A stretch of 33,698 nt of DNA from a virus. Below the pieces are notes generated by a model. That model saw only the letters and a program-made list of their open reading frames with translations. It made no database searches and was not told the origin of the DNA. This document shows, in pieces, positions 1 through 33,698 of this stretch. A program made the position numbers and the translations under genes. How positions within the stretch are numbered: position 1 is the first letter of the stretch; the number at the start of each line of letters is the position of its first letter. Where the stretch lies: the IMG/VR virus record IMGVR_UViG_3300007152_000001, positions 1 through 33,698 of that record; one strand, 5' to 3'.

Positions 1-99
1 CAGCATGACGTATATTTCACCGTCATCTAGTGCGTCCACCTCGGCAATGCCTGACTGCATACCGTTGAAATTGTCTTTGTCGTATACTAGGACGTGACA
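1..99. repeat. 99-bp terminal direct repeat, identical to 33600-33698 (circular-assembly overlap or terminal redundancy)
   Basis: Direct comparison: cagcatgacgtatatttcacc...gtatactaggacgtgaca occurs at both window ends. Confidence 0.95.
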
Positions 100-138
100 G
101 CGTTCAATCTCTTCAACCTCTGTCAGATAATCGCTCAC
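1..138 (-). CDS. Hypothetical 65-aa protein, N-terminal part; the gene crosses the circular junction and continues at 33599 down to 33540
   Basis: GTG start at 136-138 overlaps the TGA of the upstream gene (GTGA). The frame stays open to base 1 and is in frame with the C-terminal part at the other window end. Joined product: VSDYLTEVEEIERCHVLVYDKDNFNGMQSGIAEVDALDDGEIYVMLEDGTHKPFKRELVNPCFDC. Confidence 0.5.
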   Translation of the reverse strand, partial: MSDYLTEVEEIERCHVLVYDKDNFNGMQSGIAEVDALDDGEIYVML

Positions 139-1013
139 AGTTCACCAACCCATCTGTCATTTTTATCCAGCTTCATTATGACAGGGAAAAATCTGCCGTC
201 CCTAATCATTCCACATCCAAGCATAGGCGGCTTGTTGGTGTATCTGAAAGCGTGCGCCTTTCTGTCAATTAACGAACCGCTGAAAGCCATCCAAGCAACA
301 TGCTGACCCATAGGAACATCTGTCGAGCCTATAAGCGTGTGATGGTGTCCGAGGCAAAGGTTGTAAGGCTTGGCATCTGTAAACAAATTGAAGTGGTTAA
401 TCTTTTCTAAATTCACTTTTGCGCTTTTACCGTCAGCGTGCCCATGTCTGCAAACAGTACCTTGCGTGATGTACTCATCCACCCACTTCCACCCTTCGGG
501 TGCGCCAATAATCTCCTCAAGACTTCTTAGAAAATGAGTTGGCAACTTTGCGCTCTTGCGCTTTCTGTCCAATCGACCTTTTACATGGTTTGAGTGAACG
601 CCAACACCTTTCGGAAACTCCTTAAATAAAGACTGCCAAAAAGCCCTTGCCTTGTAATATTCACCTTCGGGGTTGTCAAAGTCAGGGTCTGTCCCATAAT
701 CACTTAGCCAGTAAAAATCAAATTCGTCACCAATGCAGACAACTTCATCAGGCAAAAACTCGTCCCTAACCGATTTTAAGAAGTGCAAAGCATCTTCATG
801 GTGGAATGGGGCTTGAAGGTCGGGTATAATCAGTGTGGTCATGGTGGACTTTTGCTTAATCTTCCTGTTGTATTCACCGTTTCGGCTTGACCGACAGTTT
901 TTGCATTCTGTCCTGTAACCGTCTTTTGCCTCCTTGCGCTTGGAAAATTCGCTGTATTTTTTCCACTCTCCGCAAAGTCTGCACTCTTTGCCGTCTTTAC
1001 CGCTAAACAACAT
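135..1013 (-). CDS. Calcineurin-like metallophosphoesterase with an N-terminal CxxC...CxxC zinc-ribbon
   Basis: Ordered phosphoesterase motifs: IPDLQAPFHH, IGDEFD, HSNH, RHGH, GHHH. The N-terminus has CRLC...CKNC. AAGGAG RBS upstream of the ATG at 1013. Confidence 0.8.
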   Translation of the reverse strand: MLFSGKDGKECRLCGEWKKYSEFSKRKEAKDGYRTECKNCRSSRNGEYNRKIKQKSTMTTLIIPDLQAPFHHEDALHFLKSVRDEFLPDEVVCIGDEFDFYWLSDYGTDPDFDNPEGEYYKARAFWQSLFKEFPKGVGVHSNHVKGRLDRKRKSAKLPTHFLRSLEEIIGAPEGWKWVDEYITQGTVCRHGHADGKSAKVNLEKINHFNLFTDAKPYNLCLGHHHTLIGSTDVPMGQHVAWMAFSGSLIDRKAHAFRYTNKPPMLGCGMIRDGRFFPVIMKLDKNDRWVGEL

Positions 1014-1021
1014 TTCAATAA

Positions 1022-1049
1022 CTCCTTATTTTTCTTAATTATACCCCAA
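1022..1049 (-). promoter_or_regulatory. Putative promoter -10 (TATAAT, complement of 1038-1043) plus RBS (AAGGAG, complement of 1022-1027) for the phosphoesterase cassette
   Basis: A perfect TATAAT lies just downstream of the lysis-cassette terminator. The -35 is weak (TTGCCC). Confidence 0.35.
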
Positions 1050-1076
1050 AAGAAGAAGGGGGCAAAAATCGCCCCC
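1050..1076 (-). terminator. Rho-independent terminator after the holin-like gene
   Basis: Minus strand reads GGGGGC-gattttt-GCCCCC (1058-1076) followed by TTCTTCTTTT. Confidence 0.7.
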
Positions 1077-1082
1077 TTTCGT

Positions 1083-1280
1083 TTAGTCTTTGTTCTTAGC
1101 TTTAAGCACGTTCGCCCCAAGCAAGTTAATCAGCCAATGCAATTTCTTACCGTACTGGCTTTGTGGCTTGGTAAAAACTGACGCAACCAATGCAAAACCG
1201 CCAACGGTTGTCAGCACAGGCGATGCAACGCTATCAATCACCAATGGCAAAAAGCTTGTTACTGTGTTCCAAATATCCAT
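1083..1280 (-). CDS. Holin-like small membrane protein (65 aa)
   Basis: The internal ATG at 1280 has a strong AAGGAGA RBS. Hydrophobic core (FLPLVIDSVASPVLTTVGGFALVASVF) and charged C-terminus KAKNKD. Sits immediately after the endolysin. Confidence 0.5.
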   Translation of the reverse strand: MDIWNTVTSFLPLVIDSVASPVLTTVGGFALVASVFTKPQSQYGKKLHWLINLLGANVLKAKNKD

Positions 1281-1299
1281 AGGTCTTCTCCTTAGATTG

Positions 1300-1665
1300 T
1301 TAATATTGCCACATCGCCAAGTCGCCATCACGGCAATCAACGTGGACAAACTTCCTCTTTATATTATACGCTATACCACGAAAACCCAAATCATACGCCT
1401 TGGACATAATGCGCATTGCTGTGTCATGGTCGGGTACGCTAAAATCCATTGCTATGCCTTTTGTATGCGTTGAATTTCCGCTTCTTCCTTTGGTCTTGTC
1501 AAAATCAACAGTTCTAAATGCGCAGGTCGGGTGCAATGGGAAGCCAAGCTGGTGACGCAGTTCATCAAACTTTATAAGAGCCTTGACGCTCATTCTGTCA
1601 AAACCGTCCTCACAGCCAAAAGAAACAAAGTTTATTTCATCTTTGGTGAAGTATCTTAGCTTCAT
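1300..1665 (-). CDS. Endolysin, peptidase M15 family (zinc D-Ala-D-Ala / L-Ala-D-Glu peptidase fold)
   Basis: SGNSTHTKGIAMDF ... FVHVD metal-ligand pattern typical of M15 peptidases. The ATG at 1665 overlaps the upstream stop (ATGA). Confidence 0.85.
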   Translation of the reverse strand: MKLRYFTKDEINFVSFGCEDGFDRMSVKALIKFDELRHQLGFPLHPTCAFRTVDFDKTKGRSGNSTHTKGIAMDFSVPDHDTAMRIMSKAYDLGFRGIAYNIKRKFVHVDCRDGDLAMWQY

Positions 1666-2186
1666 TGGAAAGCCCCCATAAATGCCGCCACGCACGCACC
1701 AAGTATACCAGCAAGGGCTATCAACCCCTTACCATTCGATATCAATGTGTCCATGACCGTTTTTGTCTGTTTCAGGTGGGATATATCCGACAGTGATTGT
1801 GCTGGCTTTCCACTCTCGTCCAGCATTATCCTCGACAGGAAGAACTTGAACGGCTGGTCGCCTGTCGGCACTCTCGTTACCAGCAACACCACCTTCACTT
1901 CCCTGCCCCCCTCGAATAGGTACGACTTTTTCAGCAAGTAAAAGTCTATCTTGCCATCTCTCACCAGCTTTGCGTTGCGCTCGTCTATTTTCTTGCTGTC
2001 GGGGTGTGTAATGTCCTGAAATCTGTTTTCCAGCAAATCCGCTGGGGTAACACCCAAAATCTTGCAAAATTGGGGATTGACAGAACGAAACGTGAAATCC
2101 GAGTTCACTATGGCGACCCCAGCAAAGGAAGGATGCCAGCCACTTTGCCAAGCCAGTACCCTTTCTTCCGCTGTTAATCCGTCCAC
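1662..2186 (-). CDS. PAS-domain protein with a C-terminal transmembrane anchor
   Basis: PAS signature GVAIVNSDFTFRSVNPQFCKILGVTPADLLENRFQDITHPDS...DGKI...GGREVKVVLLVTRV. C-terminal hydrophobic helix GLIALAGILGACVAAFMGAF. GTG start. Stop overlaps the endolysin start. Confidence 0.75.
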   Translation of the reverse strand: MDGLTAEERVLAWQSGWHPSFAGVAIVNSDFTFRSVNPQFCKILGVTPADLLENRFQDITHPDSKKIDERNAKLVRDGKIDFYLLKKSYLFEGGREVKVVLLVTRVPTGDQPFKFFLSRIMLDESGKPAQSLSDISHLKQTKTVMDTLISNGKGLIALAGILGACVAAFMGAFQ

Positions 2187-2237
2187 TTTTCATCTCTCGC
2201 TCTTACTTAATGTGCCTATCACTATGGATATATAATA

Positions 2238-2265
2238 ATAGTACACCAGTTATTCACTATTTCAA
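2238..2265 (-). promoter_or_regulatory. Candidate sigma70-type promoter for the lysis cassette (TTGAAA-16-TACTAT)
   Basis: Hexamers read on the minus strand. The -35 overlaps the end of the upstream ORF. Confidence 0.3.
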
Positions 2266-2667
2266 AACGTCAGGGACAAATTCAGCCAACGCCTCGACAG
2301 TTTCAGGAAGCTCTACCGTTTCAGGGAGGTCACGCAAAACTTGCTTTTCAGCTTGAACGTCTACGCCCTTCATGGTTTCAATGTCCAACTCCGCAAGCTT
2401 TTCATCACGCTTGGCACGAATTTCAGCCATTTTAATGTCGCATGCCTTGGCATAGTCAACGTCCACCGTTTCAGTTGGTAGGTCGTCCGTCCACGCATCT
2501 CGGAACGTGCGGTCACAAGGTAGCTGGTCAGCGTCAATAATTCGCCACTCTAGTCCGCTTGGTACGTCTTTTTCTGCCAACTCTTCTAAAGTGCCTTGCC
2601 ACTTTGGTGATGGAATAATCACGCCAACACCACCGTCTAGCTTTTTAAATACAATTCTCTTGTCCAT
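2257..2667 (-). CDS. Hypothetical protein (136 aa); possible fibre assembly or accessory protein, by position only
   Basis: TAATG coupling to the fibre gene. Acidic, helical C-terminal half. Confidence 0.4.
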   Translation of the reverse strand: MDKRIVFKKLDGGVGVIIPSPKWQGTLEELAEKDVPSGLEWRIIDADQLPCDRTFRDAWTDDLPTETVDVDYAKACDIKMAEIRAKRDEKLAELDIETMKGVDVQAEKQVLRDLPETVELPETVEALAEFVPDVLK

Positions 2668-3701
2668 TATGCTAATTCTCCCATTGTCATTGCCGTAACA
2701 AATTCGTGGTCTAACGCCCCACCGTTTGAGGAGTTGCTTGTCCTAATTCTTGTTGAGGTGTTCTGCATCGCACCAACCGCCCTGCTAATTGCGAACAGAG
2801 CGGCGTTTGTCGTAACCCCATCGTCAGCGAGTGCGCATGCACCTGAAATCGCATAATCGTTGTTGGCAAATGTCACGGAATAGTTAATCGTATACTCACC
2901 TGTGCCGTTGTCTGTTATAGAGGACACGTTGTAGCTGTCACGAATTGCAACCGTACCAACGCCATTGAAATTGACCCAAGCCTTGCAAACGCCGTTATGC
3001 TCAATCATATTGGCTGGAGTAGCAACCAAGCTTGCGCCTGTGCCACCTGTGGCTGTTTCTGCTTTAACCTCTGCGTCTGTTGCCAACTCCACAACACCTG
3101 CAACCGTTTCGGTGGCATTTGCAACCGCCGCTGGCGCAACAAATAAACCACCGTCAGAACCAGCTACAATTGCATTGCTTCCGTCTGTTGAAATCGAACT
3201 TGACGCATCAACTTTCAAAGCGTTGTCTGTACCCTCAACAATGAAGTTGCCAGCGTCAGCACTAATAAAGTCACTTGCATCAGCCTTTATCTTGCCTGAA
3301 ACCTCTGTCAAAAGGTTGTCAGCATCACCGCTGTTAATGTCAGAAACTTGCACCGCAAGCTTTTCATCTGCGCCTTTGGTTAAAGTGTTGTTTGCATCTG
3401 CTGAAATCAGATTATCCGCATCAACCTTTAGCTTGTTGGCAGATACTTGCATAAGGTTGTCGGCATCACCGCTGTTAACCGTATCAGCATCAACCTTTAA
3501 AAGACTGTCTGTTCCTTGTTCTAGCAAGTTATCAGCATCAGCGGAAATCAACTCACCACTCAAACTGCCCTTATCAACACCGCTTGCGATATTTTCAGCT
3601 TTAACTTTTCTTGAAACCCCAGCGGAAATGTCAGAAACCAACAGCTCATCTGTTGCGTCTAACGTGACCTTTTCGGGCAAACTTGGTACTGCTCTTGTCA
3701 T
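2667..3701 (-). CDS. Tail fibre protein
   Basis: At least seven [SG]-[AG]-D-A-x-N-[LF] fibre repeats. ATETVAGVVELATDAEV...LVATP motif. C-terminal KAWVNFNG...NVSSITDNGTGEYTINY tip domain. Confidence 0.8.
   Translation of the reverse strand: MTRAVPSLPEKVTLDATDELLVSDISAGVSRKVKAENIASGVDKGSLSGELISADADNLLEQGTDSLLKVDADTVNSGDADNLMQVSANKLKVDADNLISADANNTLTKGADEKLAVQVSDINSGDADNLLTEVSGKIKADASDFISADAGNFIVEGTDNALKVDASSSISTDGSNAIVAGSDGGLFVAPAAVANATETVAGVVELATDAEVKAETATGGTGASLVATPANMIEHNGVCKAWVNFNGVGTVAIRDSYNVSSITDNGTGEYTINYSVTFANNDYAISGACALADDGVTTNAALFAISRAVGAMQNTSTRIRTSNSSNGGALDHEFVTAMTMGELA
3138..3548 (-). repeat. Intragenic tandem peptide repeats of the tail fibre
   Basis: Repeated DADNL/DAGNF units. 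A 26-nt near-identical DNA copy, aaggttgtc[a/g]gcatcaccgctgttaa, occurs at 3312-3337 and 3453-3478. Confidence 0.7.
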
Positions 3702-3733
3702 GTTTAACCTCTCATTTTAGTATATTGTATCAC

Positions 3734-4942
3734 TTAACTGGCTCTTTTGGTAACTGACGTTAAGCCACCGTTCACGACTGTAATATTTGACGTGTCGGTG
3801 TTGTTCTCAACCCATACCTCAATTAAGTCGTTTTGGTTAACGGTGAAGTAACCAAAGAACGGCACGCCCTCAGCCCTGTTTCCTGCTCCACCACCGTTTA
3901 AAGTGGCTTGCGTTTTTGGTGCGTCAACGTATAGAGCCTCGCTGTCGTCATAATGCCTGAAAAAGATGCTTGCTTGGTCGTTGTTGCCACCCGACATGGA
4001 CACAACACCCTTGCACTCAACCTCGATTGTCTGCGTCCCTGTGTACCTGTAAGTATTGTTGCCAACCGCCTCGAACCATTGCATGTCCACATAGGTCGTA
4101 GTGCCAGCCACCTTCACAGGTGTATTGGCAGATGTAATTGTCGTGGTCGCCTGTGATGTGATACTCCATTGTCCACCAATGTATGTGTCTTTAATGCCGT
4201 CACAGTTCCTGAACCTTGCATAGTCGCTTGAACTGGCGATGTTAGGAATGGCGTTTGTCGCAGTCGTCCGCACGTTGTTCAAGCTGAATGCGCCCTTGTT
4301 TAGGAAGTTGGCTTCCTGAAAGTCTGCCAGCACGCTTGCGGAGTTCACGCTTAAAAAGTTAATGTTTGAACGCACAGAACCGCTAAACGTGAGGCTCGTA
4401 CCTTCTTTTAAAAGCGTCATGGCTGTGGTTGGGTTAATCACGTTACTATCTTGAACCACAAAGCCACTCCATGCGCCTGACAGGGTTAAACCATCATCGA
4501 CAAAGTAAAAACCGCAACCACTCATAAAGCCTTGTCGGTAGTTGTTGACCTCACCCAAGGAAGTTACACCATCACCAGCACCGAAACCACCAAAGTTCAT
4601 ATTTTGAAACTCAAAAGAAGCGTTGCCGCCGTTCGTAATGTCAAACAGTTTTGAATTTGTACCAGTTGTGCAAAGGCTCATTTCCGTCATATAGACGTTG
4701 CCAGCAGGGTTGCCTGTAAACATGGTGTGATTGTCTTCTGTTGAAAACAGCTTTGCGACTTCCCTTGCACCGTTTGCGCCTGAAATATTTAAATCTGTAT
4801 TGGTTAGGTCGATTGACATGTTTCCCATATCAACAGCGCCGTCAATAATGTATAAAATGTCGCTTTGTGGGCTAGCTAATTGCTCGGCACTCCTGACAAC
4901 AACAGCCTTTAGCAATTGGGGTCTTTTAATCATTCCACTCAT
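3734..4942 (-). CDS. Tail-associated receptor-binding or spike-like protein (beta-helix-like N-terminal part, separate C-terminal domain)
   Basis: Periodic G/N/S/T-rich strands (NISGANG, FEFQNMNFGGFG, LTLSGAWSGFVV, LTFSGSVRSNINF). Lies between head genes and the fibre. ATGA coupling. Confidence 0.5.
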   Translation of the reverse strand: MSGMIKRPQLLKAVVVRSAEQLASPQSDILYIIDGAVDMGNMSIDLTNTDLNISGANGAREVAKLFSTEDNHTMFTGNPAGNVYMTEMSLCTTGTNSKLFDITNGGNASFEFQNMNFGGFGAGDGVTSLGEVNNYRQGFMSGCGFYFVDDGLTLSGAWSGFVVQDSNVINPTTAMTLLKEGTSLTFSGSVRSNINFLSVNSASVLADFQEANFLNKGAFSLNNVRTTATNAIPNIASSSDYARFRNCDGIKDTYIGGQWSITSQATTTITSANTPVKVAGTTTYVDMQWFEAVGNNTYRYTGTQTIEVECKGVVSMSGGNNDQASIFFRHYDDSEALYVDAPKTQATLNGGGAGNRAEGVPFFGYFTVNQNDLIEVWVENNTDTSNITVVNGGLTSVTKRAS

Positions 4943-5259
4943 GATATAGCACCCAAACCTGTCCCAGCGATACCGCTTAAAATAATCTCGGTAGTTGTTC
5001 CGCTGTTTTGAGTTAATGCGATATAGTTACAAACAGTCGAAACTTCATTTTTACCAGCCAACCCTGTGTCCTCTGCGTTCAACGTCATTTCCGCAAGGTT
5101 TGTCGGCTGTGTAGCACTATCTGAACCGTGCAAATTAACTGAACCGTCCTTAACCCAAAGCGAGGCGGCTAAATCTCTTTGAATGTCGCTTTCTGAAAGT
5201 GCGTCAACTTTGTATAGGGTATTTAAGGTGAGTGTCTGCTGGTTGTGGTCTAGTGCCAT
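4939..5259 (-). CDS. Hypothetical structural-region protein (106 aa)
   Basis: ORF with an AAGGA RBS. Its stop overlaps the next start (ATGA). Confidence 0.5.
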   Translation of the reverse strand: MALDHNQQTLTLNTLYKVDALSESDIQRDLAASLWVKDGSVNLHGSDSATQPTNLAEMTLNAEDTGLAGKNEVSTVCNYIALTQNSGTTTEIILSGIAGTGLGAIS

Positions 5260-5302
5260 GATAAAATCCTTTATATAAGAGGGGCTTTTACACCCCTTTT
5301 AA

Positions 5303-5443
5303 TTACTTCGCTTTAGGCTCTTTTACTTCAACCGCTTCTACAACGATTTCAGGTTTGCCGTGGCGCAATGTTTCGCCTTTTTTGGCTGGAACTTCCAAGC
5401 CGATAGTGCGCTTTGTTTTTTCTTTTCCGATAATCTTAGCCAT
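5303..5443 (-). CDS. Small Lys-rich protein (46 aa), below the ORF-track cutoff
   Basis: ATG at 5441-5443 preceded by AAGGAGA at 7-nt spacing. Product: MAKIIGKEKTKRTIGLEVPAKKGETLRHGKPEIVVEAVEVKEPKAK. Confidence 0.45.
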   Translation of the reverse strand: MAKIIGKEKTKRTIGLEVPAKKGETLRHGKPEIVVEAVEVKEPKAK

Positions 5444-5461
5444 TTTTAAATCTCCTTAATT

Positions 5462-5492
5462 AAAAAAAATGGGGTGGCGGTTAAACCACCCC
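5462..5492 (-). terminator. Rho-independent terminator directly after the major capsid gene
   Basis: Minus strand reads GGGGTGG-tttaaccg-CCACCCC (5471-5492) followed by an 8-T run. Confidence 0.8.
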
Positions 5493-5500
5493 GAACACCA

Positions 5501-6406
5501 TTAAGATGTTTTGTGGTGAACGTAAATGCCATCTGTCTTGTTCGCAGGAACAAAGATGTCGTGGTAAATACGGTACTTCATAATCCAACCGTCTGCTGTT
5601 TGGTTATCATCAGGGTTGATTACGTTAGATGGGTTGTGCTTAACAACTGGCAACGCCGCATTTCGTGCAACGATTAGGAAGTTAAGGTCACGACCTGTGG
5701 TTGGCGTTTTAACATATCCACCGTTTTCCTGACCGCCAGTTGTGCCGTCATTCAAGTCGATAGAAGTGTAAAAACGTGATTGTGGAACTTCAACAATCTG
5801 CAAGCCCTTGTAAGAGCCGACAATGCGACCGTCACGAGGTGAAGCAACTTCTGCGTTTACGTTGTAAGTAAACTGTGAAGAACCTTCAATTGCGTTCAGG
5901 ATTGTTGGGGTAACGAACAAGAAACCACCTTCCAATGGCACTTCGTTTTCCTTCATTGAAACAATCGCTGTATCAACTGCGGTTTTAGCTGTACCACTTG
6001 TAAGGTCAGCAGATACAGTTGTACCACCCAAGCCAGCAAGTGTCGCAAAACGGTAAGCGTCAATTTCAGCAGTCACGTCAACACGCATGAACTCACGCAT
6101 AGAAGCACCAAGGGACTGACCCAAAGTTTCATCGTTGTCCATTGCGTCAAGCACAAAACGGCGTCCACGGTCTTCACTTAGAGTGTGAGTTTCCCATGTC
6201 ACAGTAATGTCACCATCAACGTAACCATTGTTTCGAGAGTAATCGCCCAAGCCTTGTGTAGCGATTGACATAATTTTTACAGCGTTTGCACCGTCAAAGT
6301 TACGGACAAAGTCAGGGCTTTCAAGAACAGCAGATGTGCTTTCCTTAGCGTAAACTTCGTCAATAATTGGTAGGTACTTATCCGCCAAAGCAATAGAGTT
6401 TGCCAT
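5501..6406 (-). CDS. Major capsid protein
   Basis: 301 aa, directly after the scaffold gene and followed by a strong terminator. The N-terminus MANSIALADKYLPIIDEVYAKES resembles capsid proteins of SPP1-portal/MuF-type phages. Confidence 0.75.
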   Translation of the reverse strand: MANSIALADKYLPIIDEVYAKESTSAVLESPDFVRNFDGANAVKIMSIATQGLGDYSRNNGYVDGDITVTWETHTLSEDRGRRFVLDAMDNDETLGQSLGASMREFMRVDVTAEIDAYRFATLAGLGGTTVSADLTSGTAKTAVDTAIVSMKENEVPLEGGFLFVTPTILNAIEGSSQFTYNVNAEVASPRDGRIVGSYKGLQIVEVPQSRFYTSIDLNDGTTGGQENGGYVKTPTTGRDLNFLIVARNAALPVVKHNPSNVINPDDNQTADGWIMKYRIYHDIFVPANKTDGIYVHHKTS

Positions 6407-6422
6407 GATATATATTCCTTAT

Positions 6423-6962
6423 TTAAACACCTGAACCCTTGCGCATTGACGCAATGAATGGGTCTTCGGTGATGTTTTTGTCTGTGTCAGGAACAGTTTT
6501 TGTAGCTTCGTTCAGCATCTTTTGCTTCAACTCCTCAACGGAAGATGTAGCCGCCCTTTCTGTCTGTGACAAAATAAGCTGTTTAAGTGCTGACGCTTGC
6601 TCCTCTGCCGTCCCAGCTTTCAATATCTTGTTAGCCTCTTCAACAGAAACACCTAAAGCCGACAACTCACGAGAAAAAACCTGCTCACGGCGCATATCCT
6701 CAACCTCTCGGCGGTAATGCTCCATTTGTTCTTCCGTGGTCTTCTGTGCCAACTTCTCCGCCTCTCGCTGTTGCTCAATCTCTTTAAGGCGTTTGTCAGC
6801 CTTTAAAAGTTCAGCAATCTTCTTGTCACGAGTTGCAATCTCTTGTTTCCATTTTTCAGCTTCTGTGTTTGCGTTATCGCCCCCACCTTGACTGGTCTGC
6901 GTTTCAACTTCGCTGTTTACGTTTTCAACGTCCCCAGCAGTCGCCCCGTTTTCTGTCGTCAT
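6423..6962 (-). CDS. Scaffolding protein
   Basis: Acidic and helical with E/K/Q-rich coiled-coil sequence. Lies between the MuF-like and capsid genes. Confidence 0.7.
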   Translation of the reverse strand: MTTENGATAGDVENVNSEVETQTSQGGGDNANTEAEKWKQEIATRDKKIAELLKADKRLKEIEQQREAEKLAQKTTEEQMEHYRREVEDMRREQVFSRELSALGVSVEEANKILKAGTAEEQASALKQLILSQTERAATSSVEELKQKMLNEATKTVPDTDKNITEDPFIASMRKGSGV

Positions 6963-7023
6963 ATGTTATATCTCCTTTTAAAATAACTGACTATATTATC
7001 ACTTGTTTTGTGTTTTGTGTCAA

Positions 7024-7956
7024 TTACAGGGAGCGTTCATAGCCTTGGATTGTTTTGTACACTTTGTCGCCACGCTTTAGGTCGTCCAAAAACACCGTTA
7101 TGGTACTCTCACGGTCATTCGCTGTCCACCTTACTGGCGCTTCACCATGCAAATAATAAAAGCCGTTCGGGTACTTAAACTTGCCGTCTTCCCTTGATAG
7201 CTGTCCGTTCATCTCAACTGACTGCTCACGAGTTCGGCTGTCAATAACTGACACCATCTGCAAGCGTGCATCTTCACCGCCTTGCACAAGTTCACGGAAT
7301 TGGTTGTTTGACTGTATGGAAGACATGCGCATTGTTTCAGTTCTTGCTATACGGTAAAAATCATAGAAATGACCGTTGGTGTGCGAAAATTTACCGCTTT
7401 TTAGCAAACGCTTGCCCTTGTCCGTCATTCTCATGCCATCACGGCTTCGCAATCCCAGCGTTATTTCAATCTGTCGTGTTGTTCTGTTGATTGATAAACC
7501 TGCTTCGTTGGACTGCTTGATAACCTTTGTAATGTCCTTTGCCATCTTACGACTTCTGAATGTGATGCTCCTGTCGCTTAGAATGCGCCTTGTAATAGCG
7601 AACTCGTCACGCCTTGGCAATTCAGTATAAAACGGAAACGGCTCAATTTCAGGCTCTGCGCCTAAAGTGTTTACAACTAAAAACCTTTGCTCAATAGATG
7701 AACGGTTGAGGCTGTCTATGATGTCCTGCTTGTACTTTCGCAATAAATCTGCATAGTCGCCACCGACCTTAATGGCAACACGACCAAGCATCTGCTCTTG
7801 ACGTGTGGGTGATGCCCTGTAAATAGATGGAATAAGTTGTCTTAGATAGTTATTGATTGACGCTATAACAGAAAAGGCTTGTGCATTCATATCGCCAATG
7901 CGCTTAGCCTCTGCCTGCTTTACAAGTTGTTGCCAATTCTTTTGCGGTCTAATCAT
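7024..7956 (-). CDS. Head morphogenesis protein (Mu F / SPP1 gp7-like)
   Basis: YRIARTETMRM motif and a position immediately after the portal gene. Confidence 0.8.
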   Translation of the reverse strand: MIRPQKNWQQLVKQAEAKRIGDMNAQAFSVIASINNYLRQLIPSIYRASPTRQEQMLGRVAIKVGGDYADLLRKYKQDIIDSLNRSSIEQRFLVVNTLGAEPEIEPFPFYTELPRRDEFAITRRILSDRSITFRSRKMAKDITKVIKQSNEAGLSINRTTRQIEITLGLRSRDGMRMTDKGKRLLKSGKFSHTNGHFYDFYRIARTETMRMSSIQSNNQFRELVQGGEDARLQMVSVIDSRTREQSVEMNGQLSREDGKFKYPNGFYYLHGEAPVRWTANDRESTITVFLDDLKRGDKVYKTIQGYERSL

Positions 7957-9239
7957 TCACCAAAACTAGACAAAGATGCCTCACGCTCTGCCATACCTTC
8001 CTCTGCCAGTTCTTTAGCTGTCTTTTCGTCAACGCCCAAGGCTAACATGATGCGCTTCCATTGAGGCAAGTCAACGCCAGCACGCTCCAAGCTTTCAAGC
8101 GTTTGGATATTGTCTTTTGGAAGGTTGCGTTTAAAGTCGTAGGAAATTTCCGTTGTGTCGTAATCCTGCAAGCCACCAATTGTTGTCCAAAAGCCTTTCA
8201 AAAGCTGGTCTAGCTTCTCAAGTGATTGTTGCCAACTGCGCTCTGTAACCTTTGCGTCTGCTTCCATTAAACGGAAAAGCTGGCTAATCTGAAAAGCTGT
8301 GGCATTAGATAGTGAAGCCAACGCTTTAGGGTCAACGCTTGAAGCTGAAACCCAAATGCCTGACCACGCCTCTTTTGCGACCATCTCCGCAAATGCTGGG
8401 TTAATGTCCTTTGTGATAAACTCTGCTTTAGCGTCACCAGTACCAACAAAAACACCGCTCTTTTGCATCTCGGCTTTGACTGTGTCGTCAATAGTTCCCA
8501 TATCCTTGAGCAATAAATAAGCGTTGCGGAATGCGCTAAACTCTGTCACGTTGTCTGAAATGATGCGGTCATAAGCATCAATCAATCCAACCGCCTTTTG
8601 TGCGTTGCCTCTGCGCTGTTCGTTGTTCTTCCACTCAATAAGCGGAACGCTAAAGAAACCGTGTGGCACTCGCTCTGTCGTGGTTGAGCCACCTTTTGTG
8701 GTGTGGATAATCAAATCCCTTGCGGTGTACTCATAAACCTTCTCAACGTCTTTGTGGCACTCTAAAACGTAGCCACGTTCCTCGCCATCAACCTTGCTAA
8801 TCCATGCGCTTGACGCTGGCACTTGCTTAATACGGACTTTTCTGTCGTCACCTAAAACGCAAAGAGTGAATGTGTTGCCCCAGCCAGCGCAAGAAATCAT
8901 CAGGTCGCTATAAAGTGCGCTTGTGCTGTTTAGGCTGTCAAACTCTCTGTAAGCCTCTTTTACGGCTTCGGGGAAGTTGTCGGTGTACTCTCTCACAATG
9001 TTAGACATATAGCCCGACTTGGTTGTCTGAATGATTGAGAAGTTGTCAAAGGCGGTTTTAATGTTCGGGTCGCTGTCGCTAACCTTTGGTCGTGCAAGAA
9101 TTGGCACGCCGTTGGCATGTTCAGGATTGTCATACTTAAAGTTTGTGGCTGGTTTGCCGATAGAGCGCAGATAGAGGTTGTGTTTTAGTGTAAGCTCTTC
9201 TTTTTTAGCTTGCACCATATCTTTTAAAGTCTTTTGCAT
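7953..9239 (-). CDS. Portal protein (SPP1 gp6-like)
   Basis: GLIDAYDRIISDNVTEFSAFRNAYLLLKD core motif. 428 aa. Coupled to the MuF-like gene. Confidence 0.85.
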   Translation of the reverse strand: MQKTLKDMVQAKKEELTLKHNLYLRSIGKPATNFKYDNPEHANGVPILARPKVSDSDPNIKTAFDNFSIIQTTKSGYMSNIVREYTDNFPEAVKEAYREFDSLNSTSALYSDLMISCAGWGNTFTLCVLGDDRKVRIKQVPASSAWISKVDGEERGYVLECHKDVEKVYEYTARDLIIHTTKGGSTTTERVPHGFFSVPLIEWKNNEQRRGNAQKAVGLIDAYDRIISDNVTEFSAFRNAYLLLKDMGTIDDTVKAEMQKSGVFVGTGDAKAEFITKDINPAFAEMVAKEAWSGIWVSASSVDPKALASLSNATAFQISQLFRLMEADAKVTERSWQQSLEKLDQLLKGFWTTIGGLQDYDTTEISYDFKRNLPKDNIQTLESLERAGVDLPQWKRIMLALGVDEKTAKELAEEGMAEREASLSSFGE

Positions 9240-12049
9240 TATACTTCTCTCGCCTCAATCGTTGCTGTCAAATCGTCATTGTATCTAATGTTTGTTATCA
9301 GCGCCTCGTAAATTTTACCGCTACCAATTTCAAACAAATCGCCCTCATAATCCCAAGTGTATCCACTAGAAAAACCGCTTATACTACCTTTGCCTTTTAT
9401 TATACCATTATTGGCTATCGGGTCAATTGTGACCGTATCCGTAAAGCCTGTGTTTGTTACAGGATAGACGTTTATCACGCTTGTGGAGTTTAGGGCATCA
9501 ATAGAGCGGATTGAAATTGAAGCCTTGTCGGGGATGTCCACTTGGCTGTAAAGCTTAAATCCTACAATGTCGCCACCGTCTGTTAACACCTCTTTAATGT
9601 TGCCTGTGACCTCGCCTGTCATATCGCAAGTGTTAGCGATTAAAACACGGTCAAACAGTCTGCGGTTTAGCCCTTCAAGGTTTACGCTAAATTCAAAACT
9701 GTTGCGCTTTTCTTGAATGTTACGCAAGCTGTAAGAATAGCGGTCAACAAGGTGGTCACGGTTGTTAATGTACTTGCTTTCCTCTACAACGAACTGGTAA
9801 TCCACATCGCTTGTGCCAGCTTTGGGCGTTTCGTAAACGTCACCATCGTAATAGTAAAGACTTACTTCGTCCTCTGTGTAGGTGTCTTCATTGATAAACT
9901 TAACCCTCAAAGCGTCAACGGTTTTCCCTGCGTTTGGTGTCCATGTGAAATCCCACGAGTTGTGAGGCGTGAACATGTCCATCGGCTCTGCGTCAGGGTC
10001 GTCAAAAACAAATACATACTTACCTTCAACAAGCGTAAAGCCAGCTTTACAGTTGTCCAAAATCTTAGCGATAACCGCACCAACCTTTGTCGCCTCTGTG
10101 ATTAAACCGTCAGCATAATAGTTGTTTGTTTCACAGAAGTCGTATAAGTCCACAAGGCTATCATTGTCAATAAAGCTGACATCTTCCGCCCTTGGGTTGA
10201 CCTTTGTGTCAGTTAATAGGTAACGCACAATCGCCGCTGGGTTGCGTGTTTCTGCAACCGTGCTCCAATCTGCACCGTTCCACACAGGGCATTCAAGCTT
10301 TCCGATGTAGTTGTACTTCTTCAACTCACCGCTCAAAGACTTGTAAGCAATCGCTTCGACCGCAATTTGATTGACGCTTGGCAATATGTCGGAGTTTACG
10401 GCATCGCCATCAACGTGAAAGTTAAACTCGCTCATTGTAACTGTGCCGACATCACGGCTAGACTTTTCCAGCAAGTCAGCGGAGCGAACTCTAACGGTGT
10501 ATTGACCTTGTGGCAACTCAATCCCGATAGTCCTATAAAATAACTCATTCGCCTGTTTAACATCGTCAGGGGCTTCAAGGTGAACGGTTGAACCGCTAAC
10601 ACTTGTTGTCGAGCCTGAAAGCGGTTGCTTAACACCGTCTAGGTCACGGATATAAATGTCTGTTGCGTCTGAAATTGGACTATAAGAGCCAGCACCGACG
10701 AGTTTATACTCAATATCCACACTCGTTGTACGCCTTGAAATAGAACCGTTGTCATTCTGCCTGTACAAACCTTGTGGGAATGAAATGATAAAATCAATGT
10801 CAGTCGTGTTAACTGGGCTTGTTTCGATGACCTCCGTCACAACGCCAGTATATTTGTTTATACCGTTGTTTAGTGTTTCCGTGTTGTTGTAGTCGTCCGT
10901 TGTCAATTCCTCACTAATTAGCACCGTGTCCAGTTCGTTGTCGTTTTCTTGCACCGTGATCCGAGTGTCAGTTATAGGCTCAAAGCGTGTGTTTAAAATT
11001 TCAGTTGCGTTTTCAGCCCATGAAGTGCTTACAGTCGCTCGGTATGTTGTACCGCTAACAAGCGTTAAATCGCCAACCTCAATCAGGAAGGTGTCAGTCA
11101 AGTCTACGTTACCGCCAGCAGTATCAACCGCAACGGTTACTTGAAACTCTTTATTGCCCCAGTTGGCTGTGTCTACGTTGGTAAACTCAATAATGCCCTC
11201 ATATGCCACGCTGGTTGTTGTGGTTGCTTGGTTGTAGGTAAAAGTCGATGCCTGTGTGACGCCCTCTTGGTTGTCAACGGTCAACTGCTCCTCTTTTGGA
11301 ACTGAAAGCACGTTGTCAAAGCCAATAAAGGCAGAGCCACCAAAGCTTCTGTTGATTGTCAGGTATTCGGTGGAAAAGTCGCCTATTGCGCTTTCGCCAA
11401 GCTTTTCATCGTAAATATTTACGTCATTAAAGTTAGCTATAAAATATTGCAAATACTTGTTGGTAGGCGAGCCATCATTTACAAGCCTGTAAGGTCGCTG
11501 ACCATAAAAAGGTGTTTGAAGTGTTTGACCGAATAGAACAGGAAGGATACCTTTTGACGTTGTGTTTTCAGAGCCACGAATTGAAGCACGTTGCCTTACA
11601 GGGTCGCCCTCTGCCAAGCCGTCAGGGGTTGGAGTTAAAAGCCTTGTGAGTAGGCTCACACCTGTACCAACCGCAAGGGCAATACCAGCTTGAACAAGGG
11701 CAGGGTTGCCAGTAACCACACCAGCAACAATAAGAACAGCCGCAACCACAAAGCCGACAATTTCACCAACGTCATTCGGTCTAACGTAAACGTCTACAAC
11801 GTCACCAGCATTAAGCTTTTGGTATGGCGTAGCCTTGCGACCATTCACAAGCACCGTTTCAATCTGTCTGCGTGTGAAGTGTGCGATAAGGCGTGAACCA
11901 GCGATGTTTCGGTCTTCCGTTTCTTTTGCGCCAACGGAGTGCTGTGTTACAAACACAACGCCATTCTTTTTGCTGAACAACAAACGTGCAATTTTACGCT
12001 CTAGCGCAAGCAAGCCACCTTTTAACTTCTCTTTAATCTTATAAAACAT
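9239..12049 (-). CDS. Central tail fibre / host-specificity protein: lambda gpI-like N-terminal module fused to a gpJ-like body
   Basis: N-terminus: NAGDVVDVYVRPND followed by a hydrophobic stretch IVGFVVAAVLIVAGVVTGNPALVQAGIALAVG (gpI-like). Body: J-like segment NPAAIVRYLLTD. 936 aa, following a K-like peptidase. Confidence 0.75.
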   Translation of the reverse strand: MFYKIKEKLKGGLLALERKIARLLFSKKNGVVFVTQHSVGAKETEDRNIAGSRLIAHFTRRQIETVLVNGRKATPYQKLNAGDVVDVYVRPNDVGEIVGFVVAAVLIVAGVVTGNPALVQAGIALAVGTGVSLLTRLLTPTPDGLAEGDPVRQRASIRGSENTTSKGILPVLFGQTLQTPFYGQRPYRLVNDGSPTNKYLQYFIANFNDVNIYDEKLGESAIGDFSTEYLTINRSFGGSAFIGFDNVLSVPKEEQLTVDNQEGVTQASTFTYNQATTTTSVAYEGIIEFTNVDTANWGNKEFQVTVAVDTAGGNVDLTDTFLIEVGDLTLVSGTTYRATVSTSWAENATEILNTRFEPITDTRITVQENDNELDTVLISEELTTDDYNNTETLNNGINKYTGVVTEVIETSPVNTTDIDFIISFPQGLYRQNDNGSISRRTTSVDIEYKLVGAGSYSPISDATDIYIRDLDGVKQPLSGSTTSVSGSTVHLEAPDDVKQANELFYRTIGIELPQGQYTVRVRSADLLEKSSRDVGTVTMSEFNFHVDGDAVNSDILPSVNQIAVEAIAYKSLSGELKKYNYIGKLECPVWNGADWSTVAETRNPAAIVRYLLTDTKVNPRAEDVSFIDNDSLVDLYDFCETNNYYADGLITEATKVGAVIAKILDNCKAGFTLVEGKYVFVFDDPDAEPMDMFTPHNSWDFTWTPNAGKTVDALRVKFINEDTYTEDEVSLYYYDGDVYETPKAGTSDVDYQFVVEESKYINNRDHLVDRYSYSLRNIQEKRNSFEFSVNLEGLNRRLFDRVLIANTCDMTGEVTGNIKEVLTDGGDIVGFKLYSQVDIPDKASISIRSIDALNSTSVINVYPVTNTGFTDTVTIDPIANNGIIKGKGSISGFSSGYTWDYEGDLFEIGSGKIYEALITNIRYNDDLTATIEAREV

Positions 12050-12383
12050 CTAGCACCTTATATATTTCTGCCTTTTTAGGGATTGCCGTTGTGGTTGCGC
12101 CTTTTCTCGTCATGTGAAAATAATCCTTTGAGTTTAACGCATAGCCACAATGGAATGTGTCTTTACCGCTCTTAAATACAATTATACAACCCTTTGAGGC
12201 TCGTTGCACCTTCTCCAGCTTTAAATTGCTTCTAAACTCGTTATAGGCTCTTTGCTCGTCCTCAACCACAAAAGGGAAGTCAGGCAAGTCCATGTTGTGG
12301 CGGTCTTTGAATATCGCCTGAACAAGCGTCCAGCAATCCACCTTACCCAATTCAAACTGCTTGCTAAAGTATTCAGGCTTCAT
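12039..12383 (-). CDS. NlpC/P60-type tail protein (lambda gpK-like)
   Basis: Catalytic-Cys context GKVDCWTLVQ and downstream FHCGY His. Sits between the L-like and J-like genes. Confidence 0.65.
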   Translation of the reverse strand: MKPEYFSKQFELGKVDCWTLVQAIFKDRHNMDLPDFPFVVEDEQRAYNEFRSNLKLEKVQRASKGCIIVFKSGKDTFHCGYALNSKDYFHMTRKGATTTAIPKKAEIYKVLDVL

Positions 12384-12856
12384 ATGTACAAGTTCGGGAA
12401 TAAGTTGGGGTTGTATCTCACGGTTGACAAATTAAATTCAAGGCTCACACGCAAGTTTAAAACCATGCTCGTTGCGTCCTTCTTAACAACAATGCCCTGG
12501 ACCTCAAACACCCCTGCTGGGTGTGCGTCTACGTTTAACGTGTCGCCGTCCTTTTCAATCTGTGCCACCCATACGGAACAAATGATGCTCTCGTTGTCGG
12601 TTACGTTTCTAATCTCGTTGGCAAGCGTTCTGTCCACGTTAGACAACACAAGCCTTGCGCCCTGCGTTTCACCTTGAGAATTAGCTACGAATTTAAATGG
12701 ATATGGGTTGAACGTGTTGCCGTTATACTCCACCGCCTCGGTGTTATCCACAAGCCTGAACGTCTGCGATAGTCCGCTGTGTTCAAACTGCAACAATACC
12801 TTAATTGACCGCCCCAGCTTTCGACTAAATGCGCTTTTTATCATTTCAATAGGCAT
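12380..12856 (-). CDS. Minor tail protein (gpL position; DUF1833-like)
   Basis: YNGNTFNPYPFKF...ARLVLSNVDRTLANEI pattern and synteny. Confidence 0.55.
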   Translation of the reverse strand: MPIEMIKSAFSRKLGRSIKVLLQFEHSGLSQTFRLVDNTEAVEYNGNTFNPYPFKFVANSQGETQGARLVLSNVDRTLANEIRNVTDNESIICSVWVAQIEKDGDTLNVDAHPAGVFEVQGIVVKKDATSMVLNLRVSLEFNLSTVRYNPNLFPNLYI

Positions 12857-13293
12857 TACACACGCACCTCAACTTGTACTGTAATCTGTTCACCGCTGTC
12901 AGTTACAACCAACTCGCCGCTGTCAGTCACAAGGTTTTGGTCGATGATGTAAGACACTTCCTCTAACGCTAGTGTGATGTTTACATAGTAACGGTTGCTT
13001 ATAGTCGTAAAGGTTGGCTTGCCGACAATGCTGGCTGTTCTTGTCATATCCACACGGCAGTCATAATATTCAAAGCTTAAAGAACCCTGCCTAATCTCTC
13101 GGCGGTAAAAGTCCATAAAGTCTAGGTATTGCACCTGTGTTAAGATGAACTGCCCTTGTATCAGGTCTTTTACGTCTGTAAACTCTTGTCTACGGTACAA
13201 AGAACCAGCGTCTGGCGTTACCTCGCTGTAACCCTGCTGAATTTCGTTTTTAAAGCTGTTAGCGATAATCTCGCCAAATCTCCACGTTGCCAT
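12856..13293 (-). CDS. Minor / distal tail protein (gpM position)
   Basis: Synteny only: directly after the tape measure, with TAATG coupling. Confidence 0.45.
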   Translation of the reverse strand: MATWRFGEIIANSFKNEIQQGYSEVTPDAGSLYRRQEFTDVKDLIQGQFILTQVQYLDFMDFYRREIRQGSLSFEYYDCRVDMTRTASIVGKPTFTTISNRYYVNITLALEEVSYIIDQNLVTDSGELVVTDSGEQITVQVEVRV

Positions 13294-15033
13294 TTATGCC
13301 CCCTGTACTCCACTTGAACGCTGTCTAGCCAATGCCGAACTCACAGCACCGTCACTTCTTTGTGAGGATAATACTGCGCTGACCTCTCTCACAATAATAT
13401 CAAACTCGTTGTTGGGTCGCTGTACCGTTTCAATCTGCGCTTGACTGTTGTTAATCACGTTGATTGTAGGACTTGCGCCTTGTGCTTCTACGCCCAAGCG
13501 TCCGTCACTTGTTCTGCGTAGTGGCATGATAGCTTCTGCACCAGCCTCGCCCATTAAGCCTGTGCCACCGTTAGCCATAGGGAAGAATGTTGGCGCATTT
13601 ACAACGCCACCTTTAGCGAATGCCTTGACGCTTCCGTTTTCAAATGCGTTGCCTTTTGCGTTGGCTGTAACATCACCGCCACCAAAGCTTCCGATAACGT
13701 CCGTAAATATGCCAGCAAGCTTTTCCTGTGCAATCTTCCTTGCGATACCGCCAATAATGTCTAAAACAACACCGCCAAACTGTCTAGCCGCATCTTCACC
13801 GCTTCTAAATCCATCCACAAACACATCAGCAAAGCCATTGCCTAAATCGTCAACGCCCTCTTGCGCAAAGTCAATCAATCTTGCGGTCTTCTGTACGCTA
13901 TCGTCTGCAACCTTTTCAGTTTCGCCCTCAACCTGTTGCACAGCACGCTTCAACTCTTCAATCTTAGGAGTGACCGTGTCCTGCTGTGATGCTGGTTCGG
14001 GAAGTATGTTGCCCTGTGCGCTATCAAATAGCAATGCGTCACGTTCAGCACGCAGTTTTGCCAACTCACGCACAAAGAAATCCAAACGCTCCTCTGCGCT
14101 AGAACCAAAAACACCATCAAAGAAGCCGACACCATCTGCAATTTCTTGCTTTAGGCTTGCAATAACTTCCTCTGTTTCCCTAATCTTGCCGTCTAAGGTG
14201 AATGTGCCTGAAACGAAATCATCAATACCACGCACAAGGTCGCTCAATACGCTAACCGTATCAGTTGCTGTGGGTAAAAGAACCTCGCCAAGTGTTGCGC
14301 TTAAATCCTCAAGAGCACCATCAAGAACCCTTGAAGAGTTTGCAAAGCTGTCCTGTGAACGTGCAAAGTCGCCGATTGCGTTTTTGGACTGACCCAAAGC
14401 CAACTCAAGTGTTAATAGTGCTTTTTGCTGTCGGTCTAATTCACCAACAATGCCTTTTTCTTCCGCAAGCCTTTTAATGTCAGCCTCACCAATGGCGATA
14501 CCTAAAGACTTAACCGCCTCACGCTCACCCAGTAAGGCACTTGTTAAAGCCTGTGACGCTCTCGTTGCTCCGCCTTCTACGTTGGTAAAAGAAGCAAGGT
14601 CTACCGCTAGACGTGTTACAGCATCAGAAACCTCTAACGCCTTTTCACCTGTAAAGCCCAAACCTGTCAAAAGGTCGCCTGTGTCTGAAAGGAATTGTTG
14701 TGAAGCCTTGGAGGACAAGCCAAAGCTTTCAGCAATCTCGTCAGCCGTTTGCGTGGCTTCATCTCTTACGTCTTGGAATACTACGTTAAACTTGTTAGCC
14801 GTTTCTTCTGCATCGCTTGCGGCGTTAATCAACGCACCGCCAAATCTTGAAACCTCACGAACCGCTAAAAAGCTACCAACACCCACAAGGGCGTTTTTAA
14901 GGCTAACCATGGACTTGTCAGTTTTGCTTGCGCTACTGGATACGTCCTTTAACTCTCTATCTAGCTTGTCAAAGTTTCTAGCCGACTGCTGGGCGTTATC
15001 TTCAACTCTAATCCGAACTTTACCATCTGCCAT
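13294..15033 (-). CDS. Tape measure protein
   Basis: 579 aa, Ala/Gly/Ser-rich and helical. Follows the G/GT chaperone pair. Confidence 0.85.
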   Translation of the reverse strand: MADGKVRIRVEDNAQQSARNFDKLDRELKDVSSSASKTDKSMVSLKNALVGVGSFLAVREVSRFGGALINAASDAEETANKFNVVFQDVRDEATQTADEIAESFGLSSKASQQFLSDTGDLLTGLGFTGEKALEVSDAVTRLAVDLASFTNVEGGATRASQALTSALLGEREAVKSLGIAIGEADIKRLAEEKGIVGELDRQQKALLTLELALGQSKNAIGDFARSQDSFANSSRVLDGALEDLSATLGEVLLPTATDTVSVLSDLVRGIDDFVSGTFTLDGKIRETEEVIASLKQEIADGVGFFDGVFGSSAEERLDFFVRELAKLRAERDALLFDSAQGNILPEPASQQDTVTPKIEELKRAVQQVEGETEKVADDSVQKTARLIDFAQEGVDDLGNGFADVFVDGFRSGEDAARQFGGVVLDIIGGIARKIAQEKLAGIFTDVIGSFGGGDVTANAKGNAFENGSVKAFAKGGVVNAPTFFPMANGGTGLMGEAGAEAIMPLRRTSDGRLGVEAQGASPTINVINNSQAQIETVQRPNNEFDIIVREVSAVLSSQRSDGAVSSALARQRSSGVQGA

Positions 15034-15634
15034 CAGCTAAACTCCATCAATGCTCTTACACCGTTGCAAACAATAGCAGGGTGCTTTTCAACTTCTATCT
15101 TCATCATACCACATTTATGCCACCTGTATAAATCCAGTATCTCAAAAAACTGCTCGTCCACAAGGTCAAACAATTCACCTTTCTTGCCTATCGCAACAGG
15201 GTTTTTAACATTGCCAACGAAATAGAGGCGGTCACGTTCCGCCCCTGAAATCTCTTTGTATTTTCCTGTTTTAAGAAGCACAAAGGCGGTGGTTACTTTT
15301 TTTCAATTTCAAACACGCTCTTGCGAATGTCTTTGAACTTTAAAACAACGTCCGTCATAACGGAAGAAATAACGCCGTTACTGTACTTGAACAAGTCCGC
15401 CATCGTTTCGTATTCGATTAAATCGCCGTTCTCGTCTTCAATTTCAGGCTTGTTCTCAAACTCGATAAATAAGCTGTTCATAACGTCTAAAATCTCTTTA
15501 GAAGTCTGTACAGTCGCAAACTCGATAACGTCTGCCTGTGCAGGCTGTCGGAAGATAAGCGCAAACTCACCTTCCAACTGCTCACAAATGCTAGGCACTA
15601 AACGTATGTTTTCTGTAAGTACCTTCAATCGCAT
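15033..15634 (-). CDS. Tail assembly chaperone GT-type fusion, made by a -1 frameshift at 15296-15302
   Basis: After a -1 slip on A_AAA_AAG the reading continues GTA ACC ACC GCC TTT GTG CTT CTT AAA. That is in frame with the 15033-15281 ORF (..LLKTGKYKEISG..). Confidence 0.75.
15293..15634 (-). CDS. Tail assembly chaperone (gpG-like)
   Basis: 113-aa acidic protein between the major tail and tape measure genes. Ends in a slippery heptamer. Confidence 0.75.
   Translation of the reverse strand: MRLKVLTENIRLVPSICEQLEGEFALIFRQPAQADVIEFATVQTSKEILDVMNSLFIEFENKPEIEDENGDLIEYETMADLFKYSNGVISSVMTDVVLKFKDIRKSVFEIEKK
15296..15302 (-). promoter_or_regulatory. Programmed -1 ribosomal frameshift site A_AAA_AAG
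   Basis: Minus strand reads GAA AAA AAG TAA. The heptamer is in the correct phase and abuts the zero-frame stop. Confidence 0.8.
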
Positions 15635-16305
15635 TATACAACCGCCTTACTGTAAAACGCTGGGTTAATGTTGTTAACACCATCATCAGTAACACGCACA
15701 TTTGCTGAAAACGTCTGCGCAGAACCTTGGGAAATGCCGCTAGATGTTGACAGAATAGTGATAGGCAAGAAGTAAAATTCTGTCGGCTCGCCTTGAGTTG
15801 ACGCCTTGTTTACTTCAAGTTGCAGATAGAAAATATCGCCGTTTTGTTGTGATACTGTTGCGGTTGAGCCATCTGCGGAAAGTGAAACGGTGTCAATAAA
15901 GCGGTTAACAATATCCTTAACCTCTTCGTTACCAGCTTCGTAAACCCCATCAAATGAACCTGAAAGGTCTGTACGACCAGCAATGTAAGTTTTAATGTCG
16001 TCACAAAGAACAGTTGTTTCAATCTCGTCTTTATTGAAGTCAAGAGTTCCGTTTTGAACGTAGCACATGTTCGTGAATGTTACTGGTGCAACATCATCGT
16101 CAACCGCTGGTGTGTCTGTTGTTTCAAGGTAAACGAGGTAGCCAGCAAGAATACCTGTGGGAAGCGTTGAACCGCTTGTTGCCACGGATTTAACAAGATA
16201 CCAGCCATCGCTTGGGATTGGTGTTGTGCCGTCCCCCTCAATAAGGGAGCCAACTGTACCTTTGGCAAAGTTGCCGTTTAGGTCTGTAAGTCGTTTTGTT
16301 GCCAT
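15634..16305 (-). CDS. Major tail (tube) protein
   Basis: 223 aa, directly upstream of the G/GT genes and downstream of the tail-completion genes. Confidence 0.7.
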   Translation of the reverse strand: MATKRLTDLNGNFAKGTVGSLIEGDGTTPIPSDGWYLVKSVATSGSTLPTGILAGYLVYLETTDTPAVDDDVAPVTFTNMCYVQNGTLDFNKDEIETTVLCDDIKTYIAGRTDLSGSFDGVYEAGNEEVKDIVNRFIDTVSLSADGSTATVSQQNGDIFYLQLEVNKASTQGEPTEFYFLPITILSTSSGISQGSAQTFSANVRVTDDGVNNINPAFYSKAVV

Positions 16306-16734
16306 TTAATTAACCTTTGTATAATTGAACGTTTTAGCTAAAACATCAACAGCCAAGCCGTTTGTTAGCGTCTGTGCGCTAGGGCTTGCGCCATGTGTAG
16401 TCCTATTGATTGTATAACTGACAGCACCCAATGTCAAAGTGGGTATTTGTGTCAGAAATTCATTAAGTTGCTGTTTAATGTAAAAGCTGTTTTTCATGTC
16501 GGTGTAGTAAATATTAAACTGGATTAAGCTGTTTCCGCTGTCAAACTGTTCATCACATAGCGTTTGTGGGTCGCCGTCACTATCCAGCACATACATAATA
16601 GCATAGGGTGCTTCGGTGCTTTCGGGCGCTTCGCCAAAGTGAATTGACGGCGTAAGATCTGCAATAGGTGAACCACCGCTGTCGGTGACTTGGAAGTTGT
16701 CCTTTACATACTGAAATAACGCTTGTTCAAACAC
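16306..16734 (-). CDS. Tail terminator / tail completion protein (DUF3168-like)
   Basis: Size and position. The ...PYAIMYVLDS... pattern is typical of this family. GTG start overlaps the upstream stop. Confidence 0.55.
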   Translation of the reverse strand: MFEQALFQYVKDNFQVTDSGGSPIADLTPSIHFGEAPESTEAPYAIMYVLDSDGDPQTLCDEQFDSGNSLIQFNIYYTDMKNSFYIKQQLNEFLTQIPTLTLGAVSYTINRTTHGASPSAQTLTNGLAVDVLAKTFNYTKVN

Positions 16735-17113
16735 GTTTCTTTAACTCCCTTATAAATATACCCTCAACCTGCTTCTGCACCGTTCTTGCGGCGCTTCTCA
16801 TTACAGGGTTTGGTCGTCTGTTCATTACCCTTGTAAACGGCTTGACGTTCTGCGTCTTGCCATTAACCACTCTTGTGTGACCGCTTACTTGCTCCACAAA
16901 ATTGCTAAAACCGTACTCAATAGCCGCACTATATTCAGCGTTTGCCACAACCTCGTCACCCTCAATGCGTATCTGTCTGCGATAAAAGCCTGTGTCCGCT
17001 GGTGCTGTAACCTTTGCCTGTGCGTCCAATCTAGCAAGCACACGCTTTTTCGTGCTGTCGATAACGTCCTCAATCACTTGCTCATATAGAGGGACTTTAA
17101 CTTCAACCGTCAT
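16727..17113 (-). CDS. HK97 gp10-family head-tail component
   Basis: APADTGFYRRQIRIE...AEYSAAIEYG motif. Confidence 0.7.
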   Translation of the reverse strand: MTVEVKVPLYEQVIEDVIDSTKKRVLARLDAQAKVTAPADTGFYRRQIRIEGDEVVANAEYSAAIEYGFSNFVEQVSGHTRVVNGKTQNVKPFTRVMNRRPNPVMRSAARTVQKQVEGIFIRELKKRV

Positions 17114-17432
17114 TATCAAATACCAAGCTGTATTCTACATGGTGCGCCTTAATGCCTGTCACACCGTTAGACTGCGAACCAGCGCCGCTCACAAGATAAG
17201 ACTTTGAGCCATCGCTCACCTTGTCCTTTTCTTGAATGTCCACACCAACGTCAGCAAACAACACCCCAGCAACGTTTGAAGTGTCTTTACCGTTCAGGAA
17301 AGTGTTGCTGTTAGATGGTGCTTGAATGATGCCCTTCACCATGTGCGAAAAAGCGTAGCCACTAGGCGAACCAAAGTCACCATCTGAAAAGCGGTATACT
17401 GAAATCGGCTTGTAATATCCTTTAAGCGACAA
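17103..17432 (-). CDS. Head closure / head-tail joining protein (SPP1 gp16 / HK97 gp9-like)
   Basis: TTG start at 17432 preceded by AGGAGAA. Family-like pattern ...KDKVSDGSKSYLVSG...HHVEYSL. Confidence 0.55.
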   Translation of the reverse strand: MSLKGYYKPISVYRFSDGDFGSPSGYAFSHMVKGIIQAPSNSNTFLNGKDTSNVAGVLFADVGVDIQEKDKVSDGSKSYLVSGAGSQSNGVTGIKAHHVEYSLVFDNDG

Positions 17433-18162
17433 AGTTTGTTCTCCTGTAACTTTCGAGTTGTGTTGTGAAGTGTGAAGGGTAAAGCAAAGAGCCAACCATC
17501 ACGTCACCGTTATCATAAGAATAGTTGCCAATGCGCTCACTCTTCTTGTCGCTGACTGTACGGCTAAACACGTCCCAGTTAATCATTTGCTCAACCACTT
17601 GCTCCACAGCCGTTGGAATGTCGCTTAAGAACGCCACAGCAAGCTCTGTCGTGTCTTTTGTGTTTGGATTATCAATAGTAATCTGCCCTGTGCTTTGTGC
17701 TGTTACATATCCGCTCACGCTGTTACGCAGTCCGCCCTTGAATGTTACAAGGTCGCCAACTTGGAAGATATCTTGCTCTAAATTCGTCACAACACCACTA
17801 GCAAACGTATAAAGGCTTGTGTCGCTCTCATACGCTTCGTAATCACGAGCCAACGCAATCGGAGTGAACTCCCAAAAGCCTTCATTGAAGCGGTATGTGT
17901 TGTCTTGCAATCTGCGTGATACATAAAACCAGTTGTTCAGCCATTGCATCACGTTTTCAAGCGTTGTGTGAATAGTGCTTTCAATGCGCAAGTCTTTGTT
18001 AGCCTCAATGCGTGTGGCTGTTCCGCCTGTTACTTGGTAGCTGTGACCTCGTGTGTAAGGCGATGCAGTCAAAGAGCAAAGCCATGTGCCGTCACTTGCT
18101 GGCAACGTATCTTGCACAAAGTCGTAGTCATTCCATCGCTTTACTGTAAATAATTCAATCAC
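17422..18162 (-). CDS. Head-tail connector / adaptor protein (gp6-like C-terminal region)
   Basis: GTG start at 18162 in a GTGA overlap. C-terminal IPTAVEQVVEQMINW...SERIGNYSY resembles gp6-type adaptors. Confidence 0.45.
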   Translation of the reverse strand: MIELFTVKRWNDYDFVQDTLPASDGTWLCSLTASPYTRGHSYQVTGGTATRIEANKDLRIESTIHTTLENVMQWLNNWFYVSRRLQDNTYRFNEGFWEFTPIALARDYEAYESDTSLYTFASGVVTNLEQDIFQVGDLVTFKGGLRNSVSGYVTAQSTGQITIDNPNTKDTTELAVAFLSDIPTAVEQVVEQMINWDVFSRTVSDKKSERIGNYSYDNGDVMVGSLLYPSHFTTQLESYRRTNFVA

Positions 18163-18353
18163 TCGTCTAAATCCTCTATGTGTTTGGCATAAATGCCGTC
18201 CGTCCAACCAACATGGCACTTTACAACCTTATAAAACATTCTAGCATTATTTTTGTCAGGATAAAAGAACGAGCCTTGTAAATAACCTTCCCAGTCTACC
18301 GTGGATTGTTTTCCGTCCTTTTTTAAGTGTCCGTATATGTAAACTTTTCGCAT
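18159..18353 (-). CDS. Hypothetical protein (64 aa)
   Basis: TAATG coupling to terL and GTGA coupling to the next gene. Confidence 0.5.
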   Translation of the reverse strand: MRKVYIYGHLKKDGKQSTVDWEGYLQGSFFYPDKNNARMFYKVVKCHVGWTDGIYAKHIEDLDE

Positions 18354-19537
18354 TAAAATGGTCGCATTCCTACAAGCTTGGTTCTCATGTACTGCTGGTC
18401 GCCCTCTAGCGCATACCTTTGAGCATCAATAAGGTGGTTAAACGCATCAATCGGGGTCGGCAGACATTCTCCGTTTTTGTCTACCTTCCATTGATAGTTT
18501 AGCATCTCGTCATTAAAATTCGGGCAATCGGGGTGAATGATAATCTCGTCAAACGCTTGCATGAACTTAATACCACTCTCAACGCTTCCTTGCCCCTTCT
18601 TAGCTGAATGTGCGTTAATGCCTAAAGAGCAATACTCCGCCACACTCTTAGGCTCTGCGCTATCACACACGACCACGTCACCCTTGGCGTATGACTTCAC
18701 AAGCGGTGCGCTGTCCTTGTTTAAAAGCTTGCGCTGGTAAATCTCGTCACATATGTAAAGCTTGTTCCTGTGTATGGCACTTCTTACATATGCAAATGGG
18801 TCGGAACTGTAACCCCAGTCAACACCGTGTCGGTATTCGTTAAACTGCTCTTTATCAAACTCTTCAACCTTGAAGTTATCAAACACAAGCCCCTCGCTTA
18901 TACCCAATTCACCCAAGCCATAAACACGCCAAAAGTTGTTATTGCCATCGCCTCGCTTGCTTTCAATCGTGTCTACAATGTGTTGCTCTAGGAACTGGTT
19001 GTCTTTGTACGTTGACTTGATTAAAACGCTTTTGTCGCCCTGCTCTTTTAGTATCTTGTTATGAACCCAAAACGCCGCAGTCGGGTTGTAGTCAATGAAC
19101 ACCGTTTCCCTTGTTCTAATCATTAACTGCTCTGCAATAGGATAGGAAAGGTGGTTCGCCTCGTTCATGTAAAGAATATCCCTACGACCACCGTGTGCCT
19201 TGCCAACCTTGTCAATGGCTATAAAGTTCATCACTCCACCGCTGGGGAATTTAATCTTTTTGTCGGACGTGTTGAAAAAGTCCTCAAACACCAAGCCATA
19301 GCCAGCCATAACGTGAGGCATATCATTTAACACACCAGCCTTTAAGTGAGGGACGGTTAAGCCGACAATATCAATCTGCTTCTTTTTAAGCATCGCAATG
19401 CGTGTGAGTATTTGAAGCGTGCTGAAAGTTTTTGAACTGGATGAGCCACCTTGGTTGATTATATTCCTATAACCTTTCTTGTACTCCGCTACGTTCTTGT
19501 GAAATACGTTTGTCAGCTTTAACTCGACTGTGTCCAT
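18353..19537 (-). CDS. terL: Terminase large subunit (PBSX / Terminase_3 type)
   Basis: Walker A QGGSSSSKT. Nuclease-half pattern VVVCDSAEPKS ... HLIDAQRYAL. Confidence 0.9.
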   Translation of the reverse strand: MDTVELKLTNVFHKNVAEYKKGYRNIINQGGSSSSKTFSTLQILTRIAMLKKKQIDIVGLTVPHLKAGVLNDMPHVMAGYGLVFEDFFNTSDKKIKFPSGGVMNFIAIDKVGKAHGGRRDILYMNEANHLSYPIAEQLMIRTRETVFIDYNPTAAFWVHNKILKEQGDKSVLIKSTYKDNQFLEQHIVDTIESKRGDGNNNFWRVYGLGELGISEGLVFDNFKVEEFDKEQFNEYRHGVDWGYSSDPFAYVRSAIHRNKLYICDEIYQRKLLNKDSAPLVKSYAKGDVVVCDSAEPKSVAEYCSLGINAHSAKKGQGSVESGIKFMQAFDEIIIHPDCPNFNDEMLNYQWKVDKNGECLPTPIDAFNHLIDAQRYALEGDQQYMRTKLVGMRPF

Positions 19538-19541
19538 GGCG

Positions 19542-19943
19542 TTAAATACTGTCTAAATCGTCAATGGCTTCTTTGTCACGGTTATCACGCACAACAATGC
19601 TTTTAACTGTGCTTGAAACTTCCTGCTCTGTTTTGTCCTTCCAACCAAAGTTGTTTTTTAGGTTGAAAATCGAGCCAGTTTGCGCTACACCTGAAAGCAA
19701 CCTTTCTTCTACGCTTTCATGCACCATTTCACGCAATTCTTTTATCGTGTCAAAAAACTCTTCCTTTTTGGAGTAGTCTATAAGCCCCTGTCTGCTCAAG
19801 CCTAAACGTCTTGCAAGCCCTGACATGGTTAAAATCGGGGAAGCTAAATCAGCAATAGCCGCCTTTTGGCATTGTTCTTTGTAATACTCTTCCCACATTT
19901 CAAGTATTTCTTCTTTGCTCTTAAACTTAACTGGCCTTGCCAT
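19542..19943 (-). CDS. terS: Terminase small subunit
   Basis: MARPVKF...LTMSGLARRLGLSRQGL (HTH) ... IFNLKNNFGWKDK signature. Immediately upstream of terL. Confidence 0.8.
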   Translation of the reverse strand: MARPVKFKSKEEILEMWEEYYKEQCQKAAIADLASPILTMSGLARRLGLSRQGLIDYSKKEEFFDTIKELREMVHESVEERLLSGVAQTGSIFNLKNNFGWKDKTEQEVSSTVKSIVVRDNRDKEAIDDLDSI

Positions 19944-20134
19944 CACTTGCACACCTTCTTGTTGTTTAAATACCTTGCTTGCAATTCACCGCATATCTTA
20001 CATGCCACAACGCAGTCAGTCCCAACCAATTGAGGTGCGAACATATGACCCTTCTTGCCACAGTAAGCAATCAACGCCTCTTGCTGGGTCGCTCTCATTT
20101 CATCTAGTGTGCTGTTTAATTCTTTTGCGTTCAT
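19943..20134 (-). CDS. Small Cys-containing protein (63 aa)
   Basis: ATG at 20134 with a GAGGTG RBS. The longer 129-aa version in the track lacks an RBS. First gene after a terminator. Confidence 0.5.
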   Translation of the reverse strand: MNAKELNSTLDEMRATQQEALIAYCGKKGHMFAPQLVGTDCVVACKICGELQARYLNNKKVCK

Positions 20135-20163
20135 TTTCACCTCTTGTTTATCCCTTATTATAA

Positions 20164-20190
20164 CAAAAAAAAGCCACCGTTTAAAGTGAC
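20164..20190 (-). terminator. Candidate rho-independent terminator separating early/middle genes from the packaging genes
   Basis: Minus-strand RNA GUCAC-uuuaaacg-GUGGC (one G-U pair) followed by eight U. Confidence 0.5.
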
Positions 20191-20498
20191 TATAACTTAT
20201 ATGCGACCCAAGCGTCCCTTGCAAACTGCATGAAAGGCGAATTTCTGTCTCTTTTGCCACAATCAAACTTCCTGAACTTGGCGTAAACATCAGCGACAAC
20301 TTCCAGCCTCTCTTCAAGCGTTGACCCATCACTCAACTTATTCTGCACCTCTTTTCTAAAAGCGACAGACTTTGAAATGTCGGTGTACTTGCAAACCAAA
20401 ACTTCGCCATGATAGTCGTGTGACTTCATGTGAGGCGGAAAATCTGCGTCAACATGCGACAGCACACTTCCATAATTATCCATCCCAACCATCTTCAT
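20190..20498 (-). CDS. Hypothetical protein (102 aa)
   Basis: The ATG at 20498 is in an ATGA overlap with the upstream stop. Confidence 0.55.
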   Translation of the reverse strand: MKMVGMDNYGSVLSHVDADFPPHMKSHDYHGEVLVCKYTDISKSVAFRKEVQNKLSDGSTLEERLEVVADVYAKFRKFDCGKRDRNSPFMQFARDAWVAYKL

Positions 20499-20737
20499 AG
20501 CGAATACTCCGCATAAGTTCCCTTTTTGCGGCAAGCCTTGCGCTTTGTAGTGATGTCGTAACCCTCTTTGCGCAGGCTGTGTATAATCGCACTCAATCGC
20601 AGTATAGAGTAGTTTTTAGTCGCCTCTAGCTGTGTGAGTGTCTTGCCACGCTCTAAGTGCATTAAAACTGCCTCTCGTTGCGTGTCGTAGTCTTTTTCGT
20701 AGCTTTTAAACCATCTTGAAATATAAATCACATTCAT
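20495..20737 (-). CDS. Small winged-helix DNA-binding protein (HTH_39-like)
   Basis: LTQLEATKNYSILRLSAIIHSLRKEGYDI pattern. Confidence 0.6.
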   Translation of the reverse strand: MNVIYISRWFKSYEKDYDTQREAVLMHLERGKTLTQLEATKNYSILRLSAIIHSLRKEGYDITTKRKACRKKGTYAEYSL

Positions 20738-20757
20738 TTTTATTCTTCCTTTTGTTT

Positions 20758-21165
20758 TTAGTAAATCGTTACGATTTTGTAATCAGTCACAACGACTTTT
20801 ACATCGCCATTTAAAACCGTCAGCTTGCAATCACCGCCGACAGCGTTTTTCTTAACCTCTCTTAGGATACTTTCCTTTAATTCTTTGACAGGTATTCCAG
20901 CCTTGCGCTCCAAGTACCTTAGAACAGCATGTTCTGTCACTACAAACTCCGACCTTTTTGGAGTTAAATCAACTTTATTTTTAGGTGGGTTTTTAATGTC
21001 TTGCAACTTGACCCTTGCCTTGTTGCTTTTTTCTAACCTTGACAAGTTAGACTTAGCCATCTTCAAAAGTTGCTCTAGCGTTTCTTTGTCAGGCTCAAGA
21101 CCAACAGCTTTAAAAGCGTCAATCTCGTTTATTATAGACCATGATTTTGATATTGTGAAACCCAT
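20758..21165 (-). CDS. Hypothetical protein (135 aa)
   Basis: Clean ORF co-oriented with its neighbours. Confidence 0.55.
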   Translation of the reverse strand: MGFTISKSWSIINEIDAFKAVGLEPDKETLEQLLKMAKSNLSRLEKSNKARVKLQDIKNPPKNKVDLTPKRSEFVVTEHAVLRYLERKAGIPVKELKESILREVKKNAVGGDCKLTVLNGDVKVVVTDYKIVTIY

Positions 21166-21189
21166 GTCGATTTATTGTTCCTTTTATTT

Positions 21190-21387
21190 TCATTTAAAAT
21201 ACACAGCACCTTGAATATACCAACCCTCGTCAATCTCTTCACATGGCAACTGCGTAATGTTCATTGCCGCAACACCTCTTTTGATTTGCATTGGTGTTGC
21301 CTTTTTACCGTACTTTGACTTAAAGAATTTCCTGAATGTAGTTTCAGCCTTTTTATCCAAAACACGTCCGTTGACTAATTTATACAT
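21190..21387 (-). CDS. Hypothetical protein (65 aa)
   Basis: Clean ORF co-oriented with its neighbours. Confidence 0.5.
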   Translation of the reverse strand: MYKLVNGRVLDKKAETTFRKFFKSKYGKKATPMQIKRGVAAMNITQLPCEEIDEGWYIQGAVYFK

Positions 21388-21391
21388 TCAA

Positions 21392-21553
21392 TCAACCCTT
21401 CCGACTTACTACAAAATCAAGAATTGATAGCAAAGACACAACAACAGCAAGCGTTGCAAGCCCTTCCTGACCATTCATGATGTTGATATGCGCAAGAGAT
21501 GCAAAAATAAAAGCGCCGATAAGCCTTGAGTATTTTTTGTAAAACTTTTTCAT
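21392..21553 (-). CDS. Small membrane protein (53 aa), below the ORF-track cutoff
   Basis: AAGGAGA RBS. Product MKKFYKKYSRLIGAFIFASLAHINIMNGQEGLATLAVVVSLLSILDFVVSRKG has two hydrophobic segments. Confidence 0.4.
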   Translation of the reverse strand: MKKFYKKYSRLIGAFIFASLAHINIMNGQEGLATLAVVVSLLSILDFVVSRKG

Positions 21554-21563
21554 GTCCATCTCC

Positions 21564-21773
21564 TTAATATTGCTCTTTGTTGTTTGGTGAAACAGTCCCC
21601 TGACCGTTAAGTCTAATCAACTGTGTTGCGTTATCCCTTGATAGCAAGATATCACCGCTGTCAAACACTTGGTCTAGCGTCCCCATAAGTTTAATGCCGT
21701 TTACAAGAAAAACCATGACAGGCTTGTCCAGTAGCGTTTCTAAAAATTCGTTTTCGTTTTCGTATTTGTACAT
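21564..21773 (-). CDS. hfq: Hfq-like (Sm-fold) RNA chaperone homologue
   Basis: EFLETLLDKPVMVFLVNGIKLMGTLDQVFDSGDILLSRDNATQLI aligns with E. coli Hfq [44 protein letters not shown]. The Sm2 YKHAIST segment is divergent. Confidence 0.7.
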   Translation of the reverse strand: MYKYENENEFLETLLDKPVMVFLVNGIKLMGTLDQVFDSGDILLSRDNATQLIRLNGQGTVSPNNKEQY

Positions 21774-21792
21774 TGTTTTCCCTTTGTTTTTA

Positions 21793-21993
21793 TTACTCTT
21801 TTATTGTAGCACATTCTGCGCTTTTGGCAATCGACATCTTTACAAATTGCTTGTCAACTAAGTCGCCAATACTTTCCATTAAGTATGCGCAACACTCTGC
21901 CACTTCGCTATCGCATTCCATTTCATACCACTTCTTTTGCATAGCAACGTCATAGATAGCGTCTGACAGTTCTTGTTTAAGTTGTTCTTTCAT
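21793..21993 (-). CDS. Hypothetical acidic protein (66 aa from the ATG; a TTG at 21999 is also possible)
   Basis: Clean ORF co-oriented with its neighbours. Confidence 0.5.
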   Translation of the reverse strand: MKEQLKQELSDAIYDVAMQKKWYEMECDSEVAECCAYLMESIGDLVDKQFVKMSIAKSAECATIKE

Positions 21994-22002
21994 CTTCAAT
22001 CT

Positions 22003-22143
22003 TCACCCCCTAAGTAGACAATACACGGTACTTCCACCCATGTTTTTGCATTCGTTAAATGTCCAGTATTTGTAAGAAACAGCCATTGCAACCAAGCACA
22101 AAAACATAATCACAGAAAGCACAATAAAAAATAAGTCCTTCAC
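22003..22143 (-). CDS. Small membrane protein (46 aa), below the ORF-track cutoff
   Basis: GTG start in a GTGA overlap. Product VKDLFFIVLSVIMFLCLVAMAVSYKYWTFNECKNMGGSTVYCLLRG. Confidence 0.35.
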   Translation of the reverse strand: MKDLFFIVLSVIMFLCLVAMAVSYKYWTFNECKNMGGSTVYCLLRG

Positions 22144-22310
22144 CCACAAACCCCCTCTTTATCAACCACCAGCAAGTCAAGCTTTTGCACTTCACCGCAG
22201 ATGTAGTTTAGCCGTGTTTCCGTTTCGCCAAGCGTGTTGGCAAGGTACAGCAAGCCAGCCATTGTTGTTATGTATATCGCTAGTCCAATGTATGCGTCTG
22301 TTTTGGACAT
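22140..22310 (-). CDS. Small membrane protein (56 aa)
   Basis: ATG at 22310 with a GGGAGAG RBS. One TM segment (AYIGLAIYITTMAGLLYLA). Overlaps the upstream gene by 31 nt. Confidence 0.45.
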   Translation of the reverse strand: MSKTDAYIGLAIYITTMAGLLYLANTLGETETRLNYICGEVQKLDLLVVDKEGVCG

Positions 22311-22516
22311 TTTCTTCTCTCCCAAACTCTTATTTTTAATCCTGACTTTACCATGTACGGCATGCCTATAAACTCAACTCCGTTTACATCAAAAGTGGCA
22401 ACACCTGCCTTGGATGGTGATGTCCAGCCGTATTTTTCGCCGTAAGCTTCATAATACTTTACAAGTTCTGGTATCATATGAATGCAAGAAACGTCACCCT
22501 CGTATATAATCTTCAT
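22280..22516 (-). CDS. Hypothetical protein (78 aa)
   Basis: TAATG-type coupling to the upstream gene. Confidence 0.5.
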   Translation of the reverse strand: MKIIYEGDVSCIHMIPELVKYYEAYGEKYGWTSPSKAGVATFDVNGVEFIGMPYMVKSGLKIRVWERRKCPKQTHTLD

Positions 22517-23232
22517 TAAACACGCTCCTCTTTTCTTGGCATAATCACAGCCGTTCCGTGTTCAACAAATAAAATAATCGGGTCACGGTAGCAAACAAGG
22601 TTGCCATCCTCTAGCATCTTAAACTCTTTTAAGCCCCAATCTTTGAAATGAACCGTAAATTCATCCTGTCCGTTTAAAGCGCTTTCAAGCAACCGTTTCT
22701 CAACACACACCTGACCGCAAAGTCCGCCAATGTTCAAGAATACGTTTTCGCCCTTGGTAATGTTTACTTCGGAAATAGGTGATATTTCCAAAATGTTTTC
22801 CATCGTCTTGATGTTCAAAGTGTCAGAGCGACTGTCTGTTTTTGGCACTACACGCTCCCAATCAGGGAATGTATAGTCAACACCTTCAATTTTCTTGCCT
22901 GTGTGGTCGTAAAAACCTTTCTCAATGCCATCAGGCGCAGTTGCATAATGCAATCTGTGACCATCAGTTGCCACAATCTTAGAGCCATCGCAGTAAACGT
23001 GGTTTAAATATGGACGTTGCAATTCCTTTGAACAAGCCTTGGCAACCCACTCAAAAGCATTCTTAGCCTTTTTAGGCACAGGTGGCAGGAAGTGCGTGTA
23101 CAAATCAGCTAAAAGCGGTTTAGTGCTTTCCGTTGCTTCCTCATACATATTTTCAAGGTGACGGATAAGCTGTTGCTTGGATAGTTTGCCAACCTTTTCT
23201 TTACGTTTATAAGATAATGTGTGTAAATTCAT
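22516..23232 (-). CDS. Beta sliding-clamp (DnaN)-like protein, short form (238 aa)
   Basis: PYLNHVYCDGSKIVATDGHRL matches DnaN YYLNG...VATDGHRL. FPDWERVVPK matches DnaN FPDYRRVLPK. The C-terminal AVIMPRK matches YVVMPMR. AAGGAAG RBS. Confidence 0.6.
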   Translation of the reverse strand: MNLHTLSYKRKEKVGKLSKQQLIRHLENMYEEATESTKPLLADLYTHFLPPVPKKAKNAFEWVAKACSKELQRPYLNHVYCDGSKIVATDGHRLHYATAPDGIEKGFYDHTGKKIEGVDYTFPDWERVVPKTDSRSDTLNIKTMENILEISPISEVNITKGENVFLNIGGLCGQVCVEKRLLESALNGQDEFTVHFKDWGLKEFKMLEDGNLVCYRDPIILFVEHGTAVIMPRKEERV

Positions 23233-23645
23233 CGTTCTTCTTCCTTTTGTTTACTTAAATAGCCCCACACGTTAAAGATGTGCAGAATGCGAGGCTGTTT
23301 AAATAAGCTGGTCTATTCCCAGCAGTCAGCCAAACTGTGTCTTTACATGGAACTTTCTTTGGCATTCCCCATGTGTACTATTTGTGTCGCAGAGCCGTAG
23401 CTTTCCTGCAAGCGTTCTTCACGCCCCAAGCTTCTTTGCTTGTTCAACCGCCGTACAAAGCGAACCTCTTACTTAAAGAAGGGGGCAGGATTTCCCAAGC
23501 GCTATACCTTTCCTGCATGCCCTGCCAGCGTTGCTGACAACTCCGTGGTTGCCCACTGCCTGTTACCAAGCTAAACCTGTCACGTTCACAGGTTCACACC
23601 CCTTCTTTAAATATCCGCTGTTTAACCCCAACGGCAGGGCTGTTA
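23233..23645 (-). ncRNA. Candidate large structured noncoding RNA, family unknown; the strand is inferred
   Basis: No credible ORF across the stretch. Multiple long-range complementary segments, including a 12/12 helix and an interleaved 8-bp helix (see findings). Confidence 0.4.
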
Positions 23646-23816
23646 TTATTTAACTTCGTCTACACCGTAAACTCGGTCATTGGCTACACCGCCTGTCACG
23701 TTCTTAGACTGCTCAACGTGTAGGTATGTCTTAGCTTCGGGGTTGGCTTGACCTTGTTCAAAAGTCATTTGTCCAAAACCTAAACCTAATGCTACTGCCA
23801 AAATAAAACCTGTCAT
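23646..23816 (-). CDS. Small secreted or membrane protein (56 aa; possibly 66 aa if started at the leader ATG at 23846)
   Basis: AAGGAG RBS 8 nt before the ATG at 23816. Signal-peptide-like N-terminus MTGFILAVALGLGFG. Confidence 0.55.
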   Translation of the reverse strand: MTGFILAVALGLGFGQMTFEQGQANPEAKTYLHVEQSKNVTGGVANDRVYGVDEVK

Positions 23817-23835
23817 CTTTATATCTCCTTTATTG

Positions 23836-23881
23836 ATGTTGTTCATGGTTATGTTGTAACCCTTATTTAATGTACTGTCAA
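23836..23881 (-). promoter_or_regulatory. Early promoter cassette, copy C: TTGACA-17-TACAAC, then ATAACC-ATGAACAACATCAATAAAGG
   Basis: Shares a 17-nt element with the copies at 26096-26112 and 29649-29665. Confidence 0.55.
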
Positions 23882-24066
23882 CCCTTAAACTTATATTTTT
23901 TTGCATTTTCTCGCACTACATGCATTTTTCCCGACTTTTCCGCCTTTTGTAGCGTTGTGGCTAATACTTGTCGGTCAACGTCTAAATGCTTTGCAATGTC
24001 TGCCAAACTATCACGCTTGGCAGGGTTGTCTTTTATGTATTGTTTAAATTTCTCGAATATTGTCAT
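23878..24066 (-). CDS. Small winged-helix / HTH DNA-binding protein (62 aa)
   Basis: SLADIAKHLDVDRQVLATTLQKAEKSGKM HTH-like segment. Confidence 0.5.
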   Translation of the reverse strand: MTIFEKFKQYIKDNPAKRDSLADIAKHLDVDRQVLATTLQKAEKSGKMHVVRENAKKYKFKG

Positions 24067-24078
24067 GTGGCTTCTCCA

Positions 24079-24465
24079 TCAAAAGGGCAAATTTTCATCG
24101 TCCTCAAACGCATCATCTTGCGATGGTGACGCTGGCTTTGTTGCGCCATTGTAACCACCTTCCGACTTGCCGCCACGCTGGAAGTCTAGCTTGTCCACGT
24201 TGAGAACGTGCTTTGTGCGCTTCTCTCCGTCCTTTTCCCAGCTTTCCTCACGCAATGCGCCTGTAACGACCAACGCTGTGCCTTTGTCAATGTACTTCTG
24301 CAATGCTTCCGCACGCTTGCCCCATAGCTTACAGGTAAGCCATGTGGTGTATTCGTTGTCCTTTGAACGCTCTGTCGATGCGATGCTAAATTCTAGCAAG
24401 CTTGTGTCGCCAACTTCTTTAAAGTCCGCACGACCCACGTTTCCTGTTGCTGTTGTGATAATCAT
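24079..24465 (-). CDS. ssb: Single-stranded DNA-binding protein
   Basis: OB-fold N-terminus (W..CKLWGKRAE), Gly-rich linker and acidic tail DDAFEDDENLPF. Confidence 0.9.
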   Translation of the reverse strand: MIITTATGNVGRADFKEVGDTSLLEFSIASTERSKDNEYTTWLTCKLWGKRAEALQKYIDKGTALVVTGALREESWEKDGEKRTKHVLNVDKLDFQRGGKSEGGYNGATKPASPSQDDAFEDDENLPF

Positions 24466-24638
24466 TTTTCTACTTTCTCTAGTTGTTTTTCTTTAGCATA
24501 TAAAAACTCTTGACCCTTGTTGCCTCGAACCATCAAAGTTTTTAAATCGCCTCTCCAATCAAATACCTTGACCAAAGTTCCTTCTTTATAGCCACAAATA
24601 GGCTCTTTTATTCTATAAGTTACTCCAACTTTTTCCAT
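24462..24638 (-). CDS. Hypothetical small protein (58 aa)
   Basis: The ATG at 24638 overlaps the end of the NinB-like gene. Its stop overlaps the ssb start (ATGA). Confidence 0.45.
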   Translation of the reverse strand: MEKVGVTYRIKEPICGYKEGTLVKVFDWRGDLKTLMVRGNKGQEFLYAKEKQLEKVEK

Positions 24639-25039
24639 TTTTCTGCCTCTTTTCTTACGTTCTTTGGAGTGTAAAAGCCGCCTGTATTCATAACCCAAAA
24701 GTCTTGCACCTTATCCACTAACTCGACAAAATCCTTAATGGACATCTTTGTCGTGGTTTCAACGCCTGTGTGAACTTTGTTAATCATGTGCACAACGTCT
24801 TTTGTGTACTCCAGCTTTTCGCCTTGTAGCGTGAAATAACAACCAGCGTCAGTCATAAACTTTGCTATATCTTTATTGCACGCCCAGTAAAAGGCATTTT
24901 GTAAGGTGCTTCGCTTTTGAATGTTCTCTTTGACTTGAACTTTCAACCCATGCTTTGTGTTACTCAAACAGCACTTTAGTGTTTGGTAGCACTCCTCAAG
25001 GTCAATGTCCTTTGTTACTAATATTTCCTGTGACTTCAT
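24620..25039 (-). CDS. ninB: NinB/Orf-family recombination mediator
   Basis: RSTLQNAFYWACNKDIAKF matches lambda NinB RSLDQNRKLWACLGDVSRQ. TTKMSIKDFVELVDKVQDF matches TSRMRVGEFAELLELIQAF. Confidence 0.7.
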   Translation of the reverse strand: MKSQEILVTKDIDLEECYQTLKCCLSNTKHGLKVQVKENIQKRSTLQNAFYWACNKDIAKFMTDAGCYFTLQGEKLEYTKDVVHMINKVHTGVETTTKMSIKDFVELVDKVQDFWVMNTGGFYTPKNVRKEAEKWKKLE

Positions 25040-25190
25040 TTCTCTTATCCGTATAAATCATCTGTACGTTGTTTTTAACGGTTTCAAAGTACGTTAGAAA
25101 TCGCTCCCAAGTTTCATCAATCTGTTGGACGCTATCGCAATTGGATAACGCCCTTTCAAGTTGAGTTTCTAGGCTACTTTTCTTGTGCAT
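25002..25190 (-). CDS. Hypothetical protein (62 aa); overlaps both neighbours
   Basis: ORF only; it overlaps the NinB-like start by 38 nt. Confidence 0.35.
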   Translation of the reverse strand: MHKKSSLETQLERALSNCDSVQQIDETWERFLTYFETVKNNVQMIYTDKRNEVTGNISNKGH

Positions 25191-25785
25191 TCTTTGCCTC
25201 TTTTTCTTCCGCCTCTAAAATCGCAAGCTTGTGCTTTGCCAAAACTGTCAGCATTCCAATATGCCGCTTGGCAAGTGGAAGGTCTTTGTAAAACTTCATA
25301 ATACTTCTCAAGTCTTCCGAGTTGTCGCAACGTGAAATATTATCTGCCTCACTCTCAAGGCTAACTCTTGCGCTGTGTCCGTCATCGTCTTCCGTTACCA
25401 ATCCGAGAATTGATAGCAATGCGTATCTTCTGGCGTAGGAAATAGAACTACCAAACGCCTGTGGGTCTGAAAGTTTTTTAAGTTCCATAGGGCAGTCTGT
25501 TTCGTATCGCAACACATCGCCTGTTTTAATGTCCACAAATTCAGTTACAACCAAAACACCAGCACCAGCACCGCTTGTGCTTCTTGTCGGTGGCTGTGAT
25601 ACAAAAACGCCGTGGTCTTCCAAAATTGGGTAAACTGCATCACACACCGCACCAAGCGAGGCATAACGGCTGTTGTGACCTTTAGCGTCCTTCTTAACTT
25701 TGCCGACCTTTCGCTGAACCTCAAAAAAGGCTTTGTAAATTGAAAGGGGAAGTGTGCATTCCCCTGTTTCCTTATCTATCGTCAT
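25174..25785 (-). CDS. erf: ERF-family single-strand annealing protein
   Basis: YASLGAV...PQAFGSSISYARRYALLSILGLVTEDDDG signature. Confidence 0.8.
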   Translation of the reverse strand: MTIDKETGECTLPLSIYKAFFEVQRKVGKVKKDAKGHNSRYASLGAVCDAVYPILEDHGVFVSQPPTRSTSGAGAGVLVVTEFVDIKTGDVLRYETDCPMELKKLSDPQAFGSSISYARRYALLSILGLVTEDDDGHSARVSLESEADNISRCDNSEDLRSIMKFYKDLPLAKRHIGMLTVLAKHKLAILEAEEKEAKNAQEK

Positions 25786-26078
25786 TTAATAATCTCCCAT
25801 GTAAATGTTTTACCGTTGAACTTAACTGTTAGAATTCTTTCATCTTCTTCTTGGTCGTTAAACTCTGTGCGCAAAAATACCGCTTCTTCCCACTCTTCCG
25901 AACCTTGTGCGCCAACTTCATAAGCTGTGTTAGCCTTTGCCTTTTCAATAGCGTCTGCGATGTTTTCAATAAGTTCATCACCAACAGCATCGCTTTCGAC
26001 AAAGTATCCCAACTCTTTAGCATCGGGATAGCCATCAATTTGAGGGTGGAAATATACATCTTGTGGAATATTGCTCAT
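25782..26078 (-). CDS. Hypothetical acidic protein (98 aa); first gene behind promoter cassette A
   Basis: ORF whose stop overlaps the erf start (ATGA). Confidence 0.55.
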   Translation of the reverse strand: MSNIPQDVYFHPQIDGYPDAKELGYFVESDAVGDELIENIADAIEKAKANTAYEVGAQGSEEWEEAVFLRTEFNDQEEDERILTVKFNGKTFTWEIIK

Positions 26079-26082
26079 TTGC

Positions 26083-26141
26083 TTAACCTTTATTTATATT
26101 GTTCATGGTTATAATATAAACACGCTTGACCTAAATGTCAA
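26083..26141 (-). promoter_or_regulatory. Early promoter cassette, copy A: TTGACA-17-TATATT, then ATAACC, then mini-ORF ATG AAC AAT ATA AAT AAA GGT TAA
   Basis: Near-consensus sigma70 hexamers at 26136-26141 and 26113-26118. The conserved element lies at 26096-26112. Confidence 0.65.
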
Positions 26142-26427
26142 ACTCTAAAATAAGGTTAAACGCAATTATTTTTTCCCTTGTGCGTTTTACGGCTTCTTCT
26201 TGGTCGAACCAGTTGTAATCTTGGTGGATTTTGCGGTGGCAAGCTTGGCATAGCGGTATGGTTTCGGTGTCAGGTGCTTTTAAGCCCATGCCCTTAACGC
26301 CACCAATCTTGTGATGCACTTCCACAGGCGTTGTATAGCAAACGTAACAAGGAAGCTTCGCCACGGCTTCCATGTATTTGCGGTTTTTCCTGTGTCCTTT
26401 GGGTGGTTTAAAGTATGTTTTATGCAT
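26131..26427 (-). CDS. HNH/zinc-finger nuclease-like protein (Ref / DUF968-like)
   Basis: LPCYVC...VEVHHKIGG...IPLCQACHRKIH pattern. Confidence 0.5.
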   Translation of the reverse strand: MHKTYFKPPKGHRKNRKYMEAVAKLPCYVCYTTPVEVHHKIGGVKGMGLKAPDTETIPLCQACHRKIHQDYNWFDQEEAVKRTREKIIAFNLILEFDI

Positions 26428-26908
26428 TTCTGACTTTATCCCTTTGCGATACGCACAGCTTATCAAGCTTTGAATAATGCTCCAACATCATGCCGTTAAG
26501 TCCACACGTCTTGACATGGCACTTCTTTTGCTCGTCTGAAAAGTCGCTGTCATCGTCAAGGATAATATAATGCTTTACGGATTTATCATTATCAAACCAC
26601 CGCTCTATCTGCTCGCCACGACTACCCTTAAACCTGTCAGTTTTCCAGTTTGGGTGCAACTGAAAACGACAACCGTTTCCTTTTAGTATCGCACCCATCG
26701 TTCTTCTGTCGTAGTGGTTTCGCCATGTGCTACTTATGACGACTTTGTATCCATATTCGGCACAAACATGGTTTAAAAACTGCACAGCAACAGGGTCAAA
26801 CTGCCCCCATGTACCGCCCACAATCTTTTCATTTGTTGCAACATAAACACGGCTTGAGGTTAAAACACCGTCAATGTCTAAAAATATAATGCCGTTTACA
26901 CTAGCCAT
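26420..26908 (-). CDS. HAD-superfamily phosphatase-like protein
   Basis: Motif I IIFLDIDGVL, then VVISSTWR and ILDDDSD. Confidence 0.7.
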   Translation of the reverse strand: MASVNGIIFLDIDGVLTSSRVYVATNEKIVGGTWGQFDPVAVQFLNHVCAEYGYKVVISSTWRNHYDRRTMGAILKGNGCRFQLHPNWKTDRFKGSRGEQIERWFDNDKSVKHYIILDDDSDFSDEQKKCHVKTCGLNGMMLEHYSKLDKLCVSQRDKVRNA

Positions 26909-27468
26909 GTCCAGCCCCCTATAACAACAGCCCCTAGCACGCCCTCTGTAAGCCTTGCACTTGCTTCGGTTCTCCAATACCTAACACGCAATGGGAAAAG
27001 CAACCCAGCAACGCTACAAGCGACTAGATAAGGCACGCTCCATGTGTTAAGTATAGCGCAAATCATGCAACCAGCGATAACGTAGCGGTATGACATGTGC
27101 CATGATGTAAAGCCTTTGTCGTCTGCTTTGTACCACTTTTCGAGCCAATGCAACATTCTTCTGTAATTGTATAATTGCTTCTTGTTACCAACTTCCTCGC
27201 AAAGCTTTATAACTCTACCGTAACAGTCTTTTTTAATGTGATAATAAACCCAATAAGTCGTTAAACTGCGATAACCACTCAAAATATACGTCAACAATAC
27301 GGCATAAATGCCAAGTGCTTGCCATGCTGTCATGTACTCCAAATAAACATATCCGCATAATATGGTTAAAAGCCCCAAATAAATGTACACGTTCCAGTAT
27401 TTAGGTGCACCCTGTCTACCGTCCATACTCCGCCAAGCGAAGGCTAGTGCTGTTATTAGTTCGTTCAT
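26896..27468 (-). CDS. Polytopic membrane protein (190 aa)
   Basis: Several long hydrophobic segments. ATG at 27468, just after the upstream stop. Confidence 0.55.
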   Translation of the reverse strand: MNELITALAFAWRSMDGRQGAPKYWNVYIYLGLLTILCGYVYLEYMTAWQALGIYAVLLTYILSGYRSLTTYWVYYHIKKDCYGRVIKLCEEVGNKKQLYNYRRMLHWLEKWYKADDKGFTSWHMSYRYVIAGCMICAILNTWSVPYLVACSVAGLLFPLRVRYWRTEASARLTEGVLGAVVIGGWTWLV

Positions 27469-27469
27469 T

Positions 27470-27724
27470 TTATTTCCTTTCATTATCGCCAAAAACAACG
27501 CCATCAATGCGCTTACCATTGTCCATCATGCAAATATATAAAGACACTAAGTGTACCAATGCAAAGCAAACGCCTACTTTATTTACAACATCGAAAGAGC
27601 CATTTACACAGTCAACTATTGCAACAAACAAACCGACAACAGAACCTACAACTGAAAGTCCAAGGCTTATACCTAGCAAAAGAAAATTAAATGCCAAAAA
27701 ATTGTCAAAAATCCTAGTCAACAC
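27470..27724 (-). CDS. Small membrane protein (about 85 aa; start uncertain)
   Basis: Hydrophobic segments FLAFNFLLLGISLGLSVVGSVVGLFVAIV and VGVCFALVHLVSLYI. Confidence 0.45.
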   Translation of the reverse strand: MLTRIFDNFLAFNFLLLGISLGLSVVGSVVGLFVAIVDCVNGSFDVVNKVGVCFALVHLVSLYICMMDNGKRIDGVVFGDNERK

Positions 27725-27989
27725 CTTCCACCTCTTTTCTCGCTTGGTTAATATACGACTTCGCATGTGACACTAGCGCAAGCTTACCGTTGTCGTTAAA
27801 GCTTGTTATGGTTGCTTCTACCATCGCCTCGCTAGGCTCGCCCAGCACCTTTTCTGTGAATTCTGTGATAGTTTTTAGCACGTCTAGCGAATGCTCTTTT
27901 CTAAATCGTGGGTCGTTTTCTGTCTTGTGCAGTTCTTCTATGTCGGCAATTTCTTGCTTTAGACTTGCCATTGCCTCTTGTATTTTCAT
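27714..27989 (-). CDS. Hypothetical protein (91 aa)
   Basis: Clean co-oriented ORF. Confidence 0.5.
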   Translation of the reverse strand: MKIQEAMASLKQEIADIEELHKTENDPRFRKEHSLDVLKTITEFTEKVLGEPSEAMVEATITSFNDNGKLALVSHAKSYINQARKEVEGVD

Positions 27990-28184
27990 TTATTCTTGCT
28001 CCTGTACATATTCAACTGTCCCTATTGTGTCGAAACGGTTTAGCTTTTCTTGAAGGGCTTGCTTAATTATATCGCTATGATGATAAAGCAACGCATCACA
28101 GTTGTCGTAAACATGCTCTCCATCAGGTATTATAAGGTTGTCTAATGCTACCAAAGCCTCTTCAACATCTTTTCTTGTTGTCAT
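27990..28184 (-). CDS. Hypothetical protein (64 aa)
   Basis: Clean co-oriented ORF abutting its neighbours. Confidence 0.5.
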   Translation of the reverse strand: MTTRKDVEEALVALDNLIIPDGEHVYDNCDALLYHHSDIIKQALQEKLNRFDTIGTVEYVQEQE

Positions 28185-28426
28185 TTGTTAAGCCTTTCTA
28201 ATCTTGCTCCAATTTTTGCCTGTTCAAAATCCTTATACCTTTCAAGGTGTGCATAGTGAGTTGCCTCTTTTCTTAAAATCTGCATCTCATTAAGCTCTTC
28301 ATCATCAAAAACTTCAACTGGCAAACCTTGATTGTTTATCTTGCCAACACCTATAAGTTTCTTATTGCTTTTAAGCCACCCAATCTTACCAACTGGTGCA
28401 TTGTTAATATCGACCCATACACTCAC
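28181..28426 (-). CDS. Hypothetical protein (81 aa)
   Basis: Clean co-oriented ORF with an ATGA-type overlap. Confidence 0.5.
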   Translation of the reverse strand: MSVWVDINNAPVGKIGWLKSNKKLIGVGKINNQGLPVEVFDDEELNEMQILRKEATHYAHLERYKDFEQAKIGARLERLNK

Positions 28427-28430
28427 AACC

Positions 28431-28904
28431 CTACTCCCCTTTAATTTTGTTTAATCGATCGCTTTCGCTCTCTTTCATTGTTGCCAATGTTTCTGTGGCC
28501 ATTTCGATGCCATTGTCTAACTCGGCAAGCTTACAAGGCACTAAAGAAGGGTGGCAAGCGCTGTGGCTAACCAAGAGGTCTTCTGTCTTCTTCCTTGCGC
28601 TGGTTAGTGTATCAACCAACTCCTCAACAAGAGCAATAAGCTCCTTGTTAGAAACTTCTAGCTTCTCTACTGATGCCAAAAGCGTTTCGTTGTCCGACAC
28701 GAGCTTGTCGTGTGTATTCACACAATTGACGATGTGTTGTGCGTTTGAAATATCCTTTAAGTCTTCAGATAGAACGCTACTAATCGAGCGGTAGATATTT
28801 TCATGGTCGCCTTTTTCTGAAATATGGTACACAGTCGTTTCGGCTATTCCGTTGTGTTCGAACCTCCAAGGTCTTGGTGTCACGTCTTCTAGCTTGTATG
28901 TCAT
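28431..28904 (-). CDS. Hypothetical coiled-coil protein (157 aa)
   Basis: ATG at 28904 in an ATGA overlap. The longer track version lacks support. Confidence 0.5.
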   Translation of the reverse strand: MTYKLEDVTPRPWRFEHNGIAETTVYHISEKGDHENIYRSISSVLSEDLKDISNAQHIVNCVNTHDKLVSDNETLLASVEKLEVSNKELIALVEELVDTLTSARKKTEDLLVSHSACHPSLVPCKLAELDNGIEMATETLATMKESESDRLNKIKGE

Positions 28905-29239
28905 TTGCTCTCCATTCTCTTTTTCATTTCTTCGGCTTCTCGCAACAAATCGAGCGTTTCTTGTGGCAAACATGTCTGACTATACCTTACACGTTCAATC
29001 AAATCACCAAGCAATTCCACGTCAGGGCGAGGTGGTGTGTATTCTTTGAACTCGTAAAGGTGTAAATCGCAGTCCCATATACATTCAATACCATTTCCGT
29101 CACACCTTGCAAATATATGACTGAAACTGCTTTCATCACTTTTATTTTCAGGCTTACCGCAAAAACCAACGTATTCAAAAACAACTCCAACTTTTATTCC
29201 TTTTGTTGGGGTATACTTCTTATTGTGTTCTAATTTCAT
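28901..29239 (-). CDS. Hypothetical protein (112 aa)
   Basis: Clean co-oriented ORF. Confidence 0.5.
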   Translation of the reverse strand: MKLEHNKKYTPTKGIKVGVVFEYVGFCGKPENKSDESSFSHIFARCDGNGIECIWDCDLHLYEFKEYTPPRPDVELLGDLIERVRYSQTCLPQETLDLLREAEEMKKRMESK

Positions 29240-29241
29240 TT

Positions 29242-29463
29242 CTATTCTTCCTCCACCGTTAGTTTTTCCAAGTCGGCTTTAACATCGCCAAACATTGCGT
29301 CAAAAATATAACCAAAATCGCTGTCAGGCTTTGCGCTTCTGATAACAACTTCCTCTTGCTTTTCGCATTCGCATTTTTCCATGACTTTAAGCTTTTCTTT
29401 TACTTCTTCCATCTTACTCTCTGCCGTTTCAAGCCTGCTTTTTATTTCTTTAATCTTATCCAT
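29242..29463 (-). CDS. Hypothetical acidic coiled-coil protein (73 aa)
   Basis: Clean co-oriented ORF. Confidence 0.5.
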   Translation of the reverse strand: MDKIKEIKSRLETAESKMEEVKEKLKVMEKCECEKQEEVVIRSAKPDSDFGYIFDAMFGDVKADLEKLTVEEE

Positions 29464-29631
29464 CTATCCAGCCCCCACAATCATTCCAACAATCATTAAC
29501 GCCACAAACGAGGCAGTCATTAAAAACGCAACGACTTGCTGTTTAAACCATGCTTGCTTGTAAAATGGCGTGCGTGTGCTGTGCAAGCGAATTGCACCTG
29601 TGCGTAAATCTTTGTTGTATTTATCTAGCAT
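29464..29631 (-). CDS. Small membrane protein (55 aa), below the ORF-track cutoff
   Basis: First ORF behind promoter cassette B. Product MLDKYNKDLRTGAIRLHSTRTPFYKQAWFKQQVVAFLMTASFVALMIVGMIVGAG. Confidence 0.4.
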   Translation of the reverse strand: MLDKYNKDLRTGAIRLHSTRTPFYKQAWFKQQVVAFLMTASFVALMIVGMIVGAG

Positions 29632-29635
29632 ATCT

Positions 29636-29694
29636 TCAACCTTTTTTAATATTGTTCATGGTTATAATATAAACTAACTAAATCAGCTTTGCAA
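29636..29694 (-). promoter_or_regulatory. Early promoter cassette, copy B: TTGCAA-17-TATATT, then ATAACC, then mini-ORF ATG AAC AAT ATT AAA AAA GGT TGA
   Basis: Hexamers at 29689-29694 and 29666-29671. The conserved element lies at 29649-29665. Confidence 0.6.
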
Positions 29695-30075
29695 GTGCCT
29701 TTTGCATATTTTTATAAATTTTTCGATACTGTCGCATAGATAATAAGGCTGACCGTAGTTTTCAACCGTTTCTTGAATGTGCTTTTGTTCTTTGGATTGC
29801 TTGCCGCCCTGCTTTTTTATCGGCTTTCCTGTGGCTTTTGATAGCTTGATGCTTGGCGGTGCTTTTAACTCGATGTGTATCACACCGCCCCTGTGAAATA
29901 TCTTTAGGTCTGCTGTGCCTATCAGCATTCCCTCACGTTCCATCTGCTTTTTGTGGTGCGGCTTCATAGGTGCGCCATTTAAAGATGCCTCTATAATCGC
30001 CACGCTTGGTCTGTACTGCATTTTGAACCAAGTGACGCAATGAACTTGAAGTTTGCTTTCAGCTTTTGACCTCAC
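29683..30075 (-). CDS. VRR-NUC domain nuclease
   Basis: GTADLKIFHRGGVIHIELKAP ... SKEQKHIQE pattern (PD-(D/E)xK core). Confidence 0.7.
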   Translation of the reverse strand: MRSKAESKLQVHCVTWFKMQYRPSVAIIEASLNGAPMKPHHKKQMEREGMLIGTADLKIFHRGGVIHIELKAPPSIKLSKATGKPIKKQGGKQSKEQKHIQETVENYGQPYYLCDSIEKFIKICKRHLQS

Positions 30076-30365
30076 ATTTTAACCTCGTTTCTTTTCAGTT
30101 CATGCTTTGGCATTTCTTCACTTAGCCAGCGGTCAATGTCGTCTGTGAACATATCCCTGTTCTCTTGCCATGTGATTATGTAATCACCCTTTTGCCATTC
30201 TACAATGCGTGGATTGTATTTTGTTTGCGTGCGGACAACCTCAAACACTTCCTCAATTGTCGCCTTGTTCATTTCGCAGAAACGCCTTGAAATTGGCTTA
30301 CCCTCTGACAGTCGTTCCATTACTCTTTTGTAAAAACCCATTTTTGTTTTTGTTGTTAGGCTCAT
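30072..30365 (-). CDS. Hypothetical protein (97 aa)
   Basis: Clean co-oriented ORF with an ATGA-type overlap. Confidence 0.5.
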   Translation of the reverse strand: MSLTTKTKMGFYKRVMERLSEGKPISRRFCEMNKATIEEVFEVVRTQTKYNPRIVEWQKGDYIITWQENRDMFTDDIDRWLSEEMPKHELKRNEVKM

Positions 30366-30368
30366 TTT

Positions 30369-30542
30369 TTAGTCCTCTTTTTTATGTTTCAATACAGCCT
30401 TCATCATCTCATTGATTGAATGAACCGAGGGATAGTCAACCACCCATTTGTGCCCATTCCACAAGAGCGATGCCGTTGGCGTTGTGTGCCTTGCGATTAT
30501 CGTTGGCACTCCGTTTTTTATTTTTACTTCTCTAGTGTGCAT
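30369..30542 (-). CDS. Hypothetical protein (57 aa), below the ORF-track cutoff
   Basis: The ATG follows the dnaB TAA immediately. Product MHTREVKIKNGVPTIIARHTTPTASLLWNGHKWVVDYPSVHSINEMMKAVLKHKKED. Confidence 0.4.
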   Translation of the reverse strand: MHTREVKIKNGVPTIIARHTTPTASLLWNGHKWVVDYPSVHSINEMMKAVLKHKKED

Positions 30543-31832
30543 TTACCATACTCCATTAACCTGTTCACCGCTTGTGTAAGTCTGCTTTACACCATCAAAG
30601 GACAAATATATCTTTTGGTTTGGTGCGCTGTTGCGTGTCTTAATCATATGACCCACAATTTCAGTTGGCTGGTTAGGAACAAATTCCTCCGTCACCCTGT
30701 CAAGAACAGTAACAGTAAATGATGGCTTAATCATTGCCGAGCCACCCATTATCCCTGACATATCAGGCTTCTTCTTCTTACCGTCCTTATCTTTTTTAAT
30801 CATATCATTGTTAATGTGTGCTATCAAAATCACGCAGATGTTTTGACGCTTCGCAAGCTTTAGGCAAGTCTGCGCAATGTCTTCATTTTTTAAAAATACG
30901 TTGCTCTCACGGTGTGACACGTTTGTGGCACCATCAATCACAATAACGTCAAGTCCACGCTTGTTCTTTTGCTTGGCACTTGCGAGGTAAATGCTCTCCA
31001 GCGTGTCGTTTTCATCGTCTAGGTCTAGGTTTAACCCTGCCAAGCTTCCACCATCGCCCCACACTTTTTGCCATAACTCGTTTTGCTGTCTGCGTTGCTC
31101 TGCCGTTAAGCCGTTTCTGTAAGCTGAATAAGGGAAGCCAGTTTCACTAGAAACAATGCGCTTGATATAATTTTCCTCAACCTCTTCCAGTGAGAAGTAC
31201 CTGACGCCATGCTTCATTTTTGCCATGTTTCTGGCAATCTGCAAGGCAAGTGCAGATTTACCAACGGAAGGGAAGCCAGCGATAATATGCAACTCACCGT
31301 GGAATAATTGCCCCACAGCATCGTCAAAGCTTTTTATGCCTGTATTCATTCCCTTAACCTTACCGTCAGCAACCTTTTTTAGATACTCCCTTGAACGCTC
31401 GCCAAGGTCGCCTTGTTTGGATTCAAGTATGATGCCGTCTGTAAGGCGATTTGAAAGCTTTTGTATTTCTTCGGCTACCTCTTTACCTTTCAACTCACTA
31501 AATCGCTTCAAAATGCCGTTGGCTTCACTCTGCACGCATCTTTTAAGTCTGTACTCCTCTAAAACCCCCCAGCAGTCGTTGATATCGAATGGCGTGTAAT
31601 CCTCAATCAGCTTTTTAATTGTTTCTTTATCGCACCCACGGTCTGCCAGCGCAATCGGTGAAATTTCCTTACCGTTCTCTATAAGCCACAAGCACTCCTG
31701 CAAGATTTTCTTGTGCGCATCAATTGCAAAGTGCTCTTGATATACTGGTCTTGATAAGTGGTGGTAGTCACCCATCATAATATTGATTAAAAAGTTTTCT
31801 TCTGCTTCTTGGCTGTAAAATGTTTTGCCCAT
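30543..31832 (-). CDS. dnaB: Replicative DNA helicase (DnaB family)
   Basis: DnaB N-terminal domain (SQEAEENFLINIM) and Walker A IIAGFPSVGKSALALQIA. 429 aa. Confidence 0.9.
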   Translation of the reverse strand: MGKTFYSQEAEENFLINIMMGDYHHLSRPVYQEHFAIDAHKKILQECLWLIENGKEISPIALADRGCDKETIKKLIEDYTPFDINDCWGVLEEYRLKRCVQSEANGILKRFSELKGKEVAEEIQKLSNRLTDGIILESKQGDLGERSREYLKKVADGKVKGMNTGIKSFDDAVGQLFHGELHIIAGFPSVGKSALALQIARNMAKMKHGVRYFSLEEVEENYIKRIVSSETGFPYSAYRNGLTAEQRRQQNELWQKVWGDGGSLAGLNLDLDDENDTLESIYLASAKQKNKRGLDVIVIDGATNVSHRESNVFLKNEDIAQTCLKLAKRQNICVILIAHINNDMIKKDKDGKKKKPDMSGIMGGSAMIKPSFTVTVLDRVTEEFVPNQPTEIVGHMIKTRNSAPNQKIYLSFDGVKQTYTSGEQVNGVW

Positions 31833-31834
31833 TG

Positions 31835-32557
31835 TTATTTCCTTTTTTGGCTGTTTAGGTTTTTGATTAGTATGTCACGCCATTTCCATTTTGGAAACAT
31901 GCTTCTGCTTGTTGCGTTTTGGTTATAGAAAAGCTTTAAAGCCTCTTTAGCATCGAACCAGTTGAAAGATTGGTCAGGGAACATAACCTTTGCTGTGTCG
32001 ATAAACTCTTTAGGGCAACCTTCTTGAAACTCTTCCCACGTTACACCCCAAAAAGTGACTGGAACTCGGTCATCGTTATCTCGTGGTTTTAAATCCTTAA
32101 CAGTCAAAACACCTTTTTCTTTTTTTTCTTGAACTGTGTTTGAACTGGTATGAACTGGTATAGGTGGGACGGTTTCGTCTATTCGATGGGACGATTTCGT
32201 CTTATCGATGGGACGATTTCGTACTATGTTTAATTTCAATAACTTATCAGCATCGTAAGAGTACCAGCAAGTCTTATCATATCCAACCTTATTGTAATTA
32301 CCCTTCAACAATACACCATCTTTTAAAAGCTTGGAAATTATGCGCTTAACTTGCGTTGAGGAAAAGTAAGGCATTAAAGAACTCCAAGCCTCGTGGCTGT
32401 TGTAGCACCAATATTTATCGTCATAAAAGTGCTTGTCGTTTGCTTTGTTATTCTCGCACCAATAAATGATAGTGCTTAAAACAATACTCTCTTTTACACC
32501 GTACTCCATTGCAAGGTGTATGTTAAATGAATGCGTGTTTGGCAAAATGTCTACCAT
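31835..32557 (-). CDS. Replication initiator (winged-helix, lambda O analogue)
   Basis: Sits immediately upstream of dnaB. The origin-like iterons and an A/T run lie inside its coding sequence. Confidence 0.6.
   Translation of the reverse strand: MVDILPNTHSFNIHLAMEYGVKESIVLSTIIYWCENNKANDKHFYDDKYWCYNSHEAWSSLMPYFSSTQVKRIISKLLKDGVLLKGNYNKVGYDKTCWYSYDADKLLKLNIVRNRPIDKTKSSHRIDETVPPIPVHTSSNTVQEKKEKGVLTVKDLKPRDNDDRVPVTFWGVTWEEFQEGCPKEFIDTAKVMFPDQSFNWFDAKEALKLFYNQNATSRSMFPKWKWRDILIKNLNSQKRK
32141..32230. repeat. Origin-like repeats: 2 x tgaactggta (32141-32160), then 3 x 22-bp iterons tgggacg[g/a]tttcgt...
   Basis: Iteron copies at 32165-32186, 32187-32208 and 32209-32230. They are flanked by a T-rich run at 32113-32130. 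Confidence 0.75.
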
Positions 32558-32601
32558 AATAAGAATTCCAGTCCTTAAATTGGTGGGGGCTTGGGCGGAC
32601 T

Positions 32602-32647
32602 GGATAGAGATTACCCTCTACCCCCATATAAACTATTACCTCTATCC
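32602..32647. promoter_or_regulatory. Operator-like repeats upstream of the initiator gene
   Basis: GGATAGAG (32602-32609) is inverted with CTCTATCC (32640-32647). Direct repeat ATTACC(C)TCTA at 32610-32620 and 32635-32644. Confidence 0.35.
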
Positions 32648-32723
32648 ACCAACAAGTAAACCACACTAAATTGCATACATCAAACACAAAAATAATAAAA
32701 ATTCAGGTGTGTTGCATAAAAGC

Positions 32724-32744
32724 AAAAAGGGGCAATTAAGCCCC
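32724..32744 (-). terminator. Rho-independent terminator after the 49-aa gene
   Basis: Minus strand reads GGGGC-ttaatt-GCCCC followed by TTTTTGCTTTT. Confidence 0.75.
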
Positions 32745-32894
32745 TCATTTCGTTAGTTCGGCAAAGGTTACACCAGTTTGGTAAACCGTACCCTCAAAGA
32801 CAACATTGTCGTTTTGGTCGTAAACAACAGCGTGGTCTAGCTTGGTGTGCTTCCATAGTGAAAAGCCACGTTTTTCGCATACTTTAACAAGCAT
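32745..32894 (-). CDS. Small protein (49 aa) in its own transcription unit, below the ORF-track cutoff
   Basis: AGGAG RBS. Product MLVKVCEKRGFSLWKHTKLDHAVVYDQNDNVVFEGTVYQTGVTFAELTK. Promoter upstream and terminator downstream. Confidence 0.5.
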   Translation of the reverse strand: MLVKVCEKRGFSLWKHTKLDHAVVYDQNDNVVFEGTVYQTGVTFAELTK

Positions 32895-32933
32895 GTTAAC
32901 TCCTAAAAGGTAAGTAAGATTTAAGGTGTTTTG

Positions 32934-32961
32934 ATTGTACTATAAACCACGAATTGTGCAA
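32934..32961 (-). promoter_or_regulatory. Candidate sigma70 promoter TTGCAC-16-TACAAT
   Basis: Hexamers are the complement of 32956-32961 and 32934-32939. They lie about 40 nt upstream of the 49-aa gene. Confidence 0.5.
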
Positions 32962-32994
32962 ATTTTGATTTATAGGAATACGGTCTATAAATCA

Positions 32995-33015
32995 TGTGGA
33001 TAAACCTGTGGATAA
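32995..33015 (-). promoter_or_regulatory. Two tandem consensus DnaA boxes (TTATCCACA on the minus strand)
   Basis: TGTGGATAA at 32995-33003 and at 33007-33015 on the plus strand. Both are perfect 9-mers. Confidence 0.7.
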
Positions 33016-33212
33016 CTTCGGCAAAAATATCGGCAAAGGCTTTCGGCGAGGTCTTATAAATAAGGCGCAAGTCCATGTAAAGACTTAAACATAAGACACA
33101 AAAATACGACATAACCAACAGCCAGTTGCATGAAGTTTAGTTTAAAATTGTGCTGTTTTATTTACTATAAGTAAAGAAATTGACACCAAAATAAACCCGC
33201 TCGGTATGATTA

Positions 33213-33242
33213 GCGTGATTTTTTGTGGATATTGCGTGATTT
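33213..33242. promoter_or_regulatory. Near-consensus DnaA box (TGTGGATAT, 33224-33232) flanked by direct repeats GCGTGATTT
   Basis: GCGTGATTT at 33213-33221 and 33234-33242. Confidence 0.35.
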
Positions 33243-33260
33243 ATTCCCGTTCGGGTTGAT

Positions 33261-33292
33261 AAAAAGCCCCTAGCATTGGCGTGCTAAAGGCT
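33261..33292 (-). terminator. Candidate terminator of the late/moron transcript, with a hairpin usable on both strands
   Basis: AGCC/GGCT and TAGCA/TGCTA stems (33265-33292). Followed by a five-T run on the minus strand, and by TATTT on the plus strand. Confidence 0.4.
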
Positions 33293-33539
33293 TATTTGGA
33301 AACTAAACTTTCTTACCCTTTGCCGAGTGTATTGGAGTACATCACGGCATGCTTAGTTAACTCACTTTTATTTCCAATTATTGTGTGACCCTGACAAGCT
33401 ACTAGACACTTCCGATGTCTTGTCAGAACCGTCACCCATAAGTAACGTAAGGACTAAAGCTAGAACCCTGTCTAGTGGTATCCTAACCAACCGCCGCCAA
33501 ACTTCTCCGTGTTAGCCACACTAAATAACAATACCACAA

Positions 33540-33698
33540 TCAGCAATCAAAGCAAGGATTAACCAACTCACGCTTGAAAGGCTTGTGCGTACCGTCTTCC
33601 AGCATGACGTATATTTCACCGTCATCTAGTGCGTCCACCTCGGCAATGCCTGACTGCATACCGTTGAAATTGTCTTTGTCGTATACTAGGACGTGACA
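33540..33698 (-). CDS. C-terminal part of the junction-spanning 65-aa gene (same gene as 1-138)
   Basis: TGA stop is the complement of 33540-33542. In frame with 1-138 once the 99-bp duplication is collapsed. Confidence 0.5.
   Translation of the reverse strand, partial: CHVLVYDKDNFNGMQSGIAEVDALDDGEIYVMLEDGTHKPFKRELVNPCFDC
33600..33698. repeat. Second copy of the 99-bp terminal repeat
   Basis: Identical to 1-99. Confidence 0.95.

Follow-up and report, generated by a model that had tools for sequence, protein, structure and literature searches.

A family of predicted tail-anchored PAS proteins encoded beside phage endolysins, probably an undescribed part of the machinery timing host-cell lysis

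Described lysis systems and the cassette in the window

Lysis timing is central to phage fitness, and the machinery is conventionally taken to consist of the holin, the antiholin, the endolysin and the spanin. Holins form lethal lesions in the membrane at a programmed time, and energy poisons trigger them early. The channels of the pinholin S21 68 form from its TMD2 once TMD1 leaves the membrane; of the T4 antiholins, RI resides in the periplasm and RIII is a soluble protein that binds one particular domain of the holin. PAS domains typically serve as sensors, the signature of the LOV type being an adduct-forming Cys in an NCRFLQ-type motif, and Aer begins with a cytoplasmic PAS domain, from which a linker leads to a membrane segment. 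Accessory genes are often found where the tail-fibre module meets the lysis module. Only recently has the list of lysis parts been extended, with releasin, disruptin and Lcc6. The Mu releasin gp25 (DUF2730), encoded among the lysis genes, is tethered to the membrane and almost wholly cytoplasmic, with next to nothing in the periplasm; it is needed for release of the SAR endolysin in a holin-less phage, and belongs to a family that also occurs with cytoplasmic endolysins and the action of which is thought to be independent of specific endolysin contact (PMC9239132). Lcc6 of LambdaSo, a Shewanella prophage, is a 65-aa membrane protein that acts at pinholin level and is essential for lysis, and its discovery shows the set of holin, endolysin and spanin to be incomplete (bioRxiv 10.1101/2024.01.23.576932).

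Here we describe a protein family, PAS-TM, a member of which is encoded in the lysis cassette of the window (the whole stretch of viral DNA analysed, 33,698 nucleotides, IMG/VR record IMGVR_UViG_3300007152_000001). The features of this cassette, in the direction of reading, are as follows.

2238 to 2265, minus strand: promoter-like TTGAAA-16-TACTAT, a 9/12 match, weak and probably not significant
1662 to 2186, minus strand: PAS-TM gene, 174 aa, GTG start, encoding a predicted tail-anchored cytoplasmic PAS protein
2142 to 2171, minus strand: N-cap helix, aa 6-15, EERVLAWQSG, with a conserved LAW motif (DSSP on the AF2 model)
1812 to 2138, minus strand: PAS core, about aa 17-125, five beta strands and helices (Pfam, TIGR00229, Foldseek)
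1728 to 1811, minus strand: variable linker, aa 126-135 (low confidence), and juxtamembrane helix, aa 136-153, ending in Lys (AF2 model, family alignment)
1668 to 1727, minus strand: C-terminal transmembrane segment, aa 154-173, GLIALAGILGACVAAFMGAF, rich in small residues (Kyte-Doolittle 2.33)
1662 to 1665, minus strand: ATGA stop/start overlap of the PAS-TM and endolysin genes, read in the sequence
1300 to 1665, minus strand: endolysin, 121 aa, Peptidase_M15_3 (Pfam 2e-14; PHROG 894 endolysin)
1288 to 1293, minus strand: Shine-Dalgarno AAGGAG, 7 nt before the ATG of the 65-aa gene
1083 to 1280, minus strand: gene for a 65-aa orphan membrane protein, hydrophobic at about residues 3-37, with a basic amphipathic tail and a pI of 9.6
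1056 to 1078, minus strand: intrinsic terminator, strong (10-bp stem, 6 GC pairs, T-run), closing the late/lysis transcription unit

The endolysin is soluble, being without a signal peptide or SAR segment, and its closest isolate relative is the endolysin of Pseudoalteromonas phage H105/1 (39% identity). Its ATGA overlap with the PAS-TM gene and the terminator behind the 65-aa gene had both been pointed out in an earlier, sequence-only reading and are borne out, as is the lack of spanin genes, no lipobox ORF (o-spanin or u-spanin) being found anywhere in the window. That reading also described a holin-like gene with a strong ribosome-binding site; the site stands, but the 65-aa protein is holin-like because of its hydrophobic N-terminal half and basic tail and nothing else. 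A search of 5.8 billion proteins gave it a single homologue (91% identity), and Pfam, PHROG and NCBIfam contain no matching family; on the above sequence features it is a candidate holin or other holin-level factor. The possible promoter upstream of PAS-TM was not upheld, and three genes forming a unit under a promoter of their own are likewise not supported as stated: such a match is no better than chance, with 3 promoter-like sites found in the region against 3.1 expected in shuffles. As a related phage without PAS-TM for comparison, the best terminase match, Dulem virus 31 (63% identity), was set aside, being a sheathed-tail phage related in its terminase alone.

In kind, Mu releasin and LambdaSo Lcc6 are the nearest analogues of PAS-TM. 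Like the releasin family, PAS-TM is found ahead of SAR endolysins in cassettes that have no small holin-like gene, and with soluble endolysins as well; the pairing with a SAR endolysin is seen at three other loci (L009, L010 and L036), not in the window with its soluble endolysin and 65-aa membrane protein. It differs from Mu releasin in having no DUF2730 match (Pfam, E<=1), in that its TMD is C-terminal rather than N-terminal, and in that its cytoplasmic domain adopts a PAS fold and is only slightly acidic (median net charge -2 in the family, +2 in the window protein). Lcc6, which was compared by description only, resembles the window 65-aa protein in size and layout more than it does PAS-TM. 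PAS-TM resembles S21 68 and the class II holins in lying immediately before a SAR endolysin and Rz/Rz1 and in having a Gly/Ala-rich TMD with small-xxx-small motifs; in contrast, it has one TMD at its extreme C terminus and a 125-aa folded cytoplasmic domain, and is without a basic C-terminal tail or dual-start motif. The likeness to the T4 antiholins RI and RIII and holin T is one of concept, namely that holin triggering is tuned in response to a signal by a protein distinct from the holin or by a sizeable domain outside the membrane; there is no sequence or fold relation, and PAS-TM has no conserved holin partner. With multi-PAS histidine kinases PAS-TM shares a true PAS fold and a sequence family, and its layout recalls the first third of Aer; unlike the cellular PAS sensors, however, it has no output domain (kinase, GGDEF, HAMP or MCP) or cofactor signature, and is phage-encoded and lysis-linked.

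The PAS domain, the membrane segment and the family

PAS-TM consists of a PAS domain, a disordered linker and a C-terminal hydrophobic helix. The GTG start of the window gene is supported by its homologues, which open with the same N terminus (MDGLT.EER in the family alignment). An overlapping 154-aa ORF in another frame (1729-2193, minus strand) is considered spurious, the homologues backing the PAS frame.

Membership of the PAS domain superfamily, first proposed from the sequence alone, is genuine. The window protein scores above the profile cut-offs of PAS_9 (27.7 bits, cut-off 27), PAS_4 (24.0 bits, cut-off 23.1) and the NCBIfam model TIGR00229 sensory_box (36.5 bits, cut-off 22.9); outside the PAS families, a Pfam scan at E<=1 returned a weak match to HTH_26. 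Its AF2 model (pLDDT 84) has the N-cap helix and a five-stranded antiparallel sheet (strands at residues 23-27, 33-36, 82-90, 96-106 and 115-122) with flanking helices, and its best 50 Foldseek matches in the PDB are all PAS/LOV at probability 1.0, with target-normalised TM values of up to 0.78. An exhaustive phmmer search gave 15,872 matches at E<=1e-3, many of them multi-PAS histidine kinases aligned in 3-8 stretches; identity of the PAS domain to those of host multi-PAS kinases is 27-37%. When the family profile was compared with all PDB sequences, there was no match to a solved PAS chain at E<=1e-3, and the tie to solved PAS domains is by fold comparison alone.

The sensing of redox state, light or small molecules, which had been suggested together with the fold, is not supported as stated. 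Comparison of the family alignment with LOV and heme motifs by eye shows that a Cys is not conserved at the LOV position, where 'xRFQD' occurs without a Cys, and that Arg55 of 'RFQD' is variable; nor, again by eye, is there a conserved heme-ligating His in the F-alpha helix (residues 62-76).

In the AF2 model, residues 133-139 have pLDDT values <50 and a helix spans residues 136-173. The segment GLIALAGILGACVAAFMGAF within it (Kyte-Doolittle 17-mer score 2.33) is followed by one residue, and by hydropathy gives the protein the transmembrane domain of which a holin has at least one. The sequence-only reading was thus correct about the hydrophobic helix, which is moreover conserved: it scores >=1.5 in 79 of the 84 members, and the hydropathy peak lies within the last 35 residues in 83 of them. 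The segment is short (median 17 uncharged residues), is preceded by Lys in 71/83 members and is followed by 0-12 residues (median 6.5). GxxxG occurs in the TMD of 45/83 members, compared with 16.7 expected from shuffles, and G...[GAS] in 79/83. In the cytoplasmic part, W13 is nearly invariant and W17, just past the N-cap helix, is invariant, whereas the linker varies in both sequence and length; mean column identity across the whole protein is 49%. Start codons other than ATG are used by 11 of 19 family genes (58%).

The family comprises at least 84 proteins of 155-194 aa with the same architecture, all from metagenomic phage contigs and a few MAGs. A PHROG scan found no corresponding family, tblastn found no relatives in 50,697 GenBank phage records at E<=1e-3 or at E<=10, the member P0022 had no tblastn match among isolate phages at E<=1, and a second IMG/VR scan with an alignment of the divergent subfamily gave no loci beyond those already found. 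No publication describing PAS-TM was found in the literature searched. These results agree with the earlier remark that a PAS protein is not a standard lysis component; PAS-TM is a new family and probably an undescribed part of the machinery timing host-cell lysis.

Gene neighbourhoods at 19 loci

Gene context was counted at 19 non-redundant PAS-TM loci, from uncultured phages that are otherwise unrelated, 16 of which were covered by an all-vs-all BLAST of the neighbours. At 18/19 loci a recognised peptidoglycan hydrolase adjoins PAS-TM or lies at most four genes away, and at the 19th an uncharacterised DUF5675 protein occupies the hydrolase slot. A recognised endolysin is the very next gene at 13 loci; the PAS-TM gene overlaps the next gene, or is separated from it by <=2 nt, at 15, the overlap being of the -4 (ATGA) type at eight. 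The assignment of PAS-TM to the lysis module is therefore upheld, given the hydrolase linkage and the overlapping or abutting genes. Nine endolysin families are found beside PAS-TM, i.e. Peptidase_M15_3, PHROG 465 M15-type, GH19, GH24, GH108, Hydrolase_2, Amidase_2, lambda-R-like (PHROG 90) and PHROG 1259-like; the PHROG 465 M15-type endolysin has no Pfam match. PAS-TM is the sole protein common to all 16 loci compared, the other clusters spanning at most five. No conserved phage partner was found among the neighbours, and the small membrane proteins of the different cassettes are mutually unrelated.

At three loci (L009, L010 and L036), PAS-TM is followed by a SAR GH24 endolysin and then by an i-spanin gene that has a lipoprotein ORF embedded in it or overlapping it. 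The arrangement is of the phage-21 type, with PAS-TM in the place of the pinholin; these loci have a SAR endolysin and Rz/Rz1 and no small holin-like gene. At L010 and L036 a 203-aa multi-pass membrane protein, to which no role is assigned, is encoded just upstream, and the L009 cassette has no other membrane-protein gene. By contrast, a small protein with 1-3 TMDs is present in 10 of the 11 cassettes with soluble endolysins (the window, L001, L003, L013, L022, L023, L030, L032, L038 and L039); the exception, L029, has a 79-aa lipoprotein as its only other membrane-protein gene. Seven cassettes (L005, L008, L009, L010, L029, L033 and L036) lack a small holin-like gene; four of them have, just upstream, a gene for an uncharacterised multi-pass membrane protein of 200-240 aa, which could be the real holin. 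The membrane-tethered endolysins of L005, L008 and L033 end in two hydrophobic segments and a basic tail, and may thus carry their own holin-like module.

The position of PAS-TM relative to other modules varies. At L040 and L046 it follows a portal gene and a gene for an 885-962-aa protein without assigned function, at L033 it follows spanin-like genes, and at L029 it precedes amidase and terminase genes. At L030 a promoter close to consensus (11/12 with TG) separates PAS-TM from the endolysin, and at L023 a terminator-like hairpin follows PAS-TM, so in some phages PAS-TM may be the last gene of the structural operon. A distant relative at L014 (34% identity) lies among nucleotide-metabolism genes, away from lysis genes.

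Proposed role and its implications

The functional case for PAS-TM rests on gene context and sequence features. A role in the inner-membrane step of lysis is well supported by the recurring endolysin linkage and the occupation of the holin slot, and the best explanation, which we hold with about even confidence, is that PAS-TM is a membrane-tethered cytoplasmic accessory lysis protein acting at this holin-level step. The lack of a conserved partner, the tendency of soluble endolysins to come with an extra holin-like gene, the GxxxG enrichment and the precedents of releasin and Lcc6 also favour it; the shortness of the TMD, the signals that may separate PAS-TM from the lysis genes at L030 and L023, the other holin candidates (upstream multi-pass proteins and fused endolysin tails) and the L014 relative count against it. 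PAS-TM is made late, with its translation coupled to that of the endolysin, and probably at a low level, as the GTG start in the window and the frequent non-ATG starts in the family suggest. The C-terminal helix would insert post-translationally with the N terminus in and the C terminus out, a topology that fits a protein with no signal peptide, a Lys ahead of its TMD and few residues behind it, and the PAS domain would be kept in the cytoplasm on the flexible linker and juxtamembrane helix. The PAS domains may pair via the conserved N-cap helix and the beta sheet, as is general PAS behaviour, while the GxxxG-type helix may pack on itself or on Gly/Ala-rich membrane segments of the phage's lysis effector, whether these belong to a holin or anchor an endolysin of the SAR or membrane-tethered kind; this packing would set the moment of effector triggering or release. 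Such action, if generic and independent of a specific partner, would explain why one protein occurs with nine endolysin families and unrelated holin-like proteins, and why it occupies the holin slot before SAR endolysins. The PAS domain would on this account be at least an oligomerisation or regulatory module. That PAS-TM is, beyond this, a tail-anchored, pinholin- or releasin-like trigger gated by a sensor, in which the PAS domain reads a metabolic, redox or energy cue of the host and the helix switches the GxxxG-bearing TMD between an inert state and a depolarising or effector-releasing one, we regard as possible but unlikely.

PAS-TM could itself be the hole-former, as a tail-anchored pinholin-type holin with a single TMD, the C-terminal helices of which form small depolarising channels while the PAS domain holds them apart or together. 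Its position before a SAR endolysin and Rz/Rz1 at L009, L010 and L036, the lack of another membrane-protein gene in the L009 cassette (and of any but a lipoprotein gene at L029), the abundance of small residues and the enrichment of GxxxG in the TMD, the lack of a conserved partner and the precedent of the TMD2-built S21 68 channels are all consistent with this proposal. It is nonetheless doubtful, because the charged C-terminal cytoplasmic tail of holins is missing, because PAS-TM is bigger than typical holins, with a 125-aa domain far more conserved than is usual for them, and because the preponderance of non-ATG starts points to a low copy number. The profile of the C-terminal 42 residues scored 5.0 bits against S21 68 (E=1.7 among 1,425 sequences), which is not significant. 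Further, the extra 1-3-TMD protein in nearly all soluble-endolysin cassettes implies that PAS-TM would not be enough for soluble enzymes such as the window M15.

The proposal of the sequence-only reading, that PAS-TM is an antiholin or holin regulator, the PAS domain of which reads a cue from the host (redox, energy or a small molecule) and accordingly holds back or allows the triggering of the holin, draws on the typically sensory nature of PAS domains and on the nearest cellular relatives, which are repeats in multi-PAS sensor kinases. It accords with the coexistence of PAS-TM and a separate holin-like 65-aa protein in the window, with the conservation of the PAS core in phages that otherwise share nothing, which suggests that a conserved ligand or host factor constrains it, and with the AF2 model, in which a helix extends from just past the PAS core to the membrane segment in the manner of a J-alpha output helix. 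However, an antiholin needs a cognate holin, and the reading is weakened as originally stated since the small membrane proteins differ between cassettes and are missing from some, including L009, L010 and L036; a conserved PAS-holin contact is improbable for the same reason. With no LOV Cys, no F-alpha His, a variable Arg55 and no sequence match to a solved PAS domain, no cofactor can be inferred either, and we consider this regulator distinctly unlikely.

A late accessory (moron-like) membrane protein without a role in lysis, acting as a decoy PAS that pairs with host kinase PAS domains or in superinfection exclusion, would suit the junction of tail-fibre and lysis modules, the identity to host multi-PAS kinases, the signals separating PAS-TM from lysis genes at L030 and L023, and the setting of the L014 relative, but is very unlikely given that PAS-TM tracks the endolysin rather than the tail fibre (L040, L046, L033 and L029) and has stop/start overlaps with lysis genes at most loci, which are atypical of autonomous morons. 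An i-spanin, o-spanin or u-spanin can be dismissed, since PAS-TM has no N-terminal TMD or lipobox and at most 12 residues that could be periplasmic. The charged hydrophilic C-terminal tail of a small holin is lacking, the 174-aa window protein having one residue past its TMD, and PAS-TM is not a holin isoform, although antiholins are often dual-start isoforms of the holin that they inhibit. An Ms6 Gp1-like chaperone binding the endolysin directly is unlikely with partner endolysins from nine unrelated families.

Cultured phages and PHROGs lack the family, so current annotation pipelines call PAS-TM no more than a 'PAS domain protein' and overlook its lysis context. With three genes, the cassette of the window is compact enough to be synthesised and tested. 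If the proposed role as an accessory lysis protein is correct, PAS-TM would be a further class of holin-level factor, portable between cassettes with nine kinds of endolysin in unrelated phages, and apparently the first with a domain type normally used for sensing, none other having been found; the state of the host could then act directly on the lysis clock. Were the sensor-gated version also true, lysis timing in many uncultured aquatic phages would be coupled to host physiology by a built-in ligand-sensing domain.

A divergent PAS domain with a hydrophobic C terminus

The 174-residue product of the window gene at 1662-2186 (minus strand), here termed PAS-TM for its PAS domain, linker and C-terminal hydrophobic helix, clearly passes the NCBIfam sensory_box cut-off (36.5 bits versus 22.9) and exceeds the Pfam gathering scores of PAS_9 and PAS_4 by a narrow margin. 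The AlphaFold2 model, built from a 30-sequence family alignment (mean pLDDT 84), has five strands between its N-cap helix (6-15) and a low-confidence linker (133-139), and a single long helix (136-173); its top 50 Foldseek matches in the PDB are PAS or LOV domains without exception, with target-normalised TM-scores of at most 0.78. Both defining features of the PAS superfamily that were tested are present in PAS-TM, and the PAS fold proposed in the sequence-only reading is thus borne out. The family profile has no sequence match to any solved chain, hence PAS-TM is a divergent PAS. Searched exhaustively with phmmer, 1.84 billion representatives yielded 15,872 matches at E<=1e-3, many being proteins of 800-2,600 residues aligned in 3-8 separate stretches; the eight matches checked (268-1,172 residues) are all multi-PAS proteins, three of them with histidine-kinase domains. 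In the family alignment the LOV cysteine position is not Cys, the Arg of 'RFQD' is variable and the F-alpha helix has no conserved His, so that no LOV or heme signature is seen.

The C-terminal segment of the window protein, GLIALAGILGACVAAFMGAF, reaches 2.33 on the Kyte-Doolittle scale (17-residue window), consistent with the single hydrophobic helix noted from the sequence alone. The homologue search returned 84 proteins of 155-194 residues, all sharing a conserved N-terminal region of ~125 residues, a variable linker and a hydrophobic C terminus. The hydropathy peak lies within the last 35 residues in 83 of these 84 and is at least 1.5 in 79. The stretch free of charged residues is 17 residues long at the median, with 0-12 residues after it. 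A Lys precedes the hydrophobic segment in 71/83 members, G...[GAS] occurs in 79/83, and GxxxG is enriched (45/83 versus 16.7 expected when each segment is shuffled).

Named members carry the label 'PAS domain S-box-containing protein', and there is no PHROG for the family. The sequence-only reading had suggested searching phage databases for PAS genes beside lysis genes; such loci were found in uncultured phages, whereas the 50,697 GenBank phage records gave zero tblastn matches to PAS-TM, even at E<=10. Among BFVD entries, a few small PAS proteins from 'uncultured Caudovirales phage' have similar folds, at 12-21% identity. A literature search returned nothing relevant on PAS proteins with a holin, antiholin or lysis cassette, nor on tail-anchored holins. 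The family is known solely from uncultured phages, with no earlier description in the literature searched.

The lysis cassette in the window

The genes at the left end of the window all lie on the minus strand.

Left-end features of the window, in 5' to 3' order
2667-3701, minus: tail-fibre-like gene
2257-2667, minus: 136-residue protein, weak Phage_tail_APC match
1662-2186, minus: PAS-TM gene, 174 residues, GTG start (2184-2186)
1300-1665, minus: 121-residue endolysin gene, beginning at the ATG of an ATGA overlap with the PAS-TM gene
1083-1280, minus: 65-residue protein gene, preceded by AAGGAG-N7-ATG
1078-1056, minus: terminator hairpin, 10-bp GC-rich stem and T-run

The 121-residue protein is a Peptidase_M15_3 (2e-14) with a match to PHROG 894 'endolysin', its closest cultured relative being the endolysin of Pseudoalteromonas phage H105/1 (39% identity). 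The sequence-only reading had described an overlap of the PAS-TM stop with the M15 endolysin start, a strong ribosome-binding site before the 65-residue gene and a terminator after it, and all of these hold. It had also found no spanin genes; in agreement, no lipobox ORF (o-spanin or u-spanin) is present on either strand of the whole window. The possible promoter it placed just upstream of PAS-TM does not hold: the sole candidate is a 9/12 match, and such sites are no commoner than in shuffled sequence. PAS-TM-bearing relatives, in contrast to the window, show clear Rz/Rz1 pairs.

The 65-residue protein, previously called holin-like, has no family in Pfam, PHROGs or NCBIfam and is a near-orphan, with a single homologue (91% identical) among 5.8 billion proteins. 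Its N-terminal half is hydrophobic and its tail basic and amphipathic (pI 9.6); in length and layout it is like Lcc6 of LambdaSo, also of 65 residues with an N-terminal TMD. Its C-terminal motif, LLGAN..KAKNK, also occurs in a 108-residue three-TMD protein of the metagenomic locus L003 (L003:6964-7290).

After the lysis terminator lies a 292-residue metallophosphoesterase (135-1013, minus; PHROG 221, 1e-40), with a Cys-rich N-terminal segment matching endonuclease VII and HNH-type PHROGs; a 10/12 promoter-like site (1038-1065, minus) overlaps the terminator hairpin. A putative Hfq-like small ORF, with the core ...PVMVFLVNGIKLMGTLDQV... reported from the sequence alone, is at about 21,500-21,730 (minus). 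The gene order at 7953-19537 (minus) is unusual, the SPP1-type portal coming only after the tail genes.

Structural genes of the window
18353-19537, minus: terminase-like gene
Next, minus: 579-residue ORF in the tape-measure position, no family match
9239-15033, minus: DUF1833 and J-like tail genes
7953-9239, minus: SPP1-type portal, after the J-like genes and followed by ORFs without a Pfam match

The terminase has its best relative in a lemur-gut virus (63% identity), followed by Parabacteroides phages (38%), whereas the endolysin points toward marine Alteromonadales phages; the host assignment is therefore uncertain.

Neighbourhood of PAS-TM across 19 loci

The decisive evidence on PAS-TM is its genomic context, compared over 19 non-redundant contexts comprising the window and 18 loci of metagenomic contigs. 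Peptidoglycan hydrolases of nine kinds are encoded directly after PAS-TM or at most four genes away, such that linkage to lysis genes holds whatever the endolysin type.

Protein in the endolysin position, by context
Window: Peptidase_M15_3
L030, L038: PHROG 465 M15-type endolysin
L001: PHROG 1259-like endolysin
L005: GH19
L008: Hydrolase_2
L009, L010, L013, L023, L036: GH24
L022, L039, L046: GH108
L003, L029, L033: Amidase_2
L032: lambda-R-like endolysin, PHROG 90
L040: DUF5675 protein of uncharacterised function

A 4-nt overlap between the PAS-TM stop and the next start is seen in 8/19 loci; in 15/19 the two overlap or lie within 2 nt of each other. PAS-TM genes start with GTG or TTG in 11/19 cases, an unusually high share that suggests selection for low expression. 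When the neighbouring ORFs of 16 contexts were compared all-against-all by BLAST, only PAS-TM proved common to every one, without a conserved phage partner; the second-largest shared cluster, tail fibres, covers five loci. The upstream genes differ between loci (tail fibre and chaperone, GTA-type tail genes, an 885-962-residue protein after a P22-type portal gene, or spanin-like genes), so the lysis module is the constant neighbour. In several cassettes a lipoprotein ORF is embedded in, or overlaps, an i-spanin gene, implying Gram-negative hosts. At L030, a near-consensus sigma-70 promoter (5593-5622; TTGACT-18-TATAAT with extended TG) separates PAS-TM from the endolysin, and the lysis genes there may have their own promoter, with PAS-TM ending the tail operon; L023 has a terminator-like hairpin 3' of PAS-TM. 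That PAS-TM is an accessory protein acting outside lysis is the least probable reading. The link to lysis is qualified by a 34%-identical relative (L014) that is surrounded by nucleotide-metabolism genes.

Membrane proteins of the cassettes and the role of PAS-TM

In 10/11 soluble-endolysin cassettes, the window among them, there is an extra small protein with 1-3 TMDs, GTA_holin_3TM being one. Three loci (L009, L010, L036) instead have the order PAS-TM, GH24 endolysin with an N-terminal SAR-like anchor, and Rz-Rz1, i.e. the phage-21 order with PAS-TM in the pinholin place. In a further three, the endolysin C terminus has a hydrophobic segment rich in Gly and Ala, then a second TMD and finally a basic tail, as if the enzyme had been fused to a holin module of the class II or pinholin type; these have no small holin-like gene between PAS-TM and the spanin-like genes.

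Endolysins with hydrophobic tails
L005:6618-7469: GH19
L008:6547-7236: Hydrolase_2
L033:3244-3972: Amidase_2

Judging from this pattern, holes big enough for a soluble enzyme are unlikely to be the work of PAS-TM itself; with a membrane-tethered endolysin, it seems able to accompany or replace the membrane step.

About one third of loci encode a multi-pass membrane protein (4-5 TMDs, 200-264 residues) immediately upstream of PAS-TM; the window has none.

Multi-pass membrane proteins
L003:5232-5951, L005:5258-5869, L008:5326-5961, L010:175-786, L023:7185-7979, L036:3360-3971: upstream of PAS-TM
L032:6884-7513: downstream instead

These proteins have no Pfam or PHROG match and only marginal similarity to one another; that of L008 has 78 homologues (176-239 residues), likewise lacking a Pfam match and without informative names, many on phage-sized contigs. 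They could be holins or other lysis or envelope factors.

No holin, spanin or XhlA family was returned for PAS-TM by Pfam, PHROGs or NCBIfam. PAS-TM is not a member of DUF2730, and it lacks the small size and charged C-terminal tail of holins. That PAS-TM is itself a pinholin-type holin would fit its place in the phage-21 order, but a profile built on its last 42 residues shows no match to pinholin S21 68 (5.0 bits, E=1.7), and we consider this unlikely. Somewhat less likely again is the signal-sensing antiholin proposed in the sequence-only reading: linkage to lysis genes supports the lysis role, but the specific antiholin and sensor claims gain no support, as no phage partner is conserved and no LOV or heme signature is seen.

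We regard it as an even prospect that PAS-TM serves lysis as a generic accessory factor, tethered to the membrane and acting at the holin level, in the class of LambdaSo Lcc6 and Mu releasin (gp25), the latter a membrane-tethered cytoplasmic protein (PMC9239132). It would work most like these factors, while differing in its mirror topology and PAS fold. PAS-TM would be tail-anchored, N-in/C-out, and may dimerise through its PAS domain via the conserved N-cap; its TMD could self-associate by helix packing, or pack against holin or SAR-anchor segments rich in Gly and Ala, and such packing may affect the time of triggering or release.

Follow-up and report, generated by a model that had tools for sequence, protein, structure and literature searches.

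A gene-free region of a metagenomic phage genome looks like a patchwork of duplicated hairpin modules

Genomic context of the gene-free region

The DNA analyzed in this work is a stretch of 33,698 nucleotides (the window), which spans positions 1 to 33,698 of the IMG/VR virus record IMGVR_UViG_3300007152_000001 and whose genes all lie in one direction, on the minus strand. Between two of these genes, positions 23233-23645 (413 bases) are gene-free and non-coding in the six frames, as given by a stop scan of both strands of 23200-23700, and the mechanical ORFs of the gap reach only 30-66 aa. An earlier note on this DNA had found no credible ORF there, and this holds, the six frames being broken by mixed stops. 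A recoded gene was rejected, because TAA, TAG, and TGA stops are mixed in every frame. No gene was called in the gap in the relatives L002, L015, and L042, and a translated search (tblastx) of the inserts against all the fetched loci matched only orthologous non-coding regions. An intact ORF in relatives, which the earlier note saw as the sign of a decayed gene, was found in none of them. The G+C content of the gap is 0.49, compared with about 0.38-0.44 in most neighbouring segments. In our best reading, two genes of a lambdoid-type phage are separated here by a non-coding leader, which would be carried on their sense transcript (minus strand). We place it in the nin-like region of such a phage.

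The upstream gene (23646..23816, minus strand) probably encodes a small membrane protein of 56 aa, in line with homologues of 55-56 aa; its start is probably an internal ATG with its own ribosome-binding site, GGAGAUAUAAAGAUG, rather than that of the 86-aa ORF. The downstream gene (22516..23232, minus strand) encodes a beta-clamp-like protein of 238 aa with PHROG processivity-factor matches, whose homologues carry PF02767. It is preceded at 23233..23250 by a junction and ribosome-binding-site leader on the same strand, AACAAAAGGAAGAAGAACG, which also precedes the gene of a DUF4942 methyltransferase in L002 and L042. The Hfq-like gene that the earlier note had placed 1.5 kb downstream was confirmed at 21564-21773 by a match to Pfam Hfq (E = 2.8e-6, 27.3 bits for a cut-off of 27). 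Terminator-like sites occur in the window at 32746-32727, upstream of the element, and at 20191-20172, about 3 kb past it. The O-like and DnaB genes are found about 8-9 kb upstream of the element.

Searches for known features gave little. The Rfam 15 covariance models had no match at gathering score over the whole window, and when E values up to 10 were allowed in 23100-23800 there were four chance-level matches, with 12.9-19.8 bits for cut-offs of 42-80. This is in agreement with the earlier note, which could assign no RNA family. ARAGORN found no tRNA or tmRNA in the window, and a BLAST search of the region had no match in the phage and plasmid collections. We found no conserved sigma-70-type promoter; a candidate inside the conserved block described below was dropped, as its -35/-10 spacing is unacceptable.

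Folding of the region and chance level of its helices

The whole region folds better as the minus-strand RNA (-143.6 kcal/mol, z = -4.5) than as the plus-strand RNA (-114.4 kcal/mol, z = -2.5). The sense strand is also the more stable one in L042 (-129.9 vs -96.2 kcal/mol) and in L002 (-102.9 vs -84.8 kcal/mol). The preference for the gene-sense strand that had been proposed from G-U pairs is borne out by the pairs and, in three phages, by the folding energies.

The complementary pairs described in the earlier note are all present in the sequence at the positions it gave, and most of them are of the size given by chance. A perfect helix of at least 12 bp occurs in 1% of the shuffles. Since a shuffle contains on average about 1.2 perfect 8-bp helices, the 8-mer of the proposed pseudoknot (23519-23526/23633-23640, 8/8 complementary) and the helices of 5-7 bp are at chance level. 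Only two helices exceed it: a 15-bp helix formed by 23470-23484 and 23599-23613 (15 nt at 93% complementarity) and a 19-bp hairpin at 23251-23306, which we call H0. The latter is absent from the helix list of the earlier note.

Local folding scores follow the same lines. The long hairpin closed by the 15-bp helix, which we call module A, has z = -5.7, while its interior alone has z = -1.0. The 150 nt of 23318-23467, which make up most of the spacer between module A and H0, have z = -0.7, and H0, the strongest local hairpin, has z = -4.9. The structure signal is in the two long stems, not in the interiors. A tandem duplication of a unit of about 107 nt inside the region was not significant (score of 37, for a shuffle mean of 27.4 and a maximum of 50), and the region has no complementarity beyond chance to the other parts of the window.

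Hairpin units and their conservation in related phages

The comparison set consists of eight related metagenomic phage contigs, from a family of fewer than 10 contigs. What recurs in them is a unit of roughly 75-85 nt, in which a small hairpin is followed by UAUUUAAA and by a long hairpin. The window has two tandem copies of this unit, all of whose parts are on the minus strand.

The most conserved part of the region is a block of 43 nt, AGCCCUGCCGUUGGGGUUAAACAGCGGAUAUUUAAAGAAGGGG (23599..23641). L002 has the block unchanged, at 100% identity, against only about 74-75% for its flanking genes. L011 matches the first 36 nt of the block exactly, up to and including UAUUUAAA, and L016 has the block with one substitution. 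Such conservation at the sequence level points to a sequence-specific partner or to a recent recombination. Within it lies the predicted small hairpin h1 (23615..23634; CCGUUG, loop GGGUUAAA, CAGCGG). The h1 stem of L005 is CCGUCU/AGGCGG, in which two base pairs differ in both arms while the GGGUUAA core of the loop is kept, a compensatory change that comes from this single sequence. After h1 comes the first UAUUUAAA (23606..23613), which closes the first long hairpin at its base and is also the left copy of an 8-bp direct repeat. In L011, the upper stem of H0 follows this octamer without a gap.

Module A (23470..23613) is closed by the 15-bp helix UAUUUAAAGAAGGGG/CCCCUUCUUUAAGUA. Both arms of the stem are kept in L002 and L042, and its GAAGG/CCUUC core is retained in L005. 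The branched interior (23485..23598, about 112-114 nt) has five predicted hairpins, including two predicted GNRA tetraloops in GCUUG-GUAA-CAGGC and GUGG-GCAA-CCAC. Module A of L042 is 96.6% identical and has only structure-neutral changes, such as the replacement of the GCAA tetraloop of the window by GAAA. In other relatives the interior has been replaced altogether, by about 100 nt of unrelated sequence in L002 and L016 and by about 36 nt in L005.

The spacer between the two copies (23324..23469, about 145 nt) is hypervariable. It is only 49% identical to that of L042, where its neighbours are 93-99% identical, and in L002 it is a different sequence of about 40 nt. It contains a hairpin, S3 (23345-23376, ACAUGGGG/UUCCAUGU), whose pairing is maintained in L042, the single sequence with compensatory changes here, by two double changes.

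The second copy starts with the small hairpin h1' (23307..23323; GCUGG, GAAUAGA, CCAGC), followed by UUAUUUAAA. A covariance model aligns h1' at the position of h1, and h1' with H0 as the second copy of the unit. The hairpin is conserved in L042, and L002 has a different hairpin of 8 bp at this place, GCCGAGUG/CACUUGGC, with the same tail. In the window, h1' is the only hairpin of the region that passes a simple terminator scan, and it is weakly terminator-like, with 5 bp and a tail, UUAUUUAAAC, in which the U tract is interrupted; H0 and module A have A-rich or mixed sequence directly 3'. The second UAUUUAAA (23298..23305) forms the base of H0 and the right copy of the direct repeat. H0 (23251..23306) consists of 9 bp, a C.A mismatch, 10 bp, and a loop of 16 nt, and only 8 nt separate its end from the Shine-Dalgarno sequence of the clamp-like gene. 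It was found in L002, L003, L011-L014, L015, and L042. In the alignment of its 5 distinct sequences, 96% of the cells are paired and the one-sided changes are all wobble. The stem variation among G-U, G-C, and A-U preserves pairing on the sense strand alone, and L042 has a C-to-A change that gives an A.G mismatch.

The relatives L011-L014, whose flanking genes are 92-95% identical, have h1 fused to H0 with nothing in between. Compared with the window, L011 lacks about 308 nt, about three quarters of the length, between two exact 8-bp repeats, TATTTAAA, that stand on both sides of the missing segment. Its remaining core folds into two stem-loops separated by one unpaired base, over about 74 nt. 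What follows H0 and the AACAAAAGGAAGAAGAACG leader also varies: the clamp-like gene in the window, the methyltransferase gene in L042, and two small ORFs in L011. Outside of the family, an unrelated phage, L046, has a homologous H0-like hairpin of 23 bp with a preceding small hairpin, upstream of a DnaD-like gene (34.8 bits, E = 7e-6). This unit is part of the rightward early operon, where it directly precedes the replication gene at a distance of about 1.1 kb from the divergent early region. When 80 loci whose DnaD-like genes are related to the one in L046 were compared, the hairpin was seen in L046 alone.

Further searches did not enlarge this set. Pattern scans, exact or degenerate, of IMG/VR, JGI metagenomes, and GTDB with the conserved 5' block and 3' arm gave only chance matches (L001, L006-L010, L017, and L018), and a loose AT-rich two-arm pattern gave at least 119 chance matches, none of which fitted the covariance model. 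The clamp-like protein as a single query found no loci in IMG/VR or GTDB, and its alignment found 20 distant loci, all without the element. A kissing interaction between the loops of h1 and H0 was considered and dropped, as were integron attC sites, boxA/nut, and DNA uptake sequences, the motifs being imperfect or not conserved in the relatives.

The earlier note had made conservation and covariation among relatives the test of a structured RNA. Parts of the region are indeed conserved in an RNA-like manner, as seen in the pairs kept only through G-U, the double changes in h1 of L005, and the exchange of GCAA for GAAA in L042. However, statistically supported covariation was not found, the H0 alignment having no double-sided change, and the spacer and the interior are not conserved. 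The pseudoknot proposed in the earlier note fared worse: chance accounts for a helix of this size, and while the 5' partner, GCCCUGCC (23633-23640), is conserved in both L002 and L011, neither has the 3' partner on the RNA, GGCAGGGC (23519..23526, minus strand). The idea of one structured RNA of about 410 nt is not supported either, as about 308 nt are missing in L011 and the interior and spacer are exchanged or non-homologous in L002, L016, L005, and L042. Overall, short hairpin modules that are duplicated and combined with swappable filler seem to make up a patchwork here, not one large pseudoknotted RNA.

Interpretation and alternative explanations

We tentatively favour the explanation that these are cis-acting mRNA hairpin modules, involved in processing, stability, or elongation control, that stand ahead of a swappable accessory-gene cassette. 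The gap would then consist of two tandem copies of the same arrangement: a small G+C-rich hairpin, 1-2 nt, UAUUUAAA, and a long hairpin with the base UAUUUAAA/UUUAAGUA. Copy 1 would be h1 with module A, in which the top of the long hairpin may have grown into a lineage-specific branched domain of about 112 nt. Copy 2 would be h1' with H0 and reach almost to the next gene's ribosome-binding site, the two copies being separated by the fast-changing spacer of about 145 nt. The region would be transcribed within the operon, and the modules would work in cis on the long mRNA. The stems measure 15 bp in module A, 19 bp with one mismatch in H0, and 23 bp in L046, and near-perfect stems of 15-23 bp are of the kind used in other phages as RNase III-type processing sites and end-protecting hairpins. 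By analogy, they may be processed or protective and may set the stability or expression of the next accessory cassette, be it the clamp-like gene, the methyltransferase gene, or the small ORFs; an effect on transcript elongation would be the main alternative. The interior of module A and the spacer seem to be largely dispensable. To our knowledge, recognition by RNase III is not predictable from sequence. The identity of the 43-nt block exceeds what a simple stability hairpin needs, and this counts against our favoured explanation, as do the lack of statistically supported covariation and the A.G mismatch in the H0 of L042.

An unlikely alternative is a processive antitermination RNA like HK022 put or Tn916 canT, in which the nascent unit or the whole region would bind RNA polymerase and let it read through terminators into the late genes. 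The core of L011, with two stem-loops, a gap of one base, and about 74 nt, has the layout of put (PMC9378689, PMC8632103), and Tn916 has a multi-hairpin cis-acting antiterminator of 452 nt (PMC11658703). The conservation of the 43 nt at the sequence level suggests a specific macromolecular partner, the genes lie on one strand with terminator-like sites among them (32746-32727 and 20191-20172), and the unit of L046 stands about where lambda has nutR/tR1. However, the covariance model of the core matches nothing at putL or putR of HK022, the hairpins that make up the L011-type core are about 300 nt apart in the window, and the element is not promoter-proximal, as it lies about 9 kb past the replication genes and past the first terminator-like site.

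It is rather improbable that the region is a feature of the DNA, either a recombination junction or a non-autonomous mobile insertion of about 300 nt with an 8-bp target duplication, in which case the folding would be a by-product and the conserved octamers and hairpin bases would be boundaries where phage modules swap. This would fit the exact TATTTAAA repeats around the 308 nt or so that are extra relative to L011, the end of the L005 insert at ATTTAAA, and the recurrence of the motif TTTAAGTAA(A/C)..AAAAGGA at other gene junctions in relatives. It would also fit the interiors and the downstream cargo genes, whose relationships depart from the phylogeny of the flanking genes. The repeats would qualify as a target-site duplication; deletion or unequal crossover between them explains them equally well. 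Against an insertion, terminal inverted repeats are absent, the ends GAAGGGGUGUG... and ...AGACCAGCU not being inverted copies, and no second copy was found in the window, in about 1.3 Mb of fetched loci, or in the phage and plasmid collections. Furthermore, the ends of the insert resemble its flanks (h1' is similar to h1, and the module A stem to H0), so that a tandem duplication or unequal crossover fits better than transposition. Strand-asymmetric G-U pairing is not what one expects from a purely double-stranded DNA signal.

Two further possibilities are about equally doubtful. The first is a stand-alone or processed small RNA acting in trans with the Hfq-like protein of the phage, which would comprise module A and the spacer, end at h1' and its U-rich tail, and use the hypervariable spacer as the target-recognition part. 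The Hfq-like gene, 1.5 kb downstream of the element, is present in the three long-form phages (the window, L042, and L002). For L011, the one short-form locus, the 9.5 kb examined of the 41.7-kb contig contained no such gene, but this co-occurrence comes from four contigs in all and proves nothing. The tail UUAUUU after h1' is terminator-like and L002 has another hairpin with the same tail in the same place, and module A carries two GNRA tetraloops, one of which goes from GCAA to GAAA in L042. Yet the searches gave no conserved promoter, the hairpin that would serve as terminator is a weak one (5 bp, interrupted U tract), the interiors have ordinary folding z-scores, and complementarity to the rest of the window is not above chance. 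At the same low level of confidence we place a variant in which module A and an adjoining hypervariable segment of about 90 nt act as an excised phage RNA with the Hfq-like protein, or in which the whole multi-hairpin region is a canT-like RNA that reprograms RNA polymerase. The excised RNA would be cut from the early transcript, the conserved hairpins would be its scaffold, and the segment of about 90 nt would be an exchangeable target-recognition cassette.

The second possibility is that the region is functionless debris, left by decayed genes and by junction sequences repeated during cassette exchange. The fast turnover of the spacer and interiors, which fold no better than shuffles, and the shrinkage of the region to about 85 nt could be explained in this way. 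Less so the finding that, in L002, the conservation of the 43-nt block and of the stem arms exceeds that of the neighbouring genes, or that the H0 hairpin is shared with the otherwise unrelated phage L046; and no relative has an intact ORF at this position, the translated searches of the fetched loci with the inserts being empty in this respect.

The single, globally folded RNA of about 410 nt with a pseudoknot is scarcely credible and has been largely refuted by the comparative data: the z of -4.5 for the sense strand of the whole region, the 8/8 complementarity that interleaves with the 15-bp helix, and the G+C content above that of the flanks are outweighed by a pseudoknot helix at chance level with a partner missing in L002 and L011, the loss of about three quarters of the length in a phage that is 92-95% identical, an interior and a spacer that are not conserved (z = -1.0 and -0.7), and the lack of an Rfam family and of a common long-range fold of the window and L042 with L002.

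If cis-acting hairpin modules are indeed at work here, the double-hairpin unit would be an unclassified cis-acting RNA signal that is absent from Rfam. The unit would mark the entry to a slot of swappable accessory or anti-restriction genes in an uncultured phage group, and would provide a handle on the control or protection of long one-directional phage transcripts. The contents of the slot include the clamp-like protein, the DUF4942 methyltransferase, and cassettes that contain Lar. The region also calls for caution, since the self-complementarity of a gene-free stretch arose here from two long stems and duplicated junction sequence and not from one large fold.

Comparison with known systems

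In HK022, the read-through of terminators at put depends on the zinc-binding domain of the beta-prime subunit of RNA polymerase. The put RNAs have two stem-loops of about 65-75 nt in all with a very short linker (PMC9378689, PMC8632103). The short form of L011 resembles putL and putR in being a double hairpin of this size, with a linker of 1 nt and 74 nt in total. Further likenesses are the presumed position on the sense-strand early RNA of a phage of lambdoid type and the lack of an obvious dedicated protein gene nearby. Unlike in put, h1 and H0 are about 300 nt apart in the window (each tandem unit there keeps a small hairpin beside the long one), the unit is duplicated, and the element is not near an early promoter. 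The model R1, used unfiltered on positions 24000-30000 of HK022, gave scores of at most 10 bits, none of them at the put sites.

The canT element of Tn916 is a multi-hairpin antiterminator of 452 nt that acts in cis (PMC11658703). Together with conAn2 of pLS20 and EAR of Bacillus, it shares with the phage element the character of a large non-coding, orientation-specific region with multiple stem-loops, placed within a mobile element in a long operon that runs in one direction and has terminators beyond the region (PMC11658703). These systems come from Gram-positive conjugative elements or host operons. Most of the length of the phage element appears to be dispensable in a close relative.

Hfq-dependent small RNAs are known to be encoded in prophages. 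The phage element is similar to them in being a non-coding intergenic locus of a nin-like region with an Hfq-like gene nearby, and in its candidate 3' end, where a hairpin is followed by a U-rich tail. It differs by the promoter, which was not found, by its weak terminator, and by the size of the candidate RNA, larger than is typical. We found nothing relevant in the literature on phage Hfq-like proteins.

The region can also be set beside the conserved boundary (linker) sequences that lambdoid phages have at module junctions, and beside small MITE-like insertions. The short conserved junction motifs that flank exchangeable segments, and the 8-bp direct repeat around the extra segment, recall both. 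Unlike such sequences, the phage element has neither terminal inverted repeats nor multiple copies, and its strand-asymmetric pairing, with conservation of both stem arms, points to RNA.

Finally, RNase III hairpins occur between the early genes of phage T7, in the lambda N leader, and in sib, with near-perfect stems of about 20 bp that have an internal mismatch. The phage element differs from them in that its stem base UAUUUAAA/UUUAAGUA is conserved at the sequence level and in that a small upstream hairpin always accompanies the long stem. As in the RNase III hairpins, its stem is near-perfect and about 20 bp long with an internal mismatch, its paralogous copies share sequence, and it lies between the cistrons of what would be a long phage mRNA, with a ribosome-binding site directly after it.

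Genomic setting and coding content

The window comes from a phage of the lambdoid type, and all its genes lie on the minus strand. In transcription order, these are an O-like initiator (31835-32557), DnaB (30543-31832), Erf, NinB, SSB, a small winged-helix protein and a 56-aa protein; after the gene-free element (23233-23645) come a beta-clamp-like protein (22516-23232), small proteins, an Hfq-like protein (21564-21773), the terminase (18353-19537) and the structural genes. A lemur-associated virus has a large terminase with 63% identity to that of this phage. The gene 5' of the element, an 86-aa ORF (23646-23906), probably encodes a 56-aa small membrane protein from an internal ATG (23816) preceded by a ribosome-binding site of its own; its homologues have 55-56 aa, and the longer ORF runs into the winged-helix gene. 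Upstream of it (23885-23850, minus strand) lies a perfect -35 box, TTGACA, followed after 17 nt by TACAAC. This arrangement is not kept in the related contig L002 and is thus probably not a promoter common to the relatives.

Terminator-like hairpins occur at 20157-20191 (minus strand) and 32727-32746 (both strands). The former carries a strong U tract (AGTCACTTTAAACGGTGGCT TTTTTTTGTT) and shares sequence with a good promoter-like site (TTTAAA-17-TATAAT with TG); it sits about 600 bp before the large terminase gene and is a candidate for the early/late boundary. The latter is bidirectional (GAGGGGCTTAATTGCCCCTT TTTGCTTTTA) and closely precedes the O-like replication initiator gene, where lambda has tR1.

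The element fills the gap between the stop of the small gene and the start of the clamp-like gene. Its non-coding nature, proposed in an earlier note, is borne out: stops of mixed type (TAA, TAG and TGA) interrupt all six frames, ruling out an ordinary gene as well as a recoded one. The note could assign no RNA family, and in agreement with this no Rfam family reached the gathering score in the whole window, nor was anything meaningful found in the element region at E up to 10. We identified no tRNA or tmRNA in the window and no DNA resembling the element in phage and plasmid collections. The element belongs to no described family; by kind, it is a structured RNA module between cistrons of a phage operon.

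Relatives of the element

Relatives, which could be reached only via the proteins encoded beside the element, provide the decisive evidence. One contig (L015) is the window sequence (99.8% identity). In L011-L014, the flanking genes are 92-95% identical to those of the window, and the element has only ~85 nt: a small hairpin, h1 (CCGUUG / GGGUUAAA / CAGCGG; window 23615-23634), one unpaired A, a long hairpin, H0 (window 23251-23306), and then the ribosome-binding site of the next gene. Compared with this short form, the window has ~308 extra nt, beginning directly after TATTTAAA and closing with a second TATTTAAA.

The genes of L002 are ~75% identical to those of the window, with 100% identity across the first 43 nt of its element (window 23599-23641). 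Also kept are the 3' arm GCCCCCUUCUUUAAGUAA and H0, and ~100 nt within the long stem and a ~40-nt spacer are unrelated to the window; L016 begins as L002 does, and its contig stops inside the element. In L005 (~67% identical), h1 is CCGUCU/AGGCGG, with two pairs altered on both sides and the loop unchanged; a short hairpin with the window's stem GAAGG/CCUUC, ATTTAAA and the clamp-like gene follow, without H0. Finally, L042 is ~93% identical overall. Its long hairpin (module A, window 23470-23613) is 96.6% identical, with four substitutions that are all structure-neutral (U-A to U-G, one linker base, tetraloop GCAA to GAAA, one triloop base). Identity falls to just 49% in the spacer, where the opening ~90 nt are non-homologous; the second small hairpin (h1') and H0 together show 94.6% identity, and a single C-to-A substitution introduces a mismatch. 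Homologous regions are conserved in part, with fast turnover of the interior and spacer.

The slot after the element takes differing accessory genes. The clamp-like protein of the window (238 aa, motif IVATDGHRLH) does not reach the length of a full three-domain clamp and matches PHROG processivity-factor families only; a homologue in a Litchfieldella prophage (L039 3396-4684) adjoins an ArdA anti-restriction gene. A DUF4942 N6-methyltransferase occupies the slot in L002 and L042, and small ORFs in L011, where a Lar-domain gene follows ~3 kb farther on in the downstream direction. The slot resembles a hotspot for accessory or anti-defence genes.

Tandem hairpin modules

Alignment to a covariance model built from the 85-nt core shows window 23249-23332 as another complete copy, with h1' (23307-23323, GCUGG/GAAUAGA/CCAGC) in the place of h1. 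The element therefore consists of two tandem copies of one hairpin module. L002 has a different 8-bp hairpin at the h1' position, there too followed by UUAUUUAAA. The module starts with a small G+C-rich hairpin, which 1-2 nt separate from UAUUUAAA; a long hairpin with base UAUUUAAA/UUUAAGUA completes it. The first copy has an upper stem GAAGGGG/CCCCUUC and a top enlarged to a 112-nt branched domain; the second (H0) has an upper stem CAGCCUCGCAU/GUGUGGGGCU and a 16-nt loop. The element can shrink to a single module, fused in L011 and also single in L005, and most of its 410 nt appear dispensable.

A search for the exact pattern of the H0 3' arm located L046, an IMG/VR phage whose similarity to the window is limited to the hairpin and a weak stretch at window 19596-19937, just upstream of the large terminase gene. 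Its 23-bp H0-like hairpin (34.8 bits with the core model, E = 7e-6; z = -6.0) is preceded by a small 6-bp hairpin and is itself followed directly by the gene for a DnaD-like replisome organizer; a divergent early control region is ~1.1 kb away. The hairpin is missing from 80 other loci with related DnaD-like genes. The module therefore moves between contexts, in every case just upstream of a gene start.

Within the H0 loop (23262-23275, minus strand), UCUUUAAC agrees with the ribosomal boxA antiterminator motif at 8 of 12 bases and also complements the h1 loop GUUAAA. L011, L002 and L042 keep neither feature, and we regard both as coincidence.

Folding, strand and covariation

The element folds better as minus-strand RNA (-143.6 kcal/mol, z = -4.5) than as plus-strand RNA (-114.4 kcal/mol, z = -2.5), as the earlier note had anticipated, and the sense strand also outfolds the antisense in L042 and L002; G-U pairs in the stems become A.C mismatches on the opposite strand. 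All complementary pairs listed in the note were found. The signal is concentrated in the segment closed by the 15-bp helix 23470-23484/23599-23613 (z = -5.7; interior alone, -1.0) and in the 19-bp H0 hairpin (z = -4.9), absent from that list; most of the spacer (23318-23467) gives z = -0.7. Perfect helices of at least 12 bp are present in 1% of shuffled sequences, so the two long stems are real features. Perfect 8-bp helices occur ~1.2 times per shuffled sequence, placing the pairing 23519-23526/23633-23640 and the 5-7-bp helices at chance level.

Across five distinct H0 sequences, 96% of alignment cells are paired, and the three variable pairs are all one-sided wobble changes; with no pair altered on both sides, formal covariation support is absent. 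Compensatory double changes were seen once each in h1 of L005 (two pairs), in the spacer hairpin S3 (23345-23376) between the window and L042 (two pairs), and in one H0 pair of L046. Covariation is anecdotal, and there is moderate evidence, not proof, for a sense-strand RNA structure. The original observation stands, and its interpretation is supported in part.

Possible functions

The element is a non-coding, sense-strand-biased, modular hairpin element. We tentatively favor a role in cis on the long phage mRNA, in which the 15-23-bp near-perfect stems would serve as RNase III-type processing and end-protecting structures and determine how stable or how well expressed the downstream cassette is. 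Such structures are known in T7 and lambda.

The main rival, processive antitermination, is rather unlikely. It would fit the 43-nt block kept at the sequence level and a genome forming one long operon with terminator-like sites (32746-32727 and 20191-20172), but the element is distant from the early promoter.

A recombination junction or small insertion acting at the DNA level is unlikely as well. An 8-bp direct repeat bounds the extra segment, and unequal crossover or deletion between copies explains it as well as insertion; the segment lacks terminal inverted repeats, and no further copy was found in the window and fetched loci. Several gene boundaries in these related phages share a junction motif, TTTAAGTAA(A/C)..ACAAAAGGA(A/G) (L002 1700-1731; L011 3765-3785; window 23233-23259). 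The motif combines the context of a stop codon with a ribosome-binding site, and cassettes may be exchanged there by recombination.

A small RNA partnered with Hfq is doubtful. The Hfq-like gene (Pfam Hfq at cut-off) is present in all three long-form phages (window 21564-21773, minus strand; L042 4001-4204; L002 4096-4299); a search of 9.5 kb of short-form L011 did not reveal it. Since Rof, an Sm-like Hfq homologue, inhibits Rho (PMC10491184), the phage protein might act on transcription termination instead of small RNAs. Just as doubtful is debris, and the single pseudoknotted RNA of the earlier note is highly improbable, its 8-bp pseudoknot not being borne out. The element family is small, and the module is associated with a variable accessory-gene slot and an Hfq-like gene.

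Among known systems, antitermination has a precedent in Tn916, where a 452-nt multi-hairpin RNA serves this purpose (PMC11658703). The core model run on HK022 revealed no similarity to its put antiterminator RNAs, and the hairpins of the core are separated in the window; however, the fused core shares the put layout of two stem-loops with a one-base linker (PMC9378689, PMC8632103).

Follow-up and report, generated by a model that had tools for sequence, protein, structure and literature searches.

The viral DNA analysed here, a stretch of 33,698 nt referred to as the window, carries on its minus strand three near-identical copies (A, B and C; Table 1) of a cassette which, as judged from its sequence, is a portable sigma-70-type promoter (TTGACA/TTGCAA, 17 bp, and a TATATT-like -10 hexamer) followed by the hexanucleotide ATAACC and an A-rich transcript start. 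The reading favored, with a probability of about 0.55, is that this promoter would be coupled to an untranslated leader that supplies a Shine-Dalgarno (SD) sequence and that optionally begins with a 5'-terminal AUG. The initial annotation had described the transcribed part as a conserved, translated mini-ORF of seven codons; the heptapeptide MNNI(N/K)KG itself, however, is apparently not a conserved functional product.

The existence and position of the three copies are not in doubt. A 26-nt core, ATAACCATGAACAAYATHAAWAAAGG, has three matches in the window at up to three mismatches, against 0.00 expected from 100 dinucleotide shuffles, and a repeat finder grouped the copies as one family (D2). 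Among the window copies, both hexamers (-35 and -10) and the stretch from -6 to +20 are conserved, and the three spacers between the hexamers are unrelated to each other.

Table 1. Features of the three cassettes and of the first gene of each unit, in window coordinates.
Feature	Position	Strand	Remarks
Cassette A, whole element	26076..26141	-	
Cassette A, -35	26141-26136	-	TTGACA; 17-nt spacer follows
Cassette A, -10	26118-26113	-	TATATT
Cassette A, ATAACC	26112-26107	-	
Cassette A, ATG	26106-26104	-	its A is the predicted +1
Cassette A, 7-codon frame	26106-26083	-	ATG AAC AAT ATA AAT AAA GGT, stop TAA; then GCAA
Cassette A, SD	26091-26087	-	AAAGG
First gene of unit A	25782..26078	-	98 aa; start at 26078
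Cassette B, whole element	29629..29694	-	
Cassette B, -35	29694-29689	-	TTGCAA
Cassette B, -10	29671-29666	-	TATATT
Cassette B, ATAACC	29665-29660	-	
Cassette B, ATG	29659-29657	-	opens a 7-codon frame with TGA ending at 29636; then AGAT
Cassette B, SD	29644-29640	-	AAAGG
First gene of unit B	29464..29631	-	55 aa (MLDKYNKDL...), C-terminal hydrophobic stretch; start at 29631
Cassette C, whole element	23814..23881	-	
Cassette C, -35	23881-23876	-	TTGACA
Cassette C, -10	23858-23853	-	TACAAC
Cassette C, ATAACC	23852-23847	-	
Cassette C, ATG	23846-23844	-	shares the frame of the downstream gene and reads through to its ATG at 23816
Cassette C, SD	23831-23825	-	AAAGGAG
First gene of unit C	23646..23816	-	56-aa hydrophobic protein (MTGFILAV...), 66 aa from the cassette ATG; start at 23816

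Eleven further copies were found in six related metagenomic phage contigs, which makes 14 copies with those of the window, including orthologs of copy B in the contigs L153, L154, L163, L165 and L169. These relatives were reached only through protein searches and the contigs in which the hits lay. A DNA pattern scan of IMG/VR with the strict core returned no further copies, a promoter-only pattern returned at least 119 generic promoters and no relatives, and the 18 and 11 matches obtained with codons 3–5 left free in JGI metagenomes and GTDB genomes, respectively, were all attributable to chance. No cassette was detected at up to three mismatches in L004, whose ERF recombinase is 51% identical. 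Among known phages, none matches the window at the nucleotide level, and helicase identity to any of them does not exceed 27%. The terminase is 63% identical to that of Dulem virus 31, but the early regions of the two are unrelated.

In a sigma-70 promoter scan, copy A was the best match of the early region (11/12) and copy B was also listed (9/12). Copy C, which reaches 10/12 with TTGACA, 17 bp and TACAAC, fails the scan rule because its -10 hexamer lacks the final T. All 14 copies keep the 17-bp spacing and the TTG of the -35 hexamer, the spacer sequence being free, so that TTGACA-like and TATAAT-like hexamers stand within the 16–18 bp expected of a sigma-70-type promoter. The proposal of a repeated promoter of this type is borne out by both the scan and the kept hexamers and spacing, and transcription from it would be early. 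In copies A, B and C the ATG begins 7 nt after the -10 hexamer, and when 104 unrelated IMG/VR sequences matching this promoter pattern were examined, 87 had an A as the seventh base after the hexamer. By this analogy, transcription would start at the A of the ATG; the initial annotation had predicted a start at or next to this base. The ATAACC upstream of this point is as conserved as the leader itself.

The variation within the leader follows an unusual rule. A recount confirmed that the four variable sites in the seven codons of the window copies all fall on third positions and that three of the four are synonymous; for four random variable sites among the 18 positions after the ATG, the probability that all are third positions is 15/3060 = 0.005. 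The pattern not only holds in the alignment across related phages, but becomes stronger: in the 14 copies, which comprise nine haplotypes, only positions +3, +6, +9, +12 and +15 of the transcribed part vary (P about 0.0007), and the variable sites upstream of +1 (-6 and -2) lie outside the period-3 pattern. In coding terms, all changes in codons 2 and 3 are synonymous, and those elsewhere remove the start (codon 1), convert Ile to Met (codon 4) or alternate Asn with Lys (codon 5). The strict period of three over the first 18 transcribed bases is not fully explained by coding. The G at +3 is kept in 12/14 copies and positions +12 and +15 vary freely, which suggests some selection for the AUG.

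Several observations argue against a conserved, translated peptide of seven codons. In the B copies of L154 and L165, two phages from independent samples, the ATG is replaced by ATA (ATAAAC-ATA-AACAATATTAAAAAAGG) before the same gene, with the rest of the cassette intact, and other third-position changes, from Ile to Met and from Asn to Lys, are likewise not synonymous. In copy C of L170, the ATG opens a frame of 28 codons that overlaps the real gene in a different register. Depending on the copy, the "ORF" has 7, 28, 38, 65, 66, 88, 105 or 107 codons, and start, stop and length are thus not kept in homologs as they would be in a conserved small ORF. Beyond the copies with the ATG, the orthologous promoter behind the same nuclease-like gene has the sequence ATAAGAATTATAAATAAAAGG in L156 and ATAACAACAAACAAAAGG in L155, and L004 and L164 are similar. 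These more distant leaders hold no ATG and show second-position changes and a 1-nt indel, which corresponds to one of the outcomes that the initial annotation had named as refuting its proposal, namely substitutions spread evenly over codon positions in wider alignments. From these comparisons, the AUG at +1 is apparently limited to one narrow lineage and can be lost.

A different role is indicated for the 3' third of the "mini-ORF". The sequence AAGG(A/G), located 7–9 nt before the ATG, is the standard ribosome-binding site of this genome, and the cassette AAGG lies 8 nt before the real start in all three window copies. The AAAGG is, by sequence and spacing, the predicted SD sequence of the next gene. 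The leader consensus, AUG AAY AAY AUN AAD AAA GG, spans 20 nt, and the first 60 nt of the transcripts are predicted to be unfolded, with minimum free energies between -2 and -5 kcal/mol and z-scores between -0.5 and +1.1. The geometry described for the window was correct, since the frame stops 4 nt before the gene start in copies A and B and runs in frame into the gene in copy C; the same stop-to-restart distance of 4 nt is seen in L153, L163 and L169 B. The copies without AAAGG (AAAGT or AAAGA instead, in L165, L169 and L170) are all in frame with a long ORF, and gene callers begin the gene at the cassette ATG in these copies. For these fused copies the proposal that the leaderless ATG serves as a start may hold, but not in the form of a conserved heptapeptide.

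The genes placed behind the cassette differ from unit to unit. The start of the unit A gene, ATGAGCAATATT, resembles the cassette sequence ATGAACAATATA, located 28 nt upstream, and the N-terminus of its product, MSNIPQDVYF, aligns with that of the L002 ortholog, which is fused to the cassette (MNNIKKVDYM). This resemblance between the gene's N-terminus and the one encoded by the cassette suggests that some copies may use the AUG as a genuine start. The 55-aa product of unit B matched no Pfam family; its gene is kept downstream of the cassette in L154, L163, L165 and L169, and behind ATG-less leaders in L156. The 56-aa gene of unit C is also found in L165 and L002, with its own AAGGAG and ATG and with no cassette directly upstream, which argues that MTGF... 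is its real start.

The cassette also coincides with the borders of exchanged DNA. Homology of the window to L165, L169 and L153 ends at window positions 26088, 26075, 29628 and 23828, each of which is the 3' end of a cassette. In L163, the position of copy B holds the transcribed part of copy A (31/31 nt identical), the flanking gene being only 63% identical. L170 and L002 have the first 30 nt in common and diverge directly after the second ATG. Based on these junctions, the cassette is a likely recombination joint where related phages exchange downstream genes.

According to the promoter-leader reading, the host sigma-70 RNA polymerase would use the TTGACA/TTGCAA and TATATT-like hexamers separated by the 17-bp spacer, transcription would begin at the A located 7 nt after the -10 hexamer, and the conserved 20 nt would constitute the 5' end of the transcript. 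This unstructured, A-rich leader would end in an SD sequence 8 nt before the first gene of three successive early blocks, and the cassette would be both maintained by selection and used as a gene-swapping joint. The 5'-terminal AUG probably makes these mRNAs dual-mode, as it would also capture ribosomes, and in the copies of the relatives that lack AAAGG it may act as the real start codon of the gene. Several observations are at odds with a plain leader: the period-3 variation, the retention of G at +3, the in-frame position of the copies without AAAGG, the likeness of the unit A N-terminus to the cassette-encoded one and the conservation of ATAACC. The strict period counts against a plain leader because such a leader does not predict it, and the conservation of ATAACC upstream of +1 counts against any purely RNA-level explanation for the same reason.

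The first alternative to be considered, that the AUG opens a true leaderless upstream ORF or N-terminal tag, appears unlikely. In this view, translation of MNNI(N/K)K would begin with 70S ribosomes binding at the 5'-terminal AUG, the AUG would be the true start in the in-frame copies, and in copies A and B termination 4 nt before the real start would be followed by re-initiation and hence ribosome delivery there, independently of binding of the 30S subunit to the SD sequence. The coincidence of the AUG with the predicted +1, the start of the period-three variation at this same base (with -6 and -2 outside it), the synonymous-only changes in codons 2 and 3, the constant 4 nt from stop to restart in five copies, and the in-frame, ATG-called genes of the copies without AAAGG are all in agreement with it, and most of the E. 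coli mRNAs tested that combine a 5'-terminal AUG with an SD-led gene gave some translation from the 5' AUG (PMC4965119). Nevertheless, the B copies of L154 and L165 carry ATA in an otherwise intact cassette followed by an intact downstream gene, some third-position changes replace Ile with Met or Asn with Lys, and the 28 codons opened by L170 C run over the real gene in a different register. Moreover, L170 A and L002 A' part at a swap junction directly after the second ATG, as expected if that codon is the gene start; the same leader design occurs without an ATG in the more distant relatives; and the 56-aa gene of L165 works without the extension. The argument that every ATG frame either stops early or is in frame was discarded as evidence of translation, since it is broken by L170 C and several of the cases are not independent.

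Quite improbable, on the sequence features available, is that the first 18 nt form six A-(A/U)-N triplets bound by an Hfq-type distal face, with either the host Hfq or the phage Hfq-like protein (69 aa, encoded at 21564-21773; 27.3 bits versus a cut-off of 27) tuning or shutting off translation of the early blocks near the SD sequence, a logic comparable to that of T4 RegA. Its more specific form, in which each of the six triplets would occupy one subunit of the phage hexamer and switch the early blocks off or on, is slightly less probable still. In the 14 copies, all variation falls on the third base of a triplet, irrespective of its coding effect, and the first two bases never change; the A-R-N rule, in which the N base is exposed, predicts just such a pattern. 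An Hfq-like protein is encoded in every cassette phage with enough sequence (the window, L165, L169 and L170) and also in L004, whose leaders lack the ATG. Conservation among these proteins lies in F/YLxNGxKLxG, a motif assigned here to the distal face. The ATG-less leaders are likewise AAN-like, with non-A bases three apart. Distal-face sites are described as (A-R-N)n and AAYAAYAA (Lorenz et al. 2010, PMC2887942), and the leader resembles them in being A-rich, triplet-periodic and adjacent to the ribosome-binding site, with two genomic SELEX motifs represented, AYAATA exactly (as ACAATA in A and B types) and AAYAAYAA at 7/8 positions (AAYAAYAU). The resemblance noted by the initial annotation stands to this extent, but the AUN triplet interrupts the run: AAC AAU / AUA / AAU AAA gives 2+2 triplets, since U is not a purine, instead of three to four or more, and the link to the phage protein is still speculative. 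None of the window's runs of four A-R-N triplets coincides with the cassette, and such runs are in any case common in this A-rich genome (66 found versus 41 expected). Furthermore, the co-occurrence with Hfq is not independent because the phages bearing it are all relatives, AAY AAY AA is matched in a different triplet register from one leader family to another, and ATAACC is conserved although it lies upstream of +1. Least probable of all is a DNA-level element, in which -6 to +20 would be a repressor operator or an initial-transcribed sequence for promoter escape and the period of three would be coincidental. The conserved stretch does lie on both sides of the predicted transcription start (ATAACC and +1 to +20), as in operators overlapping +1, and small winged-helix proteins are encoded nearby, namely a 62-aa MarR/FeoC-like protein directly upstream of copy C and an HTH_39 protein at 20495-20737. 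Against it, a free base at every third position over 18 bp is unexpected for DNA-binding proteins, P = 0.0007 makes the coincidence unlikely, and no dyad is common to all copies; TATTAT...ACAATA occurs in A and B types only, and a dyad-symmetric operator was rejected as a general feature given its absence from C-type copies. Other candidates were also rejected: antisense coding as the origin of the period of three, as the plus-strand ORF (25851-26114) overlaps copy A only and not B or C; an attenuator or riboswitch, as the leaders are unstructured, only 4 nt separate stop and start, and no Rfam family was detected in the window; and a lambda-type nut site inside the cassette, as there is no hairpin.

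Among known systems, the closest described case appears to be that of the E. coli 5'-uAUG (5'-uORF) mRNAs, in which a 5'-terminal AUG precedes an annotated gene with its own SD sequence (Beck, Fleming & Janssen 2016, PMC4965119) and the short ORFs vary in length and have no known peptide function (PMC4965119). The cassette transcripts would share with them a 5' AUG that opens a short ORF (at the predicted start) in addition to a conventional SD leader. They differ in that the cassette is repeated three times per phage genome and common to a phage clade, and in that its uORF, which overlaps the SD sequence, either stops 4 nt short of the gene or forms a fusion with it. The leaderless cI mRNA made from PRM of phage lambda is taken to start at the A of the AUG, with no SD sequence (PMC10491246); the copies without AAAGG in L165, L169 and L170 may be leaderless in the same manner, but cI is a single lysogeny gene, whereas the cassette is a repeated early element whose window copies all have an SD sequence and a second start. 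In mycobacteria, leaderless short ORFs act as attenuators through codon-specific stalling and downstream RNA structure (bioRxiv 10.1101/834739; PMC4633059). In both cases an operon begins with a short ORF that is leaderless (predicted to be so in the cassette), although here there is no structure, the gap between ORF and gene is 4 nt and the start codon is not conserved.

With regard to modular exchange, the PeSLs of T4-type phages are small, repeated cassettes with a strong sigma-70-like early promoter that precede small variable genes and serve as recombination joints in modular shuffling (Arbiol et al. 2010, PMC2839356). Both elements present a repeated sigma-70-like early promoter bordering variable genes, and in the phages compared here the homology breakpoints fall at the cassette ends. 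PeSLs, however, consist of a promoter plus a stem-loop terminator, and no conserved stem-loop exists in the cassettes: only copy A shows a weak 7-bp hairpin, over the -35 hexamer (26143-26124), which is absent from copies B and C and from the L002 ortholog, whose spacer differs. In addition, the conserved part is here the transcribed leader, and the phages are of ~34 kb and unrelated to T4.

For annotation, these results mean that the 7-codon ORF should not count as a gene and that the N-termini called from the cassette ATG in the relatives need an experimental check. If the period of three derives from ribosome loading on the 5' AUG or from an Hfq-type binder, the cassette would offer a small model of 5'-end-dependent translational control in phages; a phage-encoded, Hfq-based translational operator, if true, would explain why the third base is free even where the start codon is lost. 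If the promoter-leader reading is true, the cassette would be a clear example outside the T4 group of an element that is at the same time an expression unit and a joint for the exchange of early genes.

The three copies of the promoter cassette reported by the initial annotation are present on the minus strand of the window at exactly the positions it had assigned. They are returned independently by a repeat finder, and their 26-nt core has three matches in the window versus 0.00 expected by chance. The three-copy alignment is conserved in the -35, in the -10 and from -6 to +20, while the 17-nt spacers are unrelated, indicating selection on distinct functional blocks and not a recent duplication. 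When IMG/VR, the JGI metagenomes and GTDB genomes were scanned with DNA patterns, only chance matches or generic promoters came back. Related contigs were found through the proteins flanking the cassettes: the ERF recombinase (L002, L003, L004), a nuclease-like protein of 130 aa encoded upstream of copy B (L153, L154, L155, L156-L162, L163, L164) and the DUF968 protein upstream of copy A (L165-L168, L169, L170). They constitute a small clade of metagenomic phages. A profile search of the window and these relatives yielded 14 distinct cassette copies, which fall into 9 haplotypes between -6 and +21. The window, L165 and L169 have three copies each, L170 has two, and L153, L154 and L163 have a single one; further copies, found in L002, L003 and L166-L168, do not differ from those of L165.

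The promoter reading of the cassette is supported. The 14 copies hold a -35 of TTGACA, TTGCAA or TTGACT, a spacer of exactly 17 bp, a -10 of TATATT, TATAAC, TACAAC, TACATT or TAATAT, and the discriminator ATAACC (ATAAAC in three copies and CTAACC in one), after which the transcribed part, counted from the seventh base past the -10, reads ATG AAY AAY ATN AAD AAA G. Among 104 unrelated IMG/VR sequences matching TTGACA-17-TAYAWY-ATAACC, this seventh base is A in 87, which makes the A of the cassette ATG a sensible predicted start. The triplet following ATAACC is ATA in 49 of these 104 distinct matches and ATG in 4, so that ATAACC-AT(A) past a consensus -10 represents a widespread promoter context that is not peculiar to this phage. 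The form TTGACA-17-TATAAT-ATAACC-ATA is found in many unrelated viral contigs (IMG/VR loci L005-L123). In all three window copies, AAAGG occupies +16 to +20, 8 nt ahead of the real ATG. Genes of this phage typically have AAGG(A/G) at 7-9 nt as their ribosome-binding site, so the 3' third of the seven-codon "mini-ORF" is the following gene's Shine-Dalgarno sequence. Folding predicts unstructured transcript starts, which excludes an attenuator.

The same seven codons, MNNI(N/K)KG, had been read as a conserved, apparently leaderless peptide, with their variation at third codon positions only taken as a coding signal. This pattern is upheld across the 14 copies, where the variable sites within +1 to +18 are +3, +6, +9, +12 and +15 only (the chance of five sites all falling in this register is 6/8568 = 0.0007). 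Upstream of +1, the variable sites (-6 and -2) are off the period, so the periodic constraint starts at the predicted start; +3 is G in 12 of the 14 copies, although +12 and +15 vary almost freely. In the A-position copies of L165/L002, L169 and L170 and in the C-position copy of L165/L002, AAAGG has degenerated to AAAGT or AAAGA; here the ATG frame continues into a long ORF, and gene callers begin the gene at the cassette ATG or upstream in the same frame. In the window, the gene A product begins MSNIPQDVYF, which can be aligned with MNNIKKVDYM, the N-terminus that the cassette encodes in the L002 ortholog; this sequence likeness hints that the cassette ORF may be derived from, or be recombining with, the 5' end of gene A. 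The closed frames (A, B, and those of L153, L163 and L169 B) stop 4 nt ahead of the real start. These features favour use of the cassette 5' AUG, and an optional, lineage-specific use of it is plausible.

A conserved translated peptide is not supported, owing to start loss, amino-acid changes, an out-of-frame copy and distant leaders devoid of ATG. In L154 and L165, which come from different samples, copy B reads ATAAAC ATA AAC AAT ATT AAA AAA GGT before the same MLDKYNKDL gene, a natural start-codon knock-out with the rest of the cassette intact; the other two copies of L165 keep the ATG. Third-position changes are not exclusively synonymous, since L170 C carries ATC to ATG (Ile to Met) and codon 5 alternates among AAT, AAA and AAG (Asn or Lys). 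From the ATG of L170 C, 28 codons can be read, and this frame overlaps the conserved MFGFILAV gene in another register. L170 A and the L002 copy A' have their first 30 nt in common and diverge directly past the second ATG, which would be the expected gene boundary if that ATG is the start. The 56-aa unit C gene has its own AAGGAG and ATG in L165, with no cassette directly upstream, and hence needs no extension. In more distant relatives (nuclease-like protein 58-59% identical), the orthologous promoter shows the same design with no ATG: TTGACA-17-TACATT-TGTTAT-ATAAGAATTATAAATAAAAGG in L156, whose leader exhibits second-position differences from the cassette and one extra A, and TTGACA-17-TATATT-ATATAC-ATAACAACAAACAAAAGG in L155, with similar promoters in L004 and L164. 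An even spread of substitutions had been named beforehand as a sign against the peptide, and these ATG-less leaders count against that reading.

A triplet-reading RNA binder, such as the Hfq-like protein of this phage, would explain a third position that stays free even when the start codon is destroyed, but as a hypothesis drawn from sequence it is improbable. Of two Hfq motifs from genomic SELEX (PMC2887942), the cassette tract contains an exact AYAATA and agrees with AAYAAYAA at 7 of its 8 positions. Four consecutive A-R-N triplets are absent from the tract, and runs of four number 66 in this genome versus 41 expected. Hfq-like genes also occur in L165, L169, L170 and L004; the alignment is invariant at FL...LxNGxKLxG, and YKH is replaced by RLN in the window, L169 and L165, kept in L170 and nearly kept in L004 (YKQ). 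We take these two motifs to lie on the RNA-binding faces of Hfq, distal and proximal.

Given the direct repeat at its ends, the window is a complete phage genome of about 33.6 kb, either circular or terminally redundant. All its long ORFs are on the minus strand, with structural genes following the early and replication region. Deposited phages include no close relative; the closest terminase (63% identical) is that of Dulem virus 31, which has an unrelated early region. This virus (L171, PP511318.1, 35.8 kb) encodes tail sheath, tail tube and tape measure proteins, and its taxonomy line, Microviridae, looks like a misclassification. One related contig comes from a Malaspina marine virome. The domain of the HAD_SAK_2 protein is the HAD domain known from "Swiss Army Knife" proteins of RNA repair. 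In the ORF-free stretch that follows the first gene of cassette C, a variable core is flanked by two long outer helices that do not change across L169, L165 and L170, and compensatory changes affect 19 of 81 predicted pairs of the consensus fold. In L165-type phages the counterpart of this stretch lies ahead of a Phage_N_antitermin (PF26859) gene, which is absent from the window. The stretch may represent a structured leader or else a non-coding RNA.

Features of the window and their coordinates
Feature	Position	Remarks
Cassette A, -35	26141 (minus)	
Cassette B, -35	29694 (minus)	
Cassette C, -35	23881 (minus)	
Gene A start region	26067-26106 (minus)	real start ATGAGCAATATT at 26078 resembles the cassette's ATGAACAATATA 28 nt upstream
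Homology end, A	26088 (vs L165); 26075 (vs L169)	different gene A next
Homology end, B	29628 (vs L153)	same cassette, then different 44-aa gene
Homology end, C	23828 (vs L165)	extra 88-codon gene inserted exactly past cassette
Direct repeat, exact, 99 nt	1-99 = 33600-33698	repeat finder
Early and replication region	about 32.9 kb down to 20 kb	
DnaB-type helicase		early region
ERF recombinase		early region; Pfam
SSB		early region; position and Pfam label on orthologous gene in relatives
NinB-like, DUF968, HTH_39 proteins		early region
HAD_SAK_2 protein, 185 aa	26420-26977 (minus)	early region; E = 7e-24; directly upstream of DUF968 gene
Hfq-like protein, 69 aa	21564-21773 (minus)	early region; 27.3 bits vs Pfam Hfq threshold 27 (narrow pass); aligns to solved Hfq structures
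Hfq-like gene with promoter-like site	21564-21830 (minus)	own TTGCCA-16-TACAAT at 21830, A-rich leader
ORF-free stretch, 413 nt	23233-23645 (minus)	just downstream of first gene of cassette C; -143.6 vs -120 +/- 5 kcal/mol for shuffles, z = -4.5; no Rfam match
ORF-free G-rich stretch	33255-33545 (minus)	inside roughly 1-kb late/early non-coding region; z = -2.8; no credible Rfam match

In blastn comparisons with the relatives, the homology blocks of the window end at the 3' ends of the cassettes. At the B position of L163, the stretch that opens and closes with an ATG (31 nt) is identical to that of window copy A, although the neighbouring protein shows no more than 63% identity. A comparable role as recombination joints has been described for the PeSL promoter cassettes of T4-type phages (PMC2839356), which, unlike the window cassette, include a terminator stem-loop. 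With respect to the 5' AUG, some E. coli mRNAs combine a 5'-terminal AUG with a Shine-Dalgarno-led gene; most of the 5' AUGs tested bound 70S ribosomes, with some translation and variable effects on the downstream gene, and no function is known for the peptides (PMC4965119). The window cassettes, in which the 5' AUG is predicted, resemble this arrangement, but in contrast to the E. coli mRNAs it is packaged here in a promoter unit that is repeated and mobile. On this comparative analysis, the cassette looks like a 5'-AUG plus Shine-Dalgarno arrangement inside a repeated, mobile phage promoter module.
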